A stretch of DNA of 64,000 nt from Candidatus Omnitrophota bacterium (GTDB taxonomy: Bacteria > Omnitrophota > Gorgyraeia > Gygaellales > Profunditerraquicolaceae). How positions within the stretch are numbered: position 1 is the stretch's first letter; the number at the start of each line of letters is the position of its first letter. Location of the stretch: contig JALOQJ010000003.1 of the NCBI GenBank assembly GCA_025453445.1, forward strand, positions 23,369 to 87,368, read 5' to 3'. A model generated the notes under the pieces. The model was given only the letters and a program-made list of their open reading frames with translations. It was not told where the DNA came from and did no database searches. The position numbers and the translations under genes were made by a program. This document shows positions 1 through 64,000 of the stretch, piece after piece.

Positions 1-1014
1 GTAATAGAAAATGATGGAAAAGATAGCTTTCAGCCTTCAGTTTTTAGCCGTCAGCAGGAAGAATTGGATAGATTAACGCCTGAGCAAATCCGCGCAATAG
101 TTTTTGAAGCAGGTATTGTCGGAATGGGGGGAGCTACTTTTCCAACGCATATAAAACTCAATTCTCCAAAACCAGTGGATACCTTAATCATTAATGGCGC
201 AGAATGCGAGCCGTATTTAACCGGTGATTCCCGGCTGATGATTGAGAAAACAGAAGAAATCATCAAGGGCATCGCTTTGCTTAAGCAATGCCTGGGTGTT
301 CAAAAAATATATATTGCTATTGAAGATAATAAACCGGAAGCAATTTCAGCTTTCAGCCTTCAGCCTTCAGCTTTCAGCTTTCAGCTAATAGTATTAAAAT
401 CAGCCTACCCGCAGGGCGGAGAAAAACAATTAATAAAAAATATTTTGGAGAAAGAAGTCCCTTCAGGCAAACTCCCTTTTGATATCGGCGTAGTAGTGCA
501 TAATGTGGCGACTGTTTATGCGGTTTATGAGGCAGTTTACAAAAATAAACCTCTTTATGAACGTGTGGTTACGGTAACCGGCAGTTGTTTAACTAATCCG
601 CAAAATCTTTTAGTGCGTTTAGGCACACCCATAAAAGAGTTGATTGATTTTTGCGGCCCACTTAAGGAAGAGCCGGCAAAGATTATCATCGGCGGGCCAA
701 TGATGGGCATTGCTCAATATACAGCTGATGTCCCAGTGATCAAATCTTCCGGAGGAGTTGTCCTCTTAAACAAAAAAGAGGCTAGGCAGCAGGAAGAAGA
801 ATCTTGTATTCGCTGCGGTGCTTGTGTCAGGGAATGCCCTGCAGGGCTTATGCCTTGCTTGATCAATCTGGCCTCGGAAAAAGAAATGTGGGATGAGGCG
901 AAGGCATATAAAGCTGCTGATTGTATTGAATGCGGTTTGTGCAATTATCTTTGTCCGGCAAAACGAAAATTAACTCAGTCTATTAAAAGGGCAAAGCTGG
1001 AGCTAAGCAGATGA
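1..1014 (+). CDS. rnfC: Rnf electron-transport complex subunit C (RnfC), 5'-truncated by window edge
   Basis: The reading frame is open from nt 1; the listed start at 64 is only an internal TTG. GIVGMGGATFPT motif and two 4Fe-4S ferredoxin motifs (CIRCGACVRECP, CIECGLCNYLCP). Followed by rnfG/D/E/A/B. Confidence 0.85.
   Translation, partial: VIENDGKDSFQPSVFSRQQEELDRLTPEQIRAIVFEAGIVGMGGATFPTHIKLNSPKPVDTLIINGAECEPYLTGDSRLMIEKTEEIIKGIALLKQCLGVQKIYIAIEDNKPEAISAFSLQPSAFSFQLIVLKSAYPQGGEKQLIKNILEKEVPSGKLPFDIGVVVHNVATVYAVYEAVYKNKPLYERVVTVTGSCLTNPQNLLVRLGTPIKELIDFCGPLKEEPAKIIIGGPMMGIAQYTADVPVIKSSGGVVLLNKKEARQQEEESCIRCGACVRECPAGLMPCLINLASEKEMWDEAKAYKAADCIECGLCNYLCPAKRKLTQSIKRAKLELSR
26..55. repeat. 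Degenerate heptamer (YTCAGCY-like) tandem array inside rnfC
   Basis: ctttcagc cttcagt ttttagc cgtcagc read in-frame as SFQPSVFSRQ. Confidence 0.4.
344..385. repeat. Tandem heptanucleotide array (T/C)TTCAGC x6, in-frame inside rnfC
   Basis: tttcagc tttcagc cttcagc cttcagc tttcagc tttcagc. Encodes SAFSLQPSAFSFQ within RnfC. Confidence 0.8.
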
Positions 1015-1092
1015 CCCATTCGACTCGCTTCGCTCGCTCAGGGTCATCCTGAGTGATAGATGCCGAGTAAGAAAGGCAGAAGTCGAAGGATG

Positions 1093-1605
1093 AAGGAAAT
1101 GATAAAATATGGTTTAATTCTGGCTTTGATTTGCATCATTGCCAGCGGCCTCTTAGCCTGCGTTAATACCCTGACTAAACCTTTGATTATTCGGCAGGCT
1201 CAGCTGGAAGAAGAGGCAAGCCTGAAAGCAGTTTTCCCTCAGGCAGAAACTTTTCAGCCAATAAAAAAAGATGAAACAATAATTTATTATCAGGCTTTGG
1301 ATAAAAGCGGAATACGCCAAGGCGTAGTTTTTAAAGCCTCTGGCAAAGGTTATTCCGGCGTGGTTGAAGCAATGGCAGGGATGTTTGAAGATGGCACGAT
1401 TGCAGCGATAAAAGTAGTGGCACAAAATGAAACACCCGGATTAGGCAGTAAAATTACTGAAGCAAGATTCCTTGAACAATTCAGCAATAAAAAAGATTTA
1501 TCCGGCATTCAGGCAATTAGCGGTGCAACCATATCTTCCAGAGCAGTAATTAATGCGGTTAAAGAAAAAGCAGCGGAAATAAGAGGATTAATCAAGAATG
1601 AATAA
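1093..1605 (+). CDS. rnfG: Rnf complex subunit G (FMN-binding)
   Basis: N-terminal TM helix plus FMN_bind-type SGATISS motif. Start chosen at MKEMIKYG (ATG 1093); ATG 1102 is also possible. Confidence 0.75.
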   Translation, partial: KEMIKYGLILALICIIASGLLACVNTLTKPLIIRQAQLEEEASLKAVFPQAETFQPIKKDETIIYYQALDKSGIRQGVVFKASGKGYSGVVEAMAGMFEDGTIAAIKVVAQNETPGLGSKITEARFLEQFSNKKDLSGIQAISGATISSRAVINAVKEKAAEIRGLIKNE

Positions 1606-2536
1606 ATTGATTGTTAGCCCTGCTCCGCATCTCTATAAAGGCGAATCTGTCAGCAGGATTATGTGGATGGTTGTGGCCAGCTTAATCCCTGCGGGCGTGG
1701 CAGGTATTTTTATTTTCGGGCCCTCGGCACTCTCGGTAATTATCACAGCTGTTATTTCTGCTTTGGCAGCAGAATTAATTTTACAGGTTGCCACAAAAAG
1801 AAAAATTACTGTTTTTGATGGCAGCGCAGTTATCACTGGTTTGTTATTAGCATACAACCTTCCTGCGCATGTGCCGTTATGGCTGCCGGTGATCGGGTCT
1901 TTTTTCTCGATTGCTATCGGCAAGCAGGTATTTGGGGGGTTAGGGCAGAATATTTTTAATCCTGCTTTAGTCGGCAGGGTATTTTTAATGGCTTCTTGGC
2001 CTAAATATATGACGGTTTTCACTCAGCCTTTAAATTATGATGCTATTGCTCAGGCAACGCCGCTTGCCGCTTTAAAAGAAGGCAAGATAATCGAGCATAT
2101 AACTTATCTCGATTTATTTTTAGGCAAAAGAGGCGGTTGTATAGGAGAAGTTTGTATTTTAGCCTTACTTATCGGAGCGGGGTTCCTTTTAATCCGGGGA
2201 TATATTTCCTGGCAGATTCCTTTTACTTATATTATAACAACAGGCGTATTTACCTATATCTTTGCAGGCAAAGGCTTATTTGCCGGAGATTGGCTGTTTC
2301 ATATTTTATCCGGTGGTTTAATTTTGGGCGCATTTTTTATGGCTACTGATTATGTTACTTCGCCATTGACTACTAAAGGGCAGATTGTTTTTGGTATAGG
2401 CTGCGGGTTATTAACGGCGATTATCCGGCTTTGGGGCGGTTATCCTGAAGGCGTATCTTATGCGATTTTAATGATGAACGCTGCAACGCCAATTATCGAC
2501 AGATTTACGAAAAACAGGGTGTATGGGAGTAGATGA
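1598..2536 (+). CDS. rnfD: Rnf complex subunit D (NqrB/RnfD family)
   Basis: Polytopic membrane protein with FGGLGQNIFNPALVGRVFL and MATDYVTSP (FMN attachment) motifs. Confidence 0.85.
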   Translation: MNKLIVSPAPHLYKGESVSRIMWMVVASLIPAGVAGIFIFGPSALSVIITAVISALAAELILQVATKRKITVFDGSAVITGLLLAYNLPAHVPLWLPVIGSFFSIAIGKQVFGGLGQNIFNPALVGRVFLMASWPKYMTVFTQPLNYDAIAQATPLAALKEGKIIEHITYLDLFLGKRGGCIGEVCILALLIGAGFLLIRGYISWQIPFTYIITTGVFTYIFAGKGLFAGDWLFHILSGGLILGAFFMATDYVTSPLTTKGQIVFGIGCGLLTAIIRLWGGYPEGVSYAILMMNAATPIIDRFTKNRVYGSR

Positions 2537-3123
2537 AAAAATTACTTTCTGAATTTTTTAAAGGCATTATCAAAGAAAATCCTACTTTTGTATTGGCATT
2601 AGGCCTTTGCCCGACACTGGCTGTGTCTGTTTCTGTAATTAACGGCATTGGCATGGGCGTTGCTGCTACTTTTGTCCTGCTGGGGTCAAATATGATTATT
2701 GCCCTGATCAAGAATTTTATTCCGGCAAGAATCAGGATTCCTTGTTATATCGTTGTAATTGCTACTTTCGTTACCATCGCAGAATTGGCGATGAAGGCAT
2801 ATAGCCCAATACTTGACAGGGCATTAGGGATATATGTGCCTTTGATTGTAGTGAATTGCATTGTTCTGGGCAGAGCAGAAGCGTATGCCTGTAAAAATTC
2901 CCTGGTTAATTCTTTTATGGATGGTTTAGGCATGGGCGTAGGTTTTACCCTGGCTTTAATTTTAATTTCCGGAATCAGGGAATTCCTCGGCGCCGGGACT
3001 ATTTTAGGCCATACAGTTGTTAAGGGGTTTGAGCCGGTGTTTGTCATGGGTATGCCATCTGGCGCGCTTTTGCTTATCGGGTTATTATTAGGTTTTTTTA
3101 ACCTAGCCAAGAGGAGAAACTAA
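2533..3123 (+). CDS. rnfE: Rnf complex subunit E (NqrD/RnfE family)
   Basis: LALGLCPTLAVS motif; ~196-aa polytopic membrane protein; start overlaps rnfD stop. Confidence 0.85.
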   Translation: MKKLLSEFFKGIIKENPTFVLALGLCPTLAVSVSVINGIGMGVAATFVLLGSNMIIALIKNFIPARIRIPCYIVVIATFVTIAELAMKAYSPILDRALGIYVPLIVVNCIVLGRAEAYACKNSLVNSFMDGLGMGVGFTLALILISGIREFLGAGTILGHTVVKGFEPVFVMGMPSGALLLIGLLLGFFNLAKRRN

Positions 3124-3732
3124 ATGGATCTCGGGCAATTTCTGGCTATTTTTATTTCCGCGGTATTTATCTACAATGTCATTTTGTCCCGTTTCCTGGG
3201 CTTATGTTCATTTATTGCAATTTCCAAAGAAACAAAACCAGCATTAGCAATGAGCTTGGCAGTAATGTTTGTTATTACCATGTCCTCGATGCTTACCTGG
3301 TTTATCTACCGGTTTTTATTAATTCCTTTTAATCTTACTTATTTGCGCACAATCTCTTTTATTCTGGTAATTGCAACATTCGTGCAGCTGGTAGAGATGG
3401 TAATTAGAAAAATCGCTCCGGCGATGTACAGGTTTTTCGGGATATACCTGCCTTTGATTACGGTTAATTGCGCGGTCCTCGGCGTAGCAGTATTAAATAT
3501 TGATATGTTTTTTATAAACGGCAAAGCTGTGCAGGGGAGCTTCTATTACTCGGCATTTCAGGGTGTTTGTGTTGGTTTAGGCTATACTTTGGCAATGCTT
3601 TTAATGTCAGGGATCCGGGAAAGGCTGGAATTGTGCAATGTGCCGAAAGCAATGAAGGATTTCCCGTTGGGGTTTGTGATTGCGGCAATTTTAAGTTTAA
3701 GTTTTATGGGGTTCAATGGGTTTAAATTTTAA
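3124..3732 (+). CDS. rnfA: Rnf complex subunit A (NqrE/RnfA family)
   Basis: Hydrophobic 202-aa protein in the RnfA/NqrE position, immediately after rnfE. Confidence 0.8.
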   Translation: MDLGQFLAIFISAVFIYNVILSRFLGLCSFIAISKETKPALAMSLAVMFVITMSSMLTWFIYRFLLIPFNLTYLRTISFILVIATFVQLVEMVIRKIAPAMYRFFGIYLPLITVNCAVLGVAVLNIDMFFINGKAVQGSFYYSAFQGVCVGLGYTLAMLLMSGIRERLELCNVPKAMKDFPLGFVIAAILSLSFMGFNGFKF

Positions 3733-4554
3733 ATGGATATTCTAATAGCGATTTTAACTTTAGGCAGTTTAGGTTTATTGTTTGGAGTAGGTTTGGCAGT
3801 TGCTTCTAAGCGGCTAAAAGTAGAAGTTGACCCGCGCTTGGAAAAAATCCATGGACTTTTGCCGGGATCAAACTGTGGCGCCTGCGGCGGTGCCGGATGT
3901 TTTGGTTTTGCCGAGGAGATTTTATCCGGAAAGAAAAAAATTGATGCTTGCCGGGTAAGTGAAGATAGCGTTAAAGAAGCGATTGCTGGAATTTTAGGCA
4001 GGGAATTAAAAAAAGATGTTAAAAAAATCGCTGTGCTGCATTGCGCAGGAGGAGTGAAAGTTAAGGATAAATTTATATATGATGGAATAGAGGATTGTAT
4101 TGCGGCAAATCAGGTTTTAGGTGGGATGAAAGAATGCGTATTTGGATGTTTGGGGCTGGGTACTTGCGTAAAAGTGTGCCCTTTTGATGCGATTAAAATG
4201 TCTGTGCCTGATGGTTTGCCAGTAGTTGATGAGAATAAATGTAAGGCCTGTAATAAATGCATTTTAGCCTGTCCTAAAAAATTATTCAGCCTGGTTCCTG
4301 CAACACATACGGTTTACCCCGCCCATGTGCACATGGGCGGGGTTTACGTTGCCTGTATGTCCCATGATTCAGGAAAAGACACCAAGGCAGTTTGTCCTGT
4401 GGGTTGTATTGCTTGTAAACTCTGTGAAAAGGCTTGCCCTGTGGATGCAATACATGTGATTGATAATCTGGCAGTAATAGATTATAATAAATGTACTTTC
4501 TGTGGGAAATGTGTGGAAGTTTGCCCAATGAAAACTATCAGGAAAAGAAAATAA
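3733..4554 (+). CDS. rnfB: Rnf complex subunit B (Fe-S protein)
   Basis: N-terminal TM anchor, CGACGGAGC Fe-S motif and multiple CxxCxxCxxxCP ferredoxin motifs. Confidence 0.8.
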   Translation: MDILIAILTLGSLGLLFGVGLAVASKRLKVEVDPRLEKIHGLLPGSNCGACGGAGCFGFAEEILSGKKKIDACRVSEDSVKEAIAGILGRELKKDVKKIAVLHCAGGVKVKDKFIYDGIEDCIAANQVLGGMKECVFGCLGLGTCVKVCPFDAIKMSVPDGLPVVDENKCKACNKCILACPKKLFSLVPATHTVYPAHVHMGGVYVACMSHDSGKDTKAVCPVGCIACKLCEKACPVDAIHVIDNLAVIDYNKCTFCGKCVEVCPMKTIRKRK

Positions 4555-5159
4555 TGAGAATAGCTGTTTTTGCTTCGGGAAGAGGCAGTAATTTTAACGC
4601 AATTGCAAAGGCTATAAAGAGCCAAAAAATTAAGGCAAGCCTTGCTTTATTAATTTGTGATAATCCAGATGCAGCTGTAATACTTAAGGCAAAACGCTTT
4701 GGGGTAAAAACATTTTTAATTAAACGTGCAGATTATAAAGATAAACCTGATTTTGAGAATAAGATTATTCAGGTTTTGCAAGAAGAAAAAATCAGCCTGA
4801 TTGTTTTGGCTGGGTTTATGCGCATATTAAGCAATGATTTCGTATTGAGATTTAAAAATAAGATCATCAATATACATCCTTCGCTTTTGCCTGCTTTTAA
4901 AGGATCGCATGCTATTCTTGATGCTTTTAATTATGGCGCCAAGGTTACTGGTGTTACTGTGCATTTTGTTGATGAATTAATGGATCATGGCCCGATAATT
5001 TTACAACAGGCATTAAAGATCGAAGAGAATGATACCCTGGAATCCCTTGAGGCAAAAATCCATAAAATAGAGCACAGGCTTTATCCGGAAGCAATCAGGT
5101 TGTGTGTGCAGGCAAGATTAAAGATAAAGGGAAGGAAAGTTCACCCCGCCCTTCATTAG
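4554..5159 (+). CDS. purN: Phosphoribosylglycinamide formyltransferase
   Basis: MRIAVFASGRGSNFNAI..., NIHPSLLPAFKG, formyltransferase core. ATG at 4554 overlaps the rnfB stop (TAATG). Confidence 0.85.
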   Translation: MRIAVFASGRGSNFNAIAKAIKSQKIKASLALLICDNPDAAVILKAKRFGVKTFLIKRADYKDKPDFENKIIQVLQEEKISLIVLAGFMRILSNDFVLRFKNKIINIHPSLLPAFKGSHAILDAFNYGAKVTGVTVHFVDELMDHGPIILQQALKIEENDTLESLEAKIHKIEHRLYPEAIRLCVQARLKIKGRKVHPALH

Positions 5160-5190
5160 TCATTAAGTTATGCCCGAAGAAGGGCGGGGT
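5138..5190. terminator. GC-rich inverted repeat CACCCCGCCCTTC...GAAGGGCGGGGTC between convergent purN and lipoprotein genes
   Basis: 11-12 bp GC stem with an ~18-nt loop in an AT-rich background; a member of the GAAGGGCGGGG repeat family. No strong T-run. Confidence 0.5.
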
Positions 5191-5199
5191 CAAGGTTAA

Positions 5200-6096
5200 C
5201 TAATCATCGGATCCGAGCAAGATAGCTGCCCTATTCAGAGTTACCTTCTTATTGGTTAATAAGTTGTGAAGTTTGACCTCGCCAAAATCTTTAAACCCAT
5301 AGGTCCTTAGAGTAAAAGCGGCAATCTTCTGTATCTCTTTATCAATATTTACCTTTTTTGGGTTAGTTAGTTCCGGTTTCTGAAATTTTAGCCTGATGCG
5401 CTGTTGGATTTGCGCGGCGATAAAGTCAGAGAGAAGGACATCTTTATAAATTAAATACTTGCCTGTTTTATCGTTTATAATTTTAGGGTCAATATTTGTT
5501 TCCTGTACTGTACGGTGTTGGTATTCATCATTGGAAATCAGGCCGTAAGAGACTTTTTTCAGATCGAGTGTATAAATTACCGTGCGGATATCAAATCCGG
5601 CCTTAGTATCGGCAATTACGATGACAATAAACTGCGGCCCTTGCCGCTTATGGTCAAGGCTGAAGAGTACGCGGCGCACTACCCTCCAGACGCTGCCTAA
5701 TTTCTCCGAAACGTTTTTATTGACATCATAATCTTCAGTCTGTTCTTTTTTCGGCACAGTTTTAATTGCGTATTCAATATTTAAAGCAGCGTTTTTAAAT
5801 TCGTTTTTATTTTGTTCGATTTTAAAAAGCTCTGTGGATTTTTTTGGTTTTTCAGCTTTGACAAAAATATCTTCTACGGGTAGGTAAATCCAGAGGGTGT
5901 TCTCGAACAGTTTTGTTTTTATATCAAGCTTAAGCTCTTTTTTTGCGAGGTCTTCGATACCAGAGGCAATCGTTTCTTTGGTATAGGTAGGGGTAGTGGA
6001 AGAACTGCAGCCACAGGCAAAGATTAGGATAAATAAAATAAAATTACTGAGCGCGGCTTTTGCCAAATTCTTTGAATATTGCTTCAATTTCATCAT
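5200..6096 (-). CDS. Hypothetical lipoprotein
   Basis: Start inferred at MMKLKQ...; signal peptide with lipobox-like IFACGC. Overlaps the ftsH 3' end by ~50 nt. Confidence 0.55.
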   Translation of the reverse strand: MMKLKQYSKNLAKAALSNFILFILIFACGCSSSTTPTYTKETIASGIEDLAKKELKLDIKTKLFENTLWIYLPVEDIFVKAEKPKKSTELFKIEQNKNEFKNAALNIEYAIKTVPKKEQTEDYDVNKNVSEKLGSVWRVVRRVLFSLDHKRQGPQFIVIVIADTKAGFDIRTVIYTLDLKKVSYGLISNDEYQHRTVQETNIDPKIINDKTGKYLIYKDVLLSDFIAAQIQQRIRLKFQKPELTNPKKVNIDKEIQKIAAFTLRTYGFKDFGEVKLHNLLTNKKVTLNRAAILLGSDD

Positions 6097-7732
6097 AGTT
6101 AAGCTCTTCTTTGGCGATGAGTTCTTTAGCCAGCCTCTCAAGGAGCGGATTTTCTTTGCGCAGCACTTCTTCAACTTCTTTCAGGCAGGTTTGTAAAATA
6201 TCCTGCACATCTTCATCCAGCCGGGCTTTAGTTTGTTCGGACAAAAAACTGCTACTTCTGCCGGTGTATGAATCTAAAGCATGAAAATCGCCGATTAATC
6301 CCGATTTTCCCATGCCCCAGTTCCAGACCATTTGATGCGCAGTAGAATAGGCATTGCCGAAATCGCTTCCCGGGCCGCTGCCTACGCCACTTGTGGTTTT
6401 GCCTAACTTTAATTTTTCCGCTGCGTAAGAGCCGAGGCAGGTTTTAATGTCGCATAAAAGTTTATCCCTGTCCGGGATTAAAGTTTCAATTTTTTCCGGG
6501 GTCCAGGTAACTCCGCCGGTATGCCCGCGTGGAGTAATGGTTATTTTAAAGACGTCTTGAGTAGGGACAAGTAGGTAGGTAATTACAGCATGCCCTGCTT
6601 CATGGTAGGCAGTCTGTTTTTTTTCTTCTTCGCTGTATTTAAACCTGCGCCGGATACCGAGTGAGATTCTTTCACGGGCATCGTCAATTTCCTTCATTGT
6701 AATCAGGGGCTTCTTATTGCGTACAGCAATTAAAGCCGCTTCCCTGACGATATTAGCGATATCAGCAGGAGTATTACCGACAGTAATCCGCGCTAAGCGA
6801 TCGAACTTTACGCTCTGCGGATCGAACTGGACTTTTTTTAGATAGTAATCAAATAGTTTCTGGCGGTCATCAAGATTGGGCTTATCAACATAGATCTTAC
6901 GATCAAACCTGCCCGGCCTTAACAATGCCTGATCAAGAAAGGTTTCCGGAGCGTTGGTTGCGCCGATTAATACGATGTTCATGTCTTTTTCTTTTAAGCC
7001 GTCCATTTCTACCAATAATTGGTTTAAGGTAGTATTGGATTCGGTTTGTCCTCCGAAACCGCGGTCAACGCTGCGCTGTGCGCCGACAGCGTCAATTTCA
7101 TCGATAAAAATAATACAGCCGCCTTCAAATTCTGCCATTTGCTGGGCTTGTTTAAAAAGGCTGCGGATGCGGCCTGCACCTACGCCGACGAACATTTCCA
7201 CAAATTCCGACCCGGACATGGAGATGAAGGGAAGTTTTGCTTCAGTGGCAATAGCCTTGGCAAGGTAAGTTTTGCCGCAGCCCGGCGGCCCGAGCATAAG
7301 GATGCCTTTTAAAATTTTTCCTCCGATACGCTGTAGTTCTGCACGATCGGTAATCAATTTAACTACTTCTAAGGCTTCCTGCTTGGCTTCTTCCATGCCG
7401 ATAACATCAACCCAGGTAATGCCCAATTCCTGTCCGTCAATGGATTTTTTGCTGGTCTGGGTAAAAGATTGTGCTCCGCGCTTAAACATTAGCCAATACC
7501 ACATGAAGGTATAGACTACGCCGAAAATCAAGGCCATGACTATCTGCAGGTATAATTGGAGCGGGATCATTGCCAGCTGCGACTGGCGCAAATATGACTC
7601 TGCTTCATTCCAGGCGCGCAAGCCGGTAATGATAAAAAAGATTAAGGAAATGAATAATGCAGTAACTCCGCCGATAATCAGGATTTTTATCCAGTGCAAT
7701 TTCCAATAAATCTTCAGTTTTTTCTTATTCAC
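6044..7732 (-). CDS. ftsH: ATP-dependent zinc metalloprotease FtsH
   Basis: Two N-terminal TM helices, AAA+ Walker A GPPGCGKTYLAKA, and zinc-binding HEAGHAV. Confidence 0.9.
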   Translation of the reverse strand: MNKKKLKIYWKLHWIKILIIGGVTALFISLIFFIITGLRAWNEAESYLRQSQLAMIPLQLYLQIVMALIFGVVYTFMWYWLMFKRGAQSFTQTSKKSIDGQELGITWVDVIGMEEAKQEALEVVKLITDRAELQRIGGKILKGILMLGPPGCGKTYLAKAIATEAKLPFISMSGSEFVEMFVGVGAGRIRSLFKQAQQMAEFEGGCIIFIDEIDAVGAQRSVDRGFGGQTESNTTLNQLLVEMDGLKEKDMNIVLIGATNAPETFLDQALLRPGRFDRKIYVDKPNLDDRQKLFDYYLKKVQFDPQSVKFDRLARITVGNTPADIANIVREAALIAVRNKKPLITMKEIDDARERISLGIRRRFKYSEEEKKQTAYHEAGHAVITYLLVPTQDVFKITITPRGHTGGVTWTPEKIETLIPDRDKLLCDIKTCLGSYAAEKLKLGKTTSGVGSGPGSDFGNAYSTAHQMVWNWGMGKSGLIGDFHALDSYTGRSSSFLSEQTKARLDEDVQDILQTCLKEVEEVLRKENPLLERLAKELIAKEELNYDEIEAIFKEFGKSRAQ

Positions 7733-7836
7733 GATTTTCTCCTTTTGTGTTTATTTATGCAAGATAGCATATCCAACAACCTTAGTCAAGGCTAAAAAAA
7801 TGTGGACATTCCTAAAACCTTTGTATAGCTACCCCT

Positions 7837-7930
7837 ATTGTCATTGCGACTGCGAGGCGAAGCCGAAGCAGGAAGCAATCTAAAAACGGATTGCTTCGTC
7901 GGGCTTCGCCCTCCTCGCAATGACACAATA
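7837..7930. repeat. ~94-nt imperfect palindrome (three stem segments, 8-nt loop) between divergent ftsH and eno
   Basis: TGTCATTGCGA...GGCGAAGCC...GAAGCAATC taaaaacg GATTGCTTC...GGCTTCGCC...TCGCAATGACA. Confidence 0.6.
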
Positions 7931-7939
7931 AAAAATCAT

Positions 7940-7968
7940 TTGACCGTATTTGTTTGCCGAGTATAATA
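7940..7968 (+). promoter_or_regulatory. Sigma70-like promoter for eno (TTGACC-17-TATAAT)
   Basis: TTGACC at 7940-7945 and TATAAT at 7963-7968 with a 17-nt spacer, ~45 nt upstream of the eno ATG. Confidence 0.5.
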
Positions 7969-8013
7969 TACCTCTACTTAGTTAAACCCCTAAAAAATTT
8001 AAGGAGAGCAAGA

Positions 8014-9273
8014 ATGGCAAAAATTAAAAAAGTCTTAGCACGAGAAATTCTGGATTCCCGCGGTAACCCTACGGTTGAAGTGGATATCATTTTGGATAAT
8101 GGTATTTTAGGCCGCGCAGCAGTTCCTTCAGGCGCTTCTACTGGAGATAACGAAGCTTTAGAATTGCGCGATCAAGATAAATCAAGATATTTAGGTAAAG
8201 GTGTTTTAAAAGCAGTGAATAATGTAAATACCATAATTGCCGGAAAAATAAATGGTTTAGAGCCTGATTTTAAGAAAATCGATGAGCTATTAATCAAGCT
8301 GGATGGAACAGAGAGTAAATCAAAACTCGGAGCGAATGCGATTCTCGGGGTATCGATGGCAGTTGCCAAGGCTGAGGCATTAGAAAAAAAAGAGCCGCTT
8401 TATAAATTTTTAGGCGGAGAAAAAGCGAGAATTTTACCTGTGCCGCAGATGAATATCTTAAACGGCGGGATGCACGCGGATAATAACCTAGACATTCAGG
8501 AATTTATGATTATGCCTAAAGGCGCTCCTAGTTTTCGCGAGGCTTTAAGGTATGCTGACGAGGTTTTTCATAATTTAAAGTCAATTTTGAAATCAAAAAA
8601 GTTGTCTACTTCCGTAGGCGATGAAGGCGGCTTTGCGCCTAATCTGCAGTCTAATGAAGAGGCTTTGGAATTAATTATTGCAGCTATTGAGAAAGCCGGA
8701 TATAAGCCGGGTAAAGATGTATTTCTTGCCCTTGACTGCGCAGCCAGCTCTTTTTACAAGGACGGGGCTTATAATTTTGAAAATACTAAGAAAGCCGCAG
8801 CCGATTTGATTAGTATCTACGACAAATGGATCGCTAAATATCCAATTTTGTCTATTGAAGACGGATTAGGAGAACATGATAAGCTAGGTTGGGTTGAAAT
8901 GACCAAGAAACTGGGCAATAAAATACAGCTGGTTGGCGACGATATCTTTGTTACCAACCCGCGGATTTTCAAGCAGGGGATTGCCGATAAAATCGCTAAT
9001 GCAATTTTGGTAAAAGTGAATCAAATCGGTACACTTTCTGAAACTCTGGAAGTAGTACAGATGGCAAAAGATAATAAATATGCCAGTGTGATGTCGCATC
9101 GTTCAGGCGAGACCGAAGATACAACCATCGCCCATCTTGCAGTAGCTACTGGTTGCGGCCAGATTAAGACTGGTTCTTTATCGCGCACTGACCGGATTTG
9201 TAAATATAATGAACTTTTGAGGATTGAAGAAGAATTAGGTTCGACTGCAGTATACGCAGGTAAGCAATGCTAA
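8014..9273 (+). CDS. eno: Enolase
   Basis: [24 protein letters not shown]...; RBS AAGGAG at 8001-8006; full-length, ~420 aa. Confidence 0.9.
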
Positions 9274-9539
9274 AAAGGGCATTCTGGCTTTTTGGGATTA
9301 CAATTGTCCTGCTGATTTTGTTCTTGCCTGGGTATACCAAACTGCAGGATTTGCGGGAAAAAAACCGCGATTTAACCGTTAAAATTAAACAGCTGCAGAT
9401 AGAGAATGCTTTGTTGGAGCAGCAGGCAAAGCGTATCGAGACTGACCCGGTTTATCAGGAAAAAATCGCCCGCGATAAAATGGGTGTTGTGCGTAAGGGT
9501 GAAATTCCGGTAAAAATCATCCCGGGAAAGAAAAGATAA
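9267..9539 (+). CDS. Septum formation initiator (FtsB/DivIC-like)
   Basis: Single TM helix followed by a coiled-coil ([28 protein letters not shown]). Conserved eno-ftsB adjacency. Confidence 0.6.
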
Positions 9540-9565
9540 TAATTGATTAGTGCTTTTTGGATATT

Positions 9566-9574
9566 GTGTTATAA
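9566..9574 (+). promoter_or_regulatory. Extended -10 (TGTTATAAT) upstream of tRNA-Met
   Basis: TGnTATAAT lies 7 nt upstream of the tRNA 5' end. Confidence 0.4.
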
Positions 9575-9580
9575 TAAATT

Positions 9581-9657
9581 CGCGGGGTGGAGCAGCCTGG
9601 TAGCTCGTCAGGCTCATAACCTGAAGGCCAGAGGTTCAAATCCTCTCCCCGCAACCA
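9581..9657 (+). tRNA. tRNA-Met (anticodon CAT), initiator-like with encoded CCA
   Basis: Cloverleaf CGCGGGG/CCCCGCA acceptor stem with a C1-A72 mismatch, anticodon loop CTCATAA, T-loop GGTTCAAATCC, 3' ACCA. Resembles E. coli tRNA-fMet. Confidence 0.85.
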
Positions 9658-9662
9658 AAACT

Positions 9663-9708
9663 AACCCCGTTTTTGCTAAATACATTTAAGCAAAGGCGGG
9701 GTTTTTTT
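9663..9708 (+). terminator. Rho-independent terminator after tRNA-Met
   Basis: AACCCCG...CGGGG stem followed by TTTTTTTGTTT. Confidence 0.7.
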
Positions 9709-9710
9709 GT

Positions 9711-9739
9711 TTGTCAAGCCCTGTAGTTAGCAGTATAAT
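9711..9739 (+). promoter_or_regulatory. Sigma70-like promoter TTGTCA-17-TATAAT for the histidine kinase gene
   Basis: Near-consensus hexamers with a 17-nt spacer, ~30 nt upstream of RBS AGGAGG and the ATG at 9771. Confidence 0.55.
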
Positions 9740-9770
9740 GCAACTAAGTAAGAAAACAGGAGGAATAAAA

Positions 9771-10763
9771 ATGGAAAAGAAGATTTCCGATAAAGAGAAA
9801 CACGAACTTGATTTAATCATGCGCGAACTGAAAGAGGATCCCTTCCGTAAATTTAACCTTGCCTTCTACCTGATGAGCCTGATCCCTTTTCTAGTGTTCA
9901 TTTATTTATTGGCGGCGAAGTTTTTTACCTGGAATATTTTGATCGGGGATATCGGTGTAATAATCCTCTCCGCAGCAATTATTGCTCTCTGTGGTTTTTA
10001 TATCGGCTACCGGATTATTAAAAGTATCCTTTCCAGAATGTTAGCCTATGCTATTCAGGCAAAACGCAGCGACGAACTGAAATCAACTTTTGTTGCCTCT
10101 GTTTCGCACGAGCTTAAAAATCCGATTCTCACCATTAAAATGAGCCTTTCTAATATCCGCGAAGGTCTTGCCGGCAAGATTTCCGAAGACCAGCAGAAAA
10201 TTATCGAGCTTTGTTACAGCATACTTGACCGCATGGGCCGCTTGATTAATGACCTTCTGGATGTGCATAAAATTGAAGCTGGGATGCTTGATTTAAAAAG
10301 AAGGCTTTGCAATATTATCGATATTCTCGATAAGCAGATCAGGGAGTTTGAAGCGATGATTAATCAAAAGCACATCAGGCTGAATAAAGAAGTTTTGCAT
10401 AAAGACCTCACCTTTTGGGCAGATGAAGATAAAATTACGCAGGTGGTGAATAATCTTTTAAGCAATGCTTTAAAATACAGCCCGGAAGGCGGCTCGGTTA
10501 CTCTGAAGGCAGATTACGAGGATAATTTTGTCAGGTTTGAATGTATGGATAATGGCCCGGGTATTCCTATGGATAAAATGGATAAGATATTCAATAAATT
10601 CGAAAGATTGAATATTACTAAAGAAGGTACAGGTTTAGGGTTGGCCATTTCTAAAGATATTGTGGAATTACATAAAGGCAAAATTTGGGTAGAGAATTTA
10701 CCGCAGGGTGGAAGTAAATTCACTGTGGTTCTACCGCGGGATTTAAGAAAAATCCCCAGATAA
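9771..10763 (+). CDS. Sensor histidine kinase (orphan; 2 TM + HisKA + HATPase_c)
   Basis: H-box SHELKNP, N-box NLLSNALKYS, G-boxes DNGPGIP and GTGLGLAISKDIVELH. No adjacent response regulator. Confidence 0.8.
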   Translation: MEKKISDKEKHELDLIMRELKEDPFRKFNLAFYLMSLIPFLVFIYLLAAKFFTWNILIGDIGVIILSAAIIALCGFYIGYRIIKSILSRMLAYAIQAKRSDELKSTFVASVSHELKNPILTIKMSLSNIREGLAGKISEDQQKIIELCYSILDRMGRLINDLLDVHKIEAGMLDLKRRLCNIIDILDKQIREFEAMINQKHIRLNKEVLHKDLTFWADEDKITQVVNNLLSNALKYSPEGGSVTLKADYEDNFVRFECMDNGPGIPMDKMDKIFNKFERLNITKEGTGLGLAISKDIVELHKGKIWVENLPQGGSKFTVVLPRDLRKIPR

Positions 10764-10776
10764 CAAGGAGGCTCAA

Positions 10777-11784
10777 ATGCCCAAAATCCTAAAATTTATC
10801 AGTATTATTCTTTTCTTCCTCAGTCTGTTCCCTATTGCTTCTTCTCAAGCTCAAACCACTGACCCTTCACCCTATGGCAGCTACCGGGAACTCAGGACTA
10901 AGAGAATGGCAATCGGATCTCTCTATACCTCAACTAAAGATTACTGCTGGCCGGAAGACGCAGGCTATACTTGCAGCCCAATTTACACTGACCTTGATAA
11001 CAATGGCTGGACCCCAGGAGAAGAAGATCTTGTAAGCCTTGTAGTCCAGGGTAATGTGGGGATTGGGACGACGAAGCCGGAAATGCGATTAGAAATTAGA
11101 GATGATAGAGGAGGTGCATCAGAAGGTACATATGTTCCTCTCCTAAAAATCGCACAGACCGATGACGCGATTAGAGGAACGATCGGCAATAGGGTGCTTT
11201 CCAACAATATAAGACAGGGATTAAAAATTTCTGCCTTGCAAAGCCTTACCCTCCATGCGCAGAACTACGATATTGATTTCCAAACAGGAACGGTTGCCGA
11301 TGAAACAAAGGATGACAATTTAGTAATGAGAATTAAAAATAACGGTAACGTCGGCATCGGGACGACGGAGCCGCAGGCAAAGCTGGAAGTTAACGATACT
11401 GTGAGATTTACTCCTCGCGCTTCAGAGCCTACCACTTGGGCCGCAGGATTAGGCGGAGAACTTGCCTTTTCTTCTATGTACGGTTCATTTTATTACTATA
11501 ATGGTTCTGCATGGGTAAAGCAGAGTGGCGGCGGAGTAGGTTTTACTTATTATTGTCATACAACTACTCAAACTTCCGGCAATAAATGTGTCGATGTGGG
11601 AGGAACGCAAAAATACTGCCCAAGCGGCTTTAAACAAATACAAGACCTCGGAGAATGGGGAACCTGTACTAGTCCATCTTTTGGATCACACTATGGTTTT
11701 CCCCCTGGCGGGGTGTGTTATTCCTCTTATGGTAGTTTTAGCAGGGATGTTGTAGGAAAGGCTTATTTCTGTGAGCAGCAATGA
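10777..11784 (+). CDS. Secreted hypothetical protein with repeated GNVGIGTT(K/E)P motif and Cys-rich C-terminus
   Basis: Signal peptide MPKILKFISIILFFLSLFPIASSQA. The GNVGIGTTxPxxxLEV motif occurs twice. RBS AGGAGG. Confidence 0.6.
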   Translation: MPKILKFISIILFFLSLFPIASSQAQTTDPSPYGSYRELRTKRMAIGSLYTSTKDYCWPEDAGYTCSPIYTDLDNNGWTPGEEDLVSLVVQGNVGIGTTKPEMRLEIRDDRGGASEGTYVPLLKIAQTDDAIRGTIGNRVLSNNIRQGLKISALQSLTLHAQNYDIDFQTGTVADETKDDNLVMRIKNNGNVGIGTTEPQAKLEVNDTVRFTPRASEPTTWAAGLGGELAFSSMYGSFYYYNGSAWVKQSGGGVGFTYYCHTTTQTSGNKCVDVGGTQKYCPSGFKQIQDLGEWGTCTSPSFGSHYGFPPGGVCYSSYGSFSRDVVGKAYFCEQQ

Positions 11785-12578
11785 GCATAAAGGTCTGGGG
11801 ATTCTTCTTCCTTTCCTTTTTATTTAATAATATTTGTTTTGCCTATGATATTAAGCTTTATCCGATCGAGCATTCTCTTGAATATAAGCCTACCCTTGAT
11901 TTAGTATTTTCCGGATTAAATTATCAGAATCAGAAAGTTTTTTTCAATGATATTGAAATATTCATTCAGAGATTAAAGCAAACCCGTCCGTTTACTGAAA
12001 ATTTTGGAAGAATAAAATTCTACTGTATTTATTTTTCCGAAAAAGAAAAAAACGTGATTTTTCAGCAGGTGCAGGGTTTTCCACCGTTAAAGGTACGCCA
12101 GGATTTTTTAGAAGATATTTTTGCCAGACTTAAATCTAATTATAAGTTAGTCATTATTGACGCTTCTGGTTTAACTTCTTGCGCAGAGTTGTCCAGCTCA
12201 GAGAAGGCTTCGTTAATTATTTTAGGTAAGGCGAGATATAAAGATAAACATAGTTTTGCCAAAGGCTTTTTGCATGAATTAGGCCATTCCTTAGGGCTAC
12301 GCGATGAGTGCGTTGATTGTCAGCAACTTCTTGCAGCCGGGCCGCCAAATTGTGCTGCTATTAGGGAAGATGCAGAGAAATGGTGGGGTGATTTGGTAGG
12401 AAAGGATTTAAGAGTAAACTATATTTCCGGTTGCTGCGGAAATAAAGACTATATACGGCCGACTATTGCTTCCTTTATGAATGACCCAGGCAAGGCAGAA
12501 GATTTTGGACCGGTTAATGAACGGTATTTAAACGAGTTATTAAAAAATAAAATAGTGAGTAACCCTTCAGGAAGCTAG
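11781..12578 (+). CDS. Putative secreted zinc metallopeptidase (HExxH)
   Basis: Signal peptide; HELGHSLGL motif; translationally coupled to the upstream gene. Confidence 0.5.
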   Translation: MSIKVWGFFFLSFLFNNICFAYDIKLYPIEHSLEYKPTLDLVFSGLNYQNQKVFFNDIEIFIQRLKQTRPFTENFGRIKFYCIYFSEKEKNVIFQQVQGFPPLKVRQDFLEDIFARLKSNYKLVIIDASGLTSCAELSSSEKASLIILGKARYKDKHSFAKGFLHELGHSLGLRDECVDCQQLLAAGPPNCAAIREDAEKWWGDLVGKDLRVNYISGCCGNKDYIRPTIASFMNDPGKAEDFGPVNERYLNELLKNKIVSNPSGS

Positions 12579-12605
12579 GGGACGTTTCTGGGTTTTTTAA
12601 ATTAG

Positions 12606-12649
12606 GGGGACGATTCTATTGCGAGAATCGTCCGCTTTTATTTTATTTG
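12606..12649 (+). terminator. Rho-independent terminator
   Basis: GGACGATTCT attgcg AGAATCGTCC followed by GCTTTTATTTTATTT. Confidence 0.65.
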
Positions 12650-12697
12650 CTAAAATAAGGCTTTTTTGCTACAATATATTCCTCCTAAGGAGTTAAT

Positions 12698-13999
12698 ATG
12701 ATCGAACGTTATAGCCTACCTAAAATGCAAAATATCTGGCAGGATGAGTTTAAGTTTCAGTCCATGCTGGATATAGAGCTTTTTACTCTAGAGGCTTTAG
12801 CTAAACAAAAACAAGTTCCTTCTGATGCCGTAGCAAGAATCAAGAGAAAAGCTAAATTTAACCTCGCGCAGATTAAAAAAATTGAAGAAAAGACACAACA
12901 TGATATAGTGGCATTCGTCAGCTCCATAGCACAATATATTGGGGCTGATGCTAAATACCTGCATTTAGGCCTGACTTCTTCAGATCTTTTAGATACCACT
13001 CTTGGTTTACAATTGAAAGCTGCTTCAGATATTTTGATTGATGATTTGAATATATTACTTAAAGTATTGGCGCAAAAAGCTAAAAAATGCAAGGATATGG
13101 TTTGTATCGGCCGCACCCATGGCGTACATGCTGAGCCGGTTACTTTGGGCCTGAAATTTGCGCTTTGGTATGATGAAACTAAACGTAATTTAAAACGGCT
13201 TAAGGATGCTAAAGAAGAAATTTCAGTTGGTAAAATCTCCGGAGCAGTCGGTACTTATGCTAATGTTGGGCCGGAAGTAGAAAGTTACGTCTGTAAAAAA
13301 CTTGGGCTAAAGCCGGTGAATATTTCTACGCAGGTTATTCAGAGAGATATTTACGCGCAGTATATGGCAACATTAGCAGTGATTGCAGCTTCATTAGAAA
13401 AATTCGCCCTTGAAATTAGGCATTTGCAACGCACCGAGGTGCGCGAAGTAGAAGAGCCGTTTGCTAAAGGCCAAAAAGGTTCATCTGCTATGCCGCATAA
13501 AAGAAATCCAATAATCTGCGAACGCATTTGTGGCTTAAGCCGTATTTTACGTGCCAATGCAATGGTGGCAATGGAAAATGTTGCTCTTTGGCATGAGCGC
13601 GATATATCGCATTCCTCCGCAGAGCGAATAATTATGCCTGATTCTACAATTCTCCTTGATTACATGCTGCATAAATTTATTAATGTGGCTGAGGGGCTTT
13701 TGGTTTATCCTGAGAATATGCTAAGCAACTTGGTAAAAACAAAAGGTTTATTATTTTCCCAGAGAGTGCTTTTGAATTTGATGGATAAAGGCCTGCCTCG
13801 CCTGAAAGCCTATGATTTAGTGCAGCGTGCAGCAATGCAAGTATGGAAGGAAAATTTGGATTTTAAAGAAACGCTCCTCAAAGACGAAGAAGTCGCCCGT
13901 ATCCTCACAAGAAAAGATTTGGATAAGATTTTTAACTTGGATTATTATTTGCGCAACATAAACAAGATTTATAAAAAAGTCGGTTTAAGGCCCGCCTAA
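12698..13999 (+). CDS. purB: Adenylosuccinate lyase
   Basis: MIERYSLPKMQNIW..., fumarate-lyase signature GSSAMPHKRNP. Confidence 0.9.
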   Translation: MIERYSLPKMQNIWQDEFKFQSMLDIELFTLEALAKQKQVPSDAVARIKRKAKFNLAQIKKIEEKTQHDIVAFVSSIAQYIGADAKYLHLGLTSSDLLDTTLGLQLKAASDILIDDLNILLKVLAQKAKKCKDMVCIGRTHGVHAEPVTLGLKFALWYDETKRNLKRLKDAKEEISVGKISGAVGTYANVGPEVESYVCKKLGLKPVNISTQVIQRDIYAQYMATLAVIAASLEKFALEIRHLQRTEVREVEEPFAKGQKGSSAMPHKRNPIICERICGLSRILRANAMVAMENVALWHERDISHSSAERIIMPDSTILLDYMLHKFINVAEGLLVYPENMLSNLVKTKGLLFSQRVLLNLMDKGLPRLKAYDLVQRAAMQVWKENLDFKETLLKDEEVARILTRKDLDKIFNLDYYLRNINKIYKKVGLRPA

Positions 14000-14016
14000 G
14001 TTTTCTTATCATTACC

Positions 14017-16908
14017 ATGGGATATAAGATTGAAATTAAGGAAAGACCGGGAATTTTTGATGCTGTGGGTAATGGCGTCAAAAAAGACATCCTTGATTTG
14101 GGGATAAATTCCGTAGATCGGGTGCAGTTTATACAAATTTATCTGATTGAAGGCAATATTTCTCAGGATGAAGTAAAGAAAATCTGCGAAGATCTGTTGG
14201 TGGATAAAATCAGCCAGGATTATTCTATCAATAATTCTCAGCCTCCGGTAGCCCGCCGGAATGAATTTGTTGTAGAAGTTGCATATAATCCCGGAGTAAT
14301 GGATCCTGTGGAGTTGTCGGTATTAAAAGCAATTAAAGACTTGGGCATAGACGGCGCTGAGGGAGTAAAAACCGCAAAGAAATACCTGCTCAGGGGAAAA
14401 CTCTCTGCAATACAGCTAAAAACAATTTCTGAAAAACTGCTTTATAATAAATTAATCCAGCATATCGTCAGCTCTCAGCTTTCAGCTCTCAGCTTTCAGC
14501 CTGCCGGGTATAAATTTAATCTTATTACTGTTGATCTTTCAGGCGCTTCCGATAAAAAATTGGAAAAAATCAGCAAAGACGGTCAATTATTTTTGAATCT
14601 TAAAGAAATGCGCCAGATTAAAAATTATTTTAAGGGGTTAGACCGTAATCCCACTGATTGCGAATTAGAAACCTTGGCGCAGACTTGGTCTGAACATTGC
14701 GGGCACAAGACATTTAGAGGAAGAATAAAATATACTGAGCAAATTAAAGATTCAAAACCCAAAACAAAGTTAATAGATAATCTTTTAAAATCTACAATTG
14801 TTAAAGTTACAAAAGAATTGAAAAAGCCGTGGTGTGTTTCGGTATTCCATGATAATTCCGGAGTAATTAAGTTTGACGATAAATATAATGTCTGTTTTAA
14901 AGTAGAAACGCACAATCACCCATCGGCATTGGAGCCTTTTGGCGGAGCAAACACTGGTATCGGGGGCGTGATCCGTGATCCGTTAGGCACAGGTTTGGGC
15001 GCTAAGCCGATTTTAAATACTGATGTTTTCTGTTTTGCGCCGCCTGATTATCCGTTTGATAAATTGCCTCAGGGTACACTTCATCCTAAGAGGATTATGA
15101 AAGGCGTAGTTTCCGGAGTGCGTGATTATGGCAATAAGATGGGAATTCCTACGGTTAACGGTGCAGTATTATTCCATGAAAGATTTGTCGGCAATCCGCT
15201 TGTTTATTGCGGTACTGTGGGAATTATGCCTAAAGATAAGACTTTTAAAGAAACTAAAGTTGGGGATTTGATTGTAGTGGTAGGCGGCCGCACCGGCAGA
15301 GACGGAATTCACGGCGCAACTTTTTCATCCGGTGAACTGACGCATGAGTCGGAAACTATTTCATCCGGAGCAGTGCAAATCGGAAACCCGATCCAGGAAA
15401 AGAAAATGGTAGATACGATATTACAGGCACGCGACATGAATTTATATAACGCGATTACTGACTGCGGAGCAGGCGGCCTCTCTAGCGCAGTCGGAGAGAT
15501 GGGCGCTGAAATCGGGGCAAGAGTTGATTTAGATAAAGTGCCCTTAAAATATTCCGGGTTAACTTATGCGGAAATCTGGATTTCCGAGTCGCAGGAAAGA
15601 ATGGTTTTGGCAGTGCCTAAAACTAATATTGATCGATTGCTTGAGGTTTTTGCTGCGGAAAATGTTGAAGCTACGGTCATCGGAGAATTTAACCAGACAA
15701 AACGGCTCGAACTTTTTTATCAGGGTAATCTGGTTTGTGATTTAAAGATGAAGTTTCTCCACGACGGCCTGCCGCAGCTGGAAAAGAAAGCTGTATTTAT
15801 TCAGGAAAAACACAGAGAGCCGAAATTGCCTGAAACCCAAAACCTGACAAAAAATTTATCAGAGTTATTATCGCATTATGATATTTGTTCCAAGGAATGG
15901 GTGATCCGGCAGTATGATCACGAAGTGCAGGGTGGGTCAATTTTAAAACCTTTAATAGGTATTGTGAATGATGGGCCGTCTGATGCTGCAGTAGCACAGC
16001 CAGTATTAGGCTCAAAAAAAGGCCTGATTATTTCTAACGGGATAAATTTCCGTTTTGGTTTTATTGATCCTTACTGGATGGCGGCATCTTGTATTGATGA
16101 GGCCTTGCGCCAGATTATTTCTGTAGGAGGATCATTGAAAGAAGTGGCGATTCTGGATAATTTTTGCTGGGGTAATCCTGATAAGCCGGACAGGCTTGGT
16201 GGCCTGGTCAGGGCAGCAAACGGATGCTATGATATTGCTAAGGGTTTTGGCGTGCCGTTTATTTCCGGCAAGGACAGCCTTTATAACGAATACAGCGTAA
16301 ATAATAAATCTTTGCCCATACCCGGCACGCTTTTGATTTCTGCCATCGCTGTGATGGATGATATCGCGAAAACAATTTCTATGTATGCAAAAAAATCTGG
16401 TAATTTAATTTATGTAGTCGGCGATACATATGATGAATTAGGCGGTTCGCATTATTATGATACTTTGGGATTTTTAGGCAATAATTGCCCGCGTGTAAAT
16501 ACCAAAAAAGCAAAAGAGGTTTTTAATGCTTTGAGTGCAGCATCATCTGCGGGTTTAATTGAGGCAATGCATGATTGCTCAGAAGGCGGCATTGCTGTGG
16601 CAGCAGCAGAAATGGCTTTTAGCGGCGAGTTGGGAATGGAATTATTTTTATCGGAAGTGCCCTATAAAATGCAAAGCGTAAGGAATGATTCTATACTATT
16701 TTCTGAATCAAATTCCAGATTTATTGTTGAAGTAGAAAAGAAGAATCAGAAAGCCTTTGAGCAAGAATTGCAGGGAATATCTTTTGGCTTGATTGGCTGT
16801 TTATCAAAAGATAAAAATTTTAAGGTGCACAGTATAGAGGGGAAAATCTGTATTGAAGCAGGGATTAATCAATTAAAAGAAGCATGGCTTAAACCATTGA
16901 GGTGGTAG
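14017..16908 (+). CDS. purL: Phosphoribosylformylglycinamidine synthase, PurS-PurL fusion
   Basis: 963 aa. The N-terminal ~80 aa resemble PurS. PurL AIR-synthase-like domains (GIGGVIRDP, GGRTGRDGIHGATFSS). Contains an in-frame heptamer-repeat insertion. Confidence 0.85.
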   Translation: MGYKIEIKERPGIFDAVGNGVKKDILDLGINSVDRVQFIQIYLIEGNISQDEVKKICEDLLVDKISQDYSINNSQPPVARRNEFVVEVAYNPGVMDPVELSVLKAIKDLGIDGAEGVKTAKKYLLRGKLSAIQLKTISEKLLYNKLIQHIVSSQLSALSFQPAGYKFNLITVDLSGASDKKLEKISKDGQLFLNLKEMRQIKNYFKGLDRNPTDCELETLAQTWSEHCGHKTFRGRIKYTEQIKDSKPKTKLIDNLLKSTIVKVTKELKKPWCVSVFHDNSGVIKFDDKYNVCFKVETHNHPSALEPFGGANTGIGGVIRDPLGTGLGAKPILNTDVFCFAPPDYPFDKLPQGTLHPKRIMKGVVSGVRDYGNKMGIPTVNGAVLFHERFVGNPLVYCGTVGIMPKDKTFKETKVGDLIVVVGGRTGRDGIHGATFSSGELTHESETISSGAVQIGNPIQEKKMVDTILQARDMNLYNAITDCGAGGLSSAVGEMGAEIGARVDLDKVPLKYSGLTYAEIWISESQERMVLAVPKTNIDRLLEVFAAENVEATVIGEFNQTKRLELFYQGNLVCDLKMKFLHDGLPQLEKKAVFIQEKHREPKLPETQNLTKNLSELLSHYDICSKEWVIRQYDHEVQGGSILKPLIGIVNDGPSDAAVAQPVLGSKKGLIISNGINFRFGFIDPYWMAASCIDEALRQIISVGGSLKEVAILDNFCWGNPDKPDRLGGLVRAANGCYDIAKGFGVPFISGKDSLYNEYSVNNKSLPIPGTLLISAIAVMDDIAKTISMYAKKSGNLIYVVGDTYDELGGSHYYDTLGFLGNNCPRVNTKKAKEVFNALSAASSAGLIEAMHDCSEGGIAVAAAEMAFSGELGMELFLSEVPYKMQSVRNDSILFSESNSRFIVEVEKKNQKAFEQELQGISFGLIGCLSKDKNFKVHSIEGKICIEAGINQLKEAWLKPLRW
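14466..14500. repeat. Tandem heptamer array YTCAGCY x5 in-frame inside purL
   Basis: cgtcagc tctcagc tttcagc tctcagc tttcagc, encoding SSQLSALSFQP. Confidence 0.8.
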
Positions 16909-17579
16909 GTATGGGAAAAATTAAAAAAATCAGAAGAATTAAAGATGATTTTACCAAAGAAGATCCTTGGCGGGTTTTCAGGATTATGTCAGAATTTGTT
17001 GATGGTTTTGAAGTGCTTTCTAGGGTGGGAAAAGCAGTGTCTATGTTCGGCGGCAGCAGAATTTCTGCCGGCCATAAATATTACAAACTGGCTGAAGAAA
17101 CTGCCTATTTATTAGCAAAAGCAGGCTTTGCAGTAATTACAGGCTCTGGCCCGGGGATCATGGAGGCAGGTAATAAGGGTGCACAGCGCGCTAATGGGCT
17201 TTCTATAGGCCTAAATATTCAGATTCCCACTGAGCAAAAAGCGAATAAGTATGTGGGTACACTTCTGGATTTTCATTACTTTTTTGTGCGCAAAGTGATG
17301 TTTGTTAAATACGCCAAAGCATTTGTAATTATGCCCGGAGGCTATGGTACTTTGGATGAATTATTTGAATCATTGAATTTAATCCAGACTGAACGTATTG
17401 GAAAATTTCCGGTTATTCTGATGGGGAAAAAATACTGGAAAGGCATGCTTAATTGGCTAGGTGATACTGTATTGACAAACAAGACTATCTCAAAAGGTGA
17501 TTTGGATATATTTACCGTTACGGATGATCCGAAAGAAGTAGTCAGGTTAATTAAGAAATTTTATGAAAAGAAATCCTAA
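16902..17579 (+). CDS. LOG-family nucleotide 5'-monophosphate nucleosidase (TIGR00730-type Rossmann protein)
   Basis: PGGYGTLDELFE and GxGxxE motifs typical of LOG/YvdD. Overlaps the purL stop and purQ start. Confidence 0.75.
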   Translation: MVGMGKIKKIRRIKDDFTKEDPWRVFRIMSEFVDGFEVLSRVGKAVSMFGGSRISAGHKYYKLAEETAYLLAKAGFAVITGSGPGIMEAGNKGAQRANGLSIGLNIQIPTEQKANKYVGTLLDFHYFFVRKVMFVKYAKAFVIMPGGYGTLDELFESLNLIQTERIGKFPVILMGKKYWKGMLNWLGDTVLTNKTISKGDLDIFTVTDDPKEVVRLIKKFYEKKS

Positions 17580-18354
17580 GGTTTGTGTATTAAGGACAGC
17601 AGGGACTAACTGCGATAAAGAAACTGCATTTGCTTTTGTGCAAGCCGGCGCGGATGCAGAATTGGTGCATATCAATAAATTTATTCAGCGGGAAAGGAAT
17701 TTTTCCGATTATGAGATTCTTGCCATTCCGGGGGGGTTTAGTTATGGGGATGATGTGGCAGCGGGAAAAATTCTGGCCAATGAATTGCGCACTAAATTAA
17801 TAGATGATTTAAGGCAATTCATTCAGGACGGCAAGTTGATTATCGGGATTTGCAATGGCTTCCAGATTTTAGTTAAAAGCGGTTTACTGCCTGGCAATGA
17901 TATGTTCGAGCAGGAAGTGAGCCTGGTTATAAACGATTCGGGGAAATTTGAGGATCGTTGGGTGTATTTAAAAAGTAAAAAGTCGAAAGTAAACAGTCAA
18001 AAGTGTGTCTGGACGAAGCATTTGCCGGAGGTAATTTATCTGCCGGTGGCGCATGGAGAGGGAAAGTTTATTGTTCAGGATGAAACAATTTTAAAAAAAC
18101 TGAAAGACAACAACGAGGTTGTATTTCAGTATTGCGATGAAGCGGGAAAATTAGCAGGCTATCCGGATAATCCTAATGGTTCGCTGGAGAATATCGCCGG
18201 TATTACTGATCAAACCGGCAGGATTCTCGGGTTAATGCCGCATCCGGAGAGGCATATCAGTGTATTACAGCATCCGCGTTGGATGGGTAAAAAAGAAGGC
18301 GATGGCCTGAGAATTTTTAAAAACGGCGTAGATTATATCAGGAATCATTTTTAA
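17563..18354 (+). CDS. purQ: Phosphoribosylformylglycinamidine synthase glutaminase subunit
   Basis: Class I GATase with catalytic GICNGFQ Cys and MPHPER His. 263 aa. Confidence 0.85.
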   Translation: MKRNPKVCVLRTAGTNCDKETAFAFVQAGADAELVHINKFIQRERNFSDYEILAIPGGFSYGDDVAAGKILANELRTKLIDDLRQFIQDGKLIIGICNGFQILVKSGLLPGNDMFEQEVSLVINDSGKFEDRWVYLKSKKSKVNSQKCVWTKHLPEVIYLPVAHGEGKFIVQDETILKKLKDNNEVVFQYCDEAGKLAGYPDNPNGSLENIAGITDQTGRILGLMPHPERHISVLQHPRWMGKKEGDGLRIFKNGVDYIRNHF

Positions 18355-18363
18355 TATGTATTT

Positions 18364-18397
18364 GGTTGTAGCGGAGGTTTAAACCTCCGCTACAACC
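18364..18397. repeat. 34-bp perfect palindrome centred on GTTTAAAC
   Basis: GGTTGTAGCGGAGGTTTAAACCTCCGCTACAACC. A partial third arm (GCGGAGGTTAACC) supplies the purF-like RBS. A near-identical palindrome is at 39728. Confidence 0.7.
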
Positions 18398-18414
18398 ATG
18401 GCGGAGGTTAACCA

Positions 18415-19812
18415 ATGAGCGGAATTTTCGGGGTAGTATCAAAAAATAATTGCCAGGAAGATCTGTATTATGGTACAGACTATCATTCGCATTTAGGGAC
18501 ACAATTCGCCGGCCTTGCTGTCTGGCAGAATAATGAAATTGCGCGTAAAATTCATGATATTAAGGGAAGCCAGTTCAAGGCAAAATTTTATCAGGATTAT
18601 AAAGAACTACACGGGAAAAAAGGAATAGGCGTAATCAGCGGGCACGAAGAACAGCCGATTTTGGTGCATTCTAAATTTGGGCCCTTTGCCATAGTTACTA
18701 ATGGCTTTATTGAAAATGCCAATGAGCTGGCACAAGAATTATACAAGCAGGGAAAATCTTTTAGTGAAGTTACAAACGGAAGCGTTAATTCCACGGAATT
18801 AATTGCTAAGTTAATTATTTGCGGGAAGGATATCGTTTCTGGTATCGAGGGAATGTTTTCTAAAATAAAAGGCTCCTGTTCGCTGCTTCTTTTAAATAAG
18901 GACGGGCTCTATGCAGCAAGGGATAAGTTTGGTTATTCGCCGTTAATCATCGGGCAAAAAGGCGATGAATGGGCAGTAACTACGGAAAGTTCAGCTCTTT
19001 ATAATTTGGGTTTCAAGGTAAAAAAGAATATCGAGCCCGGAGAAATTGTCTTGCTTGATGACAGCGGCATAAAATCTAAATCCAAACCTGGTAAATGCAG
19101 CCAAATATGTTCTTTTCTCTGGATTTATACCGGTTTTCCTGCTTCTTGTTATGATGGGATTAATGTGGAGATGTCCCGGGAAAGATGCGGCAGATGCTTG
19201 GCGAAAAACGATAAAGTAAGGGCTGATATGGTTTCAGGTATCCCTGATTCAGGGACTGCCCATGCTGTTGGTTATGCTATGGAGTCGAAAGTTCCTTTCC
19301 GCAGGCCGCTGGTAAAATATACGCCCGGATTTGACCGCAGCTATACTCCGGCTTTACAGGAAAGGCGCGATTTAATCGCCCGGATGAAACTTATACCCAT
19401 AGAAGATATCATCAGAGGCAAACGGATTATTTTTTGCGATGATTCCATTGTCAGAGGCACGCAGCTGAAAAATTACACTATTCAGAAACTTAACGAATGC
19501 GGGGCAAAGGAAATCCATTTAAGGATTGCTTGTCCGCCATTAATGTTTCCCTGTAAGTTTAATTATTCCACGCGCACGTTACAGGAATTGGTGGCGCGAC
19601 GGGCGATAAAAACGCTGGAAGGTAAAGACCTGGAGAATGTTTCTGATTATCTTGATGAAGACTCCGGAAAATATAAAAAAATGGTTGCCTGGATCGCCAA
19701 GGATCTGGGGGCAACTACGCTGAAATACCAGAAGATGAGCGATATGATTAATGCCATAGGCCTGCCTAAGAGCAAATTGTGTTTATATTGTTGGACAGGG
19801 AGAGAGGTATGA
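18415..19812 (+). CDS. Amidophosphoribosyltransferase-like protein (PurF homolog with Ser in place of the N-terminal Cys nucleophile)
   Basis: Ntn-GATase-like N-terminus MSGIFGV (PurF is MCGIVG). PRTase motif FCDDSIVRGTQ. Located in the purF position between purQ and purM. Confidence 0.75.
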   Translation: MSGIFGVVSKNNCQEDLYYGTDYHSHLGTQFAGLAVWQNNEIARKIHDIKGSQFKAKFYQDYKELHGKKGIGVISGHEEQPILVHSKFGPFAIVTNGFIENANELAQELYKQGKSFSEVTNGSVNSTELIAKLIICGKDIVSGIEGMFSKIKGSCSLLLLNKDGLYAARDKFGYSPLIIGQKGDEWAVTTESSALYNLGFKVKKNIEPGEIVLLDDSGIKSKSKPGKCSQICSFLWIYTGFPASCYDGINVEMSRERCGRCLAKNDKVRADMVSGIPDSGTAHAVGYAMESKVPFRRPLVKYTPGFDRSYTPALQERRDLIARMKLIPIEDIIRGKRIIFCDDSIVRGTQLKNYTIQKLNECGAKEIHLRIACPPLMFPCKFNYSTRTLQELVARRAIKTLEGKDLENVSDYLDEDSGKYKKMVAWIAKDLGATTLKYQKMSDMINAIGLPKSKLCLYCWTGREV

Positions 19813-20810
19813 CCATGCTTACTTATAAAAAAGCAGGGGTGGATATAAATAAAGCCACGGGCTTTAAAACCAAGATCAAGGCGTTGGTGAGAAAGTCATT
19901 CCGGCCGGAAGTTTTAAAAGATATCGGCGGCTTCGGCAGTTTTTTCAGCATGCCGAAAAATTATAAAGATCCGGTTTTGGTTTCTTCTACCGATGGCGTG
20001 GGGACAAAGTTAAAAATCGCCATCCTTGCGCATAAGCACGATACTATCGGCATTGATGCCGTAGGGATGAACGTAAATGATATTTTATGCACCGGGGCAG
20101 AGCCATTATTTTTCTTAGACTATATCGCAAGCGGTAAATTAAAACCAGATGTGCTTTTTGATGTGGTTAAGGGCATCAATGACGGATGCATTGAGGCAGG
20201 TTGTTCTTTGATCGGAGGTGAAACTGCGGAAATGCCCGGGATGTATAAGGAAGGTGAATACGATATCGGGGCATTTTGCGTAGGCGTTGTAGAGCGTAAG
20301 AATATCATCGATGGTTCAAAGGTTGCTTGCGGAGATGTTGTGATTGGTTTGGAATCAAGCGGGATACATTCCAATGGTTATTCTTTGGTAAGAAAGGTAT
20401 TTACTAAAAATGAATTAATCAGGATGAGTGATGAATTGCTTAAGCCAACACGCATTTATGTTAAACCGGTCCTGGGTTTATTGAAGAAATATCCGCGTTC
20501 GGTCAATGGTATTGCCCATATTACCGGAGGAGCCTTTTACGATAAAATTTCCCGGATTTTGCCGGATAATATAAATGTGAGGATTTATAAAAATTCCTGG
20601 GTTGTGCCGAAGATTTTCCGGCTAATGCAGACTAAGGGTATTATAGAAGATAAAGAGATGTATCATACTTTTAATATGGGTATTGGTATGGTTTTAATTG
20701 TAAAGCCTGAGTTTACCAAAATGATCATTGCTAAATTAGCTGAGTTTCGGCTTAAGGCATGGGTCATAGGTGAGGCAATAAAAGGGAAAAAAGAAGTGGA
20801 ATTGATTTAA
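19809..20810 (+). CDS. purM: Phosphoribosylformylglycinamidine cyclo-ligase (AIR synthetase)
   Basis: DGVGTKLKIA and GGETAEMPG motifs. ATG overlaps the purF-like stop (ATGA). Confidence 0.85.
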   Translation: MTMLTYKKAGVDINKATGFKTKIKALVRKSFRPEVLKDIGGFGSFFSMPKNYKDPVLVSSTDGVGTKLKIAILAHKHDTIGIDAVGMNVNDILCTGAEPLFFLDYIASGKLKPDVLFDVVKGINDGCIEAGCSLIGGETAEMPGMYKEGEYDIGAFCVGVVERKNIIDGSKVACGDVVIGLESSGIHSNGYSLVRKVFTKNELIRMSDELLKPTRIYVKPVLGLLKKYPRSVNGIAHITGGAFYDKISRILPDNINVRIYKNSWVVPKIFRLMQTKGIIEDKEMYHTFNMGIGMVLIVKPEFTKMIIAKLAEFRLKAWVIGEAIKGKKEVELI

Positions 20811-20823
20811 CAAAGGAGGCAAG

Positions 20824-21699
20824 ATGGGTATTATGTCTTTAATCGGAATAATTGTGGTTGTTATATTTTTTATGGGTATCAGAATTGTCCGTCCGACGCA
20901 TCGCGGGCTGATCGAGAGATTCGGTAAATATAACCGTTTTGCCAATCCGGGATTTAACTGGATTTTTCCTGTTATCGAGAATATTTATCAGGTGAATATT
21001 ACTGAGCAGATGGTGGATGCTGAGCCGCAGGAAATTATCACCAATGATAACCTGAATGCCAAAGTGGATGCGCAGGTTTATTTTAAGGTCAAGCCTTCTG
21101 AGCAGGATGTAAAAAACGCAATTTACAATGTGTTTAATTTCCAGTATCAGATTGTCAATTTAGCAAGGACTACCCTTAGGAATATTATCGGCACTCTGAC
21201 ACTTAAATCCGCAAATTCCGAGCGCGGAAAAATTAATGCCGAATTACACCGGACTTTGATGGAAGAAACCTCAAGCTGGGGTATTGAGATTGTTAGGACG
21301 GAATTAAAAGAAATTGACCCGCCTAAAGATGTGCAGGAGACGATGAACAAGGTTGTCAAGGCTGAGAATGAGAAAATTGCGGCTATAGATTATGCTACAG
21401 CTACTGAAACTGCTGCGGATGGCCAGAAGCGCGCGGAGATTAAAAAAGCCGAAGGTATTAAACAGGCTCGGATTCTTGAAGCAGAAGGCGAAGCTGAGGC
21501 AATTAAGCTTGTTAATGAAGCAGCAGAGCATTATTTTGTCGGCAATGCGCAGGTGTTGCGCAAGCTTGAGGCAGTTGAAAAGTCCTTGCAGCATAACGCA
21601 AAGATTGTAGTTCCGGCAAATACAGAGTTAGTTAATGTCATCGGTGAGATGGCAGGTTTCCTGCCGTTGAAAAAAGAAGTAAAGGAAGACAAGAAATAA
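20824..21699 (+). CDS. SPFH/Band-7 (stomatin/prohibitin-like) membrane protein
   Basis: N-terminal TM helix, SPFH core, and an Ala/Glu-rich coiled-coil tail. Confidence 0.8.
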   Translation: MGIMSLIGIIVVVIFFMGIRIVRPTHRGLIERFGKYNRFANPGFNWIFPVIENIYQVNITEQMVDAEPQEIITNDNLNAKVDAQVYFKVKPSEQDVKNAIYNVFNFQYQIVNLARTTLRNIIGTLTLKSANSERGKINAELHRTLMEETSSWGIEIVRTELKEIDPPKDVQETMNKVVKAENEKIAAIDYATATETAADGQKRAEIKKAEGIKQARILEAEGEAEAIKLVNEAAEHYFVGNAQVLRKLEAVEKSLQHNAKIVVPANTELVNVIGEMAGFLPLKKEVKEDKK

Positions 21700-21776
21700 A
21701 AAATTTAACAGGGACTGTCCCCGTCCAAGTCGTTTAACTGTATTTTAAGGGGACTGTCCCGTTGGTTCTTTCACAG

Positions 21777-21979
21777 TTTCGCGTGTGCCTTGTCTAGTTT
21801 CTCGCTCATTAGTATTGAGCGGGTCCTGTCTGCCGATCCACCTCGCCGTCCTCGTTATTCGCTGCGGGCGGCAAGGTCTTCGTCTCGGCAGCCACCCGCA
21901 AAAAAAGAATCTTTTTTCAATTAGGGGGGGGAGTTGGTTGGGGCGTTCCTGAGAAAACACAGACAAGACAGACGCGAGA
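21777..21979 (+). mobile_element. MITE-like GC-rich repeat, copy A, with ~22-bp terminal inverted repeats
   Basis: Left TIR GTTTCGCGTGTGCCTTGTCTAG and right TIR CACAGACAAGACAGACGCGAGAC. Internal similarity to copies at 40645 and 42150-42366 (shared AATCTTTTTTCAATTA). Contains a G8 tract. Confidence 0.55.
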
Positions 21980-22069
21980 CTTGAGAATAAATAGATTACG
22001 GCAGCAGATGGTTAAACAACAGAAGCAGTACATCGCCTGAGAAATTAGACAGGCGATAAAGGAGGAAAG

Positions 22070-22255
22070 ATGGCGTACGGACAAGGTGGTGGCGGTTATG
22101 GTGGCGGTGGTGGCGGATTCGGCGGTCCTCGTGAAATGCACAAAGCAATATGCGCGGATTGCAAAAAAGAATGCGAAGTTCCCTTTAAACCAAAAGAAGA
22201 CCGTCCGGTTTATTGCAGGGATTGTTTTTCCAAGCGTAAAGACAGCGGCCGGTAA
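22070..22255 (+). CDS. Small glycine-rich zinc-ribbon protein (61 aa)
   Basis: Strong RBS AAAGGAGGAAAG. N-terminal GQGGGGYGGGGGGFGG then CADC-x13-CRDC zinc ribbon. Confidence 0.6.
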   Translation: MAYGQGGGGYGGGGGGFGGPREMHKAICADCKKECEVPFKPKEDRPVYCRDCFSKRKDSGR

Positions 22256-22266
22256 AAGATATAAAG

Positions 22267-23577
22267 ATGAGAATTCTGGTGATTGGCTCAGGCGGCAGAG
22301 AGCATGCGTTAGTCTGGAAAATTGCGCAGTCGAAGCTGGCGGATAAGATATTTTGTGCGCCGGGAAATGGCGGGATTGCCAATTTTGCCGAATGCATTGA
22401 TATTAAGGCTGATGATATCTTGAAGCTGCTTGAGTTTGCCGGAAAAGAAAAAATTGATCTAACAGTTGTCGGCCCGGAGGCACCTTTGTCCTCTGGGATC
22501 GTTGATGAATTTGTTGCGCGGGGATTAAAAATCTTCGGGCCGAGTAAACTGGCAGCACAGTTAGAGGCAAGTAAAGTTTTTGCCAAGGAATTAATGGCAA
22601 AATATTCTGTGCCGACTGCTGCTTTTAAGGTCTTTGACAATCCTGAAGAAGCAAAAAAATATATTGAGCAAGCCGGGGCTCCCTGCGTAGTGAAAGCTGA
22701 TGGCTTGGCAGCCGGAAAAGGCGTAGTTGTGGCTAAAACCGTTGATGAAGCAAAACAGGCTGTCAGAGCAATAATGGAAGAGAGGATTTTTGGCGCATCC
22801 GGCAATAAAATAATTATTGAGGAATGTTTAGAAGGCGAAGAAGCCTCAATTCTCGTTATTACCGACGGTAAAGAAGTAGTTGCTTTGGCTTCAGCCCAAG
22901 ATCATAAAAGAATAAATGACGGAGATTGCGGGCCGAATACCGGCGGTATGGGCGCATATTCTCCGGCGCCGGCAGTGACAAAAGAATTATTCAAAGAAAT
23001 TTTAGATAAAGTAATTTATCGTACCATAGATGGTTTAGCTAAAGAAGGAATAAATTATCATGGCGTTTTATACGCAGGTATTATGTTGACTAAAGATGGC
23101 CCGAAGACGCTGGAATTTAATGTGCGTTTTGGCGATCCGGAGACAGAAGCGATTTTGCCGCGTTTAAAATCCGATTTAGTAGAAATTATGCTTGCTGCTT
23201 CAGAAGGAAAACTTGCGCGCTTAAAGAGCCTGGAATGGGATCCCCGCGCTTGTGTCTGCGTTATCTGTGCCTCAGGCGGTTATCCGGATAATTATGAAAA
23301 AGGAAAAATAATCAGTGGATTAGAAGACGCGCAAAAATTAAATGATATCGTAATTTTTCACGCTGGCACTAAATTGCGCATAATTAATGATGTCGGACAA
23401 AGGCAGGAAAGAGAATATTTAACCGATGGCGGAAGAGTATTGGGCGTGACGGGCCTGGGGAAAACAATTAAGGAAGCTATCGCGCATACTTATCAGGCAG
23501 TAGAAAAAATAAATTTTTCCGGGATGCATTATCGCCGTGATATCGGAAAAAAGGCAGTAGCGAGGGAGGAAAGATGA
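22267..23577 (+). CDS. purD: Phosphoribosylamine--glycine ligase
   Basis: MRILVIGSGGREHALVWKIAQS..., ATP-grasp fold, 436 aa. Confidence 0.9.
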   Translation: MRILVIGSGGREHALVWKIAQSKLADKIFCAPGNGGIANFAECIDIKADDILKLLEFAGKEKIDLTVVGPEAPLSSGIVDEFVARGLKIFGPSKLAAQLEASKVFAKELMAKYSVPTAAFKVFDNPEEAKKYIEQAGAPCVVKADGLAAGKGVVVAKTVDEAKQAVRAIMEERIFGASGNKIIIEECLEGEEASILVITDGKEVVALASAQDHKRINDGDCGPNTGGMGAYSPAPAVTKELFKEILDKVIYRTIDGLAKEGINYHGVLYAGIMLTKDGPKTLEFNVRFGDPETEAILPRLKSDLVEIMLAASEGKLARLKSLEWDPRACVCVICASGGYPDNYEKGKIISGLEDAQKLNDIVIFHAGTKLRIINDVGQRQEREYLTDGGRVLGVTGLGKTIKEAIAHTYQAVEKINFSGMHYRRDIGKKAVAREER

Positions 23578-24050
23578 TCAGTATAATTATGGGTAGTCAG
23601 TCGGATCTGGATACTGTGCAGGAAGCAATTAATGTTTTAAAAGAATTTAAGGCAAAATTTGAGCTAAAGATTTTATCTGCGCACAGGACTCCCAAAGAAT
23701 TAGCTGCTTATATTGAAACTGCCTCGAAAAAATCTACAAAAGTATTCATCTGCGCTGCCGGAGGAGCTGCTGCTTTAGCCGGAGTAGTTGCTGCTCATAC
23801 AACGCTGCCGGTTATTGGTATACCTATTGAGACTAGCAGCTTGAAAGGGATTGATTCGCTACTTTCAACTGTCCAGATGCCCGGAGGAATTCCGGTTGCT
23901 TCAATGAGCATAGGCAAAGCAGGAGCTAAAAACGCAGCACTCTTTGCACTGGAAATTTTGGGCATAAAGAATAAATTAATCAGCGCACAACTGATTAATT
24001 ATAAGCGGCAGATGGCTGAAAAAATCAAAAAAACCAAAATTAAATTATGA
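23574..24050 (+). CDS. purE: N5-carboxyaminoimidazole ribonucleotide mutase
   Basis: IMGSQSDL and SAHRTP motifs (class I PurE). Confidence 0.9.
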   Translation: MISIIMGSQSDLDTVQEAINVLKEFKAKFELKILSAHRTPKELAAYIETASKKSTKVFICAAGGAAALAGVVAAHTTLPVIGIPIETSSLKGIDSLLSTVQMPGGIPVASMSIGKAGAKNAALFALEILGIKNKLISAQLINYKRQMAEKIKKTKIKL

Positions 24051-25105
24051 GTTTGGCGAAAATCGTCAAAATAAGCCCCCAGGGCCCTGATGAAGGATAT
24101 CTTCAGGAAGCAGCCAAAGTTATTAAAAACGGCGGCTTGGTGATAATACCCACGGAAACCGTCTATGGTATTGCCGCTGACATGCTTAATCCGGAAACAA
24201 TCAGCAGGCTATACGAAATAAAAGGCCGGCCCAAGGATAAGCCATTTTCCCTGCATATTGATTCAAAAGAAAAAATTAAAAATTTTGCCAAGGATATTCC
24301 GGTTACGGCATGGAAATTAATTGATAGGTTTTGGCCCGGGCCGTTGACGATAATTTTAGAATCAAAAAATAACTCTACCATCGGCATGCGCATGCCTGAT
24401 GATGAAATAGCCTTGCAGGTGATTGCTTTATCCGGTGTACCCGTAGTTTGCCCTTCGGCAAACCTTTCAGGAAGGCCGGCCCCAATAAATTTTGAACAGG
24501 CGATAAAAGACCTCAAAGATAAGGTAGATTTTGCCATTGACGCAGGCGATGTTTCCCTTGGCAAGGAATCTTCAATCGTAGATTTAACCCGGGATCCTTT
24601 AAAGATTTTGCGCATAGGTGCTATAACAAAAGAAACAATCGAACAGGTGGTGGGTAGAAAAACCGTGCTTTTTGTCTGTACCGGTAATTCCTGCCGTTCG
24701 GTGATGGCCAAGGCGCTTTTAGAAAAGAGCCTAAAACTTAAAAAACGCAGTGACGTAGAAGTCCTTTCTGCCGGAATGATGAGCGCTGGTATGGGCGCTA
24801 CTGAAGCAACTAAGGAAGTGCTGGCAGAAGAAGGCATAGATGTATCGGATCATCGTTCGCAGCGGGTAAGTGAAGATATGCTTAGAAAATCAGATTTAAT
24901 TCTGGTGATGGAAAAAATACACGAAGAAAGAATTCTGCAGCTGGTACCGGAGATAAAAAACAGAGTGTTTTTATTAAAAGAATTTGCTAAAATAGATGAC
25001 ATGAATATTAATATCGATGATCCTATCGGCAGGCCGCTGGAATTTTATGAATTAACTATGGAAACTATAAAAGAGGCAGTGGAAAGGATAAGTAATATAA
25101 TATGA
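24047..25105 (+). CDS. Fusion of threonylcarbamoyl-AMP synthase (YrdC/Sua5/YwlC domain) and low-molecular-weight protein (Tyr/Arg) phosphatase (YwlE-like)
   Basis: N-terminal domain has VIIPTETVYGIAAD (YrdC). C-terminal domain has the CTGNSCRS P-loop of LMW-PTPs. Followed by rpiB and glyA, as in B. subtilis ywlC-ywlE-ywlF-glyA. Confidence 0.8.
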   Translation: MSLAKIVKISPQGPDEGYLQEAAKVIKNGGLVIIPTETVYGIAADMLNPETISRLYEIKGRPKDKPFSLHIDSKEKIKNFAKDIPVTAWKLIDRFWPGPLTIILESKNNSTIGMRMPDDEIALQVIALSGVPVVCPSANLSGRPAPINFEQAIKDLKDKVDFAIDAGDVSLGKESSIVDLTRDPLKILRIGAITKETIEQVVGRKTVLFVCTGNSCRSVMAKALLEKSLKLKKRSDVEVLSAGMMSAGMGATEATKEVLAEEGIDVSDHRSQRVSEDMLRKSDLILVMEKIHEERILQLVPEIKNRVFLLKEFAKIDDMNINIDDPIGRPLEFYELTMETIKEAVERISNII

Positions 25106-25554
25106 AGACTATATTGATTGCTTCGGATCACGCTGGCTTCGGCCTCAAAGAAAAAATTAAGCTTTATCTGCAGAAAACGGGTTTTAAAGTAAATGATTTA
25201 GGCACTTATTCTGAGGAGCGTTGCGATTACCCTGAGTTTGCAGCAAGGCTTGCAAAGTTAATTCCCCGCCAGAAAAATAGCCGCGGTATACTCATTTGTG
25301 GTTCTGGCATAGGCGTAGCGATTGTTGCCAACCGTTTTAAGGGCGTTAGGGCAGCTGTTTGCCATAATATTCAAGCAGCGGAATTTTCCCGTCGGCACAA
25401 TGATAGTAATGTTTTGGCGTTAGGCGCGCGAATTGCCGGGCTTGAGCTGCAGAAAAAGATTTTAAAAATCTGGCTTAATACAAAATTTGAAGGCGGCAGG
25501 CACAGAAGAAGATTGAATTTATTAAAAAGAATAGAAGAGGAAATAACAAAATGA
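25102..25554 (+). CDS. rpiB: Ribose-5-phosphate isomerase B
   Basis: [19 protein letters not shown]..., RpiB/LacAB family, 150 aa. Confidence 0.85.
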
Positions 25555-26807
25555 AAAGTTTAGAGCATTTGAAAAAAGTTGACCCGGAAATTTATCAGGC
25601 GATAGCAGATGAAATCCGCAGGCAGGAAGATAACCTGGAATTTATTGCCTCGGAGAACTTTACTTCTTTGGCTGTTTTGGAGGCGCAAGGTTCAGTGCTG
25701 ACTAATAAATATGCCGAAGGTTATCCCAGCGCCCGCTGGTATGGCGGATGCGCTAATGTGGATGCTGCTGAAAGCCTTGCGATTGAGAGGGCAAAAAAAT
25801 TATTTGGCGCTGAACACGTTAACGTGCAGGCGCATTCAGGGACACAGGCAAATATGGCAGTGTATTTTGCGGCATTAAATTTAGGGGATACGATTTTAGC
25901 TTTGGATTTGGCCTGCGGCGGGCATCTTTCGCATGGGCATGCGCATAATTTTTCAGGTATGTTTTATAATGTTGTTGCTTATGGTGTGGATAAAAAGACA
26001 GAAATGCTGGACTACGATCACATTGCTGTTTTAGCAAAACAAAATAAGCCGAAATTAATTTTAGCAGGTGCTTCGGCTTACCCGAGAAAATTGGATTTTA
26101 AAAAATTCCGTAAAATTGCCGATAGCGTAGGCGCGTATTTATTTGTGGATATGGCGCATATTGCAGGGTTAGTTGCTGCAGGGGTGCATCCTTCGCCTGT
26201 GCCTTACGCGGAATTTGTTACTTCTACGACGCACAAAACTTTACGCGGGCCTCGTGGCGGATTTGTTATCTGTAAAAAAGAATTTGCCAAAAAAATCGAT
26301 TCGCGGATTTTTCCCGGCATACAAGGCGGGCCTCTGATGCATGTGATTGCTGCCAAAGCAGTGGCTTTTCACGAAGCATTGACCCCTGCTTTTCGAACCT
26401 ATCAGCGCCAGATTGTTAAAAATTCTAAAGAGCTGGCCAATGCCTTGAGCACAAAAGGTTTTCGTATTGTTTCCGGAGGCACGGATACGCATTTATTCTT
26501 AGTGGACTTAAATGAGAAAGGTATTACCGGTAAAGACGCTTCCAGTGCGCTTGAAGAGGCCGGCATTACAGTGAATAAAAACCTGATTCCTTTTGATCAG
26601 AAAAGCCCGGCAGTAACCAGCGGTATACGTTTAGGCACAGCTGCTGTGACTACACGCAAGATGAAAGAGCGGGAGATGCATAAAATTTCTGAATTAATCA
26701 ACCAAGCGGTTGAAGGAAGCGATAAACCTGAAATTTTAAAAGCAGTGCGAATAGAAGTTTTGGAATTAGCCAGAAGATTTCCTTTATATCCGGAGCTAAA
26801 ACAATGA
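25551..26807 (+). CDS. glyA: Serine hydroxymethyltransferase
   Basis: [26 protein letters not shown] and PLP-Lys region [12 protein letters not shown]. Confidence 0.9.
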
Positions 26808-27265
26808 AAAAGAATTTAACGCATGTCAGGCCTACATGGGATGAATATTTTTTGGAAGTAGCAGGATTGGTTTCTAAAAGGGCAACCTGTTTGCGCAGGA
26901 AAGTCGGTGCTGTACTGGTCAGGGATAAGAAAATTTTAGCCACAGGTTATAACGGCGCGCCTTCCGGGCTTAAGCATTGCCTTGATATAGAGTGTATCAG
27001 GGAAAAATTGAAAATTCCATCTGGCCAGCGCCATGAGCTTTGCCGCGGCCTGCATGCGGAGCAGAATGTCCTTCTGCAGGCAGCTTTGCACGGCACGAGC
27101 ACTAAAGAAAGTGTCTTGTATGTCACTAATCAGCCATGCTCTATTTGCGCTAAAATGCTGATTAATGCCGGCATTCGGGAGATTGTCATTGCCGACGGCT
27201 ATCCTGATGAGATGGCCGGAAAATTTTTGAGAGAAGCTAAAATAAAAATCAGAAAAGTTAAATAA
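26804..27265 (+). CDS. dCMP deaminase (ComEB-like)
   Basis: [11 protein letters not shown] and [14 protein letters not shown] zinc-binding CDA motifs. Confidence 0.8.
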
Positions 27266-27735
27266 TGAAGTGCCCTTACTGTGGCCATAAAGAAGACAAA
27301 GTGGTTGATTCGCGCTCAACTCAGGAAGAATCAGCAATCCGGCGCAGGCGCGAGTGCCTAAAGTGCGGTAAGCGTTTTACCACCTACGAATATATCGAAG
27401 AAATGTCTTTTATGGTGGTAAAAAAAGATAACCGCAGGCAGGCATTTGACCGTAAAAAGATTTTAGCCGGGATTATCCGTGCCTGCGAGAAAAGGCCGGT
27501 GAGTATTGAAAAGATGGAGGAAATTGTTACACAGGTCGAGCGGGCAATTCAGAAAAAATATGACCGCGAGGTGCCTTCTGCTAAAGTCGGTGAATTGGTA
27601 ATGGAAAAGCTAAAATCGCTGGATGATGTGGCATATGTTAGATTTGCTTCGGTGTACCGGCAGTTTAAAGATGTGGGCCAGTTTATGGTAGAATTAAAGG
27701 GTATGCTAAATACAGAACGCCGCAAAAATAGATAA
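27265..27735 (+). CDS. nrdR: Transcriptional repressor NrdR
   Basis: [17 protein letters not shown] zinc ribbon plus ATP-cone. Confidence 0.85.
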
Positions 27736-27748
27736 AGGGGTATAAGTT

Positions 27749-28162
27749 ATGGTAGAGATGGAATTGAATAAGATTGTTATTGATGAGAAAAGGCATGATC
27801 AGCTGATTGTGCTTAAAGAAAAAAACGGCGAGCGGATTCTGCCGATTGTCATCGGCCTGCCGGAGGCTTCGGCAATAAAATTAAAAATCAGCGGTTTCAA
27901 TCCTCCTCGGCCTCTGACCCATGATTTATTGCACACTACAATCGAATACCTCCAGGCCAAAATAGACAGGATCATTATTGACAGGCTGGAAGAGAGCACT
28001 TTTCATGCCAAGCTTGTGATCAAGGCCTCAAACGGAGAAGATAAGGCCATTGATGCCCGGCCGTCGGATTGTATTGCTCTGGCAGTAAGGGCGCATGCGC
28101 CGATATTCGTGGAAGATGAAGTAATTAAACAGTCGGAAATATTTAATAAAGATAAACTTTAG
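27749..28162 (+). CDS. Bifunctional nuclease family protein (DUF151/BFN domain)
   Basis: PIVIGLPEASAI and IDARPSDCIALAVRA motifs typical of the BFN family. Confidence 0.7.
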   Translation: MVEMELNKIVIDEKRHDQLIVLKEKNGERILPIVIGLPEASAIKLKISGFNPPRPLTHDLLHTTIEYLQAKIDRIIIDRLEESTFHAKLVIKASNGEDKAIDARPSDCIALAVRAHAPIFVEDEVIKQSEIFNKDKL

Positions 28163-28198
28163 TTCCCTCAAAGAACAATTTTTCCCCAAAATTTTAAG

Positions 28199-29644
28199 AT
28201 GAATTATTTATTCAAAGAAGATTCCCGGCATTTGCTGAATGAGGTTTTAAGTTTCAGCCGTGAGAAAAAAGTCCGCCTCTATATTGTCGGCGGATTTTTA
28301 AGGGATTATATCCTAAAAAGATCAAGGGTAAATCCGGATATCGATTTTTGCCTGAAAAAAGGCTCAATTAATTTCGGGAGAAAACTCTCCGCCAAAATAA
28401 AAGCCGGGTTTGTAGTTTTAGATAAAGAGCACGGCGCCTGCCGGCTGGTTAAAAAAATAAAAGATAAAATTTATACCCTGGATTTTACCGATTTCCGCGG
28501 TAAAACCCTTGAGGAAGATCTTTTGCACCGCGATTTCACTATTAATACTTTAGCCTTGGGCCTGGAAGAAGCAACCGGGCTTAGAGAGAAGACTGTTCTG
28601 ATCGACCTTTATGGGGCAGCAGAAGATTTACGTAAAAAAATAATCAGAATGGTAAATAAAGAGGCATTTGATGAAGATCCTCTAAGGATATTGCGCGCCT
28701 TCAGCCTTTCTGCTGTGCTGGGTTTTAAAATTGACAGTACTACTTTAAAATTAATCAGGGTAAAACGGAATAAATTAACTGCAGTTTCCTGCGAGCGCCT
28801 GCGTGAGGAGTTGTTTAAAATTTTTGATACAGAGAGATCATATGAACATATGGTAATGATGGATAAACATAAAGTTTTACAAGTGGTGATCCCGGAAATT
28901 GAATTAATGCGTGGAATAACTCAGGGTCCGTATCATCATTTGGATGTTTTAAAACATAGTTTTGAGACCATAAGGCAGTTGGAGAATTTCCTAGCCGAAA
29001 ATAAATTTAACAGGGATATCAATAATTATCTGAACGAGGAGCTTTCCAGCGGCCGCAGGAGATATGCTTTGATAAAATTAGGCGCTTTTTTGCATGATAT
29101 CGGAAAACCGCAGGCAAAACGCCGCTTAAAAGGCAGGACAATGTTCCACGGCCATGAGCGTATCGGTTCAGCGATAACAACGGTAATTGCCCGGAGGCTT
29201 AAGTTGTCCAATGTTGAAATAGATGCCTTAAGGAAGATGGTTTTTTGGCATTTACGTCCTGGTTATTTAGCTGATAATGAAGAAATCTCGGCGCGGGCAA
29301 ATTTCCGCTATTTTCGTGATACTGCAAAAGAGGGGGTAAGTGTTTTGTTGCTCTCGTTGGGCGATCAGCGCGCTACGAGGGGAAGGCTTACTTCTGAAGA
29401 ATCCCGCCTTACCCATGAGAAGGTAGTGATCAGTTTAATCAAAGAGTATTTTCGGAGGAGTAAAGAAAAAAAATTAAAGCGCTTAGTAACCGGCAATGAC
29501 CTGATGAGAAAATTTAAATTGCCTCCATCGCCTTTAATCGGCAGGATACTAATTCATCTTGAGGAATTGCAGGCAATCGCTAAGATTAATTCAAAACAAG
29601 AGGCACTTAAAGCTGCCAATATTTTTTTAAAAAAGGAAGGTTAA
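28199..29644 (+). CDS. cca: CCA-adding tRNA nucleotidyltransferase / poly(A) polymerase with HD domain
   Basis: PolyA_pol head (GGFLRDYILKR...DIDF) followed by an HD domain (HHLDVLKHS, FLHDIGKP). Confidence 0.75.
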   Translation: MNYLFKEDSRHLLNEVLSFSREKKVRLYIVGGFLRDYILKRSRVNPDIDFCLKKGSINFGRKLSAKIKAGFVVLDKEHGACRLVKKIKDKIYTLDFTDFRGKTLEEDLLHRDFTINTLALGLEEATGLREKTVLIDLYGAAEDLRKKIIRMVNKEAFDEDPLRILRAFSLSAVLGFKIDSTTLKLIRVKRNKLTAVSCERLREELFKIFDTERSYEHMVMMDKHKVLQVVIPEIELMRGITQGPYHHLDVLKHSFETIRQLENFLAENKFNRDINNYLNEELSSGRRRYALIKLGAFLHDIGKPQAKRRLKGRTMFHGHERIGSAITTVIARRLKLSNVEIDALRKMVFWHLRPGYLADNEEISARANFRYFRDTAKEGVSVLLLSLGDQRATRGRLTSEESRLTHEKVVISLIKEYFRRSKEKKLKRLVTGNDLMRKFKLPPSPLIGRILIHLEELQAIAKINSKQEALKAANIFLKKEG

Positions 29645-29645
29645 T

Positions 29646-30302
29646 ATGCATGCACAAAGGACAAAATCTTTAGAGGGGCTGGAAGAAAAAATGCAGGGTA
29701 TCGCAGATAAGGATTCGCTGCGTTACCGTATTCTTGATAACACTAAAAATTTTAAAACCTCATGGGTTGAGCTAGGGCAGGCGCTTTATACGGTCTGGAA
29801 AGACAAATTATATAAGGATTGGGGCTATGGAGAATTTAATATTTATACGGCAAAAGAAATCGGGATCAGGAAAGAGACGGCGCTGAAGCTTTTAAGGTCG
29901 TATTATTTTCTGGAAAAAGAAGAGCCTGTTTGGTTAAAGCAGGAATTTACTCAGGCACAGGATGCCGCACTGGTGCCGACTCTGGAAGCAGTTGGTGTTT
30001 TGCGTACGGCGAAAAACAAAAAATTACTTGATGCAGAAGATTATGCGCGTATCAAAAGTGAAATTTTTGAGAAAGGCAAGGATGCGCGTGAGGTTAAGAG
30101 GAGTATGGGTATTTTAATCAGGGAAAGGCAGGAACTTGACCCGGAGGAAGCCCAGCAAAAGAAGAAAAACTCGGTTGTAAAACGCTTAGTCGGTACTCTA
30201 AAGAGCCTGAAGAATGAGGTAGAAATCTTAAAATTACTGCCGGCATCACTGGTTAAAGAGACAGAAGATTTGATAAAAAAGCTTGAATACGAACTGGATT
30301 AG
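29646..30302 (+). CDS. Hypothetical protein
   Basis: 218-aa ORF, Lys/Glu-rich and coiled-coil-like, overlapping the cca stop. No recognisable motif. Confidence 0.45.
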   Translation: MHAQRTKSLEGLEEKMQGIADKDSLRYRILDNTKNFKTSWVELGQALYTVWKDKLYKDWGYGEFNIYTAKEIGIRKETALKLLRSYYFLEKEEPVWLKQEFTQAQDAALVPTLEAVGVLRTAKNKKLLDAEDYARIKSEIFEKGKDAREVKRSMGILIRERQELDPEEAQQKKKNSVVKRLVGTLKSLKNEVEILKLLPASLVKETEDLIKKLEYELD

Positions 30303-30334
30303 TATTATCATAAATATAATAAGGAGGAGAGAAT

Positions 30335-30778
30335 ATGAAAAAGATAGCTTCGTTTATGATGATTTCAGTTTTAATTTTAGTAAGTTGCTTGGGGTGTGCG
30401 GAAAATAAGACTCGGGTAGCTGAAGGGGCAGTTGCCGGAGGCGCATTAGGCGCTTTAGCCGGCGGGTTACTCAAGGGCGGTACCGGAGCTGCTGTCGGCG
30501 CAGCTATTGGTGCTACGGGTGGAGCGTTAGTCGGCGCACAAATAGATAAAAAACCAGAACAGGCTGAAGCAGCAGAAGTTAAAACAGCCTCTGATCCTAA
30601 CGCAACACAGATGTCCATTCTGCAGGTAATTGAACTTTCCAAACAAGGCACTCCGGATAGCGTGATTATCGATAAAATAAAAAAGAGTAATTCCAAGTTT
30701 AACCTTAGTTTGGAAGATATTAATTATCTGAAAAAACAAGGCATGAGCGACAAAGTGATTAATGTGATGAGGGAGTAA
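30335..30778 (+). CDS. Lipoprotein with glycine-zipper region
   Basis: RBS AAGGAGGAG. Lipoprotein signal VSCLGC, then a Gly/Ala zipper GAVAGGALGALAGG... Confidence 0.6.
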   Translation: MKKIASFMMISVLILVSCLGCAENKTRVAEGAVAGGALGALAGGLLKGGTGAAVGAAIGATGGALVGAQIDKKPEQAEAAEVKTASDPNATQMSILQVIELSKQGTPDSVIIDKIKKSNSKFNLSLEDINYLKKQGMSDKVINVMRE

Positions 30779-30791
30779 AAAGGAGGTTAGT

Positions 30792-30953
30792 ATGATCGAA
30801 AGAACTGAATTCAAAGGTAAACCGGTTTTAATCTTAAAACGCAATGCAGAGGATAAATACCCCTTTTCTTTTGGTGCGTCTAAAGCAAGGCTGATCTTGG
30901 AAAACATTGAAGAAATAAAAAAATTCGTCGAAGAAAATCAGGAACAGGCTTAA
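30792..30953 (+). CDS. Small hypothetical protein (53 aa; below the ORF-track cutoff)
   Basis: Perfect RBS AAAGGAGGTTAGT 5 nt before the ATG; uninterrupted frame ending ...ENQEQA. Confidence 0.4.
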   Translation: MIERTEFKGKPVLILKRNAEDKYPFSFGASKARLILENIEEIKKFVEENQEQA

Positions 30954-30968
30954 AAACAACCTGGCAAA

Positions 30969-31571
30969 ATGAAACATTTAAAAAGGCATTTAATTACCGG
31001 GCTTCTGGTAATTGCCCCGATTTTCCTCACTGCCTATGTTATTATCGTCATTTTTAAGTTCGCCGACGGTATTTTAGGCGATCATATTAATGCTTATGTG
31101 AAGGGTTTGCTGGGTTTTTATATTCCCGGTTTAGGGGTGATTCTATCCCTAATAATCATCCTCACAGTGGGTTTTTTTACCGAATTTTTCGTTGGTAAAA
31201 AGATCTTACCTTATTTTGAGAAGATTTTTTGCGCATTCCCCTTAGTAAAAAATATCTACCCTGCTTTTAAACAATTAGTTTCTTTTTTGCTGGCGCAAAA
31301 GAAATTTAATTTCAAAAAAGTAGTGTTGGTAGAATATCCTTCCCGCGGCATTTGGTCAATCGGGTTTTTAACCAATGAGAAGAATGAAGTTATCAGTCAG
31401 GTTTTAGGCAGGGAAATGCTGCCGGTTTTTATAGGTACAACTCCCGGGCCGTTTTCAGGTTTTGTAGTTTTTATCCCTAAAGAAGAAGTGAAATTTATCG
31501 ATATCTCCATTACTGATGCCTTGAAAATAATTATTTCAGGCGGCGTCTATAATGCTGATAAGTTGAATTAG
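30969..31571 (+). CDS. DUF502 family membrane protein
   Basis: Two N-terminal TM helices and a DUF502-like core (HLITGLLVIAPIFLTAYVI...). Confidence 0.65.
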   Translation: MKHLKRHLITGLLVIAPIFLTAYVIIVIFKFADGILGDHINAYVKGLLGFYIPGLGVILSLIIILTVGFFTEFFVGKKILPYFEKIFCAFPLVKNIYPAFKQLVSFLLAQKKFNFKKVVLVEYPSRGIWSIGFLTNEKNEVISQVLGREMLPVFIGTTPGPFSGFVVFIPKEEVKFIDISITDALKIIISGGVYNADKLN

Positions 31572-31591
31572 GATTTAACGAAAGGATTCAG

Positions 31592-32068
31592 ATGGATTCT
31601 TCGGATATTTATTTGACCCGTTCAGGTTACGAAAAATTAGTACAGGAATTGGAAACTTTAAAAACCGTGCGCAGGCGGGAACTATCTAAGGCAATCGGAG
31701 AGGCGCGCGCTCACGGCGATATCAGCGAAAATGCCGAATATGACGCTGCTAAAGATGCGCAAGGCATGAATGAGAAACGGATTTCTGAACTTGAGTCCAA
31801 ATTAAGTTGTGCGCGGATTCTCGATGATGAAAATATGTCTTCGGATGAGGTCCTGATTGGCGCTACCGTGAAATTAGAGGATATGGATACCGCTGAAAAG
31901 CTGGAATATATGCTTGTGTCTCAGGAAGAATCAGATTACACGCAAAATAAAATCTCTATTGCTTCTCCTGTGGGTAAGGCCCTTATGGGCCATAAAGTAG
32001 GTGAAGTGCTGGAAATTAAAATCCCCGCAGGAATTCTGAAATATAAAATATTAAACATATCCCGGTGA
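31592..32068 (+). CDS. greA: Transcription elongation factor GreA
   Basis: LTRSGYEKL...GDISENAEYDAAKD coiled-coil plus FKBP-like C-terminal domain. Confidence 0.85.
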   Translation: MDSSDIYLTRSGYEKLVQELETLKTVRRRELSKAIGEARAHGDISENAEYDAAKDAQGMNEKRISELESKLSCARILDDENMSSDEVLIGATVKLEDMDTAEKLEYMLVSQEESDYTQNKISIASPVGKALMGHKVGEVLEIKIPAGILKYKILNISR

Positions 32069-32823
32069 AGCGCACTCTTTTTTTAATCCCCGTAATATTT
32101 TTTGTTTTTCTGGAAACTTCCTTTGCCGATAAACTATATCTTAAGAACGGCCGCAGCCTTGAAGGGTTGATCAGGGAAGAGAGTGACAGCCGCGTGGAGC
32201 TGGATGTTGGTTTTGGCACAGTTACTTTCGAAAAAAGCGCTATTGAGCGGCTGGAGAAATCAAATCCTGAAGAGACGGCAATAATTTTAAAACACTGGGC
32301 AAGCGAGCGGGCAAAGTCCGAGTTGATGAGGGCAAAGGCAGAAGAAGAATGGAACAAGTCTTTGGCAGAATGGAAAGAGAAGCAGTCTCGTCAGGCAGCG
32401 CAAGAAGAAGCCGACGCAGATGCAGGGCCCAAAGAAGTGGCTTTGGCTCGGGAAATGGGCCATATGCGCGCGGATGTTGTTTTAAATAAAAAAGTTAATG
32501 CTTCGCTCTTAGTAGACACAGGGGCATCTTTGGTAATTATTACTAAAGCTACTGCCGACAGGCTCAGGTTGGATACGAATAAGGAAGGTACTCCCATTCA
32601 ATTACAAGTTGCCGATGGCAGGAAAATAGATGCGAGATATGTTGTTTTAGCGAGTATCAAGATAGGCGATGTCGAGGCGAAAAATGTTGAAACAGCAGTG
32701 CTGATGGATACAAAACAAGACTTTGGTTTTAAGGACGGTTTATTAGGAATGTCATTTCTGCGGCGTTTTAATTTTAAATTCGATTATAATAGTAACAAAC
32801 TAATCTTAGAAAGATTGAAATAA
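32065..32823 (+). CDS. Retropepsin-like aspartic protease (clan AA) with signal peptide
   Basis: LLVDTGASLVIITKATADRL catalytic D-T-G motif. Confidence 0.7.
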   Translation: MKRTLFLIPVIFFVFLETSFADKLYLKNGRSLEGLIREESDSRVELDVGFGTVTFEKSAIERLEKSNPEETAIILKHWASERAKSELMRAKAEEEWNKSLAEWKEKQSRQAAQEEADADAGPKEVALAREMGHMRADVVLNKKVNASLLVDTGASLVIITKATADRLRLDTNKEGTPIQLQVADGRKIDARYVVLASIKIGDVEAKNVETAVLMDTKQDFGFKDGLLGMSFLRRFNFKFDYNSNKLILERLK

Positions 32824-32825
32824 CT

Positions 32826-32862
32826 ATGCGCCCCGCCCTTCTTTGATATAGGAAGGGCAGGG
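32826..32862. terminator. GC-rich hairpin CGCCCCGCCCTTC...GAAGGGCAGGGGC (GAAGGGCGGGG family)
   Basis: 12-bp stem with an ~9-nt loop, immediately after the protease stop. A further direct copy at 32889-32903 overlaps the next gene's ATG. Confidence 0.55.
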
Positions 32863-32889
32863 GCATATAATAAAGGACTAAATAAAAAA

Positions 32890-33849
32890 ATGAAGGGCGG
32901 GGTGCGTATTAAGGATGTGGAAATAAAAATCATTCAGGCAGATATCACTACCTTGAAAGTCGATGCTATTGTTAATGCTGCTAATAATAAATTAGTCATG
33001 GGTGGCGGGGTGGCAGGTAGCATTAAAAGAAAAGGCGGCCAGGTTATCGAGGATGAAGCAGTAAAACTCGGGCCGATAAAAATCGGTTCTTCGGTTGCAA
33101 CCGGCGCAGGAAGTTTAGGTGCAAAATATATTATTCATGCCTCGACCATGGGCACGGATTTCAAAACCGATGAAATAAAAATCAGGGATGCAATAAGCAG
33201 CGCGTTAAAGCTGGCTAATCAGCTTAAAATAAATTCAATTGCTTTCCCTGCGCTGGGCTGCGGTACAGGAGGGTTTGCTTATTTGCCTGCAGCAAAAATC
33301 ATGGCGCAGGAGTTATTAAAACAGCTGCGCGAAAGTAAAACTTCATTAAAAGAGGTTATTTTTTGCCTTAATGATAAAGAGGCTTTTGTAATTTTTGAAC
33401 AAGGTGTTATCAAATACCTGGAGCATGTTGTAGAGAAACTGCAAAAAGGCCCGTTTACTACGGTAGATGCGATTATTGAGTTGGATTCCGGGATAGTAAT
33501 TATCGAAAGAAAAAATCCTCCTTTTGGCTGGGCTCTGCCAGGCGGTTTCGTTGATTATGGGGAGAGTTTAGAAGATGCAGTCAAGCGCGAAGCGCAGGAA
33601 GAAACCGGGCTGATTTTAAGCGAAGTAAAACAATTTCATACTTACTCCGATCCTAGCCGCGATGAACGCTTCCACACAATCTCTACTGTATTTATTGCTA
33701 GAGGAGGAGGCAAGCCGCAGGCAGGCGATGATGCGGCAAATCTTCGAATAGTCAGGCCTGAAGAGTTCAAAAAAGTAAATTTTGCTTTTGATCATCAAAA
33801 AATACTTGCGGATTATCTGGAATATGCCGCAGGCCGCCCGCCTTTTTAA
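32890..33849 (+). CDS. Macro domain - NUDIX hydrolase fusion protein
   Basis: Macro motifs [20 protein letters not shown]-terminal Nudix box [24 protein letters not shown]. Confidence 0.8.
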
Positions 33850-33855
33850 AAAATA

Positions 33856-34272
33856 ATGCAGAAATTTATTATTTTATTTTTTTTATTATTTAGACCGTTT
33901 GCTTTTGCAGAGGTTTCTTTGCAGGAGGTCTGTGTTAAAAATACCTGTTTGAAAGCAGAGATTGCTTCCTCTCTGGAGGAGCGCAGGTTGGGGTTAATGT
34001 TCAGGGAATCCTTACCTAAAGACAGGGGCATGCTTTTTATTCTTGATTTTAAGGAAAGTAGCAGCTTCTGGATGAAAAATATGCAGTTCCCTTTGGATAT
34101 TATCTGGATCGATAAAGATAAAGTAATCAGCGAAATTATGCAAAACGTCTTACCGTGCAGCAAGAGCTGCCCGGATCTTATTCCACAGCAACAAGCCAGT
34201 TTTGTTTTGGAAGTAAATGCAGGTTTTGTCCAAAAACACCGCATTAAAGCAGGCGACAAGGTAAGATTTTAG
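33856..34272 (+). CDS. DUF192 (COG1430) family secreted protein
   Basis: Signal peptide and MQFPLDIIWIDKD motif. Confidence 0.6.
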   Translation: MQKFIILFFLLFRPFAFAEVSLQEVCVKNTCLKAEIASSLEERRLGLMFRESLPKDRGMLFILDFKESSSFWMKNMQFPLDIIWIDKDKVISEIMQNVLPCSKSCPDLIPQQQASFVLEVNAGFVQKHRIKAGDKVRF

Positions 34273-36146
34273 CCGGTACGCAGCTGTTTTTCCGCATCAA
34301 CCACATCGCGGTTAATCACGCGGATAGTTTCTTTAATTCTTTCTTTTATTACGGCTGAGGTAGCGCCGGCGTCGTTTATTTCTTTTAAGATCTGGATGCT
34401 CATCCTAAAATACCTGACTACTTCGCCTTCGTCAGTATCGGTAAACTGCAATATCTTTTCAAAATTTGTCCCGCGCAGCCACGCTTCCATGCAATTGCTT
34501 AAGTGAAAATACGGCTGTTTACTAAAGGAATAAATGCGGTGTTTTCTTTCCCGTTCCCTGATCTGTAAATAAAATTCTTCGGCAAGGCTTTTAATTTTAC
34601 GGCCTGCCTTGGAGAGGCTGAGTAAGTGCTGATTTTTACGCGGCTCAAAGACCACCGAAGCAGTAAGAATCCCCAGCCCGAATTCATCCAGTTGTTCCAG
34701 TATGCCTGCTCCGAAAAGCTCTGAAAGGATTAACTCATATCCATAAACTGTTTTGGCGAATTTACCCTTTTGGGTAAGGGCGTTATTTTCAATATAGCCT
34801 AATTCTTTGAGCAGGTTTAATTTTGCCTCAATTGCCTGCAATGCCGCTTTTTGTTCATTTTTACGCGATTGGAAATAATGTAGAGAAAGTGGGTAGATTT
34901 TAAAAAGCCCCTCCTGATATTTTTCGTAAAGGTTCAATATTGTTGCATAAGAAGTGTTAAACTGGCTTTTTACCGGCTCCGCAGGGGAATAAATGATGCG
35001 TTTTACTTCTTGCGGGTCAATACGCCGGGGATTAATCCGGCAGTAAACAAAGCCTTCTTTATCAATGCCGCGCCTACCTGCACGGCCAGCCATCTGGTAA
35101 AAATCGCGCGTCTTTAAGTTCCGCACATAATGGCCGTAGAATTTTCTCAATTCATCAAAAATAACACTGCGGCTGGGCATATTGATGCCGAGGGCAAAGG
35201 TTTCAGTGGTAAAAATAACTTTCAGCAGCCGGCTGGTAAATAATCTTTCGATTACTTCTTTTAAAGTCGGCAGCATCCCGGCATGATGATAAGCAATGCC
35301 TTTTTGAACCAGTGGTAGCATTTCAGCGGCAGTGCGGTCGTCTTTCAGGTCAAAGCGCTGGCAGAGGTTGCTATATAGTTCACAGATCTGTATTTTTTCT
35401 TTTGAGCTGAGGAAATTATAATTAAATAATTCCTGCGCCAATTCTTCGGCTCGGCGCCTGCCAAAAACAAAATAAATACAAGGCAAGCCTTCTTCCTGCT
35501 GCAGGTAGCTGATCAGTGAGCTGATTCTGTTTACCCTGCTGTCTTTGCGGTGCCGTATACCGTTTAAATTATTCAGTATTTCATTTTGGTATTGATAAAA
35601 AAAATGCAAAGGTACCGGCCTTTTTTCCTCAAGTACGGTTTTTACCTGTTTCTTGTGGATTGATTCGATCCATTTGGCAATTTGCGCAATATTGGGGATA
35701 GTCGCTGAGAGCGCTAAAATATTCATATGGGCCGGTAAAAAAATCAGGGATTCTTCCCAGACTGTACCGCGCTCGGGATTATCAAGGTAATGCACCTCGT
35801 CAAAAATTACCCATTGATAGGGTTTTAGGCTTTGCGGTTCATCGAGGATTTTGTTACGGAAGATTTCCGTAGTCATGATTAATACCGGCGCCCCGGGGTT
35901 CAAGGAAACATCGCCGGTTAAGATGCCGATATTATCGCCGTATTGGCTTTGGAAATCGCGGAATTTCTGGTTGGAAAGGGCTTTAATCGGCGCGGTATAA
36001 ATGACTCCGGTTTTTTTCTCAATGCAGCTGGTAATAATATGTTCTGCAATTGCGGTTTTCCCTGCGCCTGTAGGCGCTGAGACGATTACCGAATGTCCCT
36101 GATTAATATAATCAATGGCTTCCTGCTGAAAACGATCGTAAAGCAT
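34269..36146 (-). CDS. DEAD/DEAH-box helicase, Ski2-like
   Basis: Walker A SAPTGAGKTAIAEH, DEVH box (FDEVHYL), helicase C-terminal region QMAGRAGRRG. 625 aa. Confidence 0.8.
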   Translation of the reverse strand: MLYDRFQQEAIDYINQGHSVIVSAPTGAGKTAIAEHIITSCIEKKTGVIYTAPIKALSNQKFRDFQSQYGDNIGILTGDVSLNPGAPVLIMTTEIFRNKILDEPQSLKPYQWVIFDEVHYLDNPERGTVWEESLIFLPAHMNILALSATIPNIAQIAKWIESIHKKQVKTVLEEKRPVPLHFFYQYQNEILNNLNGIRHRKDSRVNRISSLISYLQQEEGLPCIYFVFGRRRAEELAQELFNYNFLSSKEKIQICELYSNLCQRFDLKDDRTAAEMLPLVQKGIAYHHAGMLPTLKEVIERLFTSRLLKVIFTTETFALGINMPSRSVIFDELRKFYGHYVRNLKTRDFYQMAGRAGRRGIDKEGFVYCRINPRRIDPQEVKRIIYSPAEPVKSQFNTSYATILNLYEKYQEGLFKIYPLSLHYFQSRKNEQKAALQAIEAKLNLLKELGYIENNALTQKGKFAKTVYGYELILSELFGAGILEQLDEFGLGILTASVVFEPRKNQHLLSLSKAGRKIKSLAEEFYLQIRERERKHRIYSFSKQPYFHLSNCMEAWLRGTNFEKILQFTDTDEGEVVRYFRMSIQILKEINDAGATSAVIKERIKETIRVINRDVVDAEKQLRTG

Positions 36147-36228
36147 AGATTATATTATAATCTAAAATATTGATTTATCCAATAAAAAAGGGTAGAATAA
36201 CAATGAATGATAGATAATATTTGTTTGC

Positions 36229-36298
36229 TATCAGTCATCAGCTTTCAGCTATCAGCTTAAAGCTGAAGGCTGACAGTTAAAGGCTGACAGCTGAAAAT
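36229..36298. repeat. Intergenic heptamer array (NNTCAGC-like units) arranged as direct units followed by inverted units
   Basis: tatcagt catcagc tttcagc tatcagc ttaaagc | tgaaggc tgacagt taaaggc tgacagc tgaaaat. Confidence 0.55.
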
Positions 36299-36848
36299 GG
36301 GTTATCAAGCAGCGAAAGATAAGGCCTGGAATGATTTAGGGAAATTGACTTCTGAAAAAAATTTTTCTCTCAGGTTTCTGGCAGATGAATATAGTATAGA
36401 TTTAGAGAAGAAATCAGTAATTTCACTAAGTTGTAATGTCCCGGCTAAGGATTTTAGCGTTATAATTATCCTGCATTATCTAATTGAGCAAATAAAAGGG
36501 CTTCCAGTGCTGGCGGGAGTTTGGCTGACATTCAGGGAATTAGCCGGCGTCGAAGGCTACGCAGCGGCCTTCCGTAAAAGAGCGATTGAGCCTCTGATCA
36601 GGAAATATGGCAGGAATCCGGAAAACATTTTTTCGTTGTTGACTCGGCTGCCTGCGAGAAAAGCTGATTTTAAAGATGTGAGTATTATCATTGAGGCATT
36701 TTCTGGAGTGCCGGTTTTGCTGAAGCTTTTCCGCTCAGATGAAGAATTCGGCTCTGATGCAAATATACTTTTTGATAAAAGTATAACTTCTATATTTTGC
36801 ACGGAAGATATTATTGTTTTGGCGCAGATTATTGCCGGTAGTGTTTAA
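36297..36848 (+). CDS. Hypothetical protein
   Basis: 183-aa ORF starting inside the heptamer array. No recognised motifs. Confidence 0.45.
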   Translation: MGYQAAKDKAWNDLGKLTSEKNFSLRFLADEYSIDLEKKSVISLSCNVPAKDFSVIIILHYLIEQIKGLPVLAGVWLTFRELAGVEGYAAAFRKRAIEPLIRKYGRNPENIFSLLTRLPARKADFKDVSIIIEAFSGVPVLLKLFRSDEEFGSDANILFDKSITSIFCTEDIIVLAQIIAGSV

Positions 36849-36865
36849 TTAAAGGAGAGTCTTAG

Positions 36866-37435
36866 ATGAAAAATTTACCGTGGTTTATTTTAGGGCTTTT
36901 TGGCCTGGTATTTTTGCTGGGTGCCTCATCGTGCGTAAAAGACCCGGTAGATGTGCAATATTCATCTGAGAGCGGAGTTTTTAGCGTTCCTTTCGGAGAT
37001 TCGTATAATTATACTGATATCCGGGTAACCCGGGCAGTTGACGGCGATACCTTATTGCTTGAAAGCGGAGAAAGGGTCCGGCTGATCGGCATAGATACTC
37101 CGGAAATGCATGAATCAAAAAAATTATACAAAGATGCTGAGCGGGCAAAAGAAGATATCAGCACCATCCAGAAATTAGGCAGGCGTTCTTACGAATTTAC
37201 CAAAAATCTTGTTGAGGGCAAACGTGTATCTTTGGAATTCGACGCAGAAAGATACGACCGTTATAAACGGCTGCTGGCTTATGTATATCTAAAAGACGGC
37301 ACATTTGTCAATGCCGAAATTGTAAAACAGGGATACGCCTCTTTAATGACTTTTCCGCCAAATGTAAAATATGCGGATTTATTTCTTAAACTTTATCAGG
37401 AAGCGCGCCAAGAGAGAAGGGGGCTCTGGAAATAA
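36866..37435 (+). CDS. Thermonuclease (SNase-like) with signal peptide
   Basis: RVTRAVDGDTL...RVRLIGIDTPE staphylococcal-nuclease motifs. RBS AAAGGAG. Confidence 0.75.
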   Translation: MKNLPWFILGLFGLVFLLGASSCVKDPVDVQYSSESGVFSVPFGDSYNYTDIRVTRAVDGDTLLLESGERVRLIGIDTPEMHESKKLYKDAERAKEDISTIQKLGRRSYEFTKNLVEGKRVSLEFDAERYDRYKRLLAYVYLKDGTFVNAEIVKQGYASLMTFPPNVKYADLFLKLYQEARQERRGLWK

Positions 37436-37438
37436 AAA

Positions 37439-38329
37439 ATGATTCCTCAAAGGACTGTTAGTAAAAAACTTGGTGATTTATTGATTGAGCGCCGGCTGGT
37501 TACGCTGGAGCAGCTTAAGCTTGCCTTGGGAGAGCAGCGTAAAAAGGGCGGATATTTGAGCCAGCACTTAATTGCCATGGGCTTTACTGCGGAGAAAGAT
37601 ATTGCCGTTTGTTTATCCAACCAGTATAATTTCGCCTACATTCCTTTAAGAAATTATTCTATTGCTCCTGAAGTGCTGGATAATATCCCGTTGAAATGGA
37701 TTAAAATTTATACCCTTATTCCTCTGGATAAAGTACGCAATGTTTTATCTGTAGCCATGGCTGATCCGCTCAACGAAGGCGTGATTCAGATGTTGGAGCA
37801 AATTACTAATTGCGAAATACAGATTTTTATTTCTACTTACAGCGAGCTTAATGAGGCGATTATCCGCTATTTTGGAGAAAAACTGCAGGATTTAAAAGAA
37901 GCGTATTTGGATGCCAAAGATTTAGGTAAAATTTTGACGGCGAACCAGTTTATTCATACGAAAAAATACGAGGGCCAGGAACGCAGGATATATGTCAGGG
38001 TAAATAAAGAGGTCGAGATTTCTTATTACTATCACGGGAAAACTTTTCAGGCCAAAACAAAAGATATAAGTTACGGTGGGATAGCTTTTTTCTCAGATAT
38101 CTTTATTCCCATAGATACGGAGCTGGCTTTTAAAATTTATTTAAAGGAGAAACAGCCGCCGATTGATGTGGTGATTAATATCCTAAGAGTACAGGAAAAG
38201 GGCGGTCCTGAAACTAGTGGCACAGAAGGGCCTAAGTCAGGCGGTTATGAAATAGCCGGTATTTTTGAATTCATTACTTACGAAGACAGGGATAGTTTAG
38301 TTTCTTTCTTAAAGGAGAACATAAAATAA
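37439..38329 (+). CDS. T2SS-E N-terminal (GspE_N)-like domain fused to PilZ c-di-GMP-binding domain
   Basis: N-terminus LGDLLIERRLVTLEQLKLALGEQ. C-terminal PilZ motifs QERRIYVR (RxxxR) and DISYGGIAF (DxSxGG). Confidence 0.65.
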   Translation: MIPQRTVSKKLGDLLIERRLVTLEQLKLALGEQRKKGGYLSQHLIAMGFTAEKDIAVCLSNQYNFAYIPLRNYSIAPEVLDNIPLKWIKIYTLIPLDKVRNVLSVAMADPLNEGVIQMLEQITNCEIQIFISTYSELNEAIIRYFGEKLQDLKEAYLDAKDLGKILTANQFIHTKKYEGQERRIYVRVNKEVEISYYYHGKTFQAKTKDISYGGIAFFSDIFIPIDTELAFKIYLKEKQPPIDVVINILRVQEKGGPETSGTEGPKSGGYEIAGIFEFITYEDRDSLVSFLKENIK

Positions 38330-38342
38330 TAGGGAGGTAATT

Positions 38343-39383
38343 ATGTTGAGATATCTGACTGCAGGGGAATCGCATGGCGCAGGGCTGGTGGCAATTTTAG
38401 AAGGTATTCCCGCAGGTTTGAAACTGGACGCCAATAAAATTAATTACGAATTAAAGCGCAGGCAGGCAGGATACGGCCGCGGCAAGCGCATGCAGATTGA
38501 AAAAGATAAAGTGGAAGTGCTTTCCGGAATAAAAAAAGGCTCAACTTTAGGCAGCCCGATTGCTTTACTAATTGAGAACAAAGATTTTAGTATTGAAAAA
38601 TTACCAGCAATATCCTGCCCGCGGCCAGGCCATGCAGATCTGTCAGGAGTTTTAAAATACGGTTTTAAGGATATCAGGAATGTATTGGAGCGTGCTTCTG
38701 CCCGTGAAACTGCTGCTCGCGTTGCTGTAGGCGCTGTTTGCAAAATGCTTCTTGATGAATTTAAAATTAAAATTTCCAGTAAAGTTTTATTAATCGGCGG
38801 CGAATGTTCACCGCAGGCAATGATGAAAAGAATTATTCAGGCACAGGCAAAGAAGGATACTGTAGGCGGGATTTTTGAAGTTGAGGCTGCAGGTGTTCCT
38901 GTGGGCTTAGGCAATTATACAAGTGCTGATAAGCGCCTGGATGCGCGCTTAAGCGCCAGTATTATGTCTATACCGGGGATTAAAGCAGTCGGGTTTGGTT
39001 TGGGATTTGGCTATGCGCATCGCTTTGGCTCAGCCTGCCACGATGCAATTTATTACGCTAAAAATAAAGGGTATTTCCGTAAAACCAATAATGCCGGCGG
39101 TATTGAAGGCGGTATTTCTAATGGCGAAGATATCATAATTCATGCTTGCATGAAACCGATTGCAACGCTGCTTAAGCCGCTCGATTCTGTTAATATCAAT
39201 AATAAAAAATCAGCCAAAGCTACGGTGGAGCGTTCTGACACCTGTGCCGTAGAATCTGCCGCAGTAATTGCCGAGGCAGGGGCTGCTTTTGTCTTAACAG
39301 ATGCCTTACTGGAAAAATTCGGCACTGATGCTTTGGATGATATTAAGCTAAGCTACAAAAATTATTTAAAAAAAATTAGTTAG
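38343..39383 (+). CDS. aroC: Chorismate synthase
   Basis: MLRYLTAGESHGAGLVAILEGIPAGL and GRSSARETAARVA-like motifs. Confidence 0.85.
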   Translation: MLRYLTAGESHGAGLVAILEGIPAGLKLDANKINYELKRRQAGYGRGKRMQIEKDKVEVLSGIKKGSTLGSPIALLIENKDFSIEKLPAISCPRPGHADLSGVLKYGFKDIRNVLERASARETAARVAVGAVCKMLLDEFKIKISSKVLLIGGECSPQAMMKRIIQAQAKKDTVGGIFEVEAAGVPVGLGNYTSADKRLDARLSASIMSIPGIKAVGFGLGFGYAHRFGSACHDAIYYAKNKGYFRKTNNAGGIEGGISNGEDIIIHACMKPIATLLKPLDSVNINNKKSAKATVERSDTCAVESAAVIAEAGAAFVLTDALLEKFGTDALDDIKLSYKNYLKKIS

Positions 39384-39429
39384 ATTTCTTCACCTCCTGC
39401 GTCTATTAAGTTAAAAGGAGGTGATGAAT

Positions 39430-39684
39430 ATGGAAAAGTCTTTAATAGAAGTCAGCCGGATTCATAAGCTTGAGGGCGACTCTAAAACAAAGGCCTTTGT
39501 AGATGTTTCGCTCGGTGGTATTGTGGTAAAAGGCTTAAAGGTGATTGACGGCAGCAATGGGTTGTTTGTTGGCATGCCGCGACATCAGGGTAAAGACGGG
39601 AAGTGGTATGATACCGTTTATCCTTCTACAAAGGAAATTAAAGAAGAATTGTCCAGCTTGGTATTAGCAGCGTATCAGGAGTAG
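39430..39684 (+). CDS. spoVG: SpoVG family protein
   Basis: IEVSRIHKLEGDSKTKAFVDVSLGGIVVKGLKVIDGSNGLFVGMP. RBS AAAGGAGG. ATG at 39430 preferred over the GTG at 39421. Confidence 0.8.
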   Translation: MEKSLIEVSRIHKLEGDSKTKAFVDVSLGGIVVKGLKVIDGSNGLFVGMPRHQGKDGKWYDTVYPSTKEIKEELSSLVLAAYQE

Positions 39685-39727
39685 GGTTGTGAGGATGCAA
39701 CAAAATCGTTAACAGTAGTTAGGAGCT

Positions 39728-39759
39728 GCCGTAGCGGAGGTTTAAACCTCCGCTACGGC
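39728..39759. repeat. 32-bp perfect palindrome centred on GTTTAAAC (same family as 18364)
   Basis: GCCGTAGCGGAGGTTTAAACCTCCGCTACGGC, 8 nt upstream of aroK. Confidence 0.7.
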
Positions 39760-39767
39760 ATTAGGTT

Positions 39768-40286
39768 ATGAACAATATTTATTTAGTCGGTTTTATGGGC
39801 ACAGGTAAGACTTCCGTCGGATATGAGCTTGCCAAAAAGATAAAGCAGCAGTTTATTGATCTTGATTCTTTGATTGAGCTGCGTGAGAAAAAGCTGATTG
39901 CAGATATTTTTGCCGAAAAAGGCGAGCCATATTTCCGTAAAGTTGAAAAGCAAGCTTTAAAAGAAGTTGCGAAAGAAAAAGGTTTTGTTGTTGCTACTGG
40001 CGGTGGGATTGTGATCAATCCGGAAAATATTAAAATTATGAAAGAAACAGGTATGTTGATTTGTTTGAGTGCGTCGCCCGAAGTAATTTTAAAAAGGGTG
40101 TCGGGATTAGACCTTCGGCCGCTTATGAATGTTAAAGATCCCAAAAAACAAATTGAACTGCTGTTAAAACTACGCGCGCCATATTATGCCTTGGCAGGTA
40201 AAACAATTGATACATCTAAGTTATCGGTAGGCCGAGTTGTACAAAATATCATCAAAGTCATCAGTAAGAGAGGTTCAAAAAGATGA
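39768..40286 (+). CDS. aroK: Shikimate kinase
   Basis: [16 protein letters not shown]-loop and SK fold. Confidence 0.85.
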
Positions 40287-40609
40287 AGAAATGCCCTTAT
40301 TGCGCAGAAGAAATACAGGACGAGGCGATAAAGTGCAGATATTGTGGGGAGATGTTGGAAAATAAGGTGCCTAAACCTAAGTGGTACCTCAAGACCTCCT
40401 CGCTAGTTATCGCTTTTTTATGTGTCGGCCCTCTGGCTTTGCCATTAATCTGGATAAATCCTCGTTTCAGCAAGAATAGTAAAATAATCATTACAATTGT
40501 GGTTATTATCCTAACCTATTACTTAGGTTCTTGGGTGTTAAGTTCTCTAAAGTCAATAAAAGAATATTACGGCCCGATCTTTGAAAATAATGCAGTTACC
40601 CTATATTAG
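40283..40609 (+). CDS. Zinc-ribbon membrane protein (hypothetical)
   Basis: CPYCAEE...CRYCGE zinc ribbon followed by two TM helices. Confidence 0.55.
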
Positions 40610-40644
40610 CTTCAAATATAATGACTAAGCTTGAGTCTATAATT

Positions 40645-40862
40645 GTTTCGCGTGTGTCTTGTCTGTATTTTTGCGGGAACGTTTGCCCCGCCCCAGCGTG
40701 GCGGGGCTGCACTTCGTTCCAGCCCCTCGCTCTCCCGCAGCCGGGCGGTGGATAAAATCGTTTTTTTATTAAGGAGCCGGCTGCGGGAACCGTGCCCGCT
40801 CGGGGCTTCCAAGATCCCGCAAAAACACATCCAAGCCACCCGCTGGACACAGGACAGTGCAA
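40645..40862 (+). mobile_element. MITE-like GC-rich repeat, copy B
   Basis: Left TIR GTTTCGCGTGTGTCTTGTCTG and degenerate right TIR GGACACAGGACAG. ~200 nt alignable with the reverse complement of 42150-42366. The listed ORF 40643..41236 N-terminus and the 40596/40612 - strand ORFs are translations of this repeat. Confidence 0.55.
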
Positions 40863-40906
40863 GGGAGCATGGGGGGGGTTATAGAGTTTTAGGAAAGGGA
40901 GGTAAC

Positions 40907-41236
40907 ATGAGAATATTTTTGTTATTAGTACTATGTTTGGGATTATGCGGGTGTGTAACTACATCATCGAGAATCAACAATATTTCTTTAGGAATGACCA
41001 AGGCAAATGTCCTCAGGTCTATGGGAACACCGACAAGCACATCTGCTAAAGGAACGACGGAATATTTGACTTATAAATTAATAGTAGCTTATGACCGTGT
41101 TGACCCAATTTATAATGACTACTTTGTTAAACTTATTGATGGAAAAGTCGAATCATACGGTAAGGTCGGGGATTTTGATTCTGTCAAGAATCCCACTAAC
41201 GATATAAATCTAAATGTTAAAAGTGTAATTAAATAG
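40907..41236 (+). CDS. BamE/SmpA_OmlA-like small lipoprotein
   Basis: RBS AAAGGGAGG. Lipobox LCGC. LGMTKANVLRSMGTPTSTS matches the SmpA/OmlA core. Confidence 0.6.
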   Translation: MRIFLLLVLCLGLCGCVTTSSRINNISLGMTKANVLRSMGTPTSTSAKGTTEYLTYKLIVAYDRVDPIYNDYFVKLIDGKVESYGKVGDFDSVKNPTNDINLNVKSVIK

Positions 41237-41285
41237 AAATAATGCGGTGTCCGAAGGAGCTTCAAAAATATATAGGACTTATCCA

Positions 41286-41317
41286 GAGAGTAGGTGACGT
41301 TTAAACGTCACCTACTC
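41286..41317. repeat. 32-bp perfect palindrome centred on GTTTAAAC (third family member)
   Basis: AGAGTAGGTGACGTTTAAACGTCACCTACTCT. Confidence 0.6.
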
Positions 41318-41432
41318 TTACCCTATGGATAATTCGGGGTTTTTAAAGTCGCGCCCCCTGTCTGATAGTAGGTGGAGAATCGCGTTTTGCCAACTGTCCA
41401 GAGAGGACAACGTAACAAAGTAAAGGTTGATA

Positions 41433-42137
41433 ATGGACGAAAATAAAATTGATGCAGCAGATTATTTACAAAGGTTTAGCGCAAAGGTTCTATGGCATTT
41501 TACAGGCTATAATAAGTCGTCGAAAGACTCTTTTGCCCGCTTAGTTTCGATAGCAAAAGAAGGATTATTAAAAATTTCCGATAGATCTTTTCCAATAAAA
41601 ATGCCCAATGGCGAAAAAAGAATTGGATTTCCTTCTTCTTGTGTTTGTGATATTCCTTTTAAAGACTTAAGATTGCATATTTTAAGATATGGAGGATTCG
41701 GAATCGCGTTTAATAAAGAAAAGGCAATTCTTACTGGGCACTTCAATCCTGTTTTATATATAAATAAGAATCATATTTTTTTTAAGCATGCAGAAAAAAT
41801 TTTACCAGAGTTAGAACGATTAGAGTCTTCGTGTGGAAATTCAAAACAAGTTTTACAAGAATATTTAAAGATGATGGGAACATATGTAAAACGTTGCGAT
41901 TTAACAAGTATAATACATCTTGATCCAAAGATTGATGAAGAGCAAAACAATAACTTTTATTATGAAAGAGAATGGCGTTCAGCTTATGATTGGAATTTTA
42001 TTAGAGGTGACGTAGTGACAGTAATGATGCCGCAAGATTATATTGGTTTATTTCAGGAAGAGCTCAAAGGAAGCAAAGGGGAAGGGGTATTTAAAAATCT
42101 TTCAATTATTTCGACAGAAATGGTAGAAATATTATAA
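41433..42137 (+). CDS. Hypothetical protein (234 aa); possible divergent ADP-ribosyltransferase-fold (DarT/DUF4433-like?) protein
   Basis: RBS AAAGG 6 nt before the ATG. Motifs LWHFTG...LVSIAKEGLL, YYEREWR and C-terminal STEMVEIL. Visibly more AT-rich than the flanks. The family call is recollection-level only. Confidence 0.5.
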   Translation: MDENKIDAADYLQRFSAKVLWHFTGYNKSSKDSFARLVSIAKEGLLKISDRSFPIKMPNGEKRIGFPSSCVCDIPFKDLRLHILRYGGFGIAFNKEKAILTGHFNPVLYINKNHIFFKHAEKILPELERLESSCGNSKQVLQEYLKMMGTYVKRCDLTSIIHLDPKIDEEQNNNFYYEREWRSAYDWNFIRGDVVTVMMPQDYIGLFQEELKGSKGEGVFKNLSIISTEMVEIL

Positions 42138-42149
42138 TGAAATAAGTAA

Positions 42150-42366
42150 CGGAGGGGGAGATTTTTAGCGTGGGGATTGGCTGGGATTTCGAGGGACGTG
42201 GAGGCAAGGAGCGGGCATGGTTCCCACATCCGGCTCATTAATTGAAAAAAGATTTTATCCACGGCCCGGATGCGGGAGAGCGACGCAGCCGACCCGAGCG
42301 AAGTTTTGCCTCGCAGGGGCAAAACGAGCGCTCCCGAGAAACCCAGATAAGACACACGCGAGACAA
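42150..42366 (-). mobile_element. MITE-like GC-rich repeat, copy C (inverted relative to copy B)
   Basis: The reverse complement starts GTCTCGCGTGTGTCTTATCTG (the TIR) and aligns with copy B through CTCGCTCTCCCGCA..CCGGG..GTGGATAAAATC. The listed ORF 42053..42355(-) is a translation of it. Confidence 0.55.
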
Positions 42367-42379
42367 TATATAAAATAAA

Positions 42380-43474
42380 ATGACAAAACTCGAAGCATTA
42401 ATTAGTTTAAACATGGTAGGCGAAATCGGCAGTATTCGCCTTGGAAGGCTGTTGGATTATTTTGGCAAGTTTGAGAATGTCTTCCGGGCGAGTGCGGAGA
42501 AATTAATTACTATTGCCGGAATCAGCGAGAATGTTGCTAATAGAATTCATACATTCAAACCTGAAGATTTAACCAGAGAATTAGAGTCAGCGCAGAAACT
42601 AGGCTTAAAGATTATTATTTTAGGCGACGCGGATTATCCGGAAATTCTAAAGAATATTCCTAGTCCTCCGATTGTGCTCTATGTCAAAGGCAAATTGGAA
42701 AAAGAAGATAATCTTGCCATTGGTATTGTCGGCAGCCGCCGCGCTTCATATTACGGCCTGTCTTCAGCAGAAAAATTTGCTGCAGAATTGGCAGGTTGCG
42801 GTTTAACTATTGTTTCCGGTATGGCGCGCGGCATTGATACAGCTGCTCACCGGGGAGCTTTAAAGATGAAAGGCCGCACGCTTGCTGTAATCGGCAGTGG
42901 GTTTAAGCACATTTATCCGGAAGAAAATATTGCATTAGCAGAAGAAATCACTGCTAATGGCGCAGTAATTTCTGAATTCAGCATTAATACACAGCCTTTT
43001 AAAGAAAATTTTCCCCGCAGGAACCGGTTAATTAGCGGTCTAAGTTTGGGGACTCTGGTAGTAGAGGCAGCCAGAAACAGCGGAGCGTTAATTACCGCGG
43101 ATTTTGCCCTTGAGCAGGGCAAAGAAGTATTTTGCCTTCCCGGCAGGATTGATTCTCCCGGTTCATTCGGGACAAACGAGTTGATTAAACAAGGAGCAAA
43201 ATTAGTTTCTACAAAAGACGATATTTTGGAAGAGCTGCAGGTTCCCTTAAGGATAGGTATTAAAGAAACTAAAATCAAAAACCGCCTACAAAATCATTCA
43301 GCAGGCAGTGAATCTGCTTTGTATGATTTAATTCCAACTAAGCCTGTTTTCTTAGATGAGCTTTTAGAAAAAACAGGCTTGCAAATTCCTCAGGCATATG
43401 AGATACTCTTGAGGCTGAAGATGCAAAAATTAATAAAACAGCTACCCGGAAAACAATTTATGAGGAGTAATTAA
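42380..43474 (+). CDS. dprA: DNA processing protein A (DprA/Smf)
   Basis: SAM-like N-terminus, Rossmann DprA core (GIVGSRR..., GMARGIDTAAHRGAL), C-terminal winged helix. Confidence 0.85.
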   Translation: MTKLEALISLNMVGEIGSIRLGRLLDYFGKFENVFRASAEKLITIAGISENVANRIHTFKPEDLTRELESAQKLGLKIIILGDADYPEILKNIPSPPIVLYVKGKLEKEDNLAIGIVGSRRASYYGLSSAEKFAAELAGCGLTIVSGMARGIDTAAHRGALKMKGRTLAVIGSGFKHIYPEENIALAEEITANGAVISEFSINTQPFKENFPRRNRLISGLSLGTLVVEAARNSGALITADFALEQGKEVFCLPGRIDSPGSFGTNELIKQGAKLVSTKDDILEELQVPLRIGIKETKIKNRLQNHSAGSESALYDLIPTKPVFLDELLEKTGLQIPQAYEILLRLKMQKLIKQLPGKQFMRSN

Positions 43475-45471
43475 TGGAAGCTAAAAATTTGGTGATTGTA
43501 GAATCGCCGACAAAAGCAAAAACCATCGGTAAAATATTAGGAAGCAACTTTACGGTTATTTCTTCGATGGGCCATTTGATTGACCTGCCGCAAAAAAGCT
43601 TAGGCGTGGATATCGAGAAAGATTTTAACCCCGAATATGTTGTAATCCCCGCTAGAAGAAAAACCCTGGCGGATTTAAAAAAAGAAGCCAAGAAGAACGA
43701 TTTTATTTATATCGCCACTGACCCTGACCGTGAAGGCGAGGCGATTGGTTTTAATATCAGGGATAATCTTCCCAAAGGGAAAAAAGTTTTACGCGTTTTA
43801 TTCCATGAAATTACCTCCAGCGCTATCAAAGAAGCATTCCAGCATGCGCGCGATTTTGACCTTAATATGGTTGAGGCGCAGGTAGGCAGGCGTATTTTAG
43901 ACAGGATTGTAGGTTATTTTTTAAGCCCTTTATTATGGAAAAAAATCGCCCGGGGCTTAAGCGCAGGCAGGGTACAGTCTGTAGCTTTAAGGTTGGTTGT
44001 GGACAGGGAAAAAGAAATTAAGAAATTTATCCCTCAGGAATATTGGGAAATTGAAGCAGAGTTTAAAAAAGATGCGGTTAAATTTTTAGCTAAGCTAGAA
44101 AAAATAGAAGGCAAGAAAATAGAGATAAAGAATAAGGAAGAAGCAGAAAAAATTACCGGCATTGTAAGAATTAAAAAATTTCTGGTTACCGGCGTTGAGG
44201 AAAAAGAAAAGAATCGTTATCCCAGCCCGCCTTTTATTACCAGTACCCTGCAGCAGGATGCCTTCAATAAACTTAAGTTCAATGCCAGTAAGACGATGAT
44301 TATCGCTCAGCAGCTCTATGAAGGCCTTAATATAGGCCAGGATGAAACTGTTGGTTTGATTACTTATATGCGTACGGATTCCCCGCGTGTGTCAGCTGAA
44401 GCCATTAAAGAAGTTAGGGTTGCGATCAGCAAAAAATTTGGACAGGATTATTTACCTGCTGAACCAAATTACTATAAGGTAAAAAAGCACGCTCAGGAAG
44501 CTCATGAAGCAATCAGACCGAGTTTAATTTCCCGCGATCCACAAAGCATGAAAGATTTTCTTACCCCTGAACAGTTTGAATTGTATGAATTGATTTATAA
44601 CCGTTTTCTCGCCAGCCAGATGATGCCTGCGCGCTACCTGACGACCAGTATTGATATTTCAGCAGATGAGTATTTATTTACTGCCTCCGGATCAAAACTG
44701 GCTTTTGCCGGATTTTTAGCAGCTTATAATCACGAAGAGAAAGAAGAAAAAACAATTATTCCGTACCTGGCAAAAGATGAAGAGTTAATTTTGTCGAAAT
44801 TGACTCCTTCACAGCATTTTACCAAGCCTCCGGCAAGGTATTCCGATAGTTCTCTGGTAAAAGATTTGGAAGAAGATGGCGTAGGCCGGCCTTCAACTTA
44901 TGCGCCGATTATCTATACGCTGATTTTGCGCGATTATATGCGCCGGATCAGGGGATATTTTCATCCCACTGAACTGGGGATTAAAGTTTGTGATATGCTT
45001 GTTGGATATTTCCCGAAAATTATGGATATCCAGTTTACAGCGCAAATGGAAGAAGAGCTGGATGAAATCGAAGAAGGAAAATTCAACCGGCTAAAGGTAC
45101 TGCAGGAGTTTTATAAGCCTTTTAAAGAAAGCCTTGATTATGCGCAGGACAATATTAAAAAGGAAGTGATAAAGACCGACCAAGTTTGCGAAAAGTGCGG
45201 CAAGCCAATGATTATCAAATGGGGCAGAAAAGGGAAATTTTTAAGCTGCTCTGCCTATCCTGTTTGTACTCATTCCAAATCAATTACCACGGGCGTCAAA
45301 TGCCCTCAGGAGAACTGCGGCGGAGAGCTGATTGAGCGGCACTCGCGCAGAGGATTTTTCTATGGCTGTTCCAATTATCCCCGCTGCACTTTTATTGCCA
45401 AACACCTGCCACAGGAAGACGAATCAAAAGACGAACAGAAAGAAGAATTAAAAGAAGAGCCGAAAGAATAA
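43474..45471 (+). CDS. topA: DNA topoisomerase I
   Basis: Toprim NLVIVESPTKAKTI, active-site Tyr region, C-terminal Cys4 zinc ribbons. Overlaps the dprA stop (TAATG). Confidence 0.9.
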   Translation: MEAKNLVIVESPTKAKTIGKILGSNFTVISSMGHLIDLPQKSLGVDIEKDFNPEYVVIPARRKTLADLKKEAKKNDFIYIATDPDREGEAIGFNIRDNLPKGKKVLRVLFHEITSSAIKEAFQHARDFDLNMVEAQVGRRILDRIVGYFLSPLLWKKIARGLSAGRVQSVALRLVVDREKEIKKFIPQEYWEIEAEFKKDAVKFLAKLEKIEGKKIEIKNKEEAEKITGIVRIKKFLVTGVEEKEKNRYPSPPFITSTLQQDAFNKLKFNASKTMIIAQQLYEGLNIGQDETVGLITYMRTDSPRVSAEAIKEVRVAISKKFGQDYLPAEPNYYKVKKHAQEAHEAIRPSLISRDPQSMKDFLTPEQFELYELIYNRFLASQMMPARYLTTSIDISADEYLFTASGSKLAFAGFLAAYNHEEKEEKTIIPYLAKDEELILSKLTPSQHFTKPPARYSDSSLVKDLEEDGVGRPSTYAPIIYTLILRDYMRRIRGYFHPTELGIKVCDMLVGYFPKIMDIQFTAQMEEELDEIEEGKFNRLKVLQEFYKPFKESLDYAQDNIKKEVIKTDQVCEKCGKPMIIKWGRKGKFLSCSAYPVCTHSKSITTGVKCPQENCGGELIERHSRRGFFYGCSNYPRCTFIAKHLPQEDESKDEQKEELKEEPKE

Positions 45472-45477
45472 TTTATA

Positions 45478-46347
45478 ATGGAAAGATATATTGAAAAATT
45501 CCGGCGCTACCTGGAAATCGAAAAAAATTATTCTCCGCATACGCTGTTAAATTATACTCTTGACCTGGAGGATTTTCAGGCATTCTTCAGCGCTCAGCCG
45601 ATAGAGGGCGCGGATTATCTGGTTTTCAGGAAGTATCTGGCTACTCTGAAAGAAAAAAATATGCAGAGCCGCACCATTGCCCGCCGGCTCTCGAGTTTAA
45701 GGTCGTTTTTTAAATTTTTAACCCGTGAAGGCTATATTAAAGCCAATCCTATGCTTAGTCTCTCAAGCCCGAAACTTGATAAGCATCTGCCGCAATTTTT
45801 GACTGAAGAGGAAGTGATGAAAGTAATCAACGCGGTTATCCCTAAGAGTGGGCATGATAACTTAAGTTTTCGTAACCGCGCGATATTGGAAACATTTTAC
45901 AGCACGGGTGTGAGGATTTCAGAATTGGTAGGTTTAAATATTGACGATATAGATTTTATCAGTTGTGTTGCCAAAGTCAGGGGTAAGGGTAAGAAGGAAC
46001 GTATGGTGCCGATTGGAGACCATGCCATAAAAGCAATCCAGGAGTATTTGTTGATCAGGGATAATCCAGAGAATGCTCTTTTTCTAAACAGATCTGGCAG
46101 GCGTATTACTGACCGCGGGGTGCGTGATGCCGTGGGTAAATACCTGCATCTGGCAAGTATCCGGCAGGGGGTTTCTCCGCATAGCTTAAGGCATTCGTTT
46201 GCAACGCACCTTTTAAACCGCGGGGCGGATTTAAGAAGCGTGCAGGAGCTATTGGGGCATGCTAATCTTTCTACCACACAGATTTATACGCATTTAACGA
46301 CGGACAGGTTGAAAAAAGTTTATGATAAGGCACATCCGAGGGCGTAA
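45478..46347 (+). CDS. Tyrosine recombinase XerC/XerD family
   Basis: Catalytic R...HxxR...Y: RHSFATHLL and LGHANLSTTQIYTHL. Confidence 0.85.
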   Translation: MERYIEKFRRYLEIEKNYSPHTLLNYTLDLEDFQAFFSAQPIEGADYLVFRKYLATLKEKNMQSRTIARRLSSLRSFFKFLTREGYIKANPMLSLSSPKLDKHLPQFLTEEEVMKVINAVIPKSGHDNLSFRNRAILETFYSTGVRISELVGLNIDDIDFISCVAKVRGKGKKERMVPIGDHAIKAIQEYLLIRDNPENALFLNRSGRRITDRGVRDAVGKYLHLASIRQGVSPHSLRHSFATHLLNRGADLRSVQELLGHANLSTTQIYTHLTTDRLKKVYDKAHPRA

Positions 46348-46352
46348 AGAGC

Positions 46353-46380
46353 AGTAGTTAGTAGTGAGTAGCGAGGGGTG
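46353..46380. repeat. Short heptamer tandem repeat AGTAG(T/C)N x3-4
   Basis: agtagtt agtagtg agtagcg aggggtg, between the xer gene and waaA. Confidence 0.4.
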
Positions 46381-46387
46381 AGGAGAA

Positions 46388-47656
46388 GTGTTAATAATTT
46401 ACGATTTAATATTTATTATTGTGGCTTTACTTTATTTGCCGGCATATTTATTGAAGAAGAAATTGCACCGTGGGTTCCTGATGCGTTTAGGTATCCTGCC
46501 AAAGGTACTGAAGTTGGACCGGCCAATCTGGGTGCATGCTGTCAGTGTAGGCGAAGCCATGGCTATCAGGGGCCTTCTTGAAGGTTTAAGAAAGGCGTAT
46601 CCTGCTAAAAAAATAGTGATTTCTACGGTAACTGCAACCGGAAATAAAATCGCCAAGAGCATTGCCCACGAAGGAGATTTTGTAACGTATCTTCCTTTGG
46701 ATCTGGGTTTTATCGTCAGAAAAACCATCGCTAAGATAAACCCGTCGTTATTTATTATTGCTGAAACGGAAATTTGGCCTAACTTAATCACTTGCCTTAA
46801 CCGTAAAAATGTTCCGGTGATCGTGGTAAACGGCAGGATCTCTGATCGTTCTTTTCAAGGCTATATGGCAGTGAAGTTTTTCCTCAAAGCCATATTGAAT
46901 AAGGTGAGCTTATTTTGCGTACAGTCTGAACGCGACAGCCAAAGATTAATTGATATGGGCGTACATTCCGATAAGGTAGCGGTTGCAGGGAATATGAAAT
47001 TTGATACCGCGGATTATACAGATATAAGAGTGACGGATTGCACAGATTTAAAAACCAAATTATGGCTTGATCCGGAAGGAAAATTAATTGTTGCCGGCAG
47101 CACCCATCCCGGAGAAGAAGAAATTATTTTGAGCGCCTATGAGAAATTATTGCCTGATTTTCCGGCAATCAGGCTGCTTATTGCCCCGCGTCATCCGGAA
47201 AGAGCAGATGAAGTAGCCGAAATTAGCGCAAAATACGGTTTTAGGCCGGCTTTTATCTCCTGGCTTGGAACTAAATGTGAAGTTTGCTCAAAGCCGCCGG
47301 TATTTATACTTGATACAATCGGTAAGCTGATGGATTTTTATGGGCTCGCTGATATTGTTTTTGTCGGCGGCAGCCTGATTAATAAAGGCGGGCATAATAT
47401 TTTAGAGCCGGCATCTTTAGCTAAACCTATTCTTTTTGGGCCGCAGATGTTTAATTTCCGGGATATCGCGGATTTATTCCTGGAAAACAATGCTTGTATT
47501 TTAGTGCGTAACGAAGAAGAAATCCGTAAAGCAATCAGGGATTTATTGGGAAATCCTGCTAAAATGGCTACTTTAGGCCAGAGAGCACAGGGTTTAATTG
47601 TAGAAAATCAGGGCGCTACCCGGCGCACACTGGAGTTAATCAAGCAATATGCTTAA
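46388..47656 (+). CDS. waaA: 3-deoxy-D-manno-octulosonic acid (Kdo) transferase
   Basis: N-terminal TM helix, PIWVHAVSVGE motif, GT30 family. GTG start at 46388 is uncertain. Confidence 0.8.
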   Translation: MLIIYDLIFIIVALLYLPAYLLKKKLHRGFLMRLGILPKVLKLDRPIWVHAVSVGEAMAIRGLLEGLRKAYPAKKIVISTVTATGNKIAKSIAHEGDFVTYLPLDLGFIVRKTIAKINPSLFIIAETEIWPNLITCLNRKNVPVIVVNGRISDRSFQGYMAVKFFLKAILNKVSLFCVQSERDSQRLIDMGVHSDKVAVAGNMKFDTADYTDIRVTDCTDLKTKLWLDPEGKLIVAGSTHPGEEEIILSAYEKLLPDFPAIRLLIAPRHPERADEVAEISAKYGFRPAFISWLGTKCEVCSKPPVFILDTIGKLMDFYGLADIVFVGGSLINKGGHNILEPASLAKPILFGPQMFNFRDIADLFLENNACILVRNEEEIRKAIRDLLGNPAKMATLGQRAQGLIVENQGATRRTLELIKQYA

Positions 47657-48056
47657 AAAAATTACTACAAAAAATTTCCGGCCTTTTGGCCGGGTAATCG
47701 AATACCCTGCTAAGGGGTTAAAAAATAAAAAGACCAACCTTTTTTGTATTGTGCTTACTGAATCGCAGCCGCGGGGATGGCGGATTGCATATCTGGTGGT
47801 AAGGGATAAGGCAATTGATAAATTAGAGCGCCATCCTGATACTTATGAAAGTTTCGAACCGGTTTCCGGGAAAACCATCCTTTATCTGGCAAGGCCAGGG
47901 ATCCCTTCCAAAGTCGAATCTTTTATCCTTGATAAGCCGGTTATTCTGAATAAAGGCGTCTGGCATGGAGTGGTAACTTTAAGCAATGAATCCGAGATAA
48001 AAATCACTGAAAATGCTAGGGTTAAGTCTGATTTCCGCAATCTTCCTTCCCGATAA
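47649..48056 (+). CDS. Hypothetical protein
   Basis: 135-aa ORF overlapping the waaA stop. No motif recognised. Confidence 0.45.
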   Translation: MLKKITTKNFRPFGRVIEYPAKGLKNKKTNLFCIVLTESQPRGWRIAYLVVRDKAIDKLERHPDTYESFEPVSGKTILYLARPGIPSKVESFILDKPVILNKGVWHGVVTLSNESEIKITENARVKSDFRNLPSR

Positions 48057-48100
48057 ATTTTAAAGACAACGGTTATAATTTCTGCTATAATATTTTCCCT

Positions 48101-48823
48101 ATGGAGATCAGAGCCCGGTCAAAAGACAACCTTGTGATTTTAGATTTATCCGGCAGAATTGACGTTAATTCTGCCAATTTAATCGAAGCCATTGGCCAGT
48201 GTTTGCGCGATGGTTACAGCGATATTCTCTGTAATTTTGAGGAGATTGAGTTTATTGATTACATGGGGATTTCAGCAATTGTTCTTGCCTATAAGGAAGT
48301 GATAAATAATAGCGGCAGAATTAAATTTACCAATATTCCGGCGCATTTAAAAAATTTATTCTCGGTAACCGGCCTGGACAGGTCCATTGATATTTACGCA
48401 GAAGAGGATTTAGCGGTCAATAGTTTTAAAGAAGATAAGGTAATCGAAAATATCCAGAAAATGCAGCTGCGCCGCCGCTTCAAGCGCCTGCCCATAGATA
48501 TTAAAATTGAGTTAAAAAATAAATACGCTACACCGGCACACTGCCTGAAAATGGATATTTTAAACCTCAGTGCTATCGGGGCTTATATCTATGGCTGCGA
48601 TCAATTTAAGTTAGGCGATGAAGTAATTTTAAAATTCAAGCTTCCTCCCCTGCAGGAGGAGATGGAGATTGAAGCAAAAGTTGTCTGGCTTTCAGATAAG
48701 CAGGTTCAACCGCATATTCATCCTGGCATTGCCGTGGAATTCAGCCATATGCCCGCAGCTACTCAAAGTAAATTGCTTGAATTTATTGAACGTAACCTCT
48801 CGTTTATGTCCAGCGGCGATTAA
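48101..48823 (+). CDS. STAS (anti-sigma-factor antagonist-like) domain fused to PilZ domain
   Basis: N-terminal STAS (LVILDLSGRID...). C-terminal PilZ motifs RRRFKRLP (RxxxR) and DILNLSAIGAYIYG (DxSxxG). Confidence 0.6.
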   Translation: MEIRARSKDNLVILDLSGRIDVNSANLIEAIGQCLRDGYSDILCNFEEIEFIDYMGISAIVLAYKEVINNSGRIKFTNIPAHLKNLFSVTGLDRSIDIYAEEDLAVNSFKEDKVIENIQKMQLRRRFKRLPIDIKIELKNKYATPAHCLKMDILNLSAIGAYIYGCDQFKLGDEVILKFKLPPLQEEMEIEAKVVWLSDKQVQPHIHPGIAVEFSHMPAATQSKLLEFIERNLSFMSSGD

Positions 48824-48856
48824 TCATCAAAGACAAGGCAGGTATGATTTAGAAAT

Positions 48857-49930
48857 ATGCGCGAATTTCTCTATAATTTAGCTACGGATAAAAGCCAGGG
48901 CTTTTTGGCGGAAGCTGCCAAAATGGGCCTATTTTTTCTCTCATTAATTTACGGTTTAATTGTCAGAGTGCTGGCTGTTTTTTACGGGTTAAAACCGTAT
49001 TCTGCAGGCTGCAAGGTTATCAGCGTCGGTAATATTACTTTGGGCGGCACGGGAAAGACTGTTTTGGTTGAACATATTGCCAGGTTCCTGAAAGGCCAGG
49101 GCCGCGCAATTGCAATTCTTAGCCGCGGCTATAAAAGAAATTTAAAGACTTATGACTTAAAGCTTACGGCATTTGAAAATATGGGCGATGAGCCGTGTAT
49201 GCTGCAGTCTAAGTTAACCGGTATTCCGATTATCGTGGATGCGGACAGGATGCAGGGAGCAAAAAAAGCAGTGCGCGACTATGCTGTGGATACTGTAATA
49301 CTGGATGATGGGTTTCAGCAGTGGAAGATAAAAAAAGACCTCGATATCGTAACCATTGATGCAACGGATCCTTTCGGCAATCAACAGGTGTTGCCGCGGG
49401 GGATTTTACGCGAGCCTCTTTCGTCTTTGAAGCGTGCAGGAATTTTCGTTTTAACTAAAACCAACCTTAATCCTAATATTGAAGATATTGTAGAATTTTT
49501 ACAGGAAATTAATCCGCAGGCGTTAATCGTGGAATCAGCACATCAGCCGCGTTGTATTTTTAAGCTGGGCAATCGTGAGGAAGTTTTTGATTTAAGCCTG
49601 CTAAAAGGCAAAACCATAGCTTTATTTTGCGGTATCGGAGACCCGGATTCTTTTGAGAATCTGTCGTTAGGTTTAGGCGCGCGGATTGGGTTATCGAAGC
49701 AATTCTCCGATCATCACAATTATTCCCGTCAGGATCTGGAAAATATTATCCGGCAGGCAGAGGAAGAAGGTATTGATACGATTGTTACTACTGAAAAAGA
49801 TGCTGTACGCCTTAACGGGCAGGGGTTTGAGGGGTTAAAGATACAGATACTGGTGTTGCATATTGAGCTGAAGATTACTAAAAATGAAGAAGGATTATAT
49901 ACTCGATTACGTCAGTTGTATAATTTTTAG
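48857..49930 (+). CDS. lpxK: Tetraacyldisaccharide 4'-kinase
   Basis: VISVGNITLGGTGKT P-loop. Confidence 0.8.
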   Translation: MREFLYNLATDKSQGFLAEAAKMGLFFLSLIYGLIVRVLAVFYGLKPYSAGCKVISVGNITLGGTGKTVLVEHIARFLKGQGRAIAILSRGYKRNLKTYDLKLTAFENMGDEPCMLQSKLTGIPIIVDADRMQGAKKAVRDYAVDTVILDDGFQQWKIKKDLDIVTIDATDPFGNQQVLPRGILREPLSSLKRAGIFVLTKTNLNPNIEDIVEFLQEINPQALIVESAHQPRCIFKLGNREEVFDLSLLKGKTIALFCGIGDPDSFENLSLGLGARIGLSKQFSDHHNYSRQDLENIIRQAEEEGIDTIVTTEKDAVRLNGQGFEGLKIQILVLHIELKITKNEEGLYTRLRQLYNF

Positions 49931-51821
49931 GCTGTTTGGCCCGGTAGTTAGGGCATTGCCTTTGAAGTTCAGCCTATTTCTTGGCAGGGTTATCGGATGC
50001 TGCCTGTATTTTTTTGATTTTAAACATCGGGCTATTTCCTATTCCAATATCAGGCAGGCATTTGCCGGGGAATTATCGCCTGCCGAGATTTCGGCGATGA
50101 ACAAAAAGTTTTACAAGAATTTCGGCCAGAATGTAATTGAAGTATTTCTTATTCCGATAGTTAAAAAGAAATACTTCAATAAGTATATTACTGTTGACGG
50201 TAAAGAACATACTTATGAAGCTTTTAAGCAGGGTAAGGGAGTAATTCTGGCTGCTTTTCATGCCGGTAATTGGGAACTCTCGAATATCGTCTGCGCTAAC
50301 TTAGGGTTTAGTTTCAGCCTGTTTGTGCGCGAGCAGCAGCTTGTCCGTTTAAACGAGTTGCTGAATTCTCTGCGTTGCGCCCAGGGTTATAAGATTATTC
50401 AGAGAGGGAATCAGGTCCGCGGTTTAGTTGAGGCACTGAAAAAAAATGAAGCAGTAGGAATGACTGTAGATCAGGGTGGTAAAACCGGAGAATTGGTTAA
50501 ATTTTTTGGCAAGGAAGCTTCTATGGCTACCGGTGCGGTGAAGCTCGCCTTAAAATATGGTGCGGTTATTTTGCCGGCTTATTATACGCGTATCAATGGC
50601 CCTTATCAGAAGGTAATTATTGGCGAAGCATTTCCGATTAATCAGGAGAAAAGCGTAAAAGAAAATTTACAGAGGCTTGTTTCTGTTTTTGAGAAAATTA
50701 TCCGGCAATATCCACATGAATACTACTGGCCGTATAAAATCTGGAAATACACAAAAGAGAAAAATATTTTAATTTTAAGCGATGGTAAAGCCGGGCATCT
50801 CAGGCAGTCTCAGGCAGTTGCTGTTATCGTAAAAAAAACCCTGGAGGCATGGGGAGTCAAAACCAGCCTTGAGTTATTGCAGATAGAATTTAAGAATAAA
50901 TTTTCCCGGCATCTTTTGGCTTGCACAGGATGTTTAAGTGGGAAATACAGCTGTAAGGGTTGCCTGTGGTGCTTAAGAAATAGCCTGCAAAATAACACTT
51001 ATCAGGCTTTGCTTAGGCAAAAACCGGATATTGTGATTTCCTGCGGCGCAGGTTTAGCTGCTGTCAACCGCCTGCTTGCAAAAGAAAGCCTCGCTAAATC
51101 GATTGTTCTGATGAAGCCGTCTATTTTAAGCACAAAAAAATTTGATCTGGTAATTATGCCGCGGCATGACCAGCCGCCAAAGAGAAAAAATGTCCTTATT
51201 ACGGAAGGCGCGCTGAATTTAATAGACGAAAATTATCTGCGAGAAGAAGCTAAGGAAATGAAAAATTTTATATCACCTGGTTTGCAGACGGCAGCAATTT
51301 ACATCGGGTTATTAATCGGAGGGGATACCAAGAAATTTCATTTGAACCCGCAGGCAGTTAAGGGAATAGTCAGGCAGGTAAAGTCCATTGCCGAAGGTAA
51401 TAACGCCGCTATTCTGGCAACGACTTCCCGCAGGACTTCCCCGGCAATAGAGAATATGTTGAAGAGCGAGCTGAAAAATTTCCCGCTTTGCCATTCGTTG
51501 ATTACTGCCAATGAAAAAAACCCTTCTTTTTCCGTAGGGGGGATACTGGGATTATCGGAGATTATCGTGGTTTCTCCTGAAAGTATATCCATGGTTTCTG
51601 AAGCATCAACCAGCGGGAAATATGTCGTTGTATTTGATGATGCGGATTTAGATAGAAAACATCGCAGGTTCCTGAAATATTTCGCCGAGAAAAAATATAT
51701 TTATCTTATCAAGCCGCAGGAGCTGGAGGAGCAAATAGCATATTTGAGATTAAACAAGCCAAAGATAAATGTTTTAAACGACAGAGAGCTTATTACTGAA
51801 GCGATTAAAAAAATACTATGA
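49884..51821 (+). CDS. Lipid A late acyltransferase (LpxL/HtrB-like) fused to a C-terminal ELM1/DUF1022-like domain
   Basis: N-terminal ~290 aa of LPLAT family with the AFHAGNWE motif. C-terminal ~350 aa resemble the Mito_fiss_Elm1-type domain (ILILSDGKAGHLRQSQAVA...). Confidence 0.6.
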   Translation: MKKDYILDYVSCIIFRLFGPVVRALPLKFSLFLGRVIGCCLYFFDFKHRAISYSNIRQAFAGELSPAEISAMNKKFYKNFGQNVIEVFLIPIVKKKYFNKYITVDGKEHTYEAFKQGKGVILAAFHAGNWELSNIVCANLGFSFSLFVREQQLVRLNELLNSLRCAQGYKIIQRGNQVRGLVEALKKNEAVGMTVDQGGKTGELVKFFGKEASMATGAVKLALKYGAVILPAYYTRINGPYQKVIIGEAFPINQEKSVKENLQRLVSVFEKIIRQYPHEYYWPYKIWKYTKEKNILILSDGKAGHLRQSQAVAVIVKKTLEAWGVKTSLELLQIEFKNKFSRHLLACTGCLSGKYSCKGCLWCLRNSLQNNTYQALLRQKPDIVISCGAGLAAVNRLLAKESLAKSIVLMKPSILSTKKFDLVIMPRHDQPPKRKNVLITEGALNLIDENYLREEAKEMKNFISPGLQTAAIYIGLLIGGDTKKFHLNPQAVKGIVRQVKSIAEGNNAAILATTSRRTSPAIENMLKSELKNFPLCHSLITANEKNPSFSVGGILGLSEIIVVSPESISMVSEASTSGKYVVVFDDADLDRKHRRFLKYFAEKKYIYLIKPQELEEQIAYLRLNKPKINVLNDRELITEAIKKIL

Positions 51822-51900
51822 ACCCTGCCCTTCCTAAAAATTATTACATGCTAGTAAAATTAAAGGATGGAAGGGGTATGATTAAGGAAGGAAGGGCGGG
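51822..51900. repeat. GAAGGGCGGGG-family inverted repeats (CCCTGCCCTTCC ... GGAAGGGCGGGGTG)
   Basis: Left arm at 51825-51836. Right arm at 51883-51897 overlaps the GTG start of the next gene. A degenerate middle copy GGAAGGGGTATG is also present. Confidence 0.45.
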
Positions 51901-53991
51901 GTGAACATCCTGCAAATTTTACCAGAGCTACGCGTTGGCGGAGTAGAAACCGGTACAGTTGATTTGGCCCGTCATTTGGTCAAGCTGGGGCATAAAGCAG
52001 TGGTAATTTCTGCCGGCGGAGAGCTGGTAAAGGAACTGGAAGCTGCCGGTGTCTCGCATTATCAGCTGCCTGTGCATAAGAAATCGTTCTTTACCATGCT
52101 GAAGATGATTCCGGCGATTGCCTCGATTATTATTAAGGAAAATATAGATATTGTGCATGCGCGTTCGCGGGTGCCGGCATGGAGCGCTTATTTTGCCAGC
52201 CGTCGGACTGGAAAGGTGTTTATTACCACCTGTCATGGTTTTTATAATAAACAGCCCTTTAGCTATGTTATGGGCTGGGGCAGGAAGGTAATTGCTCCTA
52301 GTAATGTAATTGCCCGGCACATGATTGATGACTTTGGAGTGCCTCATGAACGGATCAGTTTAGTGCCGCGCAGCGTAGATCTCTCAAGGTTCAGGTATAC
52401 CAATCCCGATGAAAAAAGAAAAGAAGAATTTAACGTTGGTATTATTGGCAGGGTTACTCCGATTAAAGGGCATTTGCATTTTATCAAGGCTATGCATAAG
52501 GCCTCTAAAAGCATCCCGCGCCTAAAAATATGGATAGTTGGAGATGCGCCTTCTTCTAAAGAGGCTTACAAAGAACAATTACAAGTTTTAATCAAGCGCC
52601 TCGGGCTTTGGCACAATACAGAATTCCTCGGTACACAGCGGGATATTCCGGCGATACTGACTCATCTGGATCTTTTAGTAATGGCAACGACTACACAGGA
52701 GGCATTCGGTCGCGTAGTGATCGAAGCACAGGCAGCAGGAGTGCCGGTTGTGGCAACAAAAGTCGGAGGAGTGATTGATGTTATTGAGGACGGTAGGACC
52801 GGGCTTTTAGTCCCTGCTGCAGACCCACAAAGCATGAGCGAAGCAGTAGTGAAGATTTTTAAGGATAAATCTCTGGCGCGCCGGCTTGCCGAAGAAGCAG
52901 TAAAAAACGTGGGCGAAAAATATAACCTGGATTTAATGGTTAAAAATACGCTGAAGGTTTATGAAGGCGCCCTGAAGAACCATAAGATTATGGTGATTAA
53001 ATTCAGTTCTGCCGGAGATGTAATTCTTTCTACTGCGGCAATCAGGGCAATCAGGGAAAAGTTTAATCACAGCTATAAGATTAGTTTTCTTACCGGGGAA
53101 GGGTCAAAAGATGTTTTATTAAGATGCCCTTATATTGATGAATTATTAGTATGCGACTTAAAAAATAAAGATAAAGGTTTTAAAGGCCTGATTAAGTGGG
53201 GAGCGATCTTAAGAAAGAAAGATTTTGATATTGTTATTGACCTGCAAAATAACCGTAAAAGCCATATCTTGGCAGCCTTAAGCCTGGCCCTGGATCGCTA
53301 CGGTTATGATAATAAAAAATTCGGCTTCCTGCTTAATCACCGGATTAGAGATGATAAACCGTTAATCAGCCCTTTGGAACATCAATTCAAGATATTGAAG
53401 ATGCTGGGTATCGAATCACAGGATCATCAGCTGGAATTGTGGCAATCAGGCGATGATATGAGCTATATAGAGGAATTACTTGGCGCAGAGTGGTTAAGTG
53501 CCAATTCAAAACTCGTTGGAATCAATATCAGTGCCAGCCCGCGTTGGCTGACTAAAAATTTAACTTTAGCGCAGCTGGAGAAGCTTTGCGCAGGGCTGGG
53601 AGGTAAGGATATGCGTATTGTGCTTACCGGCATAGAAAAAGATTCTGCAACTGCCGAAATTCTTGCCAATGCCCTAAAAAATATAAAATTAATTAATCTT
53701 TGCGGTAAAACTACGATTAATCAGCTTGCTTGTTTGATAAAAAAATGCAGTGTATATATCTCTTCTGATTCAGCGCCCATGCATATTGCAAGTGCTGTGC
53801 GATCGCCGTTTGTGGCGTTATTCGGCCCGACAGATCCCCGCCGGCACCTGCCACCGGCAAAGAATTTCGTGATGATCAGAAAAGATTTAGCCTGCAGCCC
53901 GTGCTATAAACCTAAATGTAAAACCAATGAATGCATGAAAACAATAGCCGTAGACGAGATATTAGAAGCAGTAGATAAATTGTTAAAATAA
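51901..53991 (+). CDS. Fusion of a GT4 glycosyltransferase and a GT9 (heptosyltransferase-like) domain
   Basis: N-terminal GT4 (EAFGRVVIEAQAAGVPVVATKVGG). C-terminal GT9 (IMVIKFSSAGDVILSTAAIRAI). GTG start. Confidence 0.7.
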   Translation: MNILQILPELRVGGVETGTVDLARHLVKLGHKAVVISAGGELVKELEAAGVSHYQLPVHKKSFFTMLKMIPAIASIIIKENIDIVHARSRVPAWSAYFASRRTGKVFITTCHGFYNKQPFSYVMGWGRKVIAPSNVIARHMIDDFGVPHERISLVPRSVDLSRFRYTNPDEKRKEEFNVGIIGRVTPIKGHLHFIKAMHKASKSIPRLKIWIVGDAPSSKEAYKEQLQVLIKRLGLWHNTEFLGTQRDIPAILTHLDLLVMATTTQEAFGRVVIEAQAAGVPVVATKVGGVIDVIEDGRTGLLVPAADPQSMSEAVVKIFKDKSLARRLAEEAVKNVGEKYNLDLMVKNTLKVYEGALKNHKIMVIKFSSAGDVILSTAAIRAIREKFNHSYKISFLTGEGSKDVLLRCPYIDELLVCDLKNKDKGFKGLIKWGAILRKKDFDIVIDLQNNRKSHILAALSLALDRYGYDNKKFGFLLNHRIRDDKPLISPLEHQFKILKMLGIESQDHQLELWQSGDDMSYIEELLGAEWLSANSKLVGINISASPRWLTKNLTLAQLEKLCAGLGGKDMRIVLTGIEKDSATAEILANALKNIKLINLCGKTTINQLACLIKKCSVYISSDSAPMHIASAVRSPFVALFGPTDPRRHLPPAKNFVMIRKDLACSPCYKPKCKTNECMKTIAVDEILEAVDKLLK

Positions 53992-54000
53992 AAATTAAAA

Positions 54001-55098
54001 ATGAATATTTTATTATTAAGCAATCACCTTAATGTCGGCGGGATTTCCAGCTATATTCTGACCTTAGCAAAAGGCCTGCAGAACAAGGGCCATAAAGTTT
54101 ATGTTGCTTCTGGTGCAGGTGAATTACTGGTGCGTTTAAAAGATGAAGGCATAATTCATATCCCCGTACCATTAAAGACTAAGGCAGAGATAAGCCCGAA
54201 TGTTTTAATCAGTTTTTTCAAATTATTGCCTGAGATGAAGAAAAAAAATATTGATATTATCCATGCCAATACACGGGTAACTCAGGTATTAAGCTGTTTC
54301 TTGAGCCGGTATTCAGGTGCGCCGTTTATTTCTACCTGCCACGGATTTTTTAAAAAAAGGTTGTTCCGGAAGATCTTATCCTGCTGGGGAGAGAGGGTAA
54401 TTGCTATCAGTGAACAGGTAAAAGAGCATTTGGTAAATGATTTTGGAGTTCAGAAAAATAGAATCAGGCTCGTTCATAATGGTATAGATTTAACTAAATT
54501 CAGCCCTCAGCTTTCAGCCTTCAGCTTTCAGCAAAAGAAAGATTTTGCTTTAAGCGACGGCCCGGTTATCGGGATTGTTGCCAGGCTCTCCGATGTTAAA
54601 GGGCATATTTACCTGATTCAGGCAATGAAAATGGTCTTAGAAAAAATTCCTTCAGCGCAACTGGTTATTGTCGGCGAGGGTAAGATTAAAGATAGCCTGG
54701 TCAAATTAAGCCGGGAACTTTGCATTGAGAAAAGCATGAAATTTATTCCCAATGTAATGGATACAAGGGGTATTTTATCGGTTATTGATTTATTTGTCCT
54801 GCCTTCTTTAAAAGAAGGGCTGGGCCTGAGCCTGATGGAGGCAATGAGCATGGGCAAAGCAGTGGTTGGCTCGAATATCGGCGGAATAAAAAGCCTGATT
54901 CAGCACAGGGTAAACGGGCTCTTGGTTGAACCTGCTAATCCTGAACAGTTAGCTTTAGCAATAATTGAGCTTCTGCAGGATGCAGCAAAAAGAGAATTAT
55001 TCGGCCAAAGGGCATTGGAATTTATCGCCGGAAATTTTTCTCAAAGTGACATGATTTCTAAGACGGAAGAGGTTTATCAGGAATGCGTAAAGCGCTGA
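54001..55098 (+). CDS. GT4-family glycosyltransferase
   Basis: EGLGLSLMEAMSMGKAVVGSNIGG. Contains an in-frame heptamer-repeat insertion. Confidence 0.8.
   Translation: MNILLLSNHLNVGGISSYILTLAKGLQNKGHKVYVASGAGELLVRLKDEGIIHIPVPLKTKAEISPNVLISFFKLLPEMKKKNIDIIHANTRVTQVLSCFLSRYSGAPFISTCHGFFKKRLFRKILSCWGERVIAISEQVKEHLVNDFGVQKNRIRLVHNGIDLTKFSPQLSAFSFQQKKDFALSDGPVIGIVARLSDVKGHIYLIQAMKMVLEKIPSAQLVIVGEGKIKDSLVKLSRELCIEKSMKFIPNVMDTRGILSVIDLFVLPSLKEGLGLSLMEAMSMGKAVVGSNIGGIKSLIQHRVNGLLVEPANPEQLALAIIELLQDAAKRELFGQRALEFIAGNFSQSDMISKTEEVYQECVKR
54498..54532. repeat. Tandem heptamer array YTCAGCY x5 in-frame inside the GT4 gene
   Basis: attcagc cctcagc tttcagc cttcagc tttcagc, encoding SPQLSAFSFQQ. Confidence 0.8.
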
Positions 55099-55877
55099 TT
55101 TTGTTTCTTGTTCTGCTAGTTGTACTTTTATCGCTGGGCATCTTTTTTAAAGATAAATATGTCCTGCCGATACTGATGTATCATATGGTTTACCCCCAAG
55201 CTGAAGCACGGTACCGGCCGGCAGTGCGGGATGTAACTTTTGCCCGTCAGATGAAGTTTTTAAAAACTTTCCGTTATAATGTAATCCCTCTTGAAAAAGC
55301 TATGCAATTAATCCGAGAAAAAAAGAAAATCCCTCCTCGTACGGTTGTGCTTACCTTTGACGATGGATATAGGGATAACCTTATTTATGCTCTGCCGATA
55401 CTGAAAAAATATAATTTCCCGGCAACAATATTTATCATTGTTGATGAAGTGGAGAAAAATCCGCAAAAGCTTACCTGGGCAGATATAAAAGTTATGCAAA
55501 ATTCAGGATTGATTTCCTTTGGCAGCCATTGCTTGGGTGCCGAGCCTTTAGTAAATATAAGATCAGTTGATGAAATAAAAAGGCAGATATTTGAATCAAA
55601 GAAGATACTGGAGGAAAAATTAGGTAGAGAAGTCAAATTATTCAGCTATCCCGAGGGAATGTTTAATGATAAGATAAGGCAGCTGGTAATAGATGCCGGT
55701 TATTCCGGGGCTGTAACTACCAATCCCGGGAAACATTATTCCAGCGATGATGTTTTTGCTTTAAAAAGATTAAGGATCTCCGAAAATGCCGCTAATTTGT
55801 TTATCTTTGCCGTTGAGTCATCAGGTTACTATACTTTTATGAAAGAAAATAAGAGGAAGAAGCATGGAAAAAAATAA
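55083..55877 (+). CDS. Polysaccharide deacetylase (NodB-homology)
   Basis: VLTFDDGYRDN motif. Confidence 0.8.
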   Translation: MRKALILFLVLLVVLLSLGIFFKDKYVLPILMYHMVYPQAEARYRPAVRDVTFARQMKFLKTFRYNVIPLEKAMQLIREKKKIPPRTVVLTFDDGYRDNLIYALPILKKYNFPATIFIIVDEVEKNPQKLTWADIKVMQNSGLISFGSHCLGAEPLVNIRSVDEIKRQIFESKKILEEKLGREVKLFSYPEGMFNDKIRQLVIDAGYSGAVTTNPGKHYSSDDVFALKRLRISENAANLFIFAVESSGYYTFMKENKRKKHGKK

Positions 55878-56892
55878 ACGTATCCTGATTTTTAATGTAA
55901 ACTGGATTGGCGATGTATTGTTTTCTACGGCGGTGTTAAGGAATATCCGGCGCAATTATCCCGGCAGCTTTATTGCCTGTATTATCCCGGGGCGCTGTTA
56001 CCCGGTACTTAAGGGTAACCCGCATCTGGATGAAGTAATTATTTTTGACGAGCACGACCGGCATAAGAATGTTTTTTCGAAGTTTTCTTTTGTCCAGCTT
56101 CTGAAACGTAAACGTTTTGATACGGCAATCCTCTTGCATGGCTCGCTGACCCGCGCGCTGATTTGTAAACTGGCGGATATTCCGGAGATTATCGGATACA
56201 ATACCAAGAAGCGGGGATGGCTCTTAAGCAAAAAAATCCCGTTGCCGGCTAAAGATGCGCTGCACCGCATAGATTTTTACTTAAATATCATTGAAAAGGC
56301 GGGCTTAAGAGTAGAAGACAGGTATCTTGAGTTTTTTATTTCCGAAGATGATGAGAAATTTACTATAGAATTTCTGGATAAGCAGGGGATAGCCAGAAAC
56401 GAAACCATTATCGGCATTAACACCGGAGGTAACTGGCTGCCGAAACGCTGGCCGAAAGAATACTGGATGAAACTCATCCAGTTGATTCAGAATGAGCTTG
56501 GATTAAAAGTAGTCATCAGTGGAGGGCATCAGGATCTGACTTTGGCAAGGAAAATCAGCGAGCAATTACAAGACAAGCCGTTGATTACCTGCGGCTTGCT
56601 GAATTTAAAGCAGTCGGCCGCGCTTTTAAAAAGGCTGGACTTATTTATTTCCGGAGATAGCGGCCCTTTGCATATTGCTAATACTGTGGGGACAAAAAAA
56701 ATTATTGCTCTCTTTGGCCCGACACATTCTTCTATCACTGGACCGTTTCCCGCGAAAAATGTGACTATACTACAGAAAGATGTGGGTTGCAAGGTTCCTT
56801 GCTATGAGGTGAATTGCGAAGATAACCGCTGTATGAAGGCAATTACGCCGGAAGAAGTTTTGGGCCAAATAAAAATGTCATTGAATGAATAA
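55864..56892 (+). CDS. GT9 glycosyltransferase (heptosyltransferase WaaC/WaaF-like)
   Basis: RILIFNVNWIGDVLFSTAVLRNI N-terminal motif. 342 aa. Confidence 0.8.
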   Translation: MEKNKRILIFNVNWIGDVLFSTAVLRNIRRNYPGSFIACIIPGRCYPVLKGNPHLDEVIIFDEHDRHKNVFSKFSFVQLLKRKRFDTAILLHGSLTRALICKLADIPEIIGYNTKKRGWLLSKKIPLPAKDALHRIDFYLNIIEKAGLRVEDRYLEFFISEDDEKFTIEFLDKQGIARNETIIGINTGGNWLPKRWPKEYWMKLIQLIQNELGLKVVISGGHQDLTLARKISEQLQDKPLITCGLLNLKQSAALLKRLDLFISGDSGPLHIANTVGTKKIIALFGPTHSSITGPFPAKNVTILQKDVGCKVPCYEVNCEDNRCMKAITPEEVLGQIKMSLNE

Positions 56893-58912
56893 AACCAATA
56901 AGATCCTTTTTATTACTTTAAGCAATATCGGGGATGCAATCCTTACCCTGCCGGCGCTGGATGCCTTGATTGCGAATTTTCCTAAAGGAAAAATTACAGT
57001 GGTTTGCGGCCCACGGCCGAAAGAATTATTCATGCATAATCCGTATGTCAGTAAGTTGATTATTTTTGATAAACATTCCCGGATGCGCGAAAAAATTAGA
57101 TTGTTCCGGCAGTTAAAAAAAGAAAAATTCGATTTAGTTATAGACCTGCGCAATAGTTTATTCGGAGTAATGTTGGCCCCCTTATCTAGAATTCAGCCGC
57201 GCCTTGTGCTGTTGCAGAACAAAAAACATATGCAGGATAGCCACTTGTGTAAAACACAGGTAAAAGCTGGTTTAAAATCACCAAAGATATCTTTTTGTAT
57301 TAATGAGCAGGATAAGGCATATGCAAGAAGGATGCTTTCGGAAAGCGGAATTGCTGAGCATGACAAGTTGATTGTAATTGCCGCAGGCGCAAGAAGCCAT
57401 ATTAAGAGGTGGCCGCAGCATAAGTTTGTTGAATTGATTCCTTCTTTAATAGAGGAATTCAGAGCAAAAGTAGTTTTAGCCGGGGATAAAGATGATTCTG
57501 CGGTAAACAAATACATTGCTTCGCAACTTAAGCAACCGGTTTTGGATTTAAGCGGTAAGACTACACTTTCCCAGATGGCGGCTTTGTTAAGTGTAGCAGA
57601 TTTGCTTATTACTAATGACAGCGCTACTATGCATCTGGCAAGCTATCTTAATTTGCCGGTTGTGGCAATTTTCGGGCCGACTAATGAATTAAAATACGGG
57701 CCATGGTCCGAGAATAGCGCTGTTGTAAAAAAGGATATTCATTGCCGTCCCTGCGAAAAAGCCCAGTGTAGATTCGGCACTCTCAGATGTATGGAAGTCA
57801 TTCAGCCGGAAGATGTTTTGAATCAGGTAAGAAAAATATTAGACCAAAGACCAAAGACCGCAGACCAAAGACCAAAAGAAGAATTTAAGCGAATATTAGT
57901 TGTTAGGACGGACAGAATTGGCGATGTGGTGCTTTCAACCCCGGTAATTAAGGCTTTAAGGGTTAGTTATCCACAGGCATTTATCGCAATGATGGTTTCT
58001 CCATACGCCAAAGATATCTTAGACGGCAATCCTTATTTGGACGAGGTAATTACTTTTGATAAAGATAGGAAAGAAAAAAGTTGGTGGGGTTGTTTTAAAT
58101 TCAGCCACTTTTTAAAAAAGAAAAAATTTGATTTGGCGATTGTGCTGCATCCCACGCAGCGCGTGCATTTAGTTATCTTCCATTCCGGTATTCCCAAAAG
58201 AGTAGGCTACAACAATAAATATGGTTTTCTCCTGACGGATAAATTTGAACACACCAAGCAACGTGGAGAAAAGCATGAATTAGAATATAATCTTGATTTG
58301 ATTGAGCGCCTCGGCATTGAGCCAAAAGATAAATTGCCCTTTGTGGCGATAAAGCCGGAATCCGAGCAATGGGTGGAGGAACTTTTTGAAAAAGAAACAA
58401 TCCGTAAGGCAGACAAATTACTGGCAATTAACCCGGGCGCAAGCTGCCCGTCAAAAATCTGGCCGGCTGAGAGGTTTGCTGAAGCTGCGGATAAATTAGT
58501 TGCTAAATTCGGATTTAAAGTATTGGTTGTTTCCGGGTCACGCGAAACAGCCTTAGCAGAAAATGTTATCCGGTATATGCATAATAAACCGGTTAATCTT
58601 GCCGGCCGGACATCAGTAAGCCAGTTGGCAAGTATTTTAAAAAGATGCAGGCTTTTTATCTCTAATGATTCCGGGCCGGTGCATATTGCCACTGCTGTGG
58701 GTGTGCCGGTGATTTCTATTTTTGGCAGGGCGCAGGCAGGCCTAGGGCCGAAACGTTGGGGGCCTGTAGGAGAAAAGGGCCGCATTTTACATAAAACTGT
58801 CGGTTGCGTAGAATGCCTTGCCCATAACTGCACCAAAGGTTTTCTTTGCCTGAAGGCAATTACCGTTGATGATGTGTTGAGTTTGGCTACTTCCATAATG
58901 GAAGAAGCCTGA
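56885..58912 (+). CDS. Tandem double GT9 heptosyltransferase-like protein
   Basis: Two complete GT9 modules (KILFITLSNIGDAILTLPALDAL and RILVVRTDRIGDVVLSTPVIKAL) joined by a repeat-encoded linker DQRPKTADQRPKEE. Confidence 0.7.
   Translation: MNKTNKILFITLSNIGDAILTLPALDALIANFPKGKITVVCGPRPKELFMHNPYVSKLIIFDKHSRMREKIRLFRQLKKEKFDLVIDLRNSLFGVMLAPLSRIQPRLVLLQNKKHMQDSHLCKTQVKAGLKSPKISFCINEQDKAYARRMLSESGIAEHDKLIVIAAGARSHIKRWPQHKFVELIPSLIEEFRAKVVLAGDKDDSAVNKYIASQLKQPVLDLSGKTTLSQMAALLSVADLLITNDSATMHLASYLNLPVVAIFGPTNELKYGPWSENSAVVKKDIHCRPCEKAQCRFGTLRCMEVIQPEDVLNQVRKILDQRPKTADQRPKEEFKRILVVRTDRIGDVVLSTPVIKALRVSYPQAFIAMMVSPYAKDILDGNPYLDEVITFDKDRKEKSWWGCFKFSHFLKKKKFDLAIVLHPTQRVHLVIFHSGIPKRVGYNNKYGFLLTDKFEHTKQRGEKHELEYNLDLIERLGIEPKDKLPFVAIKPESEQWVEELFEKETIRKADKLLAINPGASCPSKIWPAERFAEAADKLVAKFGFKVLVVSGSRETALAENVIRYMHNKPVNLAGRTSVSQLASILKRCRLFISNDSGPVHIATAVGVPVISIFGRAQAGLGPKRWGPVGEKGRILHKTVGCVECLAHNCTKGFLCLKAITVDDVLSLATSIMEEA
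57841..57875. repeat. Tandem heptamer array AGACCAA x5 (one unit AGACCGC) encoding an inter-domain linker
   Basis: agaccaa agaccaa agaccgc agaccaa agaccaa. Confidence 0.75.
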
Positions 58913-58929
58913 TTTTCAGGGAGGCTAAG

Positions 58930-59481
58930 ATGCAGAAAAAATATTTATTTCTTTTAGTATGTTTTTTTGCGCTGACATTTTTTTTGTTCAGCTTTGCCAA
59001 GGATGTAATCTTAATGGAAGTATTTAGTCTGGACGACTGGAAGTGTAAGATGGCAACAGTCCTTTATGATAATATTACCCAGGAATTAAGGATGCAGAAA
59101 ACAGGTTTTACTCCGGGCTGGGGAAGTGCGAGATTAGAATTGGGTAAAATTAATGTTTCTGACCCGCAGGAAAATTACCTGAAGTTTGAGCCTTGGGATT
59201 TAAATGGCAATTATGCCCTGAATATACATTACGGCGGCAAAGCTCTTTACGACAGCCAGTATATAAAACTCCAGCATAAGACTGATATGACAGGTGATCG
59301 TAAATACAATGTCAGCGAGGCATTACGTTCAGCGGGCTTAAGCGGAACGCAGGAAATCCAGCTTGAATTTATCCTTTTTGATAATGATGACCAGCCCGGG
59401 CAGGCGCAGATAGTAATAAAGAATTTAGCTTTTGGCTATGATGATGATTTTGCCGTGAGCAAGCCGAAAATGGTTGATTAA
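58930..59481 (+). CDS. Hypothetical secreted protein
   Basis: Signal peptide MQKKYLFLLVCFFALTFFLFSFA. RBS GGGAGG. Confidence 0.5.
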   Translation: MQKKYLFLLVCFFALTFFLFSFAKDVILMEVFSLDDWKCKMATVLYDNITQELRMQKTGFTPGWGSARLELGKINVSDPQENYLKFEPWDLNGNYALNIHYGGKALYDSQYIKLQHKTDMTGDRKYNVSEALRSAGLSGTQEIQLEFILFDNDDQPGQAQIVIKNLAFGYDDDFAVSKPKMVD

Positions 59482-59514
59482 GCCGTATTTTATGTTAAAA
59501 TTAATCCACAATCT

Positions 59515-60450
59515 ATGCAGACGATTAATCTGAAAAAAATCAAGACTTATCCGCTTAAAAAACGCTCCAGCAAGGTGAAATTGAGTAATTTTGCCCATCC
59601 GCCGCTGCCGGGAAAAAGTTTTTCACGTTTTTTCCAATCCCTGCCTGATATCCTTAAAGCCAAAGATCTGCATGCTGTAGTTGATGCGGTAGTAAAGGCG
59701 CGCAAATCAGCTAAGCCGGTAATTTTAATGTGCGGGGCGCATGTAATTAAATGCGGTTTGAATCCGGTATTGATCGAATTAATCAGAAAGAGAATTATCA
59801 CCTGCCTTGCTTTGAACGGCGCCTGCGTTATTCATGATTTTGAACTGAGCTTACAGGGAGAGACATCCGAAGATGTCACGGAGAACTTAAAATACGGTAA
59901 GTTCGGCATGGGCAGGGAAACCGCGGATTTTATAAATTATGCGGTTAAAGATGGTGTTTTAGCCGGTTTTGGCATCGGCGAATCAGTGGCTAAGAAAATC
60001 GCTGATAGTAAATTACCGCATAAAAAATTAAGTTTAATTTATAATGCCTATAAGAATCATATACCGGTTAGCGTGCATGTGGCTATCGGCACTGACATTA
60101 TTCATCAGCACGCTTCTTTTGACGGATCAGCCACCGGCGAAGGCAGTATCCGCGATTTTTACCGGCTTACTGAATGCGTGCGCGGTTTAAATAACGGCGG
60201 AGTAGTATTGAATTTTGGGTCGGCTGTAATCATGCCGGAAGTTTTTTTAAAGGCGTTGAATTTGGCGCGTAATTTAGGTTTCCCGGTAAAAAATTTTACT
60301 ACCGCAAATTTTGATATGATTTATCAGTATCGCCCTGCTCAAAATGTAGTAATTCGTCCGGTCAGTTCAGGCGGTAAAGGTTATTATATTATCGGCCATC
60401 ACGAGATCATGCTGCCTTTACTGGCGCAGGCGATTATCGAAAAATTATGA
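59515..60450 (+). CDS. Hypothetical protein (in LPS/heptose cluster)
   Basis: 311-aa ORF translationally coupled to the hldE kinase gene. No motif confidently recognised. Confidence 0.5.
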   Translation: MQTINLKKIKTYPLKKRSSKVKLSNFAHPPLPGKSFSRFFQSLPDILKAKDLHAVVDAVVKARKSAKPVILMCGAHVIKCGLNPVLIELIRKRIITCLALNGACVIHDFELSLQGETSEDVTENLKYGKFGMGRETADFINYAVKDGVLAGFGIGESVAKKIADSKLPHKKLSLIYNAYKNHIPVSVHVAIGTDIIHQHASFDGSATGEGSIRDFYRLTECVRGLNNGGVVLNFGSAVIMPEVFLKALNLARNLGFPVKNFTTANFDMIYQYRPAQNVVIRPVSSGGKGYYIIGHHEIMLPLLAQAIIEKL

Positions 60451-61469
60451 GAAACCTGCAATCGATTATCCGTAAATTTCCCAAGGCAAAAGTATTGGTT
60501 GTCGGCGATTTAATCCTCGACCAGTATATCTGGGGCGATGTGGAAAGAGTTTCTCCGGAAGCGCCTGTGCCTGTAGTCTGGGCCAAAAATCGGACATATG
60601 TACCCGGCGGCGCAGCTAACGTTGCCAATAATATCCGTGCTTTAGACGGGGAGGTTTCCCTTCTGGGCGTAGTCGGCAGGGATATGCACGCGGAAATCCT
60701 GATAAAGGAATTAAAAAAAAGAAAAATCGATACCAAGGGCATCTTCACTGAGCCGCAAAGATGCACAATATTAAAAACCCGCGTGATTGCCGGGCATCAG
60801 CAGGTAGTGCGGGTAGATTGGGAGCATACTGAAGTTATCCGTAAAGAGACAGAAGATAAACTATCCAGTTTTATCGATAATAATATAAAAAATTTTGATG
60901 CGGTAATCATCGAAGATTACGGCAAAGGGCTCTTAAGCAATGTTTTATTAAGCAGGATTATTTCCCGGGCAAGACAGCTTAAGAAAATTATTACTGTTGA
61001 CCCCAAGCAGGACAATTTTGAACATTATTGGGGAGTTACCTGCATTACTCCGAATAAAAAAGAAGCGCAAAACGCAGTCAGGTATCTGAAAATGAAGGAT
61101 CAGACCAATCAGTTTCAGATTTACCATGACGCGTTAATTAATTTCAATGATATTGACCACGCGGGAAAAATGATCCTGCAATATCTTAACCTGGAATCTT
61201 TGTTGATTACACTGGGCGAGCAGGGGATGTTTTTATTCCAGAAAGATAAGTCAAGAATTCATATACCAACAGTAGCGCAGGAAGTTTTTGATGTTTCCGG
61301 CGCAGGCGATACAGTGATTGCTGCTTTTACTTTAGCGCTTGCCTGTGGTGCCAATAAAGAAGCAGCAGCGCACCTGGCAAATTTTGCTGCCGGGATTGTC
61401 GTCGGTAAATTAGGCACGGCAACAACCAGTAGAAAAGAATTATTAGAGAGGATAAGTAAATTAAGATGA
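60447..61469 (+). CDS. hldE: D-beta-D-heptose 7-phosphate kinase (RfaE domain I only; pfkB family)
   Basis: KVLVVGDLILDQYIWGDVERVSPEAPVPVV and C-terminal GAGDT motif. No fused adenylyltransferase domain. Confidence 0.8.
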   Translation: MRNLQSIIRKFPKAKVLVVGDLILDQYIWGDVERVSPEAPVPVVWAKNRTYVPGGAANVANNIRALDGEVSLLGVVGRDMHAEILIKELKKRKIDTKGIFTEPQRCTILKTRVIAGHQQVVRVDWEHTEVIRKETEDKLSSFIDNNIKNFDAVIIEDYGKGLLSNVLLSRIISRARQLKKIITVDPKQDNFEHYWGVTCITPNKKEAQNAVRYLKMKDQTNQFQIYHDALINFNDIDHAGKMILQYLNLESLLITLGEQGMFLFQKDKSRIHIPTVAQEVFDVSGAGDTVIAAFTLALACGANKEAAAHLANFAAGIVVGKLGTATTSRKELLERISKLR

Positions 61470-62212
61470 ATGTAATCGGTGTAATACCTGCGCGGTATTC
61501 TTCCACGCGTTTTGATGGCAAGGTGCTTGCGGATATTTCCGGCAAACCGATGCTGCAGCATGTTTGGGAACGCGCAAAACAAGCGGTTGCCCTGGACGAT
61601 TTAATTATCGCTTGTGATGACGAACGCGTAGCTAAAGCAGCTGAAGGCTTCGGCGCTAAAGTAATCATGACTGCTAAGGCGCATACATGCGGCACAGACC
61701 GGATTTGCGAAATCGTCAATTTCCTGGACGTAAACATTATCATTAACATTCAGGCTGATGAGCCTTTGATCCATCCGGTAATGATTGATACTGTAGCACG
61801 GGCATTATTGGATGATCAGTCAGTACCGATGGCAACCCTGATGAAAAAAATCTCGGATATTCAGGAGATTAATGACCCGCATGTGGTAAAAGTAGTGGTG
61901 GACAAAAATAATTTCGCCTTGTATTTTTCCCGCGCCAGTATCCCATACTTAGCTGTAAATTCTTCGGTCACTTCGCCTGTCTATTATAAGCATATCGGCC
62001 TCTACGGCTACACAAAGGATTTTTTGTTTACTTATAAAAACCTGCCGGTTTCTACTCTGGAGAGTATCGAGAAGCTCGAGCAACTGAGAGTGCTGCATGA
62101 AGGGTTAAAGATCAAGGTAATCGAGACTAAATACGAAACCATCGGCGTGGATACGCCGCATGATTTGGAAAAAGTTAAACTTTTTTTAAGCGGACAAATT
62201 CATAATGCATAA
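61466..62212 (+). CDS. kdsB: 3-deoxy-manno-octulosonate cytidylyltransferase
   Basis: MNVIGVIPARYSSTRFDGKVLADISGKPM. Confidence 0.85.
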   Translation: MNVIGVIPARYSSTRFDGKVLADISGKPMLQHVWERAKQAVALDDLIIACDDERVAKAAEGFGAKVIMTAKAHTCGTDRICEIVNFLDVNIIINIQADEPLIHPVMIDTVARALLDDQSVPMATLMKKISDIQEINDPHVVKVVVDKNNFALYFSRASIPYLAVNSSVTSPVYYKHIGLYGYTKDFLFTYKNLPVSTLESIEKLEQLRVLHEGLKIKVIETKYETIGVDTPHDLEKVKLFLSGQIHNA

Positions 62213-63017
62213 AGTTAAAGTTGGTAATTTAGAAGTTGGAGCAAAGAATAAGTTGGTTTTAATTGCCGGGCCGTGCGTGATTGAATCTGAAAGAATGACT
62301 CTTGAAACAGCAAAGAGGATTAAAGAAATTACGCAGAGAGTAGGTATTGGTTTTATTTTTAAATCCAGTTTTGACAAGGCAAACCGGCTTTCTCTTGATT
62401 CCTTCCGCGGGCCGGGGTTGAAAAAAGGCTTGGAAGTTTTAGCAAAAGTAAAAAAAGAATTAAAGGTGCCTATTCTTAGCGATATCCATTGCACGCGCGA
62501 TATCGATAAAGTAAAAGATGTTTTGGATATTATTCAGATCCCGGCATTTTTGTGCCGGCAGACCGATATTGTAGTTGCTGCAGCTCGAACAGGGAAAGTG
62601 ATAAATATTAAAAAGGGCCAATTCTTAGCGCCATGGGATATCCTGCCGATTATTAAAAAAGTTGAATCAACCGGCAATAAAAAAATCATTATTACCGAGC
62701 GCGGGGTTTCTTTCGGCTATAATAATCTGGTGACTGATTTCAGGGGTTTAAAGATTATGCAGGATTTTGGTTATCCGGTAATTTATGATGCTACACATAG
62801 CGTGCAGCTTCCCGGAGGCAAGGGCAATTGTTCCGGAGGCCAGCGGGAATTTATCGCCGGCTTAACCCGTGCAGCAGTTGCTTTTGGCTGCGATGGATTA
62901 TTTTTAGAAGTGCACCCTTCGCCGGATAAGGCGCTTTGCGACGGAGCGAACATGGTTGCTTTGAAAGACCTGGAAAAATTACTTATGCAAGTGAAGAAAG
63001 TCGGGGCAGCATTATGA
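62205..63017 (+). CDS. kdsA: 2-dehydro-3-deoxyphosphooctonate aldolase (Kdo8P synthase)
   Basis: LVLIAGPCVIESE, DAHP-synthase-I fold. Confidence 0.85.
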   Translation: MHKVKVGNLEVGAKNKLVLIAGPCVIESERMTLETAKRIKEITQRVGIGFIFKSSFDKANRLSLDSFRGPGLKKGLEVLAKVKKELKVPILSDIHCTRDIDKVKDVLDIIQIPAFLCRQTDIVVAAARTGKVINIKKGQFLAPWDILPIIKKVESTGNKKIIITERGVSFGYNNLVTDFRGLKIMQDFGYPVIYDATHSVQLPGGKGNCSGGQREFIAGLTRAAVAFGCDGLFLEVHPSPDKALCDGANMVALKDLEKLLMQVKKVGAAL

Positions 63018-63979
63018 AAAATACCATTAAACGCGCAAGAGAAGTTTTTGATATCGAGGCTGAGGCAATCAAGGCATTAAAGCCACGGGTGGGTGCCAAT
63101 TTTAATAAAGCAGTAGATTTATTGTTCAAAACAAAAGGCAGAGTAGTAGTCAGCGGTATGGGCAAAACCGGTATTATTGCCCAGAAATTTTCCGCTACTC
63201 TTGCTTCAACCGGTACTCCGAGTTTATTTTTGCATTCTGCTGAAGCATCGCATGGAGATTTAGGTAAGGTTACGGTTCAGGATGTGGTAATTGTAGTTTC
63301 TAATAGCGGCGGGACCGCGGAGATAAAACAGCTTCTGCCGCTTTTAAAAAAAATCGGCTGCAGAATTATTGCCATTACCGGCAATATTAAATCAGAGTTA
63401 GCCAAATACAGTGACTGTTTGTTGGATGTATCGGTGAAAAAAGAAGCCTGTCCCTTGGGCTTGGCTCCGACTGCATCTACCACTGCGACATTGGCAATGA
63501 CAGATGCTTTAGCAGTTTGCCTGTTAGAATTAAAAGGCTTTAAAGAGAAAGATTTTGCTTTTTATCATCCGGGCGGGGCGCTGGGCAGGAAATTATTGCT
63601 TAAAGTTGAAGATATTATGCGCAAAGGCAGAGAAAACCCGATCGTAAATGAAAACCAGAAAGTATCCCAAGTGCTTTTAAAAATTACTCAGGCGCGCGCA
63701 GGAAGCGCTTCAGTTGTTAATAAGCAGGGAAAGCTGACAGGTATTTTTACCGACGGTGATTTACGCAGGCATCTGGAGACAGACCCTAACCTTGCGCGGC
63801 GCTGCGTTAATGAAGTAATGACCCATCATCCTACTGCGGTGCATCCGGAAATGCTTGCAGCTGAAGCAATGTGTGTTATGAAAGAGAAGAAGATTGATGA
63901 ATTGCCTGTAGTGGACAGTTGCGCGCATCCGGTAGGGTTGTTGGATGTACAGGATATCCTGAAAGCCGGATTAGTATAG
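63014..63979 (+). CDS. kdsD: Arabinose-5-phosphate isomerase (SIS + CBS)
   Basis: SIS motif VVVSGMGKTGIIAQK and C-terminal CBS pair. ATG at 63014 overlaps the kdsA stop. Confidence 0.85.
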   Translation: MKNTIKRAREVFDIEAEAIKALKPRVGANFNKAVDLLFKTKGRVVVSGMGKTGIIAQKFSATLASTGTPSLFLHSAEASHGDLGKVTVQDVVIVVSNSGGTAEIKQLLPLLKKIGCRIIAITGNIKSELAKYSDCLLDVSVKKEACPLGLAPTASTTATLAMTDALAVCLLELKGFKEKDFAFYHPGGALGRKLLLKVEDIMRKGRENPIVNENQKVSQVLLKITQARAGSASVVNKQGKLTGIFTDGDLRRHLETDPNLARRCVNEVMTHHPTAVHPEMLAAEAMCVMKEKKIDELPVVDSCAHPVGLLDVQDILKAGLV

Positions 63980-64000
63980 TAGCCTGCCGCCACCCTTAAT

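What the first reader, a model, noticed from the sequence alone, without database searches (positions are those of the whole stretch)
344..385. Tandem heptanucleotide (YTCAGCY) arrays inserted in-frame into core enzymes (rnfC here; also purL and a GT4 gene)
Six units of (T/C)TTCAGC sit inside RnfC, adding SAFSLQPSAFSFQ between conserved regions. A second degenerate array is at 26-55. The same heptamer family recurs in-frame in purL (14466-14500, SSQLSALSFQP), in a GT4 glycosyltransferase (54498-54532, SPQLSAFSFQQ), and intergenically at 36229-36298. A 7-nt unit means single-unit slippage would frameshift these genes; only 3-unit changes are frame-neutral. The pattern resembles the heptameric STRR repeats of cyanobacteria. 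I am not aware of it being described in this kind of organism or inside essential genes. It may represent a genome-wide selfish short-repeat invader tolerated in surface loops.
Basis: seen in the sequence. Interest (0 to 1): 0.65.

Follow-up and report, generated by a model that had tools for sequence, protein, structure and literature searches.

The report
In-frame heptamer repeats in Omnitrophota enzymes
Tandem 7-base repeats really do lie in frame inside RnfC, PurL and sugar-transferase genes of this Omnitrophota bacterium, but they fill short loop or linker "slots" of nearly fixed length that other 7-base repeats fill in over a hundred relatives, which extends the known, unexplained heptamer-repeat phenomenon into essential genes.

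Summary
(TTTCAGC)x6 lies at 344-386. The same family lies at 26-55, 14466-14501, 54498-54533 and 36229-36298: 13 three-unit hits against 0.01 expected. In the window only lag 7 gives periodic segments (6, against 0 for lags 5, 6 and 8-11).

The "insertion" reading is only partly right. Solved RnfC structures and Pfam profiles align across the arrays with gaps of 1-2 residues. The arrays therefore replace a native helix-loop-strand or linker segment.

In about 100-120 Omnitrophota homologues each of RnfC (two sites), PurL and GT4, the same slot is hypervariable. Its length is nearly fixed and it shows a lag-7 amino-acid repeat. In the nine relatives whose DNA was read, it is a different heptamer array, several of them perfect.

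Period 7/14 arrays dominate the repeat spectrum of Omnitrophota loci, at about 10 per 100 kb against 1.4 in other phyla.

Best explanation: these are coding heptanucleotide microsatellites, kept homogeneous by out-of-register copying. Selection on frame, stop codons and slot length filters the outcomes.

How one unit family reaches several loci is unexplained. There are no shared flanks and the window holds no mobility genes.

This is a new variant of a known kind (STRR-like repeats). I found no description of it for this phylum.

The parts
1..1014 (+). rnfC (3' 337 codons; the gene runs off the left edge of the window). It hosts two arrays.
   Evidence: Pfam Complex1_51K, SLBB and Fer4. It is 100% identical to P0001, a 426-aa RnfC of an Omnitrophica MAG.
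26..55 (+). RnfC site 1: a degenerate TTCAGCY array coding SFQPSVFSRQ. It lies in the linker between RnfC_N and the FMN-binding domain.
   Evidence: TRF finds 28-54 and the pattern search hits 29-49. The AF2 model shows coil at residues 93-107. Homologues show a lag-7 repeat of 0.153 in this slot.
344..386 (+). RnfC site 2: (TTTCAGC)x6.1 coding SAFSLQPSAFSFQ. It replaces the end of a helix, the loop and the start of a beta strand in the Rossmann-like domain.
   Evidence: TRF gives 94% matches. The alignment to 9eri_C has a 1-residue gap. The AF2 model has helix 201-208, coil, then strand 217-221 at pLDDT 80-86. Homologues show a lag-7 repeat of 0.253 in this slot.
14017..16908 (+). purS-purL fusion gene (963 aa). 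It hosts one array.
   Evidence: Pfam PurS, FGAR-AT_linker, AIRS and AIRS_C. It is identical to P0121 from an NCBI Omnitrophica MAG contig of 102,907 bp.
14466..14501 (+). PurL array of 5 units (TCAGCTC/TCAGCTT) coding SSQLSALSFQP. It lies between the PurS part and the FGAR-AT linker domain.
   Evidence: TRF. The slot is hypervariable in 119 homologues, with a lag-7 repeat of 0.111. The same family is seen in P0131, P0126, P0130 and P0132.
17969..18004 (+). Decayed heptamer array (TAAAAAG-like, 75% matches) in purQ (17563-18354).
   Evidence: TRF and the lag scan. In genome GCA_964555545.1 the same purQ position carries a perfect (AACGACC)x4.3 array.
36229..36298 (.). Intergenic array of forward TCAGCT-type units followed by reverse-complement units. 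It forms a hairpin in the 5' leader of the DUF3786 gene (ATG at 36297).
   Evidence: The RNA fold is -32.4 kcal/mol, z = -4.46. The DNA fold is -16 kcal/mol, z = -4.44. A promoter-like site lies at 36170-36198. There is no Rfam match.
54001..55098 (+). GT4 glycosyltransferase gene in an LPS-core cluster. It hosts one array.
   Evidence: Pfam Glyco_transf_4 at residues 12-165 and Glycos_transf_1 at 180-338.
54498..54533 (+). GT4 array of 5 units coding SPQLSAFSFQQ. It lies in the connection between the two Rossmann domains.
   Evidence: TRF. Homologues show a lag-7 repeat of 0.169 and the segment is 37 aa in 91 of 107. The orthologous array in L356 has the same length (TCAGCTG/TCAACTG).
57841..57876 (+). 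(AGACCAA)x5.1 coding DQRPKTADQRPK, in the linker that joins the two GT9 modules of the 675-aa heptosyltransferase (56885-58912).
   Evidence: TRF. Single-module GT9 proteins match query residues 2-320 or 331-672. L356 has (GAATTCA)x4.4 at the same linker.

Best explanation
These are coding heptanucleotide microsatellites, STRR-like simple sequence repeats. Each one fills a short, structurally tolerant "slot" of constrained length in an otherwise conserved protein. The slot is an inter-domain linker or a helix-loop-strand connection.

**Steps that are shown**
1. The repeat is a DNA-level feature. One 7-nt unit is read in all three frames, and some arrays are 100% perfect, so selection on the protein cannot have created it.
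2. The slot pre-exists in non-repetitive form in other phyla, and its length is conserved.
3. In over 100 relatives the same slot carries other heptamers. When arrays are compared in register, all their units differ together, which is concerted evolution.
4. Only stop-free orientations are coding. The reverse complement of TTCAGCY contains TGA, and because the three frames rotate through an array of 3 or more units, that TGA is bound to fall in frame.
5. Length variants come in steps of 7 aa (21 nt).

**Steps that are inferred**
- Homogeneity is maintained by out-of-register copying: replication slippage, or misaligned sister or ectopic recombination.
- Loops of 7 nt are poorly recognised by MutS-type mismatch repair (established for E. 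coli; cited from my own knowledge).
- Purifying selection removes slips of 1 or 2 units (frameshifts), stop-creating variants and most length changes. The array therefore turns over in sequence but not in size.
- The encoded peptide is a tolerated by-product, shaped only by local needs such as a hydrophobic-x-hydrophobic pattern for the beta strand at RnfC site 2.
- The same family at five loci here reflects an old dispersed family, kept similar or spread by template switching or gene conversion between arrays. This last step is the weakest.
For: **The arrays are real and specifically heptameric:**

**They replace sequence rather than add it**
- HMMER alignment to solved RnfC (9eri_C, 7zc6_C) has gaps of 1-2 residues at both sites.
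- The Pfam profile is covered completely.
- Outgroup RnfC has a non-repetitive segment of 21 aa, the same length as here.
- AF2 predicts the canonical helix-loop-strand over the array at pLDDT 80-86.

**The slot is shared by relatives**
- Lag-7 identity is 0.253, 0.153, 0.111 and 0.169 for RnfC site 2, RnfC site 1, PurL and GT4. Other lags give 0.03-0.08.
- DNA of relatives shows (TAAATTC)x6.6, (AAATCCC)x4.6, (AAGAGCT)x4, (CAGGGTA)x4.4, and perfect (CAGGGTT)x4.4 and (TTCAGCG)x4.3 at the same RnfC sites.

**Evolution is concerted**
- The window and its nearest relative L082 (85% RnfC identity) both carry six units in register. They share only the TTC core, and the other four positions differ in all units.
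- In the L356 GT4 array, variants are shared by neighbouring units.

**Steps of 7 aa:** KAFNYELRI against KAFNYELRITNYELRI. The length classes are 9/16/23 and 14/21.

**Stop constraint:** the antisense reading is closed in all 87 TTCAGCY arrays from metagenomes.

**It is a lineage property:** 29 arrays of period 7 or 14 in 286 kb of Omnitrophota loci (shuffles give 1.0). Other phyla have 17 in 1,218 kb (shuffles give 6.4), and there periods 12, 15 and 18 dominate.

**No mobility signature:** no shared flanks, and housekeeping gene content throughout.

**The genic arrays are essentially unstructured as single strands**.
Against: - Local slippage alone does not explain why five loci in 64 kb share one unit family. 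It also does not explain why L356, a genome with 66% GT4 identity, carries the family at a locus (lptC) that has no array here.
- Homologue pairs that share a family at a site are barely more related than other pairs: backbone identity 0.781 against 0.769, 0.789 against 0.773, and 0.802 against 0.760. Strictly vertical inheritance with fast turnover does not predict this.
- Most +7-aa variants at RnfC site 2 and GT4 come from a nested 21-nt GC-rich palindrome rather than from three extra units.
- No unit-number polymorphism was seen. Two assemblies of the same sample were compared and their arrays are identical.
- The preference for 7 over 5, 8 or 10 nt is unexplained.
- The status of mismatch repair in this organism was not examined.
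Confidence: 0.6

Rival explanations
1. Selfish dispersed element. In this view the TTCAGCY array is a tiny mobile or templated repeat that a dedicated enzyme copies to new loci. The enzyme might be a transposase-like, nickase-like or reverse-transcriptase-like activity. The copies survive only where the protein tolerates them.
For: - One family occupies five loci in 64 kb, plus further loci in L356, including one that is empty here.
- TTCAGCY x4 occurs in at least 120 metagenome stretches of GC 0.34-0.68. These include in-frame copies in RibD, HemA, a Mur ligase, TruB, shikimate dehydrogenase and GT9. It also occurs in 56 viral-contig stretches.
- Some contigs carry several copies: L126 has 4 in 5.7 kb.
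- A different nested mini-element does exist in these slots, a 21-nt GC-rich palindrome.
Against: - The copies share no flank, terminal repeat or target duplication.
- No candidate enzyme gene lies in the window or its about 16 kb of extensions.
- In relatives the same slots hold dozens of unrelated heptamers: 70 clear units fall into 43 clusters, most of them site-specific.
- Family sharing within a protein is rare, 3 of 96.
- The arrays replace sequence rather than add it.
Confidence: 0.15
2. Functional cis-element. In this view the heptamer arrays are binding sites, or structural signals in DNA or mRNA, for a factor that reads a 7-nt period. Uses might include nucleoid organisation, control of RNA stability or translation pausing at domain boundaries. 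Each genome would then keep a small vocabulary of units.
For: - The same family occurs in genes and in a 5' leader, where it forms a strong hairpin directly before the start codon.
- The arrays lie at domain boundaries.
- Copy number is narrow, about 4.3-5.3.
- Periodicity persists at the same sites across a large clade.
Against: - The units at one site differ freely between relatives, and between sites within one genome.
- Many arrays are decayed, such as RnfC site 1 and purQ.
- The genic arrays have no predicted structure.
- Only one strand is possible in genes, because of stop codons.
- No Rfam family matches.
Confidence: 0.1
3. Contingency loci. In this view slippage by one unit switches the genes off and on (phase variation), as with the heptanucleotide repeat of neuO.
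For: - The unit length is not divisible by 3 and the arrays lie inside coding sequence.
- Two of the hosts, GT4 and GT9, are LPS-core genes, a classical target of phase variation.
- NeuO provides a precedent (PMC13001214).
Against: - RnfC, PurL and PurQ are central-metabolism genes, and their arrays lie mid-gene.
- The arrays are short: 5-6 units, against 3-53 in neuO.
- No out-of-frame allele was found. The truncated homologues P0072 and P0023 proved to be an adapter-contaminated contig end and a short gene call.
- The arrays are identical in two assemblies.
Confidence: 0.07
4. Protein-level repeat or artefact. In this view either the 7-aa peptide repeat is what selection maintains, for example as two similar strands of a hairpin, or the arrays are assembly errors.
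For: - RnfC site 2 favours a hydrophobic-x-hydrophobic pattern (FxV or YxL) before the conserved LKSxYP.
Against: - A 21-nt period made of three identical heptamers read in three different frames has no rationale at the protein level.
- Perfect arrays exist.
- The same unit occurs intergenically.
- The arrays recur in NCBI, JGI, ENA and Logan assemblies and in a single-cell genome.
Confidence: 0.03

Closest known systems
STRR (short tandemly repeated repetitive) heptamers of heterocystous cyanobacteria. The basic description (Mazel et al. 1990) is cited from memory. Their presence inside the RNase P RNA gene is taken from the title of Vioque 1997, as listed in the references of PMC4748335.
   Same: - Tandem 7-nt units.
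- A few unit families dispersed over many loci of one genome.
- No associated mobility gene.
- Can sit inside an essential structured gene, at a tolerant place.
- Function and mechanism are unknown.
   Different: - The host is Omnitrophota (PVC group), not cyanobacteria.
- Most copies here are inside protein-coding genes and in frame.
- The unit sequences are unrelated.
- The orthologous-slot behaviour across a clade has not, to my knowledge, been described for STRR.
GGGNATC-type heptameric repeats of Xanthomonas and Nostoc, and the general excess of heptanucleotide SSRs in prokaryotes (Rehm et al. 2015, PMC4692102; that paper cites Mrazek et al. 2007 for the general excess).
   Same: - Heptamer SSRs spread over the genome.
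- Variable unit number.
- Over-represented relative to other unit lengths.
   Different: - Those repeats are G-rich and form quadruplexes.
- They prefer four units.
[quoted passage not shown]
- Here the units are not G-rich, the genic copies have no predicted structure, and 6 of the 7 arrays in the window are coding.
The neuO heptanucleotide coding repeat (AAGACTC)n of E. coli K1 (PMC13001214).
   Same: - A 7-nt unit inside a coding sequence.
- Full-length translation only when the unit number is a multiple of three.
- Three units encode a 7-aa peptide repeat.
   Different: - neuO is a single phage-borne accessory gene.
- Its array has 3-53 units at the 5' end and is often out of frame, giving true phase variation.
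- Here the arrays are 5-6 units long, lie in the middle of housekeeping genes, are always in frame and are fixed in length.
Rickettsia palindromic elements (RPE) inserted in frame into metabolic genes (review PMC10969869).
   Same: - Repetitive DNA tolerated inside conserved enzyme genes, at positions compatible with the fold.
- Many unrelated host genes.
   Different: - RPEs are defined palindromic elements of about 150 bp that add length.
- Here the arrays are about 35-43 nt of tandem heptamers with no defined ends, and they replace native sequence.
- The 21-nt GC-rich palindrome nested in some relatives' arrays is the closer analogue of an RPE or MITE.
Borg tandem repeats that create amino-acid repeats (PMC9879509).
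   Same: - Nucleotide-perfect, fast-evolving tandem repeats inside ORFs.
- A lineage-specific excess.
- They generate new linker-like or disordered peptide.
   Different: - All genic Borg units are divisible by three.
- They are virtually unique within each genome and they add length.
- Here the unit is 7 nt, read in all three frames, families recur across loci, and length is conserved.

Membership tests
Heptanucleotide SSR / STRR-like dispersed repeats | Head-to-tail tandem copies of a 7-nt unit, beyond chance | tested here: met
   - TRF finds 6.1 copies at 94% matches.
- There are 13 hits against 0.01 expected.
- Only lag 7 is enriched.
Heptanucleotide SSR / STRR-like dispersed repeats | The same unit family at several unlinked loci of one genome | tested here: met
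   - Five loci within 64 kb carry the family.
- A second genome, L356, carries it at 2-3 loci.
- The whole-genome copy number is not known.
Heptanucleotide SSR / STRR-like dispersed repeats | Predominantly intergenic location (as described for Nostoc and Xanthomonas, PMC4692102) | tested here: not met
   - Four of the five TTCAGCY copies are coding.
- Six of the seven heptamer arrays in the window are coding.
Heptanucleotide SSR / STRR-like dispersed repeats | Hundreds of copies of a few families per genome | not testable with these tools
   Only about 80 kb of this genome could be read (the window plus L206 and L207).
Phase-variable contingency locus (neuO type) | Unit length not divisible by 3, inside the coding sequence | tested here: met
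Phase-variable contingency locus (neuO type) | Unit-number polymorphism that includes out-of-frame (OFF) alleles | tested here: not met
   - The arrays are identical in two assemblies.
- About 100-120 homologues of each protein are all in frame.
- The candidate truncated alleles turned out to be artefacts.
- Read-level data were not available.
Phase-variable contingency locus (neuO type) | The host gene is dispensable or surface-related, with the repeat near the 5' end | tested here: not met
   - RnfC, PurL and PurQ are core metabolic genes and their arrays lie mid-gene.
- Only GT4 and GT9 are LPS genes.
MITE / RPE-type element inserted in frame | A defined element with conserved ends or terminal inverted repeats, and a target-site duplication | tested here: not met
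   The flanks of the five copies share nothing beyond the heptamers.
MITE / RPE-type element inserted in frame | Adds length to the host protein compared with orthologues that lack it | tested here: not met
   - Gaps against solved RnfC are 1-2 residues.
- The GT4 segment is 37 aa in 91 of 107 homologues.
Borg-type amino-acid tandem repeats | The genic unit length is divisible by three | tested here: not met
   The unit is 7 nt. The Borg rule is stated in PMC9879509.

The most novel reading that the evidence does not exclude
The slots are maintained by an active process that depends on unit length rather than unit sequence and that is specific to this lineage. One form would be a templated or enzyme-driven activity that writes or re-homogenises about 30-43 nt of heptamer repeat at defined positions, and that can seed the same unit at new loci. 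Another form would be a factor that reads 7-nt periodic DNA or RNA at domain boundaries. Either would be a new kind of genome-editing or recognition system. It could also explain cyanobacterial STRRs and the general prokaryotic excess of heptamer SSRs.
Probability: 0.1. Interest if true: 0.9.

Novelty: new variant of a known kind. Interest (0 to 1): 0.6.

Why it matters
Heptanucleotide repeats are known to be over-represented in prokaryotes and have been known in cyanobacteria since 1990, but they have no accepted mechanism or function. They are usually treated as intergenic.

Here they occupy homologous coding slots in essential enzymes across a large, uncultured clade. This has three consequences.

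1. It gives a natural experiment with hundreds of replicates. The same slot has a known structural context and carries different units, so one can measure turnover, concerted evolution, strand and stop-codon constraints, and spread between loci.
2. It shows a route by which DNA-level repeat dynamics, rather than selection on the peptide, write linker sequences of conserved proteins.
3. It warns annotators and structure predictors that lineage-specific "insert" peptides in Omnitrophota proteins, and contig breaks near them, can be products of microsatellites.

If the spread of a unit family between loci proves to be enzyme-driven, that would be a new class of mobile or templated DNA.

Tried and rejected
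1. **Genome-contig scan with the RnfC alignment.** Only about 7 Omnitrophota loci came back. The other loci served as an outgroup.
2. **Frameshifted alleles at the arrays.** The short homologues P0072 and P0023 looked like genes split at site 1. L358 starts with Illumina adapter sequence. In L359 the reading frame continues upstream of the called start. This gives no evidence of OFF alleles.
3. **Unit-number variation between assemblies of the same sample.** None was found. The only structural difference is a MITE-like insertion of about 100 nt elsewhere.
4. **One dominant family per genome.** Rejected as a rule. L084, L209/L211 and L006 each carry several families, and site 1 shares a family with site 2 in only 3 of 96 proteins.
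5. **A small clade-wide vocabulary of units.** Support is weak: 70 clear units fall into 43 clusters, mostly site-specific. Apparent recurrences at RnfC site 2 fit a peptide constraint instead.
6. **Hairpin or slipped-structure propensity of the genic arrays, and a palindromic tetranucleotide core as a common feature.** The DNA folds are -2 to -4 kcal/mol and not distinctive. Inspection of the unit sequences shows that many units have no palindromic core.
7. **The period-14 "dimer" structure as evidence for block transfer.** This is not robust with only five units.
8. **The viral-contig control heptamer TCTGACY (82 stretches).** It turned out to be a natural family itself. TCGATCY gave 4 stretches. 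The abundance of TTCAGCY is therefore not special, and heptamer families differ widely in abundance.
9. **Literature.** Mrazek 2007, Elhai 2008 and Vioque 1997 are not held in the library. What I say about them rests on citations in other papers or on memory. Four full-text searches returned no paper on such repeats in Omnitrophota.
Full report

Yes. Tandem Repeats Finder reports these arrays:
- (TTTCAGC)x6.1 at 344-386, 94% matches.
- A degenerate array at 28-54.
- (TCAGCTC/TCAGCTT) at 14468-14500.
- (TTCAGCC/CTCAGCT) at 54499-54532.
- Arrays at 36237-36296.

Three units of YTCAGCY with up to 2 mismatches occur 13 times, against 0.01 in dinucleotide-preserving shuffles. A lag scan (at least 21 of 28 matches) finds six segments at lag 7. 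It finds none at lags 5, 6 or 8-11, and none in shuffles.

The quoted peptides and host genes are right. The hosts are RnfC, a PurS-PurL fusion and a GT4 glycosyltransferase.

Two further heptamer arrays of other families are coding:
- AGACCAA x5.1 at 57841-57876, in a double GT9 heptosyltransferase.
- A decayed TAAAAAG-like array at 17969-18004, in purQ.

**2. Where are we?**

The proteins are identical to those of an uncultured Omnitrophica/Omnitrophota MAG, on an NCBI contig of 102,907 bp and on JGI sample 3300037461.

The window is ordinary chromosome. It holds the rnf operon, purine biosynthesis, SHMT, NrdR, GreA, shikimate-pathway genes, DprA, TopA, a XerC/D-type recombinase and an LPS-core cluster. 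There is no transposase, reverse transcriptase or similar gene. Rfam finds only a tRNA.

**3. Replacement, not insertion.**

- The Pfam Complex1_51K profile (150 positions) is matched end to end by 144 residues that include the array.
- The solved RnfC chains 9eri_C and 7zc6_C align across site 2 with a one-residue gap, and across site 1 with two to four residues.
- Outgroup RnfC proteins have a non-repetitive segment such as IEVMRKACAGSSIEVVPLKTK. It is 21 aa, the same length as ISAFSLQPSAFSFQLIVLKSA here.
- An AlphaFold model puts site 1 in the coil between RnfC_N and the FMN-binding domain. Site 2 covers the end of helix 201-208, a loop and the start of strand 217-221, at pLDDT 80-86.
- The PurL array lies between the PurS part and the FGAR-AT linker domain.
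- The GT4 array lies between the two Rossmann halves.
- The GT9 array lies exactly where two heptosyltransferase modules are fused.

**4. The same slots in relatives.**

This is the main new result. I examined about 100-120 Omnitrophota homologues each of RnfC, PurL and GT4, at roughly 56-85% identity to the window's proteins.
- The flanks are nearly invariant, but the slot is hypervariable.
- Slot length is constrained. RnfC site 2 is mostly 14 or 16 aa. The GT4 segment is 37 aa in 91 of 107 homologues.
- The slot is internally repeated with a 7-residue period. Identity at lag 7 is 0.253 (RnfC site 2), 0.153 (RnfC site 1), 0.111 (PurL) and 0.169 (GT4). All other lags give 0.03-0.08.

A 7-nt array read in frame cycles through all three frames. 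It therefore yields one cyclic 7-aa peptide, which is exactly this signature.

The DNA of relatives confirms it at the RnfC sites:
- (TAAATTC)x6.6 in L082.
- (AAATCCC)x4.6 and (AAGAGCT)x4 in L084.
- (CAGGGTA)x4.4 in a single-cell genome, L006.
- Perfect (CAGGGTT)x4.4 and (TTCAGCG)x4.3 in L209.

Other observations from relatives:
- L211 has a perfect (AACGACC)x4.3 at the very purQ position where the window has its decayed array. It also has arrays in two other variable PurL linkers that are not repetitive here.
- L356 is a second Omnitrophota genome from the same sample. It has an array of equal length in the GT4 slot (TCAGCTG/TCAACTG) and (GAATTCA)x4.4 in the GT9 linker.
- The window and its nearest relative (85% RnfC identity) both have six units in register at RnfC site 2. 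They share only the TTC core, and the other four positions differ in every unit. This is concerted evolution.
- P0010 and P0004 differ by exactly TNYELRI, which is three units.

**5. A lineage property.**

- In 286 kb of non-redundant Omnitrophota loci there are 14 arrays of period 7 and 15 of period 14 (score at least 40). Shuffles give 0 and 1.0. No other period gives more than 3.
- In 1,218 kb around rnfC in other phyla there are 7 and 10 (shuffles give 0.4 and 6.0). There, periods 12, 15 and 18 dominate.

**6. Dispersal of the TTCAGCY family.**

- The five copies share no flanking sequence.
- The family looks old. TTCAGCY-like peptides occupy the PurL slot in P0131, P0126, P0130 and P0132, the GT4 slot in P0245/L356, and RnfC site 1 in about ten relatives.
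- L356 also has (TTTCAGC)x5.3 in the signal-anchor region of lptC, where this genome has no array. It has inverted AGCTAAA/TTTTAGC arrays in a spacer that is only 10 nt long here.
- Sharing of a family between sites within one genome is nevertheless unusual, seen in 3 of 96 RnfC proteins. Most unit clusters are site-specific.
- Homologue pairs that share a family are barely closer relatives than other pairs. This fits convergence under site-specific peptide constraints, such as FxV or YxL before LKSxYP, or ancient polymorphism.
- Outside the clade, TTCAGCY x4 occurs in at least 120 metagenome stretches of GC 0.34-0.68. These include in-frame copies in RibD, HemA, a Mur ligase, TruB, shikimate dehydrogenase, a methyltransferase, a Tricorn protease and GT9. 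It also occurs in 56 viral-contig stretches.
- Other heptamers gave 82 and 4 stretches. Heptamer arrays are therefore widespread and TTCAGCY is not unique.

**7. Strand constraint.**

The reverse complement (AGCTGAA or GGCTGAA) contains TGA. Across three or more units it must fall in frame. In all 87 metagenome arrays the antisense reading is closed. This alone explains why every genic copy has TTCAGCY on the sense strand.

**8. The intergenic copy.**

- Forward units are followed by reverse-complement units. Together they fold into a hairpin of -32.4 kcal/mol as RNA, z = -4.5.
- The hairpin lies downstream of a promoter-like site and ends a few bases before the ATG of a DUF3786 gene.
- Similar forward-plus-inverted pairs occur in L006, in L356 and in several metagenome loci.
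- The genic arrays are essentially unstructured as single strands.

**9. Most likely mechanism.**

Shown:
- The repeat originates at DNA level.
- The slots pre-exist and are conserved in length.
- Units turn over in concert.
- Frame, stop codons and length act as filters.

Inferred:
- Homogenisation comes from replication slippage or misaligned recombination.
- It is helped by the poor recognition of 7-nt loops by MutS-type repair (established for E. coli; my own knowledge).
- The family reaches other loci, or stays similar between them, through template switching or gene conversion.

I put 0.6 on this account. The rivals are a dedicated mobile or templated system (0.15), a functional 7-nt periodic cis-signal (0.1), phase variation (0.07), and protein-level selection or artefact (0.03).

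**10. Comparison with what is known.**

| Known system | What it shares | How it differs |
|---|---|---|
| Cyanobacterial STRRs; heptamer SSR excess (PMC4692102) | 7-nt tandem units dispersed over the genome | Those are described as mainly intergenic |
| neuO repeat (PMC13001214) | Coding arithmetic: 7-nt unit, in frame only at multiples of three | Biology: a phase-variable accessory gene |
| Rickettsia palindromic elements (PMC10969869) | Tolerance of repeats inside enzyme genes | Defined elements that add length |
| Borg repeats (PMC9879509) | Perfect, fast-evolving repeats inside ORFs | Genic units are divisible by three |

Four full-text searches returned no paper on these repeats in Omnitrophota. 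I rate the finding a new variant of a known kind.

**11. Limits.**

- Only about 80 kb of this genome could be read.
- No read-level data were available.
- The homologue sets form a star-like radiation, so vertical and convergent sharing of families cannot be separated.
- Several key older papers were not available to read.

Noticed in passing
L360:10640-10700 (RnfC site 2 of a relative). At peptide level it is also seen in P0008, P0020, P0022, P0042, P0049, P0111 and P0118 (RnfC), in P0205, P0211, P0217 and P0230 (PurL), and in P0355 and P0357 (GT4).: A 21-nt GC-rich palindrome (CCTGCCTTGCCGGCAGGCAGG, read as LPCRQAG or CLPAGRQ) is nested in frame inside the heptamer array. It adds exactly 7 aa. 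It looks like a separate palindromic mini-element that targets the same slots. From memory, this recalls the small dispersed repeats of Nostoc described by Elhai 2008.
   Followed up: partly
window 2526-2533, compared with L206:12794-12898: The JGI assembly of the same sample has a palindromic MITE-like element of about 100 nt (GTTGTCATTGCGAGC...GCTCCCTCGCAATGAC) between rnfD and rnfE. The window lacks it. Clustered SNPs lie on both sides. This is a strain-level presence/absence polymorphism.
   Followed up: partly
window 1014-1080: The spacer between rnfC and rnfG holds an imperfect palindrome, CGCTCGCTCAGGGTCATCCTGAG. It looks like a fragment of another MITE-type repeat. It occurs only once in the window.
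   Followed up: partly
window 18363-18398 and 39727-39760; also 41287-41318: Two perfect palindromes of 34-36 nt share the core GTAGCGGAGGTTT|AAACCTCCGCTAC. They lie 17 nt upstream of the purF start and 8 nt upstream of the shikimate kinase start. Each contains GGAGG on both strands. A third perfect palindrome has a different sequence. They may be operators or structures that occlude the ribosome-binding site.
   Followed up: no
window 56885-58912 and 51901-53991: The LPS-core cluster encodes fused glycosyltransferases: GT9-GT9 (675 aa) and GT4-GT9 (696 aa). The GT9-GT9 fusion linker is one of the heptamer slots.
   Followed up: partly
L206:7756-7991 (about 2.3-2.5 kb upstream of the window's left edge): A hypothetical 280-aa protein with no Pfam match contains coding repeats of 21 nt (7 aa) of the EDVRDRR type. 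They are not built from heptamers.
   Followed up: no
window 34269-36146 (- strand): A Ski2/Mtr4-like helicase with DEAD, Helicase_C and DSHCT domains is transcribed divergently from the DUF3786 gene whose leader carries the heptamer hairpin.
   Followed up: no
L358:1-60: This public ENA metagenome contig begins with Illumina adapter sequence (…GTGACTGGAGTTCAGACGTGTGCTCTTCCGATCT). The adapter was translated into the N-terminus of the called RnfC protein, P0072.
   Followed up: yes

Follow-up and report, generated by a model that had tools for sequence, protein, structure and literature searches.

The purF slot of the purine operon in the window, by which we mean the whole 64-kb stretch of DNA analyzed, is occupied by a PurF-family gene with a degenerate glutaminase domain (18415..19812, on the + strand like all features described here; 465 aa from the reading of the ORF), and on comparative sequence evidence we lean towards its product being an ammonia-dependent PRPP amidotransferase. 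The protein belongs to a subfamily for which we coin the name PurFx, defined by an M-[SG]-G-x-F-G start without a propeptide, the motif GTDYHSHLGT, the loss of the R-Y-x-T loop and an insertion in the C-terminal part; it carries all of these features and falls, in a neighbor-joining tree, inside a clade without canonical or Ala-type members. PurF is a textbook glutamine amidotransferase, and PurFx is a coherent, ancient and widespread subfamily of PurF paralogues, as yet uncharacterized. Members were found in the genomes of at least 600 species from more than 10 bacterial phyla and from Archaea; the subfamily is mainly bacterial but also present in Asgard archaea, Methanosarcinales and other archaea, some of the MAG labels being possibly unreliable. 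In databases these proteins are labeled merely as "amidophosphoribosyltransferase".

The first-pass annotation of this region had described a serine in place of the catalytic N-terminal cysteine, and the ORF translation, which starts MSGIFGVV at 18415, agrees: codon 2 is AGC (18418..18420) and places Ser2 where the alignment has Cys1 of PurF. A Shine-Dalgarno sequence, GGAGG (18403..18407), is found 7 nt 5' of the ATG, and an in-frame TAA at 18409-18411 lies immediately upstream of the start, so that an N-terminal extension or propeptide bearing a cysteine is impossible; a hidden upstream start was considered and ruled out on these grounds. With PurF of B. subtilis (1ao0) as the reference, the alignment with a characterized enzyme that the annotation had proposed revealed losses throughout the glutaminase site and retention of the PRTase and Fe-S residues. 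The N-terminal Ntn-fold domain (aa 1-230; 18415..19104), recognized by matches to GATase_7 and GATase_6 and by the 1ao0 alignment, is conserved as a domain but its glutaminase site is dismantled, with Cys1 replaced by Ser2, Arg26 by Leu27 and Asp127 by Ser126, the latter in the segment NSTEL (aa 125-129; 18787..18801). In canonical PurF, Asp127 is a ligand of the alpha-amino group of glutamine. The subfamily signature GTDYHSHLGT (aa 20-29; 18472..18501) stands in place of LQHRGQ(E/D), and the R-Y-P-T-x-G stretch reported as missing corresponds to a deletion of about 8 residues, located between I74 and S75 of GIGVIS (aa 70-75; 18622..18639), which removes the glutamine loop formed by Arg73/Tyr74/Thr76 in PurF of E. 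coli and by R72-Y73-A-T75 in that of B. subtilis. The oxyanion-hole pair Asn102-Gly103 of the B. subtilis enzyme (Asn101-Gly102 in E. coli) is matched by N96-G97.

The type I PRTase domain (aa 231-465; 19105..19809) is intact in its catalytic and PRPP-binding motifs, as previously noted, with IPDSGT kept at aa 276-281 and the PRPP-binding loop DDSIVRGTQ at aa 342-350 (19438..19464). Its flexible loop, KYTPGFDRSYTPALQERRDLIARMK (aa 301-325; 19315..19389), is a subfamily-specific version according to an alignment of 74 species. The four putative [4Fe-4S] ligands, Cys232 (19108..19110), Cys380 (19552-19554), Cys456 (19780-19782) and Cys459 (19789-19791), align with Cys236, Cys382, Cys437 and Cys440 of B. 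subtilis PurF, respectively, and the region of aa 395-430 (19597..19704) holds the insertion of about 25 residues that is absent from canonical PurF. An AF2 model (pLDDT 89.7) superposes on 1ao0 with a TM-score of 0.83; it predicts the insertion as helices with pLDDT above 90 and shows low pLDDT at aa 301-330, as expected of a mobile loop. Canonical [4Fe-4S] PurF, represented by the B. subtilis structures 1ao0 and 1gph, thus shares with PurFx the two-domain fold, at 29-30% identity, the type I PRTase motifs and the four cluster cysteines. In contrast to PurFx, which lacks the propeptide, Cys1, Arg26, the R-Y-x-T loop and Asp127 and has gained GTDYHSHLGT, the altered flexible loop and the C-terminal insertion, the canonical enzyme has the Cys1 nucleophile and the residues of the glutamine site. 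Against TIGR01134, the model of canonical glutamine PurF (EC 2.4.2.14), the protein scores 221.5 bits and further PurFx members 182-212 bits, below the curated equivalog cut-off of 350 bits, whereas canonical PurF proteins of Omnitrophota score 523-525 bits.

Conservation was counted over 74 PurFx species. Serine occupies the Cys1 position in 38 of them and glycine in 35, with a single Val, and with Ser or Gly there is no nucleophile at that site. Likewise, 48 of the 74 have Val in place of the oxyanion Asn, which suggests that selection does not maintain an oxyanion hole in PurFx; at the Asp127 position 41 species have Pro and the others various residues, and no member retains the R-Y-x-T loop. 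We also considered that Ser2 might act as an Ntn nucleophile in the manner of penicillin acylase, and this was rejected because half of the subfamily has Gly and neither the oxyanion nor the substrate-binding residues are conserved. Each position of GTDYHSHLGT is conserved in 69-74 of the species. On the transferase side, PDSG, K301, Y302, R308, S309, Q315, R318 and K325 are each kept in 73-74 species, [DE]-D-S-I-V-R-G-T-Q in all 74 and each of the four Fe-S cysteines in 73. The mean pairwise identity amounts to 0.52 in the N-terminal domain and 0.59 in the C-terminal domain. As far as residue conservation can tell, the transferase half of PurFx is under strict constraint and the glutaminase site has lost its function throughout the family.

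The operon itself reads purB, purS-purL, LOG, purQ, purFx, purM, SPFH, purD and purE, and the flanks of purFx, purQ upstream (17563..18354; glutaminase subunit of FGAM synthase) and purM downstream (19809..20810), substantiate the previous assignment to the purF slot. The stop codon of purFx and the start codon of purM overlap in ATGA (19809-19812), which suggests translational coupling. No second purF was detected by tblastn within the 64-kb window. The operon is also devoid of purC, and since this gene would be required for a complete pathway, pur genes must sit elsewhere in this lineage, so that the lack of purF in the operon does not equate to its lack in the genome.

Three versions of the slot are found in Omnitrophota, namely canonical purF alone, purFx together with purF, and purFx alone, as in the window. 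In L081 canonical purF takes the same position, between purQ and purM, in an operon otherwise identical to that of the window. The order purQ-purFx-purF-purM occurs in 18 of 80 close relatives, with canonical purF 17-23 nt downstream of purFx and an intact Cys-PurF in those that could be checked, while the arrangement of the window, purQ-purFx-purM, occurs in 24 of the 80, and LOG-purFx-purM, devoid of both purF and purQ, in 35-37 of about 80. Overall, canonical purF is not encountered within 10 kb of purFx in around 60 of the 80 close relatives; among the individual loci, it adjoins purFx in L019 and is not adjacent in L001, L002 or the window. These states are intermixed across the tree of PurFx, whose sequences are 71-94% identical among close relatives, which implies that canonical purF was lost repeatedly and purFx and purD were retained. 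Canonical purF is present in none of 35 operons without purQ and in 15 of 39 with it (Fisher p = 1.6e-5), an association consistent with a stepwise shedding of glutamine-dependent components. Beyond the close relatives, 8 of 80 distant genomes, among them Asgard archaea, have canonical purF next to purFx. PurFx lies within or beside pur genes in Omnitrophota, Planctomycetota, a MAG labeled Hadarchaeota and Asgard archaea; most non-Omnitrophota genomes have it without pur neighbors, and no conserved non-pur neighbor emerged from the comparison of 80 genomes.

Based on the missing residues and by analogy with the Cys1 mutants of E. coli PurF, PurFx is predicted to be devoid of glutamine-dependent phosphoribosylamine synthesis. 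We hypothesize that it converts PRPP to phosphoribosylamine with free ammonia, instead of glutamine, as the donor, and that it would be the enzyme of step 1 of purine synthesis for the operon and possibly for the whole cell, in which case canonical purF would not be needed. The pocket formed by GTDYHSHLGT at the former glutamine site might serve the entry or the deprotonation of ammonium, or signaling between the domains. This proposal, which the first-pass annotation had listed among three possibilities and which is the best supported of them, although as a deduction from sequence, draws on a dead glutaminase site combined with retained PRPP and Fe-S residues and an intact fold, on the occupation of the purF slot together with the repeated loss of the neighboring canonical purF in close relatives, and on L010, another pur cluster, whose 20-kb locus shows no PurF homologue besides PurFx. 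Two precedents further support it. In E. coli PurF, substitution of Cys1 by Ser or Ala abolished the glutamine-dependent activity and preserved the ammonia-dependent one (Mei and Zalkin 1989, in the summary given by PMC3261824), and in Crenarchaeota a Cys-less PurF', encoded beside purF and exemplified by Tneu_1904 and Cmaq_0666, was hypothesized to be a PRPP aminotransferase that uses ammonia (Brown et al. 2011, Biol Direct 6:63, PMC3261824). What counts against an ammonia-dependent PurFx is that canonical Cys-PurF is common in Omnitrophota, where it forms at least 120 protein clusters, and that our view of this genome spans 64 kb. Among the matches listed, 120 for each, PurFx and canonical PurF shared no long contig by length, which weighs neither way.

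The E. coli Cys1 to Ser mutant has a serine at the nucleophile position, as does PurFx, and its behavior is the biochemical precedent for the function proposed here; such mutants are laboratory point changes in an otherwise intact glutamine site, whereas PurFx is a natural lineage under selection in which the whole site has been remodeled. The crenarchaeal PurF' is likewise a PurF homologue without the N-terminal Cys, and its adjacency to canonical purF and other pur genes recurs in some relatives. PurF' has been described from Crenarchaeota only, stands beside purF and replaces the Cys by Ala or Val; PurFx is mainly bacterial, replaces it by Ser or Gly and, in the window, has no canonical purF in its operon. 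The two groups are compared here through the published description of PurF'. A domain of this kind is also retained in the AsnB family, in which beta-lactam synthetase and carbapenam synthetase have lost the N-terminal Cys and the glutaminase activity and kept the Ntn domain in an active synthetase. Like PurFx, these class II amidotransferase homologues have an Ntn domain without the Cys, vestigial in their case, but they catalyze an ATP-dependent adenylation on a changed substrate, whereas PRPP chemistry seems to be retained in PurFx. Our literature search on Cys-less PurF, purF paralogues and purine synthesis in Omnitrophota returned the work of Brown et al. (2011) as the sole precedent. Two more clades of PurF without the R-Y-x-T loop, one of Ala type (MAGLFGLS...FYQQHLGE) and one that keeps the Cys, both lie outside the PurFx clade in the neighbor-joining tree; they resemble PurFx in retaining the PRTase and Fe-S residues and in scoring below the TIGR01134 cut-off (180 bits for P0210), and differ from it in their N-terminal signatures. 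The Ala-type clade was considered as a candidate for the crenarchaeal PurF' and dismissed, as it proved to be bacterial (CPR, Bryobacteraceae, Aminicenantes).

That purFx and purF lie side by side in 18 of 80 close relatives and 8 of 80 distant genomes would fit just as well if PurFx were a partner subunit or a regulator. PurFx would then be a non-catalytic or accessory protein, such as a regulatory or scaffolding subunit that binds PRPP or nucleotides, acting in a hetero-oligomer with a canonical PurF encoded elsewhere in this genome, and step 1 would stay glutamine-dependent. PurF enzymes are homo-oligomers, and mixed oligomers are conceivable; moreover, canonical PurF is frequent in the phylum and pur genes, for instance purC, can be located outside the operon. 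Nevertheless, we consider such a role unlikely, given that about three quarters of the close relatives have no canonical purF in the vicinity, that the losses of purF are scattered over the tree while PurFx remains so well conserved, and that a pure regulator would not need the catalytic and mobile-loop residues of the PRTase that nearly all 74 species maintain. In addition, the pathway in L081 manages with canonical PurF and no PurFx, which shows that a PurFx partner is dispensable. Of the regulatory paralogue envisaged in the first-pass annotation, the distinct and ancient paralogue family holds, with canonical purF adjacent in some relatives, and no observation suggests a solely regulatory function. 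Its suggestion of a sequencing or strain variant, and by extension an assembly error or a decaying pseudogene, is refuted by the comparative data: a single base change would turn TGC into AGC, but all 80 independent metagenome loci of related Omnitrophota carry a serine here, encoded by AGC in 63 and AGT in 17, at least 116 of the best 120 database homologues begin with MSG, and the serine is accompanied by several co-varying active-site changes and indels in an intact ORF with a strong Shine-Dalgarno sequence and a stop overlapping the start of purM, in a subfamily conserved across phyla.

The N-terminal domain of PurFx is not decaying and carries a conserved new motif, and it may therefore do more than passively admit ammonia. 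It could in principle have become a new catalytic or capture site, in which D22-Y23-H24-S25-H26 together with S75 and S154 would hydrolyze another amide donor or bind and deprotonate NH4+, the remodeled domain feeding the old ammonia channel, so that the enzyme would not simply be a PurF minus its glutaminase. Such a site is compatible with the location of GTDYHSHLGT at the canonical H25-R26-G27 loop of the glutamine site and with its strict conservation, and the identity of the domain, not far below that of the transferase, indicates that it is under selection. Amt channels operate by ammonium recruitment and twin-His chemistry, which a set of Asp, aromatic, Ser and two His residues may resemble. 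We regard this as improbable, even more so than a partner role, since position 2 offers no nucleophile, half of the members having Gly there, triads are rarely built from contiguous residues, and the motif could be purely structural or dedicated to inter-domain signaling. Far less probable still is the reading that PurFx transfers the phosphoribosyl group to some acceptor that is not ammonia and that its link to purine synthesis is loose. The scores of 182-222 bits against a threshold of 350 in TIGR01134, the subfamily-specific flexible loop and C-terminal insertion and the scarcity of pur neighbors outside Omnitrophota could be taken in its favor, but purFx occupies the very slot of purF, directly upstream of purM and purD, and lies in or beside pur genes in the four groups named above, and a comparison of 80 genomes gave no alternative conserved neighbor.

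Returning to the ammonia-dependent enzyme, a broader and more doubtful proposition is that a clade of Omnitrophota, and possibly many other anaerobes with PurFx, rewired purine synthesis to free ammonia. Step 1 would then be taken over from the glutamine-dependent PurF by PurFx, and at step 4 PurL would do without its glutaminase in the lineages that lost purQ; the D-Y-H-S-H pocket would be a purpose-built site for ammonium capture and deprotonation, placed where the old intramolecular ammonia channel opens. Energy-limited cells would thereby be spared the ATP cost of glutamine synthesis. If PurFx is ammonia-dependent, the metabolic reconstructions of hundreds of anaerobic bacterial and archaeal lineages, with Omnitrophota, Planctomycetota, Bacteroidales, syntrophs and Asgard archaea among them, give a wrong nitrogen donor and a wrong energy cost for purine synthesis, and the subfamily would constitute a natural experiment in the repurposing of an Ntn glutaminase domain. 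The graded operon states of Omnitrophota (purF, purF with purFx, purFx, and purFx without purQ) make the question directly testable. To the hypothesis put forward in 2011 for the crenarchaeal PurF', PurFx would add a much larger group and comparative support.

A further feature of the operon is a 16-bp hairpin in the gap between purQ and purFx (18364..18397; -34.5 kcal/mol, z -5.1), built on a perfect palindrome of 26 nt, whose 5' arm repeats the purFx Shine-Dalgarno sequence GCGGAGGTT. The search for structured RNA families in the operon gave none, the hairpin itself drawing just one chance match below threshold. A second, identical copy of the palindrome is located at 39731-39756.

The purFx gene occupies positions 18415-19812 of the plus strand and encodes a protein of 465 aa with the N-terminus MSGIFGVV, in which codon 2 is AGC and the ATG is preceded, 7 nt upstream, by a Shine-Dalgarno sequence (GGAGG). 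As read from the sequence, the in-frame codon immediately 5' of the gene is a TAA (18409-18411), and therefore a mis-called start, as invoked to account for some archaeal PurFs (Brown et al. 2011, PMC3261824), is not applicable. The gene lies in a purine operon with the order purB, purS-purL fusion, LOG/TIGR00730, purQ, purFx, purM, SPFH, purD and purE, and its stop codon overlaps the purM start (ATGA, 19809-19812). In PurL (14017-16908, 963 aa) the FGAM synthase II core is fused to two PurS-like segments at the N-terminus (aa 4-73 and 84-148). The LOG/TIGR00730 gene between purL and purQ (16902-17579), of the PpnN-like nucleotide 5'-monophosphate nucleosidase family, is a constant part of the Omnitrophota pur operon, that of the relative L081 (MAG GCA_028716625.1) included. 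An SPFH/band-7 (HflK/C-like) gene between purM and purD (20824-21699) is found in only some related operons. Downstream of purE, a TsaC/Sua5-type threonylcarbamoyl-AMP synthase is fused to a low-molecular-weight phosphatase or ArsC-like domain (24047-25105), and L081 has the same fusion in the same position.

The closest solved relatives of PurFx are the B. subtilis PurF structures 1ao0 and 1gph (E = 3e-59), and residue correspondences were taken from the alignment of B. subtilis PurF, so numbered, with the window protein. Cys1, Arg26 and Asp127 of the B. subtilis enzyme correspond to Ser2, Leu27 and Ser126, respectively, His25 and Asn102-Gly103 are retained as His26 and N96-G97, and the Arg72-Tyr73-Ala-Thr75 loop is absent, owing to a deletion of about 8 residues. 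The first-pass annotation had reported a serine in place of the catalytic cysteine, the absence of the R-Y-P-T-x-G stretch and an intact PRTase domain, and the alignment bears out all of these: the transferase half keeps IPDSGT and DDSIVRGTQ. None of the four [4Fe-4S] ligands is missing (C232, C380, C456 and C459), and the flexible loop is there in a changed form (KYTPGFDRSYTP..Q..R......K). Pfam recognizes only the class II amidotransferase domain (GATase_7, GATase_6), and the NCBIfam PurF equivalog TIGR01134 matches the protein end to end but scores it at 221.5 bits, below the cut-off of 350; the protein departs from canonical glutamine-dependent PurF in four defining features that were tested. 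An AlphaFold model built from a 43-sequence alignment (mean pLDDT 89.7, pTM 0.88) is uncertain only in the flexible loop (aa 301-330), and in Foldseek it superimposes over its full length on the B. subtilis, Arabidopsis and E. coli PurF (TM 0.80-0.84), the nearest solved structures being 29-30% identical and none belonging to the subfamily.

Among the 120 closest database proteins listed, which are 73-94% identical to the window protein and, where named, come from Candidatus Omnitrophota, at least 116 start with MSG. Ser2 is likewise found in 80 of 80 related metagenome loci (71-94% identical), the codon being AGC in 63 of them and AGT in 17; together with the subfamily-wide conservation this excludes a sequencing error or a pseudogene. 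The earlier interpretation is partly borne out: the sequencing or strain variant falls, the glutamine-independent enzyme is the reading favoured below, and the paralogue reading holds as far as the protein is a distinct paralogue. The subfamily was delimited by a search of 1.84 billion cluster representatives followed by alignment of 91 full-length matches; its members begin M-[S/G/T/A]-G-x-F-G without a propeptide, carry YGTDYHSHLGT at the site of the canonical LQHRGQ and lack the R-Y-x-T loop. In a neighbour-joining tree PurFx forms a single clade with no canonical member, and these alignments and the tree show the window protein to be a member of a distinct PurF subfamily. No NCBIfam model sets PurFx apart, and the source databases name its members simply "amidophosphoribosyltransferase".

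A GTDB scan with the N-domain signature, using one genome per species, gave at least 600 matches. Among the best 80 loci, PurFx occurs in the bacterial Omnitrophota, Planctomycetota, Elusimicrobiota, Thermodesulfobacteriota and Syntrophaceae, Bacteroidales, Spirochaetota, Kiritimatiellia, Verrucomicrobiota, Gemmatimonadota, Acidobacteriota and Clostridia (Agathobacter), and in the archaeal Asgard groups, Methanosarcinales, Methanobacteriota and Hadarchaeota, some MAG labels being possibly unreliable. In 74 full-length members from the species of these loci, position 2 holds a Ser in 38 cases, a Gly in 35 and a Val in one; Val replaces the former oxyanion-hole Asn in 48, and Pro stands at the Asp127 position in 41. 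A role of Ser2 as nucleophile was rejected, given the glycine in 35 of 74 members; since position 2 alternates with Gly, leaving no nucleophile, the glutaminase site is predicted to be dead across the family, and at the sequence level these substitutions show the glutaminase to have been dismantled. In the same set G20-T21-D22-Y23-H24-S25-H26-L27-G28-T29, S75, Q80-P81, S154 and R169-D170 are essentially invariant, as are the PRPP-site residues (PDSG, K301, Y302, R308, S309, Q315, R318, K325 and [DE]DSIVRGTQ) and the four cluster cysteines, a pattern which shows strict selection on the PRPP site and Fe-S cluster. Across these members the two domains have mean pairwise identities of 0.52 (N-terminal) and 0.59 (C-terminal), which indicates that the N-terminal one is maintained and not decaying. 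PurFx from loci labelled Hadarchaeota (L010) and Pirellulales or Planctomycetia (L003-L009, L016) share 61-66% identity with the Omnitrophota protein, more than some loci labelled Omnitrophota do, which suggests errors in the binning or labelling of the MAGs, or lateral transfer of purFx. L010 has a compact pur cluster in which PurFx is the sole PurF homologue.

The most informative result of the analysis is the comparison of operons. Canonical PurF is common in Omnitrophota, with a propeptide, CGLFG, LQHRGEE, RYSTTG, HNGN and TIGR01134 scores of 523-525 bits. L081 has the gene order of the window with canonical PurF in the purFx slot (purB, purC, purSL, an unnamed gene, LOG, purQ, purF, purM, purD, purE, Sua5, rpiB, SHMT and onward) and no PurFx within 10 kb, and in another relative, L019, the slot holds both paralogues (purQ-purF-purFx-purM). 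Operon states were classified in the 80 close metagenome relatives, the window and the relatives L001 and L002. The arrangement purQ-purFx-purF-purM was found in 15 loci, plus three cut at the contig end, with a spacer of 17-23 nt between purFx and purF and an intact Cys-PurF wherever the check worked; purQ-purFx-purM in 24, including the window, its nearest relatives L082 and L083, and L002; and LOG-purFx-purM, without purQ and purF, in 35-37, including L001. In the last state the LOG-purFx gap is only 13-227 nt, leaving no room for a hidden gene. LOG-purFx-purF was found in no locus, and canonical purF without purQ in the operon never occurs among the classified relatives (Fisher p = 1.6e-5). 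Loci of different states are mixed with one another on the PurFx tree, which implies repeated loss from the operon of canonical purF and then of purQ; purFx and purM are present in every classified locus, and purD wherever the locus extends far enough. Outside Omnitrophota, among the best 80 of at least 600 loci, canonical purF adjoins PurFx in two Planctomycetota, one Methanosarcinales and four Asgard genomes, and in most other genomes PurFx is solitary, with no conserved neighbour. Hence purFx can share the purF slot or occupy it alone. The absence of purQ from the 35-37 LOG-purFx-purM operons suggests either that PurL uses ammonia in these relatives or that the two genes for glutamine-dependent steps moved elsewhere as a pair. 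In addition, purC, located in L081 at 4343-5050 between purB and purSL, was not found in the window (compared region 12698-16908) nor in nearly all related loci, so that some pur genes are expected to be encoded elsewhere in these genomes; with only 64 kb of the genome visible, a canonical purF may lie beyond the window.

According to the account of Mei and Zalkin (1989) given in PMC3261824, Cys1 to Ser or Ala mutants of E. coli PurF lose the glutamine activity and keep the ammonia-dependent one. The most economical reading, which we favour with moderate confidence, is that PurFx would make phosphoribosylamine from PRPP and free ammonia, most likely working like the ammonia half-reaction of PurF, and would now carry out step 1 of purine synthesis in the window lineage. 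That purQ has been lost in parallel in many relatives is consistent with a pathway moving from glutamine to ammonia; PurL by itself is able to use NH4+ in vitro. Ammonia use would skip glutamine synthetase and save ATP, and most organisms with PurFx seem to be anaerobic, points that offer a rationale and not evidence.

A hetero-oligomeric partner or regulator of canonical PurF would likewise give the purFx-purF adjacency, but we regard this as unlikely in view of the many operons that have PurFx alone, the conservation of every catalytic residue in PurFx and the fact that L081 manages on canonical PurF alone. The GTDYHSHLGT pocket sits at the old glutamine site and may let ammonium in or deprotonate it, signal to the PRPP site, or carry out new chemistry; that the N-terminal domain has a new catalytic or capture function, a proposal overlapping with ammonia use, seems to us distinctly doubtful, and a different acceptor substrate for PurFx is highly improbable.

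Brown et al. 2011 (PMC3261824) was the one paper found to deal with Cys-less PurF paralogues; it proposed that the crenarchaeal PurF', which has Ala or Val in place of the Cys and is encoded beside purF, might be an ammonia-dependent enzyme, and called for experiments. PurFx behaves in the same way as PurF', known here by description and not by sequence, but is far more widespread and mostly bacterial. The graded operon states offer a clean and cheap way to test the hypothesis of 2011, and bear on the nitrogen economy of many uncultured anaerobes. Two more PurF clades lack the R-Y-x-T glutamine loop, one with Cys1 and HRG and one with Ala in place of the Cys (MAGLFGLS...FYQQHLGE), their members being the proteins P0163, P0183, P0185, P0202, P0217, P0221 and P0253 and those of alignment A3 (P0210, P0197, P0218 and others); both retain the residues of the PRTase and Fe-S sites, with TIGR01134 scores under the cut-off. 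The Ala-type clade is bacterial (CPR, Bryobacteraceae, Aminicenantes).

The purQ-purFx spacer, only about 16 nt in most relatives, contains in the window a 16-bp hairpin (18364-18397, -34.5 kcal/mol, z -5.1). A 26-nt perfect palindrome, GTAGCGGAGGTTTAAACCTCCGCTAC, occurs in two copies in the window against none expected by chance, the first forming this hairpin and the second (39731-39756) lying 12 nt upstream of an ORF at 39768-40286. The 5' arm of the hairpin duplicates the purFx Shine-Dalgarno sequence GCGGAGGTT, so the 3' arm could alternatively mask the real one, and the palindrome may represent a REP-like element or act as a switch of translation.

Follow-up and report, generated by a model that had tools for sequence, protein, structure and literature searches.

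The window, by which we mean the whole stretch of 64,000 nt analysed here, comes from a Candidatus Omnitrophota bacterium, and the genes scanned in it form a run of housekeeping genes. Its DprA is 100% identical to a 'Candidatus Omnitrophica bacterium' DprA, and the same region is found on JGI contig Ga0392394_0000478. Three copies (A, B and C) of a GC-rich repeat named E1 lie between these genes, two of them around a low-GC segment inserted between aroK and dprA. The main features are as follows.

21776-21980: E1 copy A, a mosaic of left end, core, spacer and inverted left end
40283-40609: zinc-ribbon gene, at the start of the low-GC aroK-dprA insertion (40283-42137)
40645-40844, plus strand: E1 copy B, the complete canonical 'B-type' of 200 nt (best match to the family model, nhmmer 189.8 bits and cmsearch 218 bits)
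40907-42137, plus strand: low-GC (34%) accessory segment between the mutually inverted copies B and C (Pfam, PADLOC, composition)
40907-41236, plus strand: BamE-like lipoprotein gene
41427-42137, plus strand: AbiGi-like (abortive infection) gene
42167-42364, minus strand: E1 copy C, complete 'C-type' (cmsearch 191.9 bits)

The three elements contain 57-61% G+C compared to ~41% for the window, which bears out an earlier note on this DNA that had described them as GC-rich islands. Each is predicted to form a long branched hairpin; the predicted RNA folds have z values against shuffled sequences of -6.95 (B), -4.5 (A) and -3.15 (C), with a predicted energy of -103 kcal/mol for copy B. B and C are 73-74% identical over ~200 nt, and A has only the ends and an AT-rich centre in common with them. 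A relaxed pattern for the E1 end matched the window four times (twice in A, at its two ends, and once each in B and C) and was not found in 100 shuffles.

Census of the E1 family

The earlier note had proposed a new multi-copy family, and pattern scans added ~13 copies beyond the window, in unrelated gene contexts of metagenomes and one Omnitrophota metagenome-assembled genome (MAG), for at least 16 copies in all. The first scan of genome contigs used an over-degenerate pattern (TCGCGTNTGYCTTRTCT) and returned 115 matches, mostly due to chance, of which the one on MAG contig JAPLLY010000056.1 alone was real. This copy (locus L104, the reverse complement of L080) lies ~215 nt 3' of a 5S rRNA gene. 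At the two ends of the 48.6 kb contig, at least 6 kb of sequence, with the 23S/5S rRNA genes and E1 in it, is repeated as an exact reverse complement, and this end duplication is probably a fold-back assembly artefact. A sharper 19-nt pattern applied to metagenome contigs gave 28 loci, 15 of them with real copies, all on low-GC contigs; one of these loci (L125) duplicates another (L123). Searches with a profile HMM and a covariance model recovered 13 full-length copies, B and C included, plus several partial ones, and no further copy in the window.

The boundaries of E1 are sharp, with flanks that are unrelated from copy to copy. Copy B and the copies in L120, L139 and L134 show few differences outside the apical region yet occupy different loci, and this near-identity points to recent spread. 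Full copies measure 145-202 nt, shorter forms go down to 41 nt, and the length variants are not multiples of 3. When the minus-strand ORF of B was translated and searched against proteins, neither a protein nor an extra copy was found. Scans of viral contigs gave 0 matches in one case and 32 chance matches in another, none of which fitted the family HMM, and a plasmid BLAST with B found no match. Copies A, B and C matched no family of Rfam release 15 at the gathering score, a check that the earlier note had proposed, and at E ≤ 10 the sole overlap was a snoRNA model (E = 6.6), which is noise. A full-text literature search found no description of such repeats in Omnitrophota. 6S RNA, Y RNA, CsrB-like sponges, attC sites, group II intron fragments and coding sequence were each considered and rejected, on the grounds of copy number or because defining motifs were missing, GGA motifs were not conserved or lengths varied by other than multiples of 3. 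E1 is a real and previously undescribed family of GC-rich, hairpin-forming repeats of ~200 bases, located between Omnitrophota housekeeping genes.

Anatomy and covariation of the element

Canonical E1 has a conserved 5' end, TCGCGTSTGTCTTGTCTGT, preceded by (GTT), and a dissimilar conserved 3' end, CAGCCAAGCCACCCGC; it terminates with ACACAGCCAAGCCACCCGC(T). Its structural parts in copies B and C are listed below.

40645-40678, plus strand: copy B, 5' strand of closing stem P1 (GTT-TCGCGTGTGTCTTGTCTGT-ATTTTTGCGGGA), near-invariant in 12-15 copies, partner at 40815-40843
40685-40707, plus strand: copy B, hairpin H1, an 8-bp hypervariable stem GCCCCGCC/GGCGGGGC with the loop CCAGCGT
40733-40788, plus strand: copy B, apical stem P3 TCCCGCAGCCGG/CCGGCTGCGGGA with an AT-rich loop, its length varying among copies
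40815-40843, plus strand: copy B, 3' strand of P1, right end ...ACACATCCAAGCCACCCGC, with the motif CAGCCAAGCCACCCGC conserved among copies
42222-42277: copy C, apical hairpin TCCCGCATCCGG/CCGGATGTGGGA
42303-42325: copy C, hairpin H1 GTTTTGCC/GGCAAAAC

The right end is an inexact complement of the left end. The two can pair at 14 of the 17 outer positions, the pairing reaches ~30 bp, and the resulting stem contains three fixed T:C mismatches (alignment columns 9:201, 13:197 and 18:191) present in 10-12 of 12 copies. Both ends are near-invariant even in the distant copy L104, and the sequence immediately 5' of the element reads GTT in 8 of 15 copies, its last two bases being TT in 11 of them. 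H1 lies ~40 nt from the left end, and there is no conserved hairpin near the right end. About 10 different H1 stems occur among 15 copies, always complementary and always around a loop conserved as CCNGCGN; the other unpaired segment that is conserved is GAACCGTGCCCGCTC. The P3 module is shortened or replaced in L134, L127 and L135.

The internal hairpins quoted in the earlier note for B and C are present where it had placed them, and the compensatory changes it reported between these two copies extend to 15. In a MAFFT alignment, 89% of cells in the paired columns can pair and 23 of 51 pairs have changes on both sides. The model-based alignment of 15 copies, which is biased towards the structure, raises these figures to up to 92% paired cells and 27 doubly changed pairs among the 45 modelled. 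None of 500 shuffles matched the double-change count, and slid controls reached 36-49% paired cells compared to 89-92% for the E1 structure. Compensatory double changes affect seven of the eight stem pairs of H1 and, in the model-based alignment, 9 of the 12 pairs of P3. The outer stem P1 is invariant and shows no covariation. The contrast is sharpest between the copies of L128 and L138, which, H1 and the apical loop aside, differ at ~2% of positions, but within the H1 stem differ at 8 of 16, with every change compensated; compensatory change in this internal stem is ~25 times the rate elsewhere.

The best reading of these data is that the fold of E1 is under selection, the folded species being DNA or RNA. 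The earlier note had gone further and taken the covariation as the product of a transcribed RNA. Selection on an RNA fold would indeed account for such strong covariation, and a functional structured RNA, acting as a 3'-UTR or intercistronic module for mRNA stabilisation, processing or protein binding, or as an sRNA family, with spread a secondary matter, would fit the conserved unpaired CCNGCGN loop and GAACCGTGCCCGCTC. It would also fit the preference for G:U over A:C pairs (14-20 compared to 6-7) and the predominance of pyrimidine:pyrimidine mismatches on the sense strand. Against it, the outer stem is invariant instead of covarying, and the predicted fold of the antisense strand is more stable than that of the sense strand in 13 of 13 copies. 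Since folding energy gave a result opposite to that of the G:U count, it was dropped as a test of strand. The covariation is no proof that E1 acts as RNA; the same pattern has been reported for REPINs, which are mobile DNA (PMC3116915).

Mosaic copies, gene context and site turnover

Copy A had been credited with terminal inverted repeats of ~22 bp. Inverted ends are present at 21776-21797 and 21944-21980, but both are left ends of E1, and A is a mosaic, not a simple copy. It consists of four parts.

21776-21797, plus strand: 22-nt E1 left end GTTTCGCGTGTGCCTTGTCTAG
21818-21899, plus strand: 82-nt palindromic 'core' unit AGCGGGTCCTGTCTGCCGA...TCGGCAGCCACCCGC, common to a second family, E2
21900-21943, plus strand: spacer with a run of eight G and AATCTTTTTTCAATTA, which matches 16 nt in the apical loop of C exactly
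21944-21980, minus strand: inverted solo E1 left end GTCTCGCGTCTGTCTTGTCTGTGTTTTCTCAGGAACG

The core unit recurs with 98-99% identity at positions 7135-7216 of L142 and twice in L139, and with 79% identity at positions 9878-9956 of L147, upstream of dprA in a relative. Across 37 nt, 84% of the inverted left end can be aligned as the complement of the left end of B; this inverted end belongs to the GTTTTCTCAGGAGCG subtype, which adjoins E2 in L132, L139 and L142. Reduced, interrupted and nested forms occur elsewhere: L118 has a 41-nt mini form made up of the two ends only, L120 has the right half of E1 alone (4734-4825), and in L122 an E1 copy is split by an inserted IS481-like element that has unrelated ends of its own.

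Family E2 is ~210-240 nt long and has terminal inverted repeats AATGAATCTGNCGNNTTTTC / GAAAANNCGNCAGATTCATT (TIR AATGAATCTGNCG...). It was seen in L118, L128, L132, L135, L138 (755-985, for example), L139, L142, L145/L146 and L150, often 10-20 nt past the right end of an E1 copy or fused to a solo E1 left end. The E2 terminal repeat was not found in the window, where the family is represented by its 82-nt core in the middle of copy A. Repeat fragments have accumulated at the same site in L124 as well: there a solo left end of the core unit (GCGGGTCCTGTCTG, 845-867) stands directly before the E1 copy 3' of a 5S rRNA gene.

Orthologous sites differ in their repeats. Downstream of the Band_7 gene there is copy A in the window, an end fragment of E2 in L150 and nothing in L149. 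In L147, a relative whose DprA is 75% identical, aroK directly precedes dprA, and the zinc-ribbon gene, copy B, the BamE-like gene, the AbiGi-like gene and a full copy C are all absent; the 140-nt aroK-dprA spacer holds a core unit and a left-end remnant. A relative with 85% identity (L145/L146) has an E2 end 14 nt upstream of dprA. The presence of different repeat types, or none, at orthologous places indicates turnover of E1 sites. A second case of accessory cargo between pieces of E1 was seen in L120 (3626-4825), where a full copy is followed by a small ORF, a PIN-domain (VapC-like) gene and the E1 right half in the same orientation.

Full copies share their orientation with the upstream gene or rRNA in 13 of 15 cases (two-sided binomial p ~0.007). 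The 5' end mostly lies 2-105 nt past the stop codon of the upstream gene, and in two cases the element follows a 5S rRNA gene. The flanks are G-rich on the strand that carries the E1 sense sequence, except in C and in L122, which is ambiguous, and the strand bias is confounded, as genes, GC skew and presumably replication share one direction. Copy C is antisense to both of its neighbours, with its 5' end 15 nt from the start codon of dprA. The neighbouring genes are unrelated to one another and include those for M48 peptidase, LUD, ferredoxin, FolD, MazG, PEBP, RNase E/G, PIN, HEAT, MtnA, MTHFR, HTH and RibF proteins. Scans for promoters and terminators gave nothing above shuffle expectation and no conserved -35 box. 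TATAAT-like boxes stand 3-7 nt 5' of several E1 starts.

The co-orientation with flanking genes, the position past stop codons, the two copies behind 5S rRNA and the TATAAT-like boxes are what a structured RNA would lead one to expect. These putative boxes lie in AT-rich DNA, and the lack of a conserved -35 box, a terminator or an Rfam relative in our searches, the antisense placement of C, the mosaic, truncated and IS-interrupted copies, and the turnover of orthologous sites all argue against such an RNA as the primary identity of E1. We regard it as an unlikely explanation, though one to be taken seriously.

A narrower proposal of the earlier note was a riboswitch-like leader of the Gly-rich zinc-ribbon gene (at 22070) and the BamE-like gene, switching between mutually exclusive GCGGGA/TCCCGC pairings. 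Small genes with Shine-Dalgarno sequences do follow copies A and B at a distance of 63-90 nt, and GCGGGA and TCCCGC are each present twice, so that the sequence allows an alternative fold with two hairpins to be drawn. However, the repeated motifs follow from the nested palindromic layout, and the alternative helices (29-34:90-95 and 143-148:175-180) have one and no covarying pairs, respectively, at 76-86% pairing, unlike the helix of the rod fold, which covaries. A leader role also fails on context: downstream genes are unrelated across at least 15 copies, their start codons are 42-463 nt away, C is antisense, and the consistent relation is to the upstream stop codon, which is the nearer of the two. 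A riboswitch is therefore extremely unlikely.

The earlier note had also called the repeat MITE-like. This holds in so far as E1 is small, non-coding and multi-copy with inverted ends, but no target-site duplication was seen at the flanks of any of 15 copies. That absence bears on the more specific possibility of a classical cut-and-paste MITE derived from a DDE-type IS, with terminal inverted repeats of ~20-37 bp and internal hairpins that are incidental. The inverted ends, small size, many copies, absence of an ORF and the L118 form that keeps just the two ends are all in its favour. Its ends are consistently unlike, its orientation is strongly biased, and the ~25-fold rate of internal-stem compensation between L128 and L138 is not predicted by neutral decay; we consider this origin very unlikely. 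No transposase, Y1 and RAYT types included, was found among the scanned window genes, and neither the window nor ~180 kb of related loci yielded an autonomous IS with E1 ends. The only transposase seen was the IS481-like one of L122, which is unrelated to E1.

Several smaller repeats were observed in the same DNA. Perfect 26-nt palindromes of the form GTAG-N7-TTTAAA-N7'-CTAC occur at 18368-18393, 39731-39756 and 41290-41315 of the window, each just past a stop codon. Two share one sequence, and in the third a different stem (GGTGACG for GCGGAGG) is compensated throughout; the corresponding regular expression had 0 matches in 1.2 Mb of unrelated control loci. Their resemblance to GTAG-tagged REPs is a hint that the genome may encode a RAYT. 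Palindromes of the form GGGACTGTCCC lie between stop codon and repeat in the window (21711-21721 and 21750-21760), in L150 (4885 and 4925) and in L134 (798). The pair after the Band_7 gene is kept in a relative and may be a terminator, an operator or a small repeat. Heptamer arrays (TTTCAGC/TCAGCYT, period 7 or 14) are found at 28-54, 344-386, 14468-14500, 36237-36264 and 54499-54532 of the window, some of them apparently within long ORFs. Between the Rnf operon and a minus-strand FtsH-like gene, 1.5 kb (4555-6043) is without an ORF of at least 70 aa and contains a strong hairpin at 5140-5193.

Relation to known repeats and the nature of E1

REPINs and REPs, which are associated with RAYT tyrosine transposases (Bertels & Rainey 2011, PMC3116915; Di Nocera et al. 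2013, PMC3733652), resemble E1 in many respects. In REPINs a variable spacer able to form hairpins lies between conserved ends, compensatory changes are frequent, and long-hairpin and 'clover' folds are both possible (PMC3116915); REPs are found for the most part 3' of ORFs, and their transcription is plausible (PMC3733652). A REP unit is a palindrome of 20-40 nt with an unpaired GTAG or CGTC tag at one end, and the genome has a cognate RAYT gene that the repeats often flank. E1 is likewise extragenic and multi-copy, with two conserved ends around a hairpin-forming spacer, compensatory changes and long-hairpin/'clover' alternatives. It too occurs downstream of ORFs between co-directional genes, forms clusters and mosaics, and shows no target duplication. 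E1 differs in being longer (145-202 nt compared to ~70-110 nt), in its branched interior and in having a hypervariable stem capped by a conserved loop. Its ends are not short palindromic REPs and carry no GTAG/CGTC tag, no RAYT was found among the scanned window genes, and the host phylum, Omnitrophota, is outside those described.

Correia/NEMIS elements of Neisseria and ERIC/IRU elements of enterobacteria are bacterial MITEs that form imperfect palindromes 100-200 nt long and have terminal inverted repeats. Located between genes, they are co-transcribed with their neighbours to give long RNA hairpins, and they include internal-deletion variants; Correia elements produce a TA duplication. E1 has no known sequence similarity to these elements and differs from them in the lack of a duplication, its unlike ends, its strong orientation bias and its covarying internal stems. 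The IS200/IS605 family and the non-autonomous PATEs move by single-stranded DNA transposition with HUH Y1 enzymes, which recognise folded hairpins, and have unlike ends, no target duplication, a short conserved sequence just 5' of the left end, namely a fixed target of four or five nucleotides, subterminal hairpins at both ends, and strand-biased insertion tied to the lagging-strand template. E1 shares the unlike ends, the lack of duplication and a strand bias (confounded with gene direction); the short sequence 5' of its left end, mostly GTT/NTT before TCGCG, is only loosely conserved. In IS200/IS605, in contrast to E1, the ends are not known to form a long mutual stem, and no TnpA or TnpB was found near E1. 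Integron attC sites conserve structure over sequence, as an imperfect stem with fixed unpaired bases and a centre of variable length. E1 does the same, with its fixed mismatches and variable centre, but has no RYYYAAC/GTTRRRY core sites, cassette array or integrase, and its neighbours are housekeeping genes. E1 therefore stands outside the defined REP family, as it has neither tag nor self-palindromic ends, and outside the classical MITEs, as it has no duplication.

Taken together, the evidence leads us to think it probable that E1 comprises non-coding, non-autonomous palindromic interspersed repeats of an Omnitrophota lineage, REPIN/MITE-like in behaviour. The dispersed near-identical copies, decayed and mosaic forms, turnover at hot spots, invariant ends around a paired but variable interior, and location past ORFs all fit a mobile repeat. 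We infer from sequence comparison that the copies have moved. The conserved ends would be recognised by an enzyme acting in trans whose gene lies elsewhere in the genome, and the substrate of this enzyme may be a folded single strand, as in single-stranded DNA transposition of the IS200/IS605-RAYT type. Such a substrate would account for selection on pairing, for ends that differ from each other, for the strand bias and for the absence of a target duplication. As the copies lie within runs of co-directional genes, they are probably co-transcribed; in that case the 3' UTRs or intercistronic regions of the mRNAs would contain long hairpins that may, as has been proposed for REPs, influence how stable an mRNA is or how it is processed.

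Against this reading, no transposase or RAYT with matching ends was seen among the genes scanned, and B-type copies keep ~150 nt of near-invariant sequence, above the needs of most MITEs. Identity as a REPIN is contradicted by the absence of a GTAG/CGTC tag and of self-palindromic REP ends. A more novel interpretation, which we think quite unlikely, is that E1 is the substrate of an undescribed Omnitrophota system for mobilisation or recognition of folded single strands, in which the mismatched closing stem and CCNGCGN loop would be protein-recognition elements and the fast-evolving but paired H1 a lineage 'address' setting sub-families apart, or else that E1 is a structured RNA module which is mobile and has been domesticated within operon transcripts.

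Omnitrophota have not been brought into culture, and next to nothing has been charted of their mobile and non-coding elements. If E1 is a mobile repeat, as we think probable, a GC-rich island with the look of structured RNA and textbook covariation can in fact be palindromic DNA that moves, which calls for practical caution when non-coding RNA is sought by covariation in AT-rich MAGs. The repeats also appear to break assemblies, as the contigs of L145 and L146 end inside or beside one. With its invariant but unlike and mismatched ends, its hypervariable yet paired stems, its strong strand bias and its lack of a target duplication, E1 offers a tractable case in which selection on hairpins in single-stranded DNA can be weighed against selection on RNA. 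Its pieces bracket accessory or defence-type cargo, the AbiGi-like gene in the window and the PIN-domain gene in L120, which hints at a role for E1 in the shuffling of small islands.
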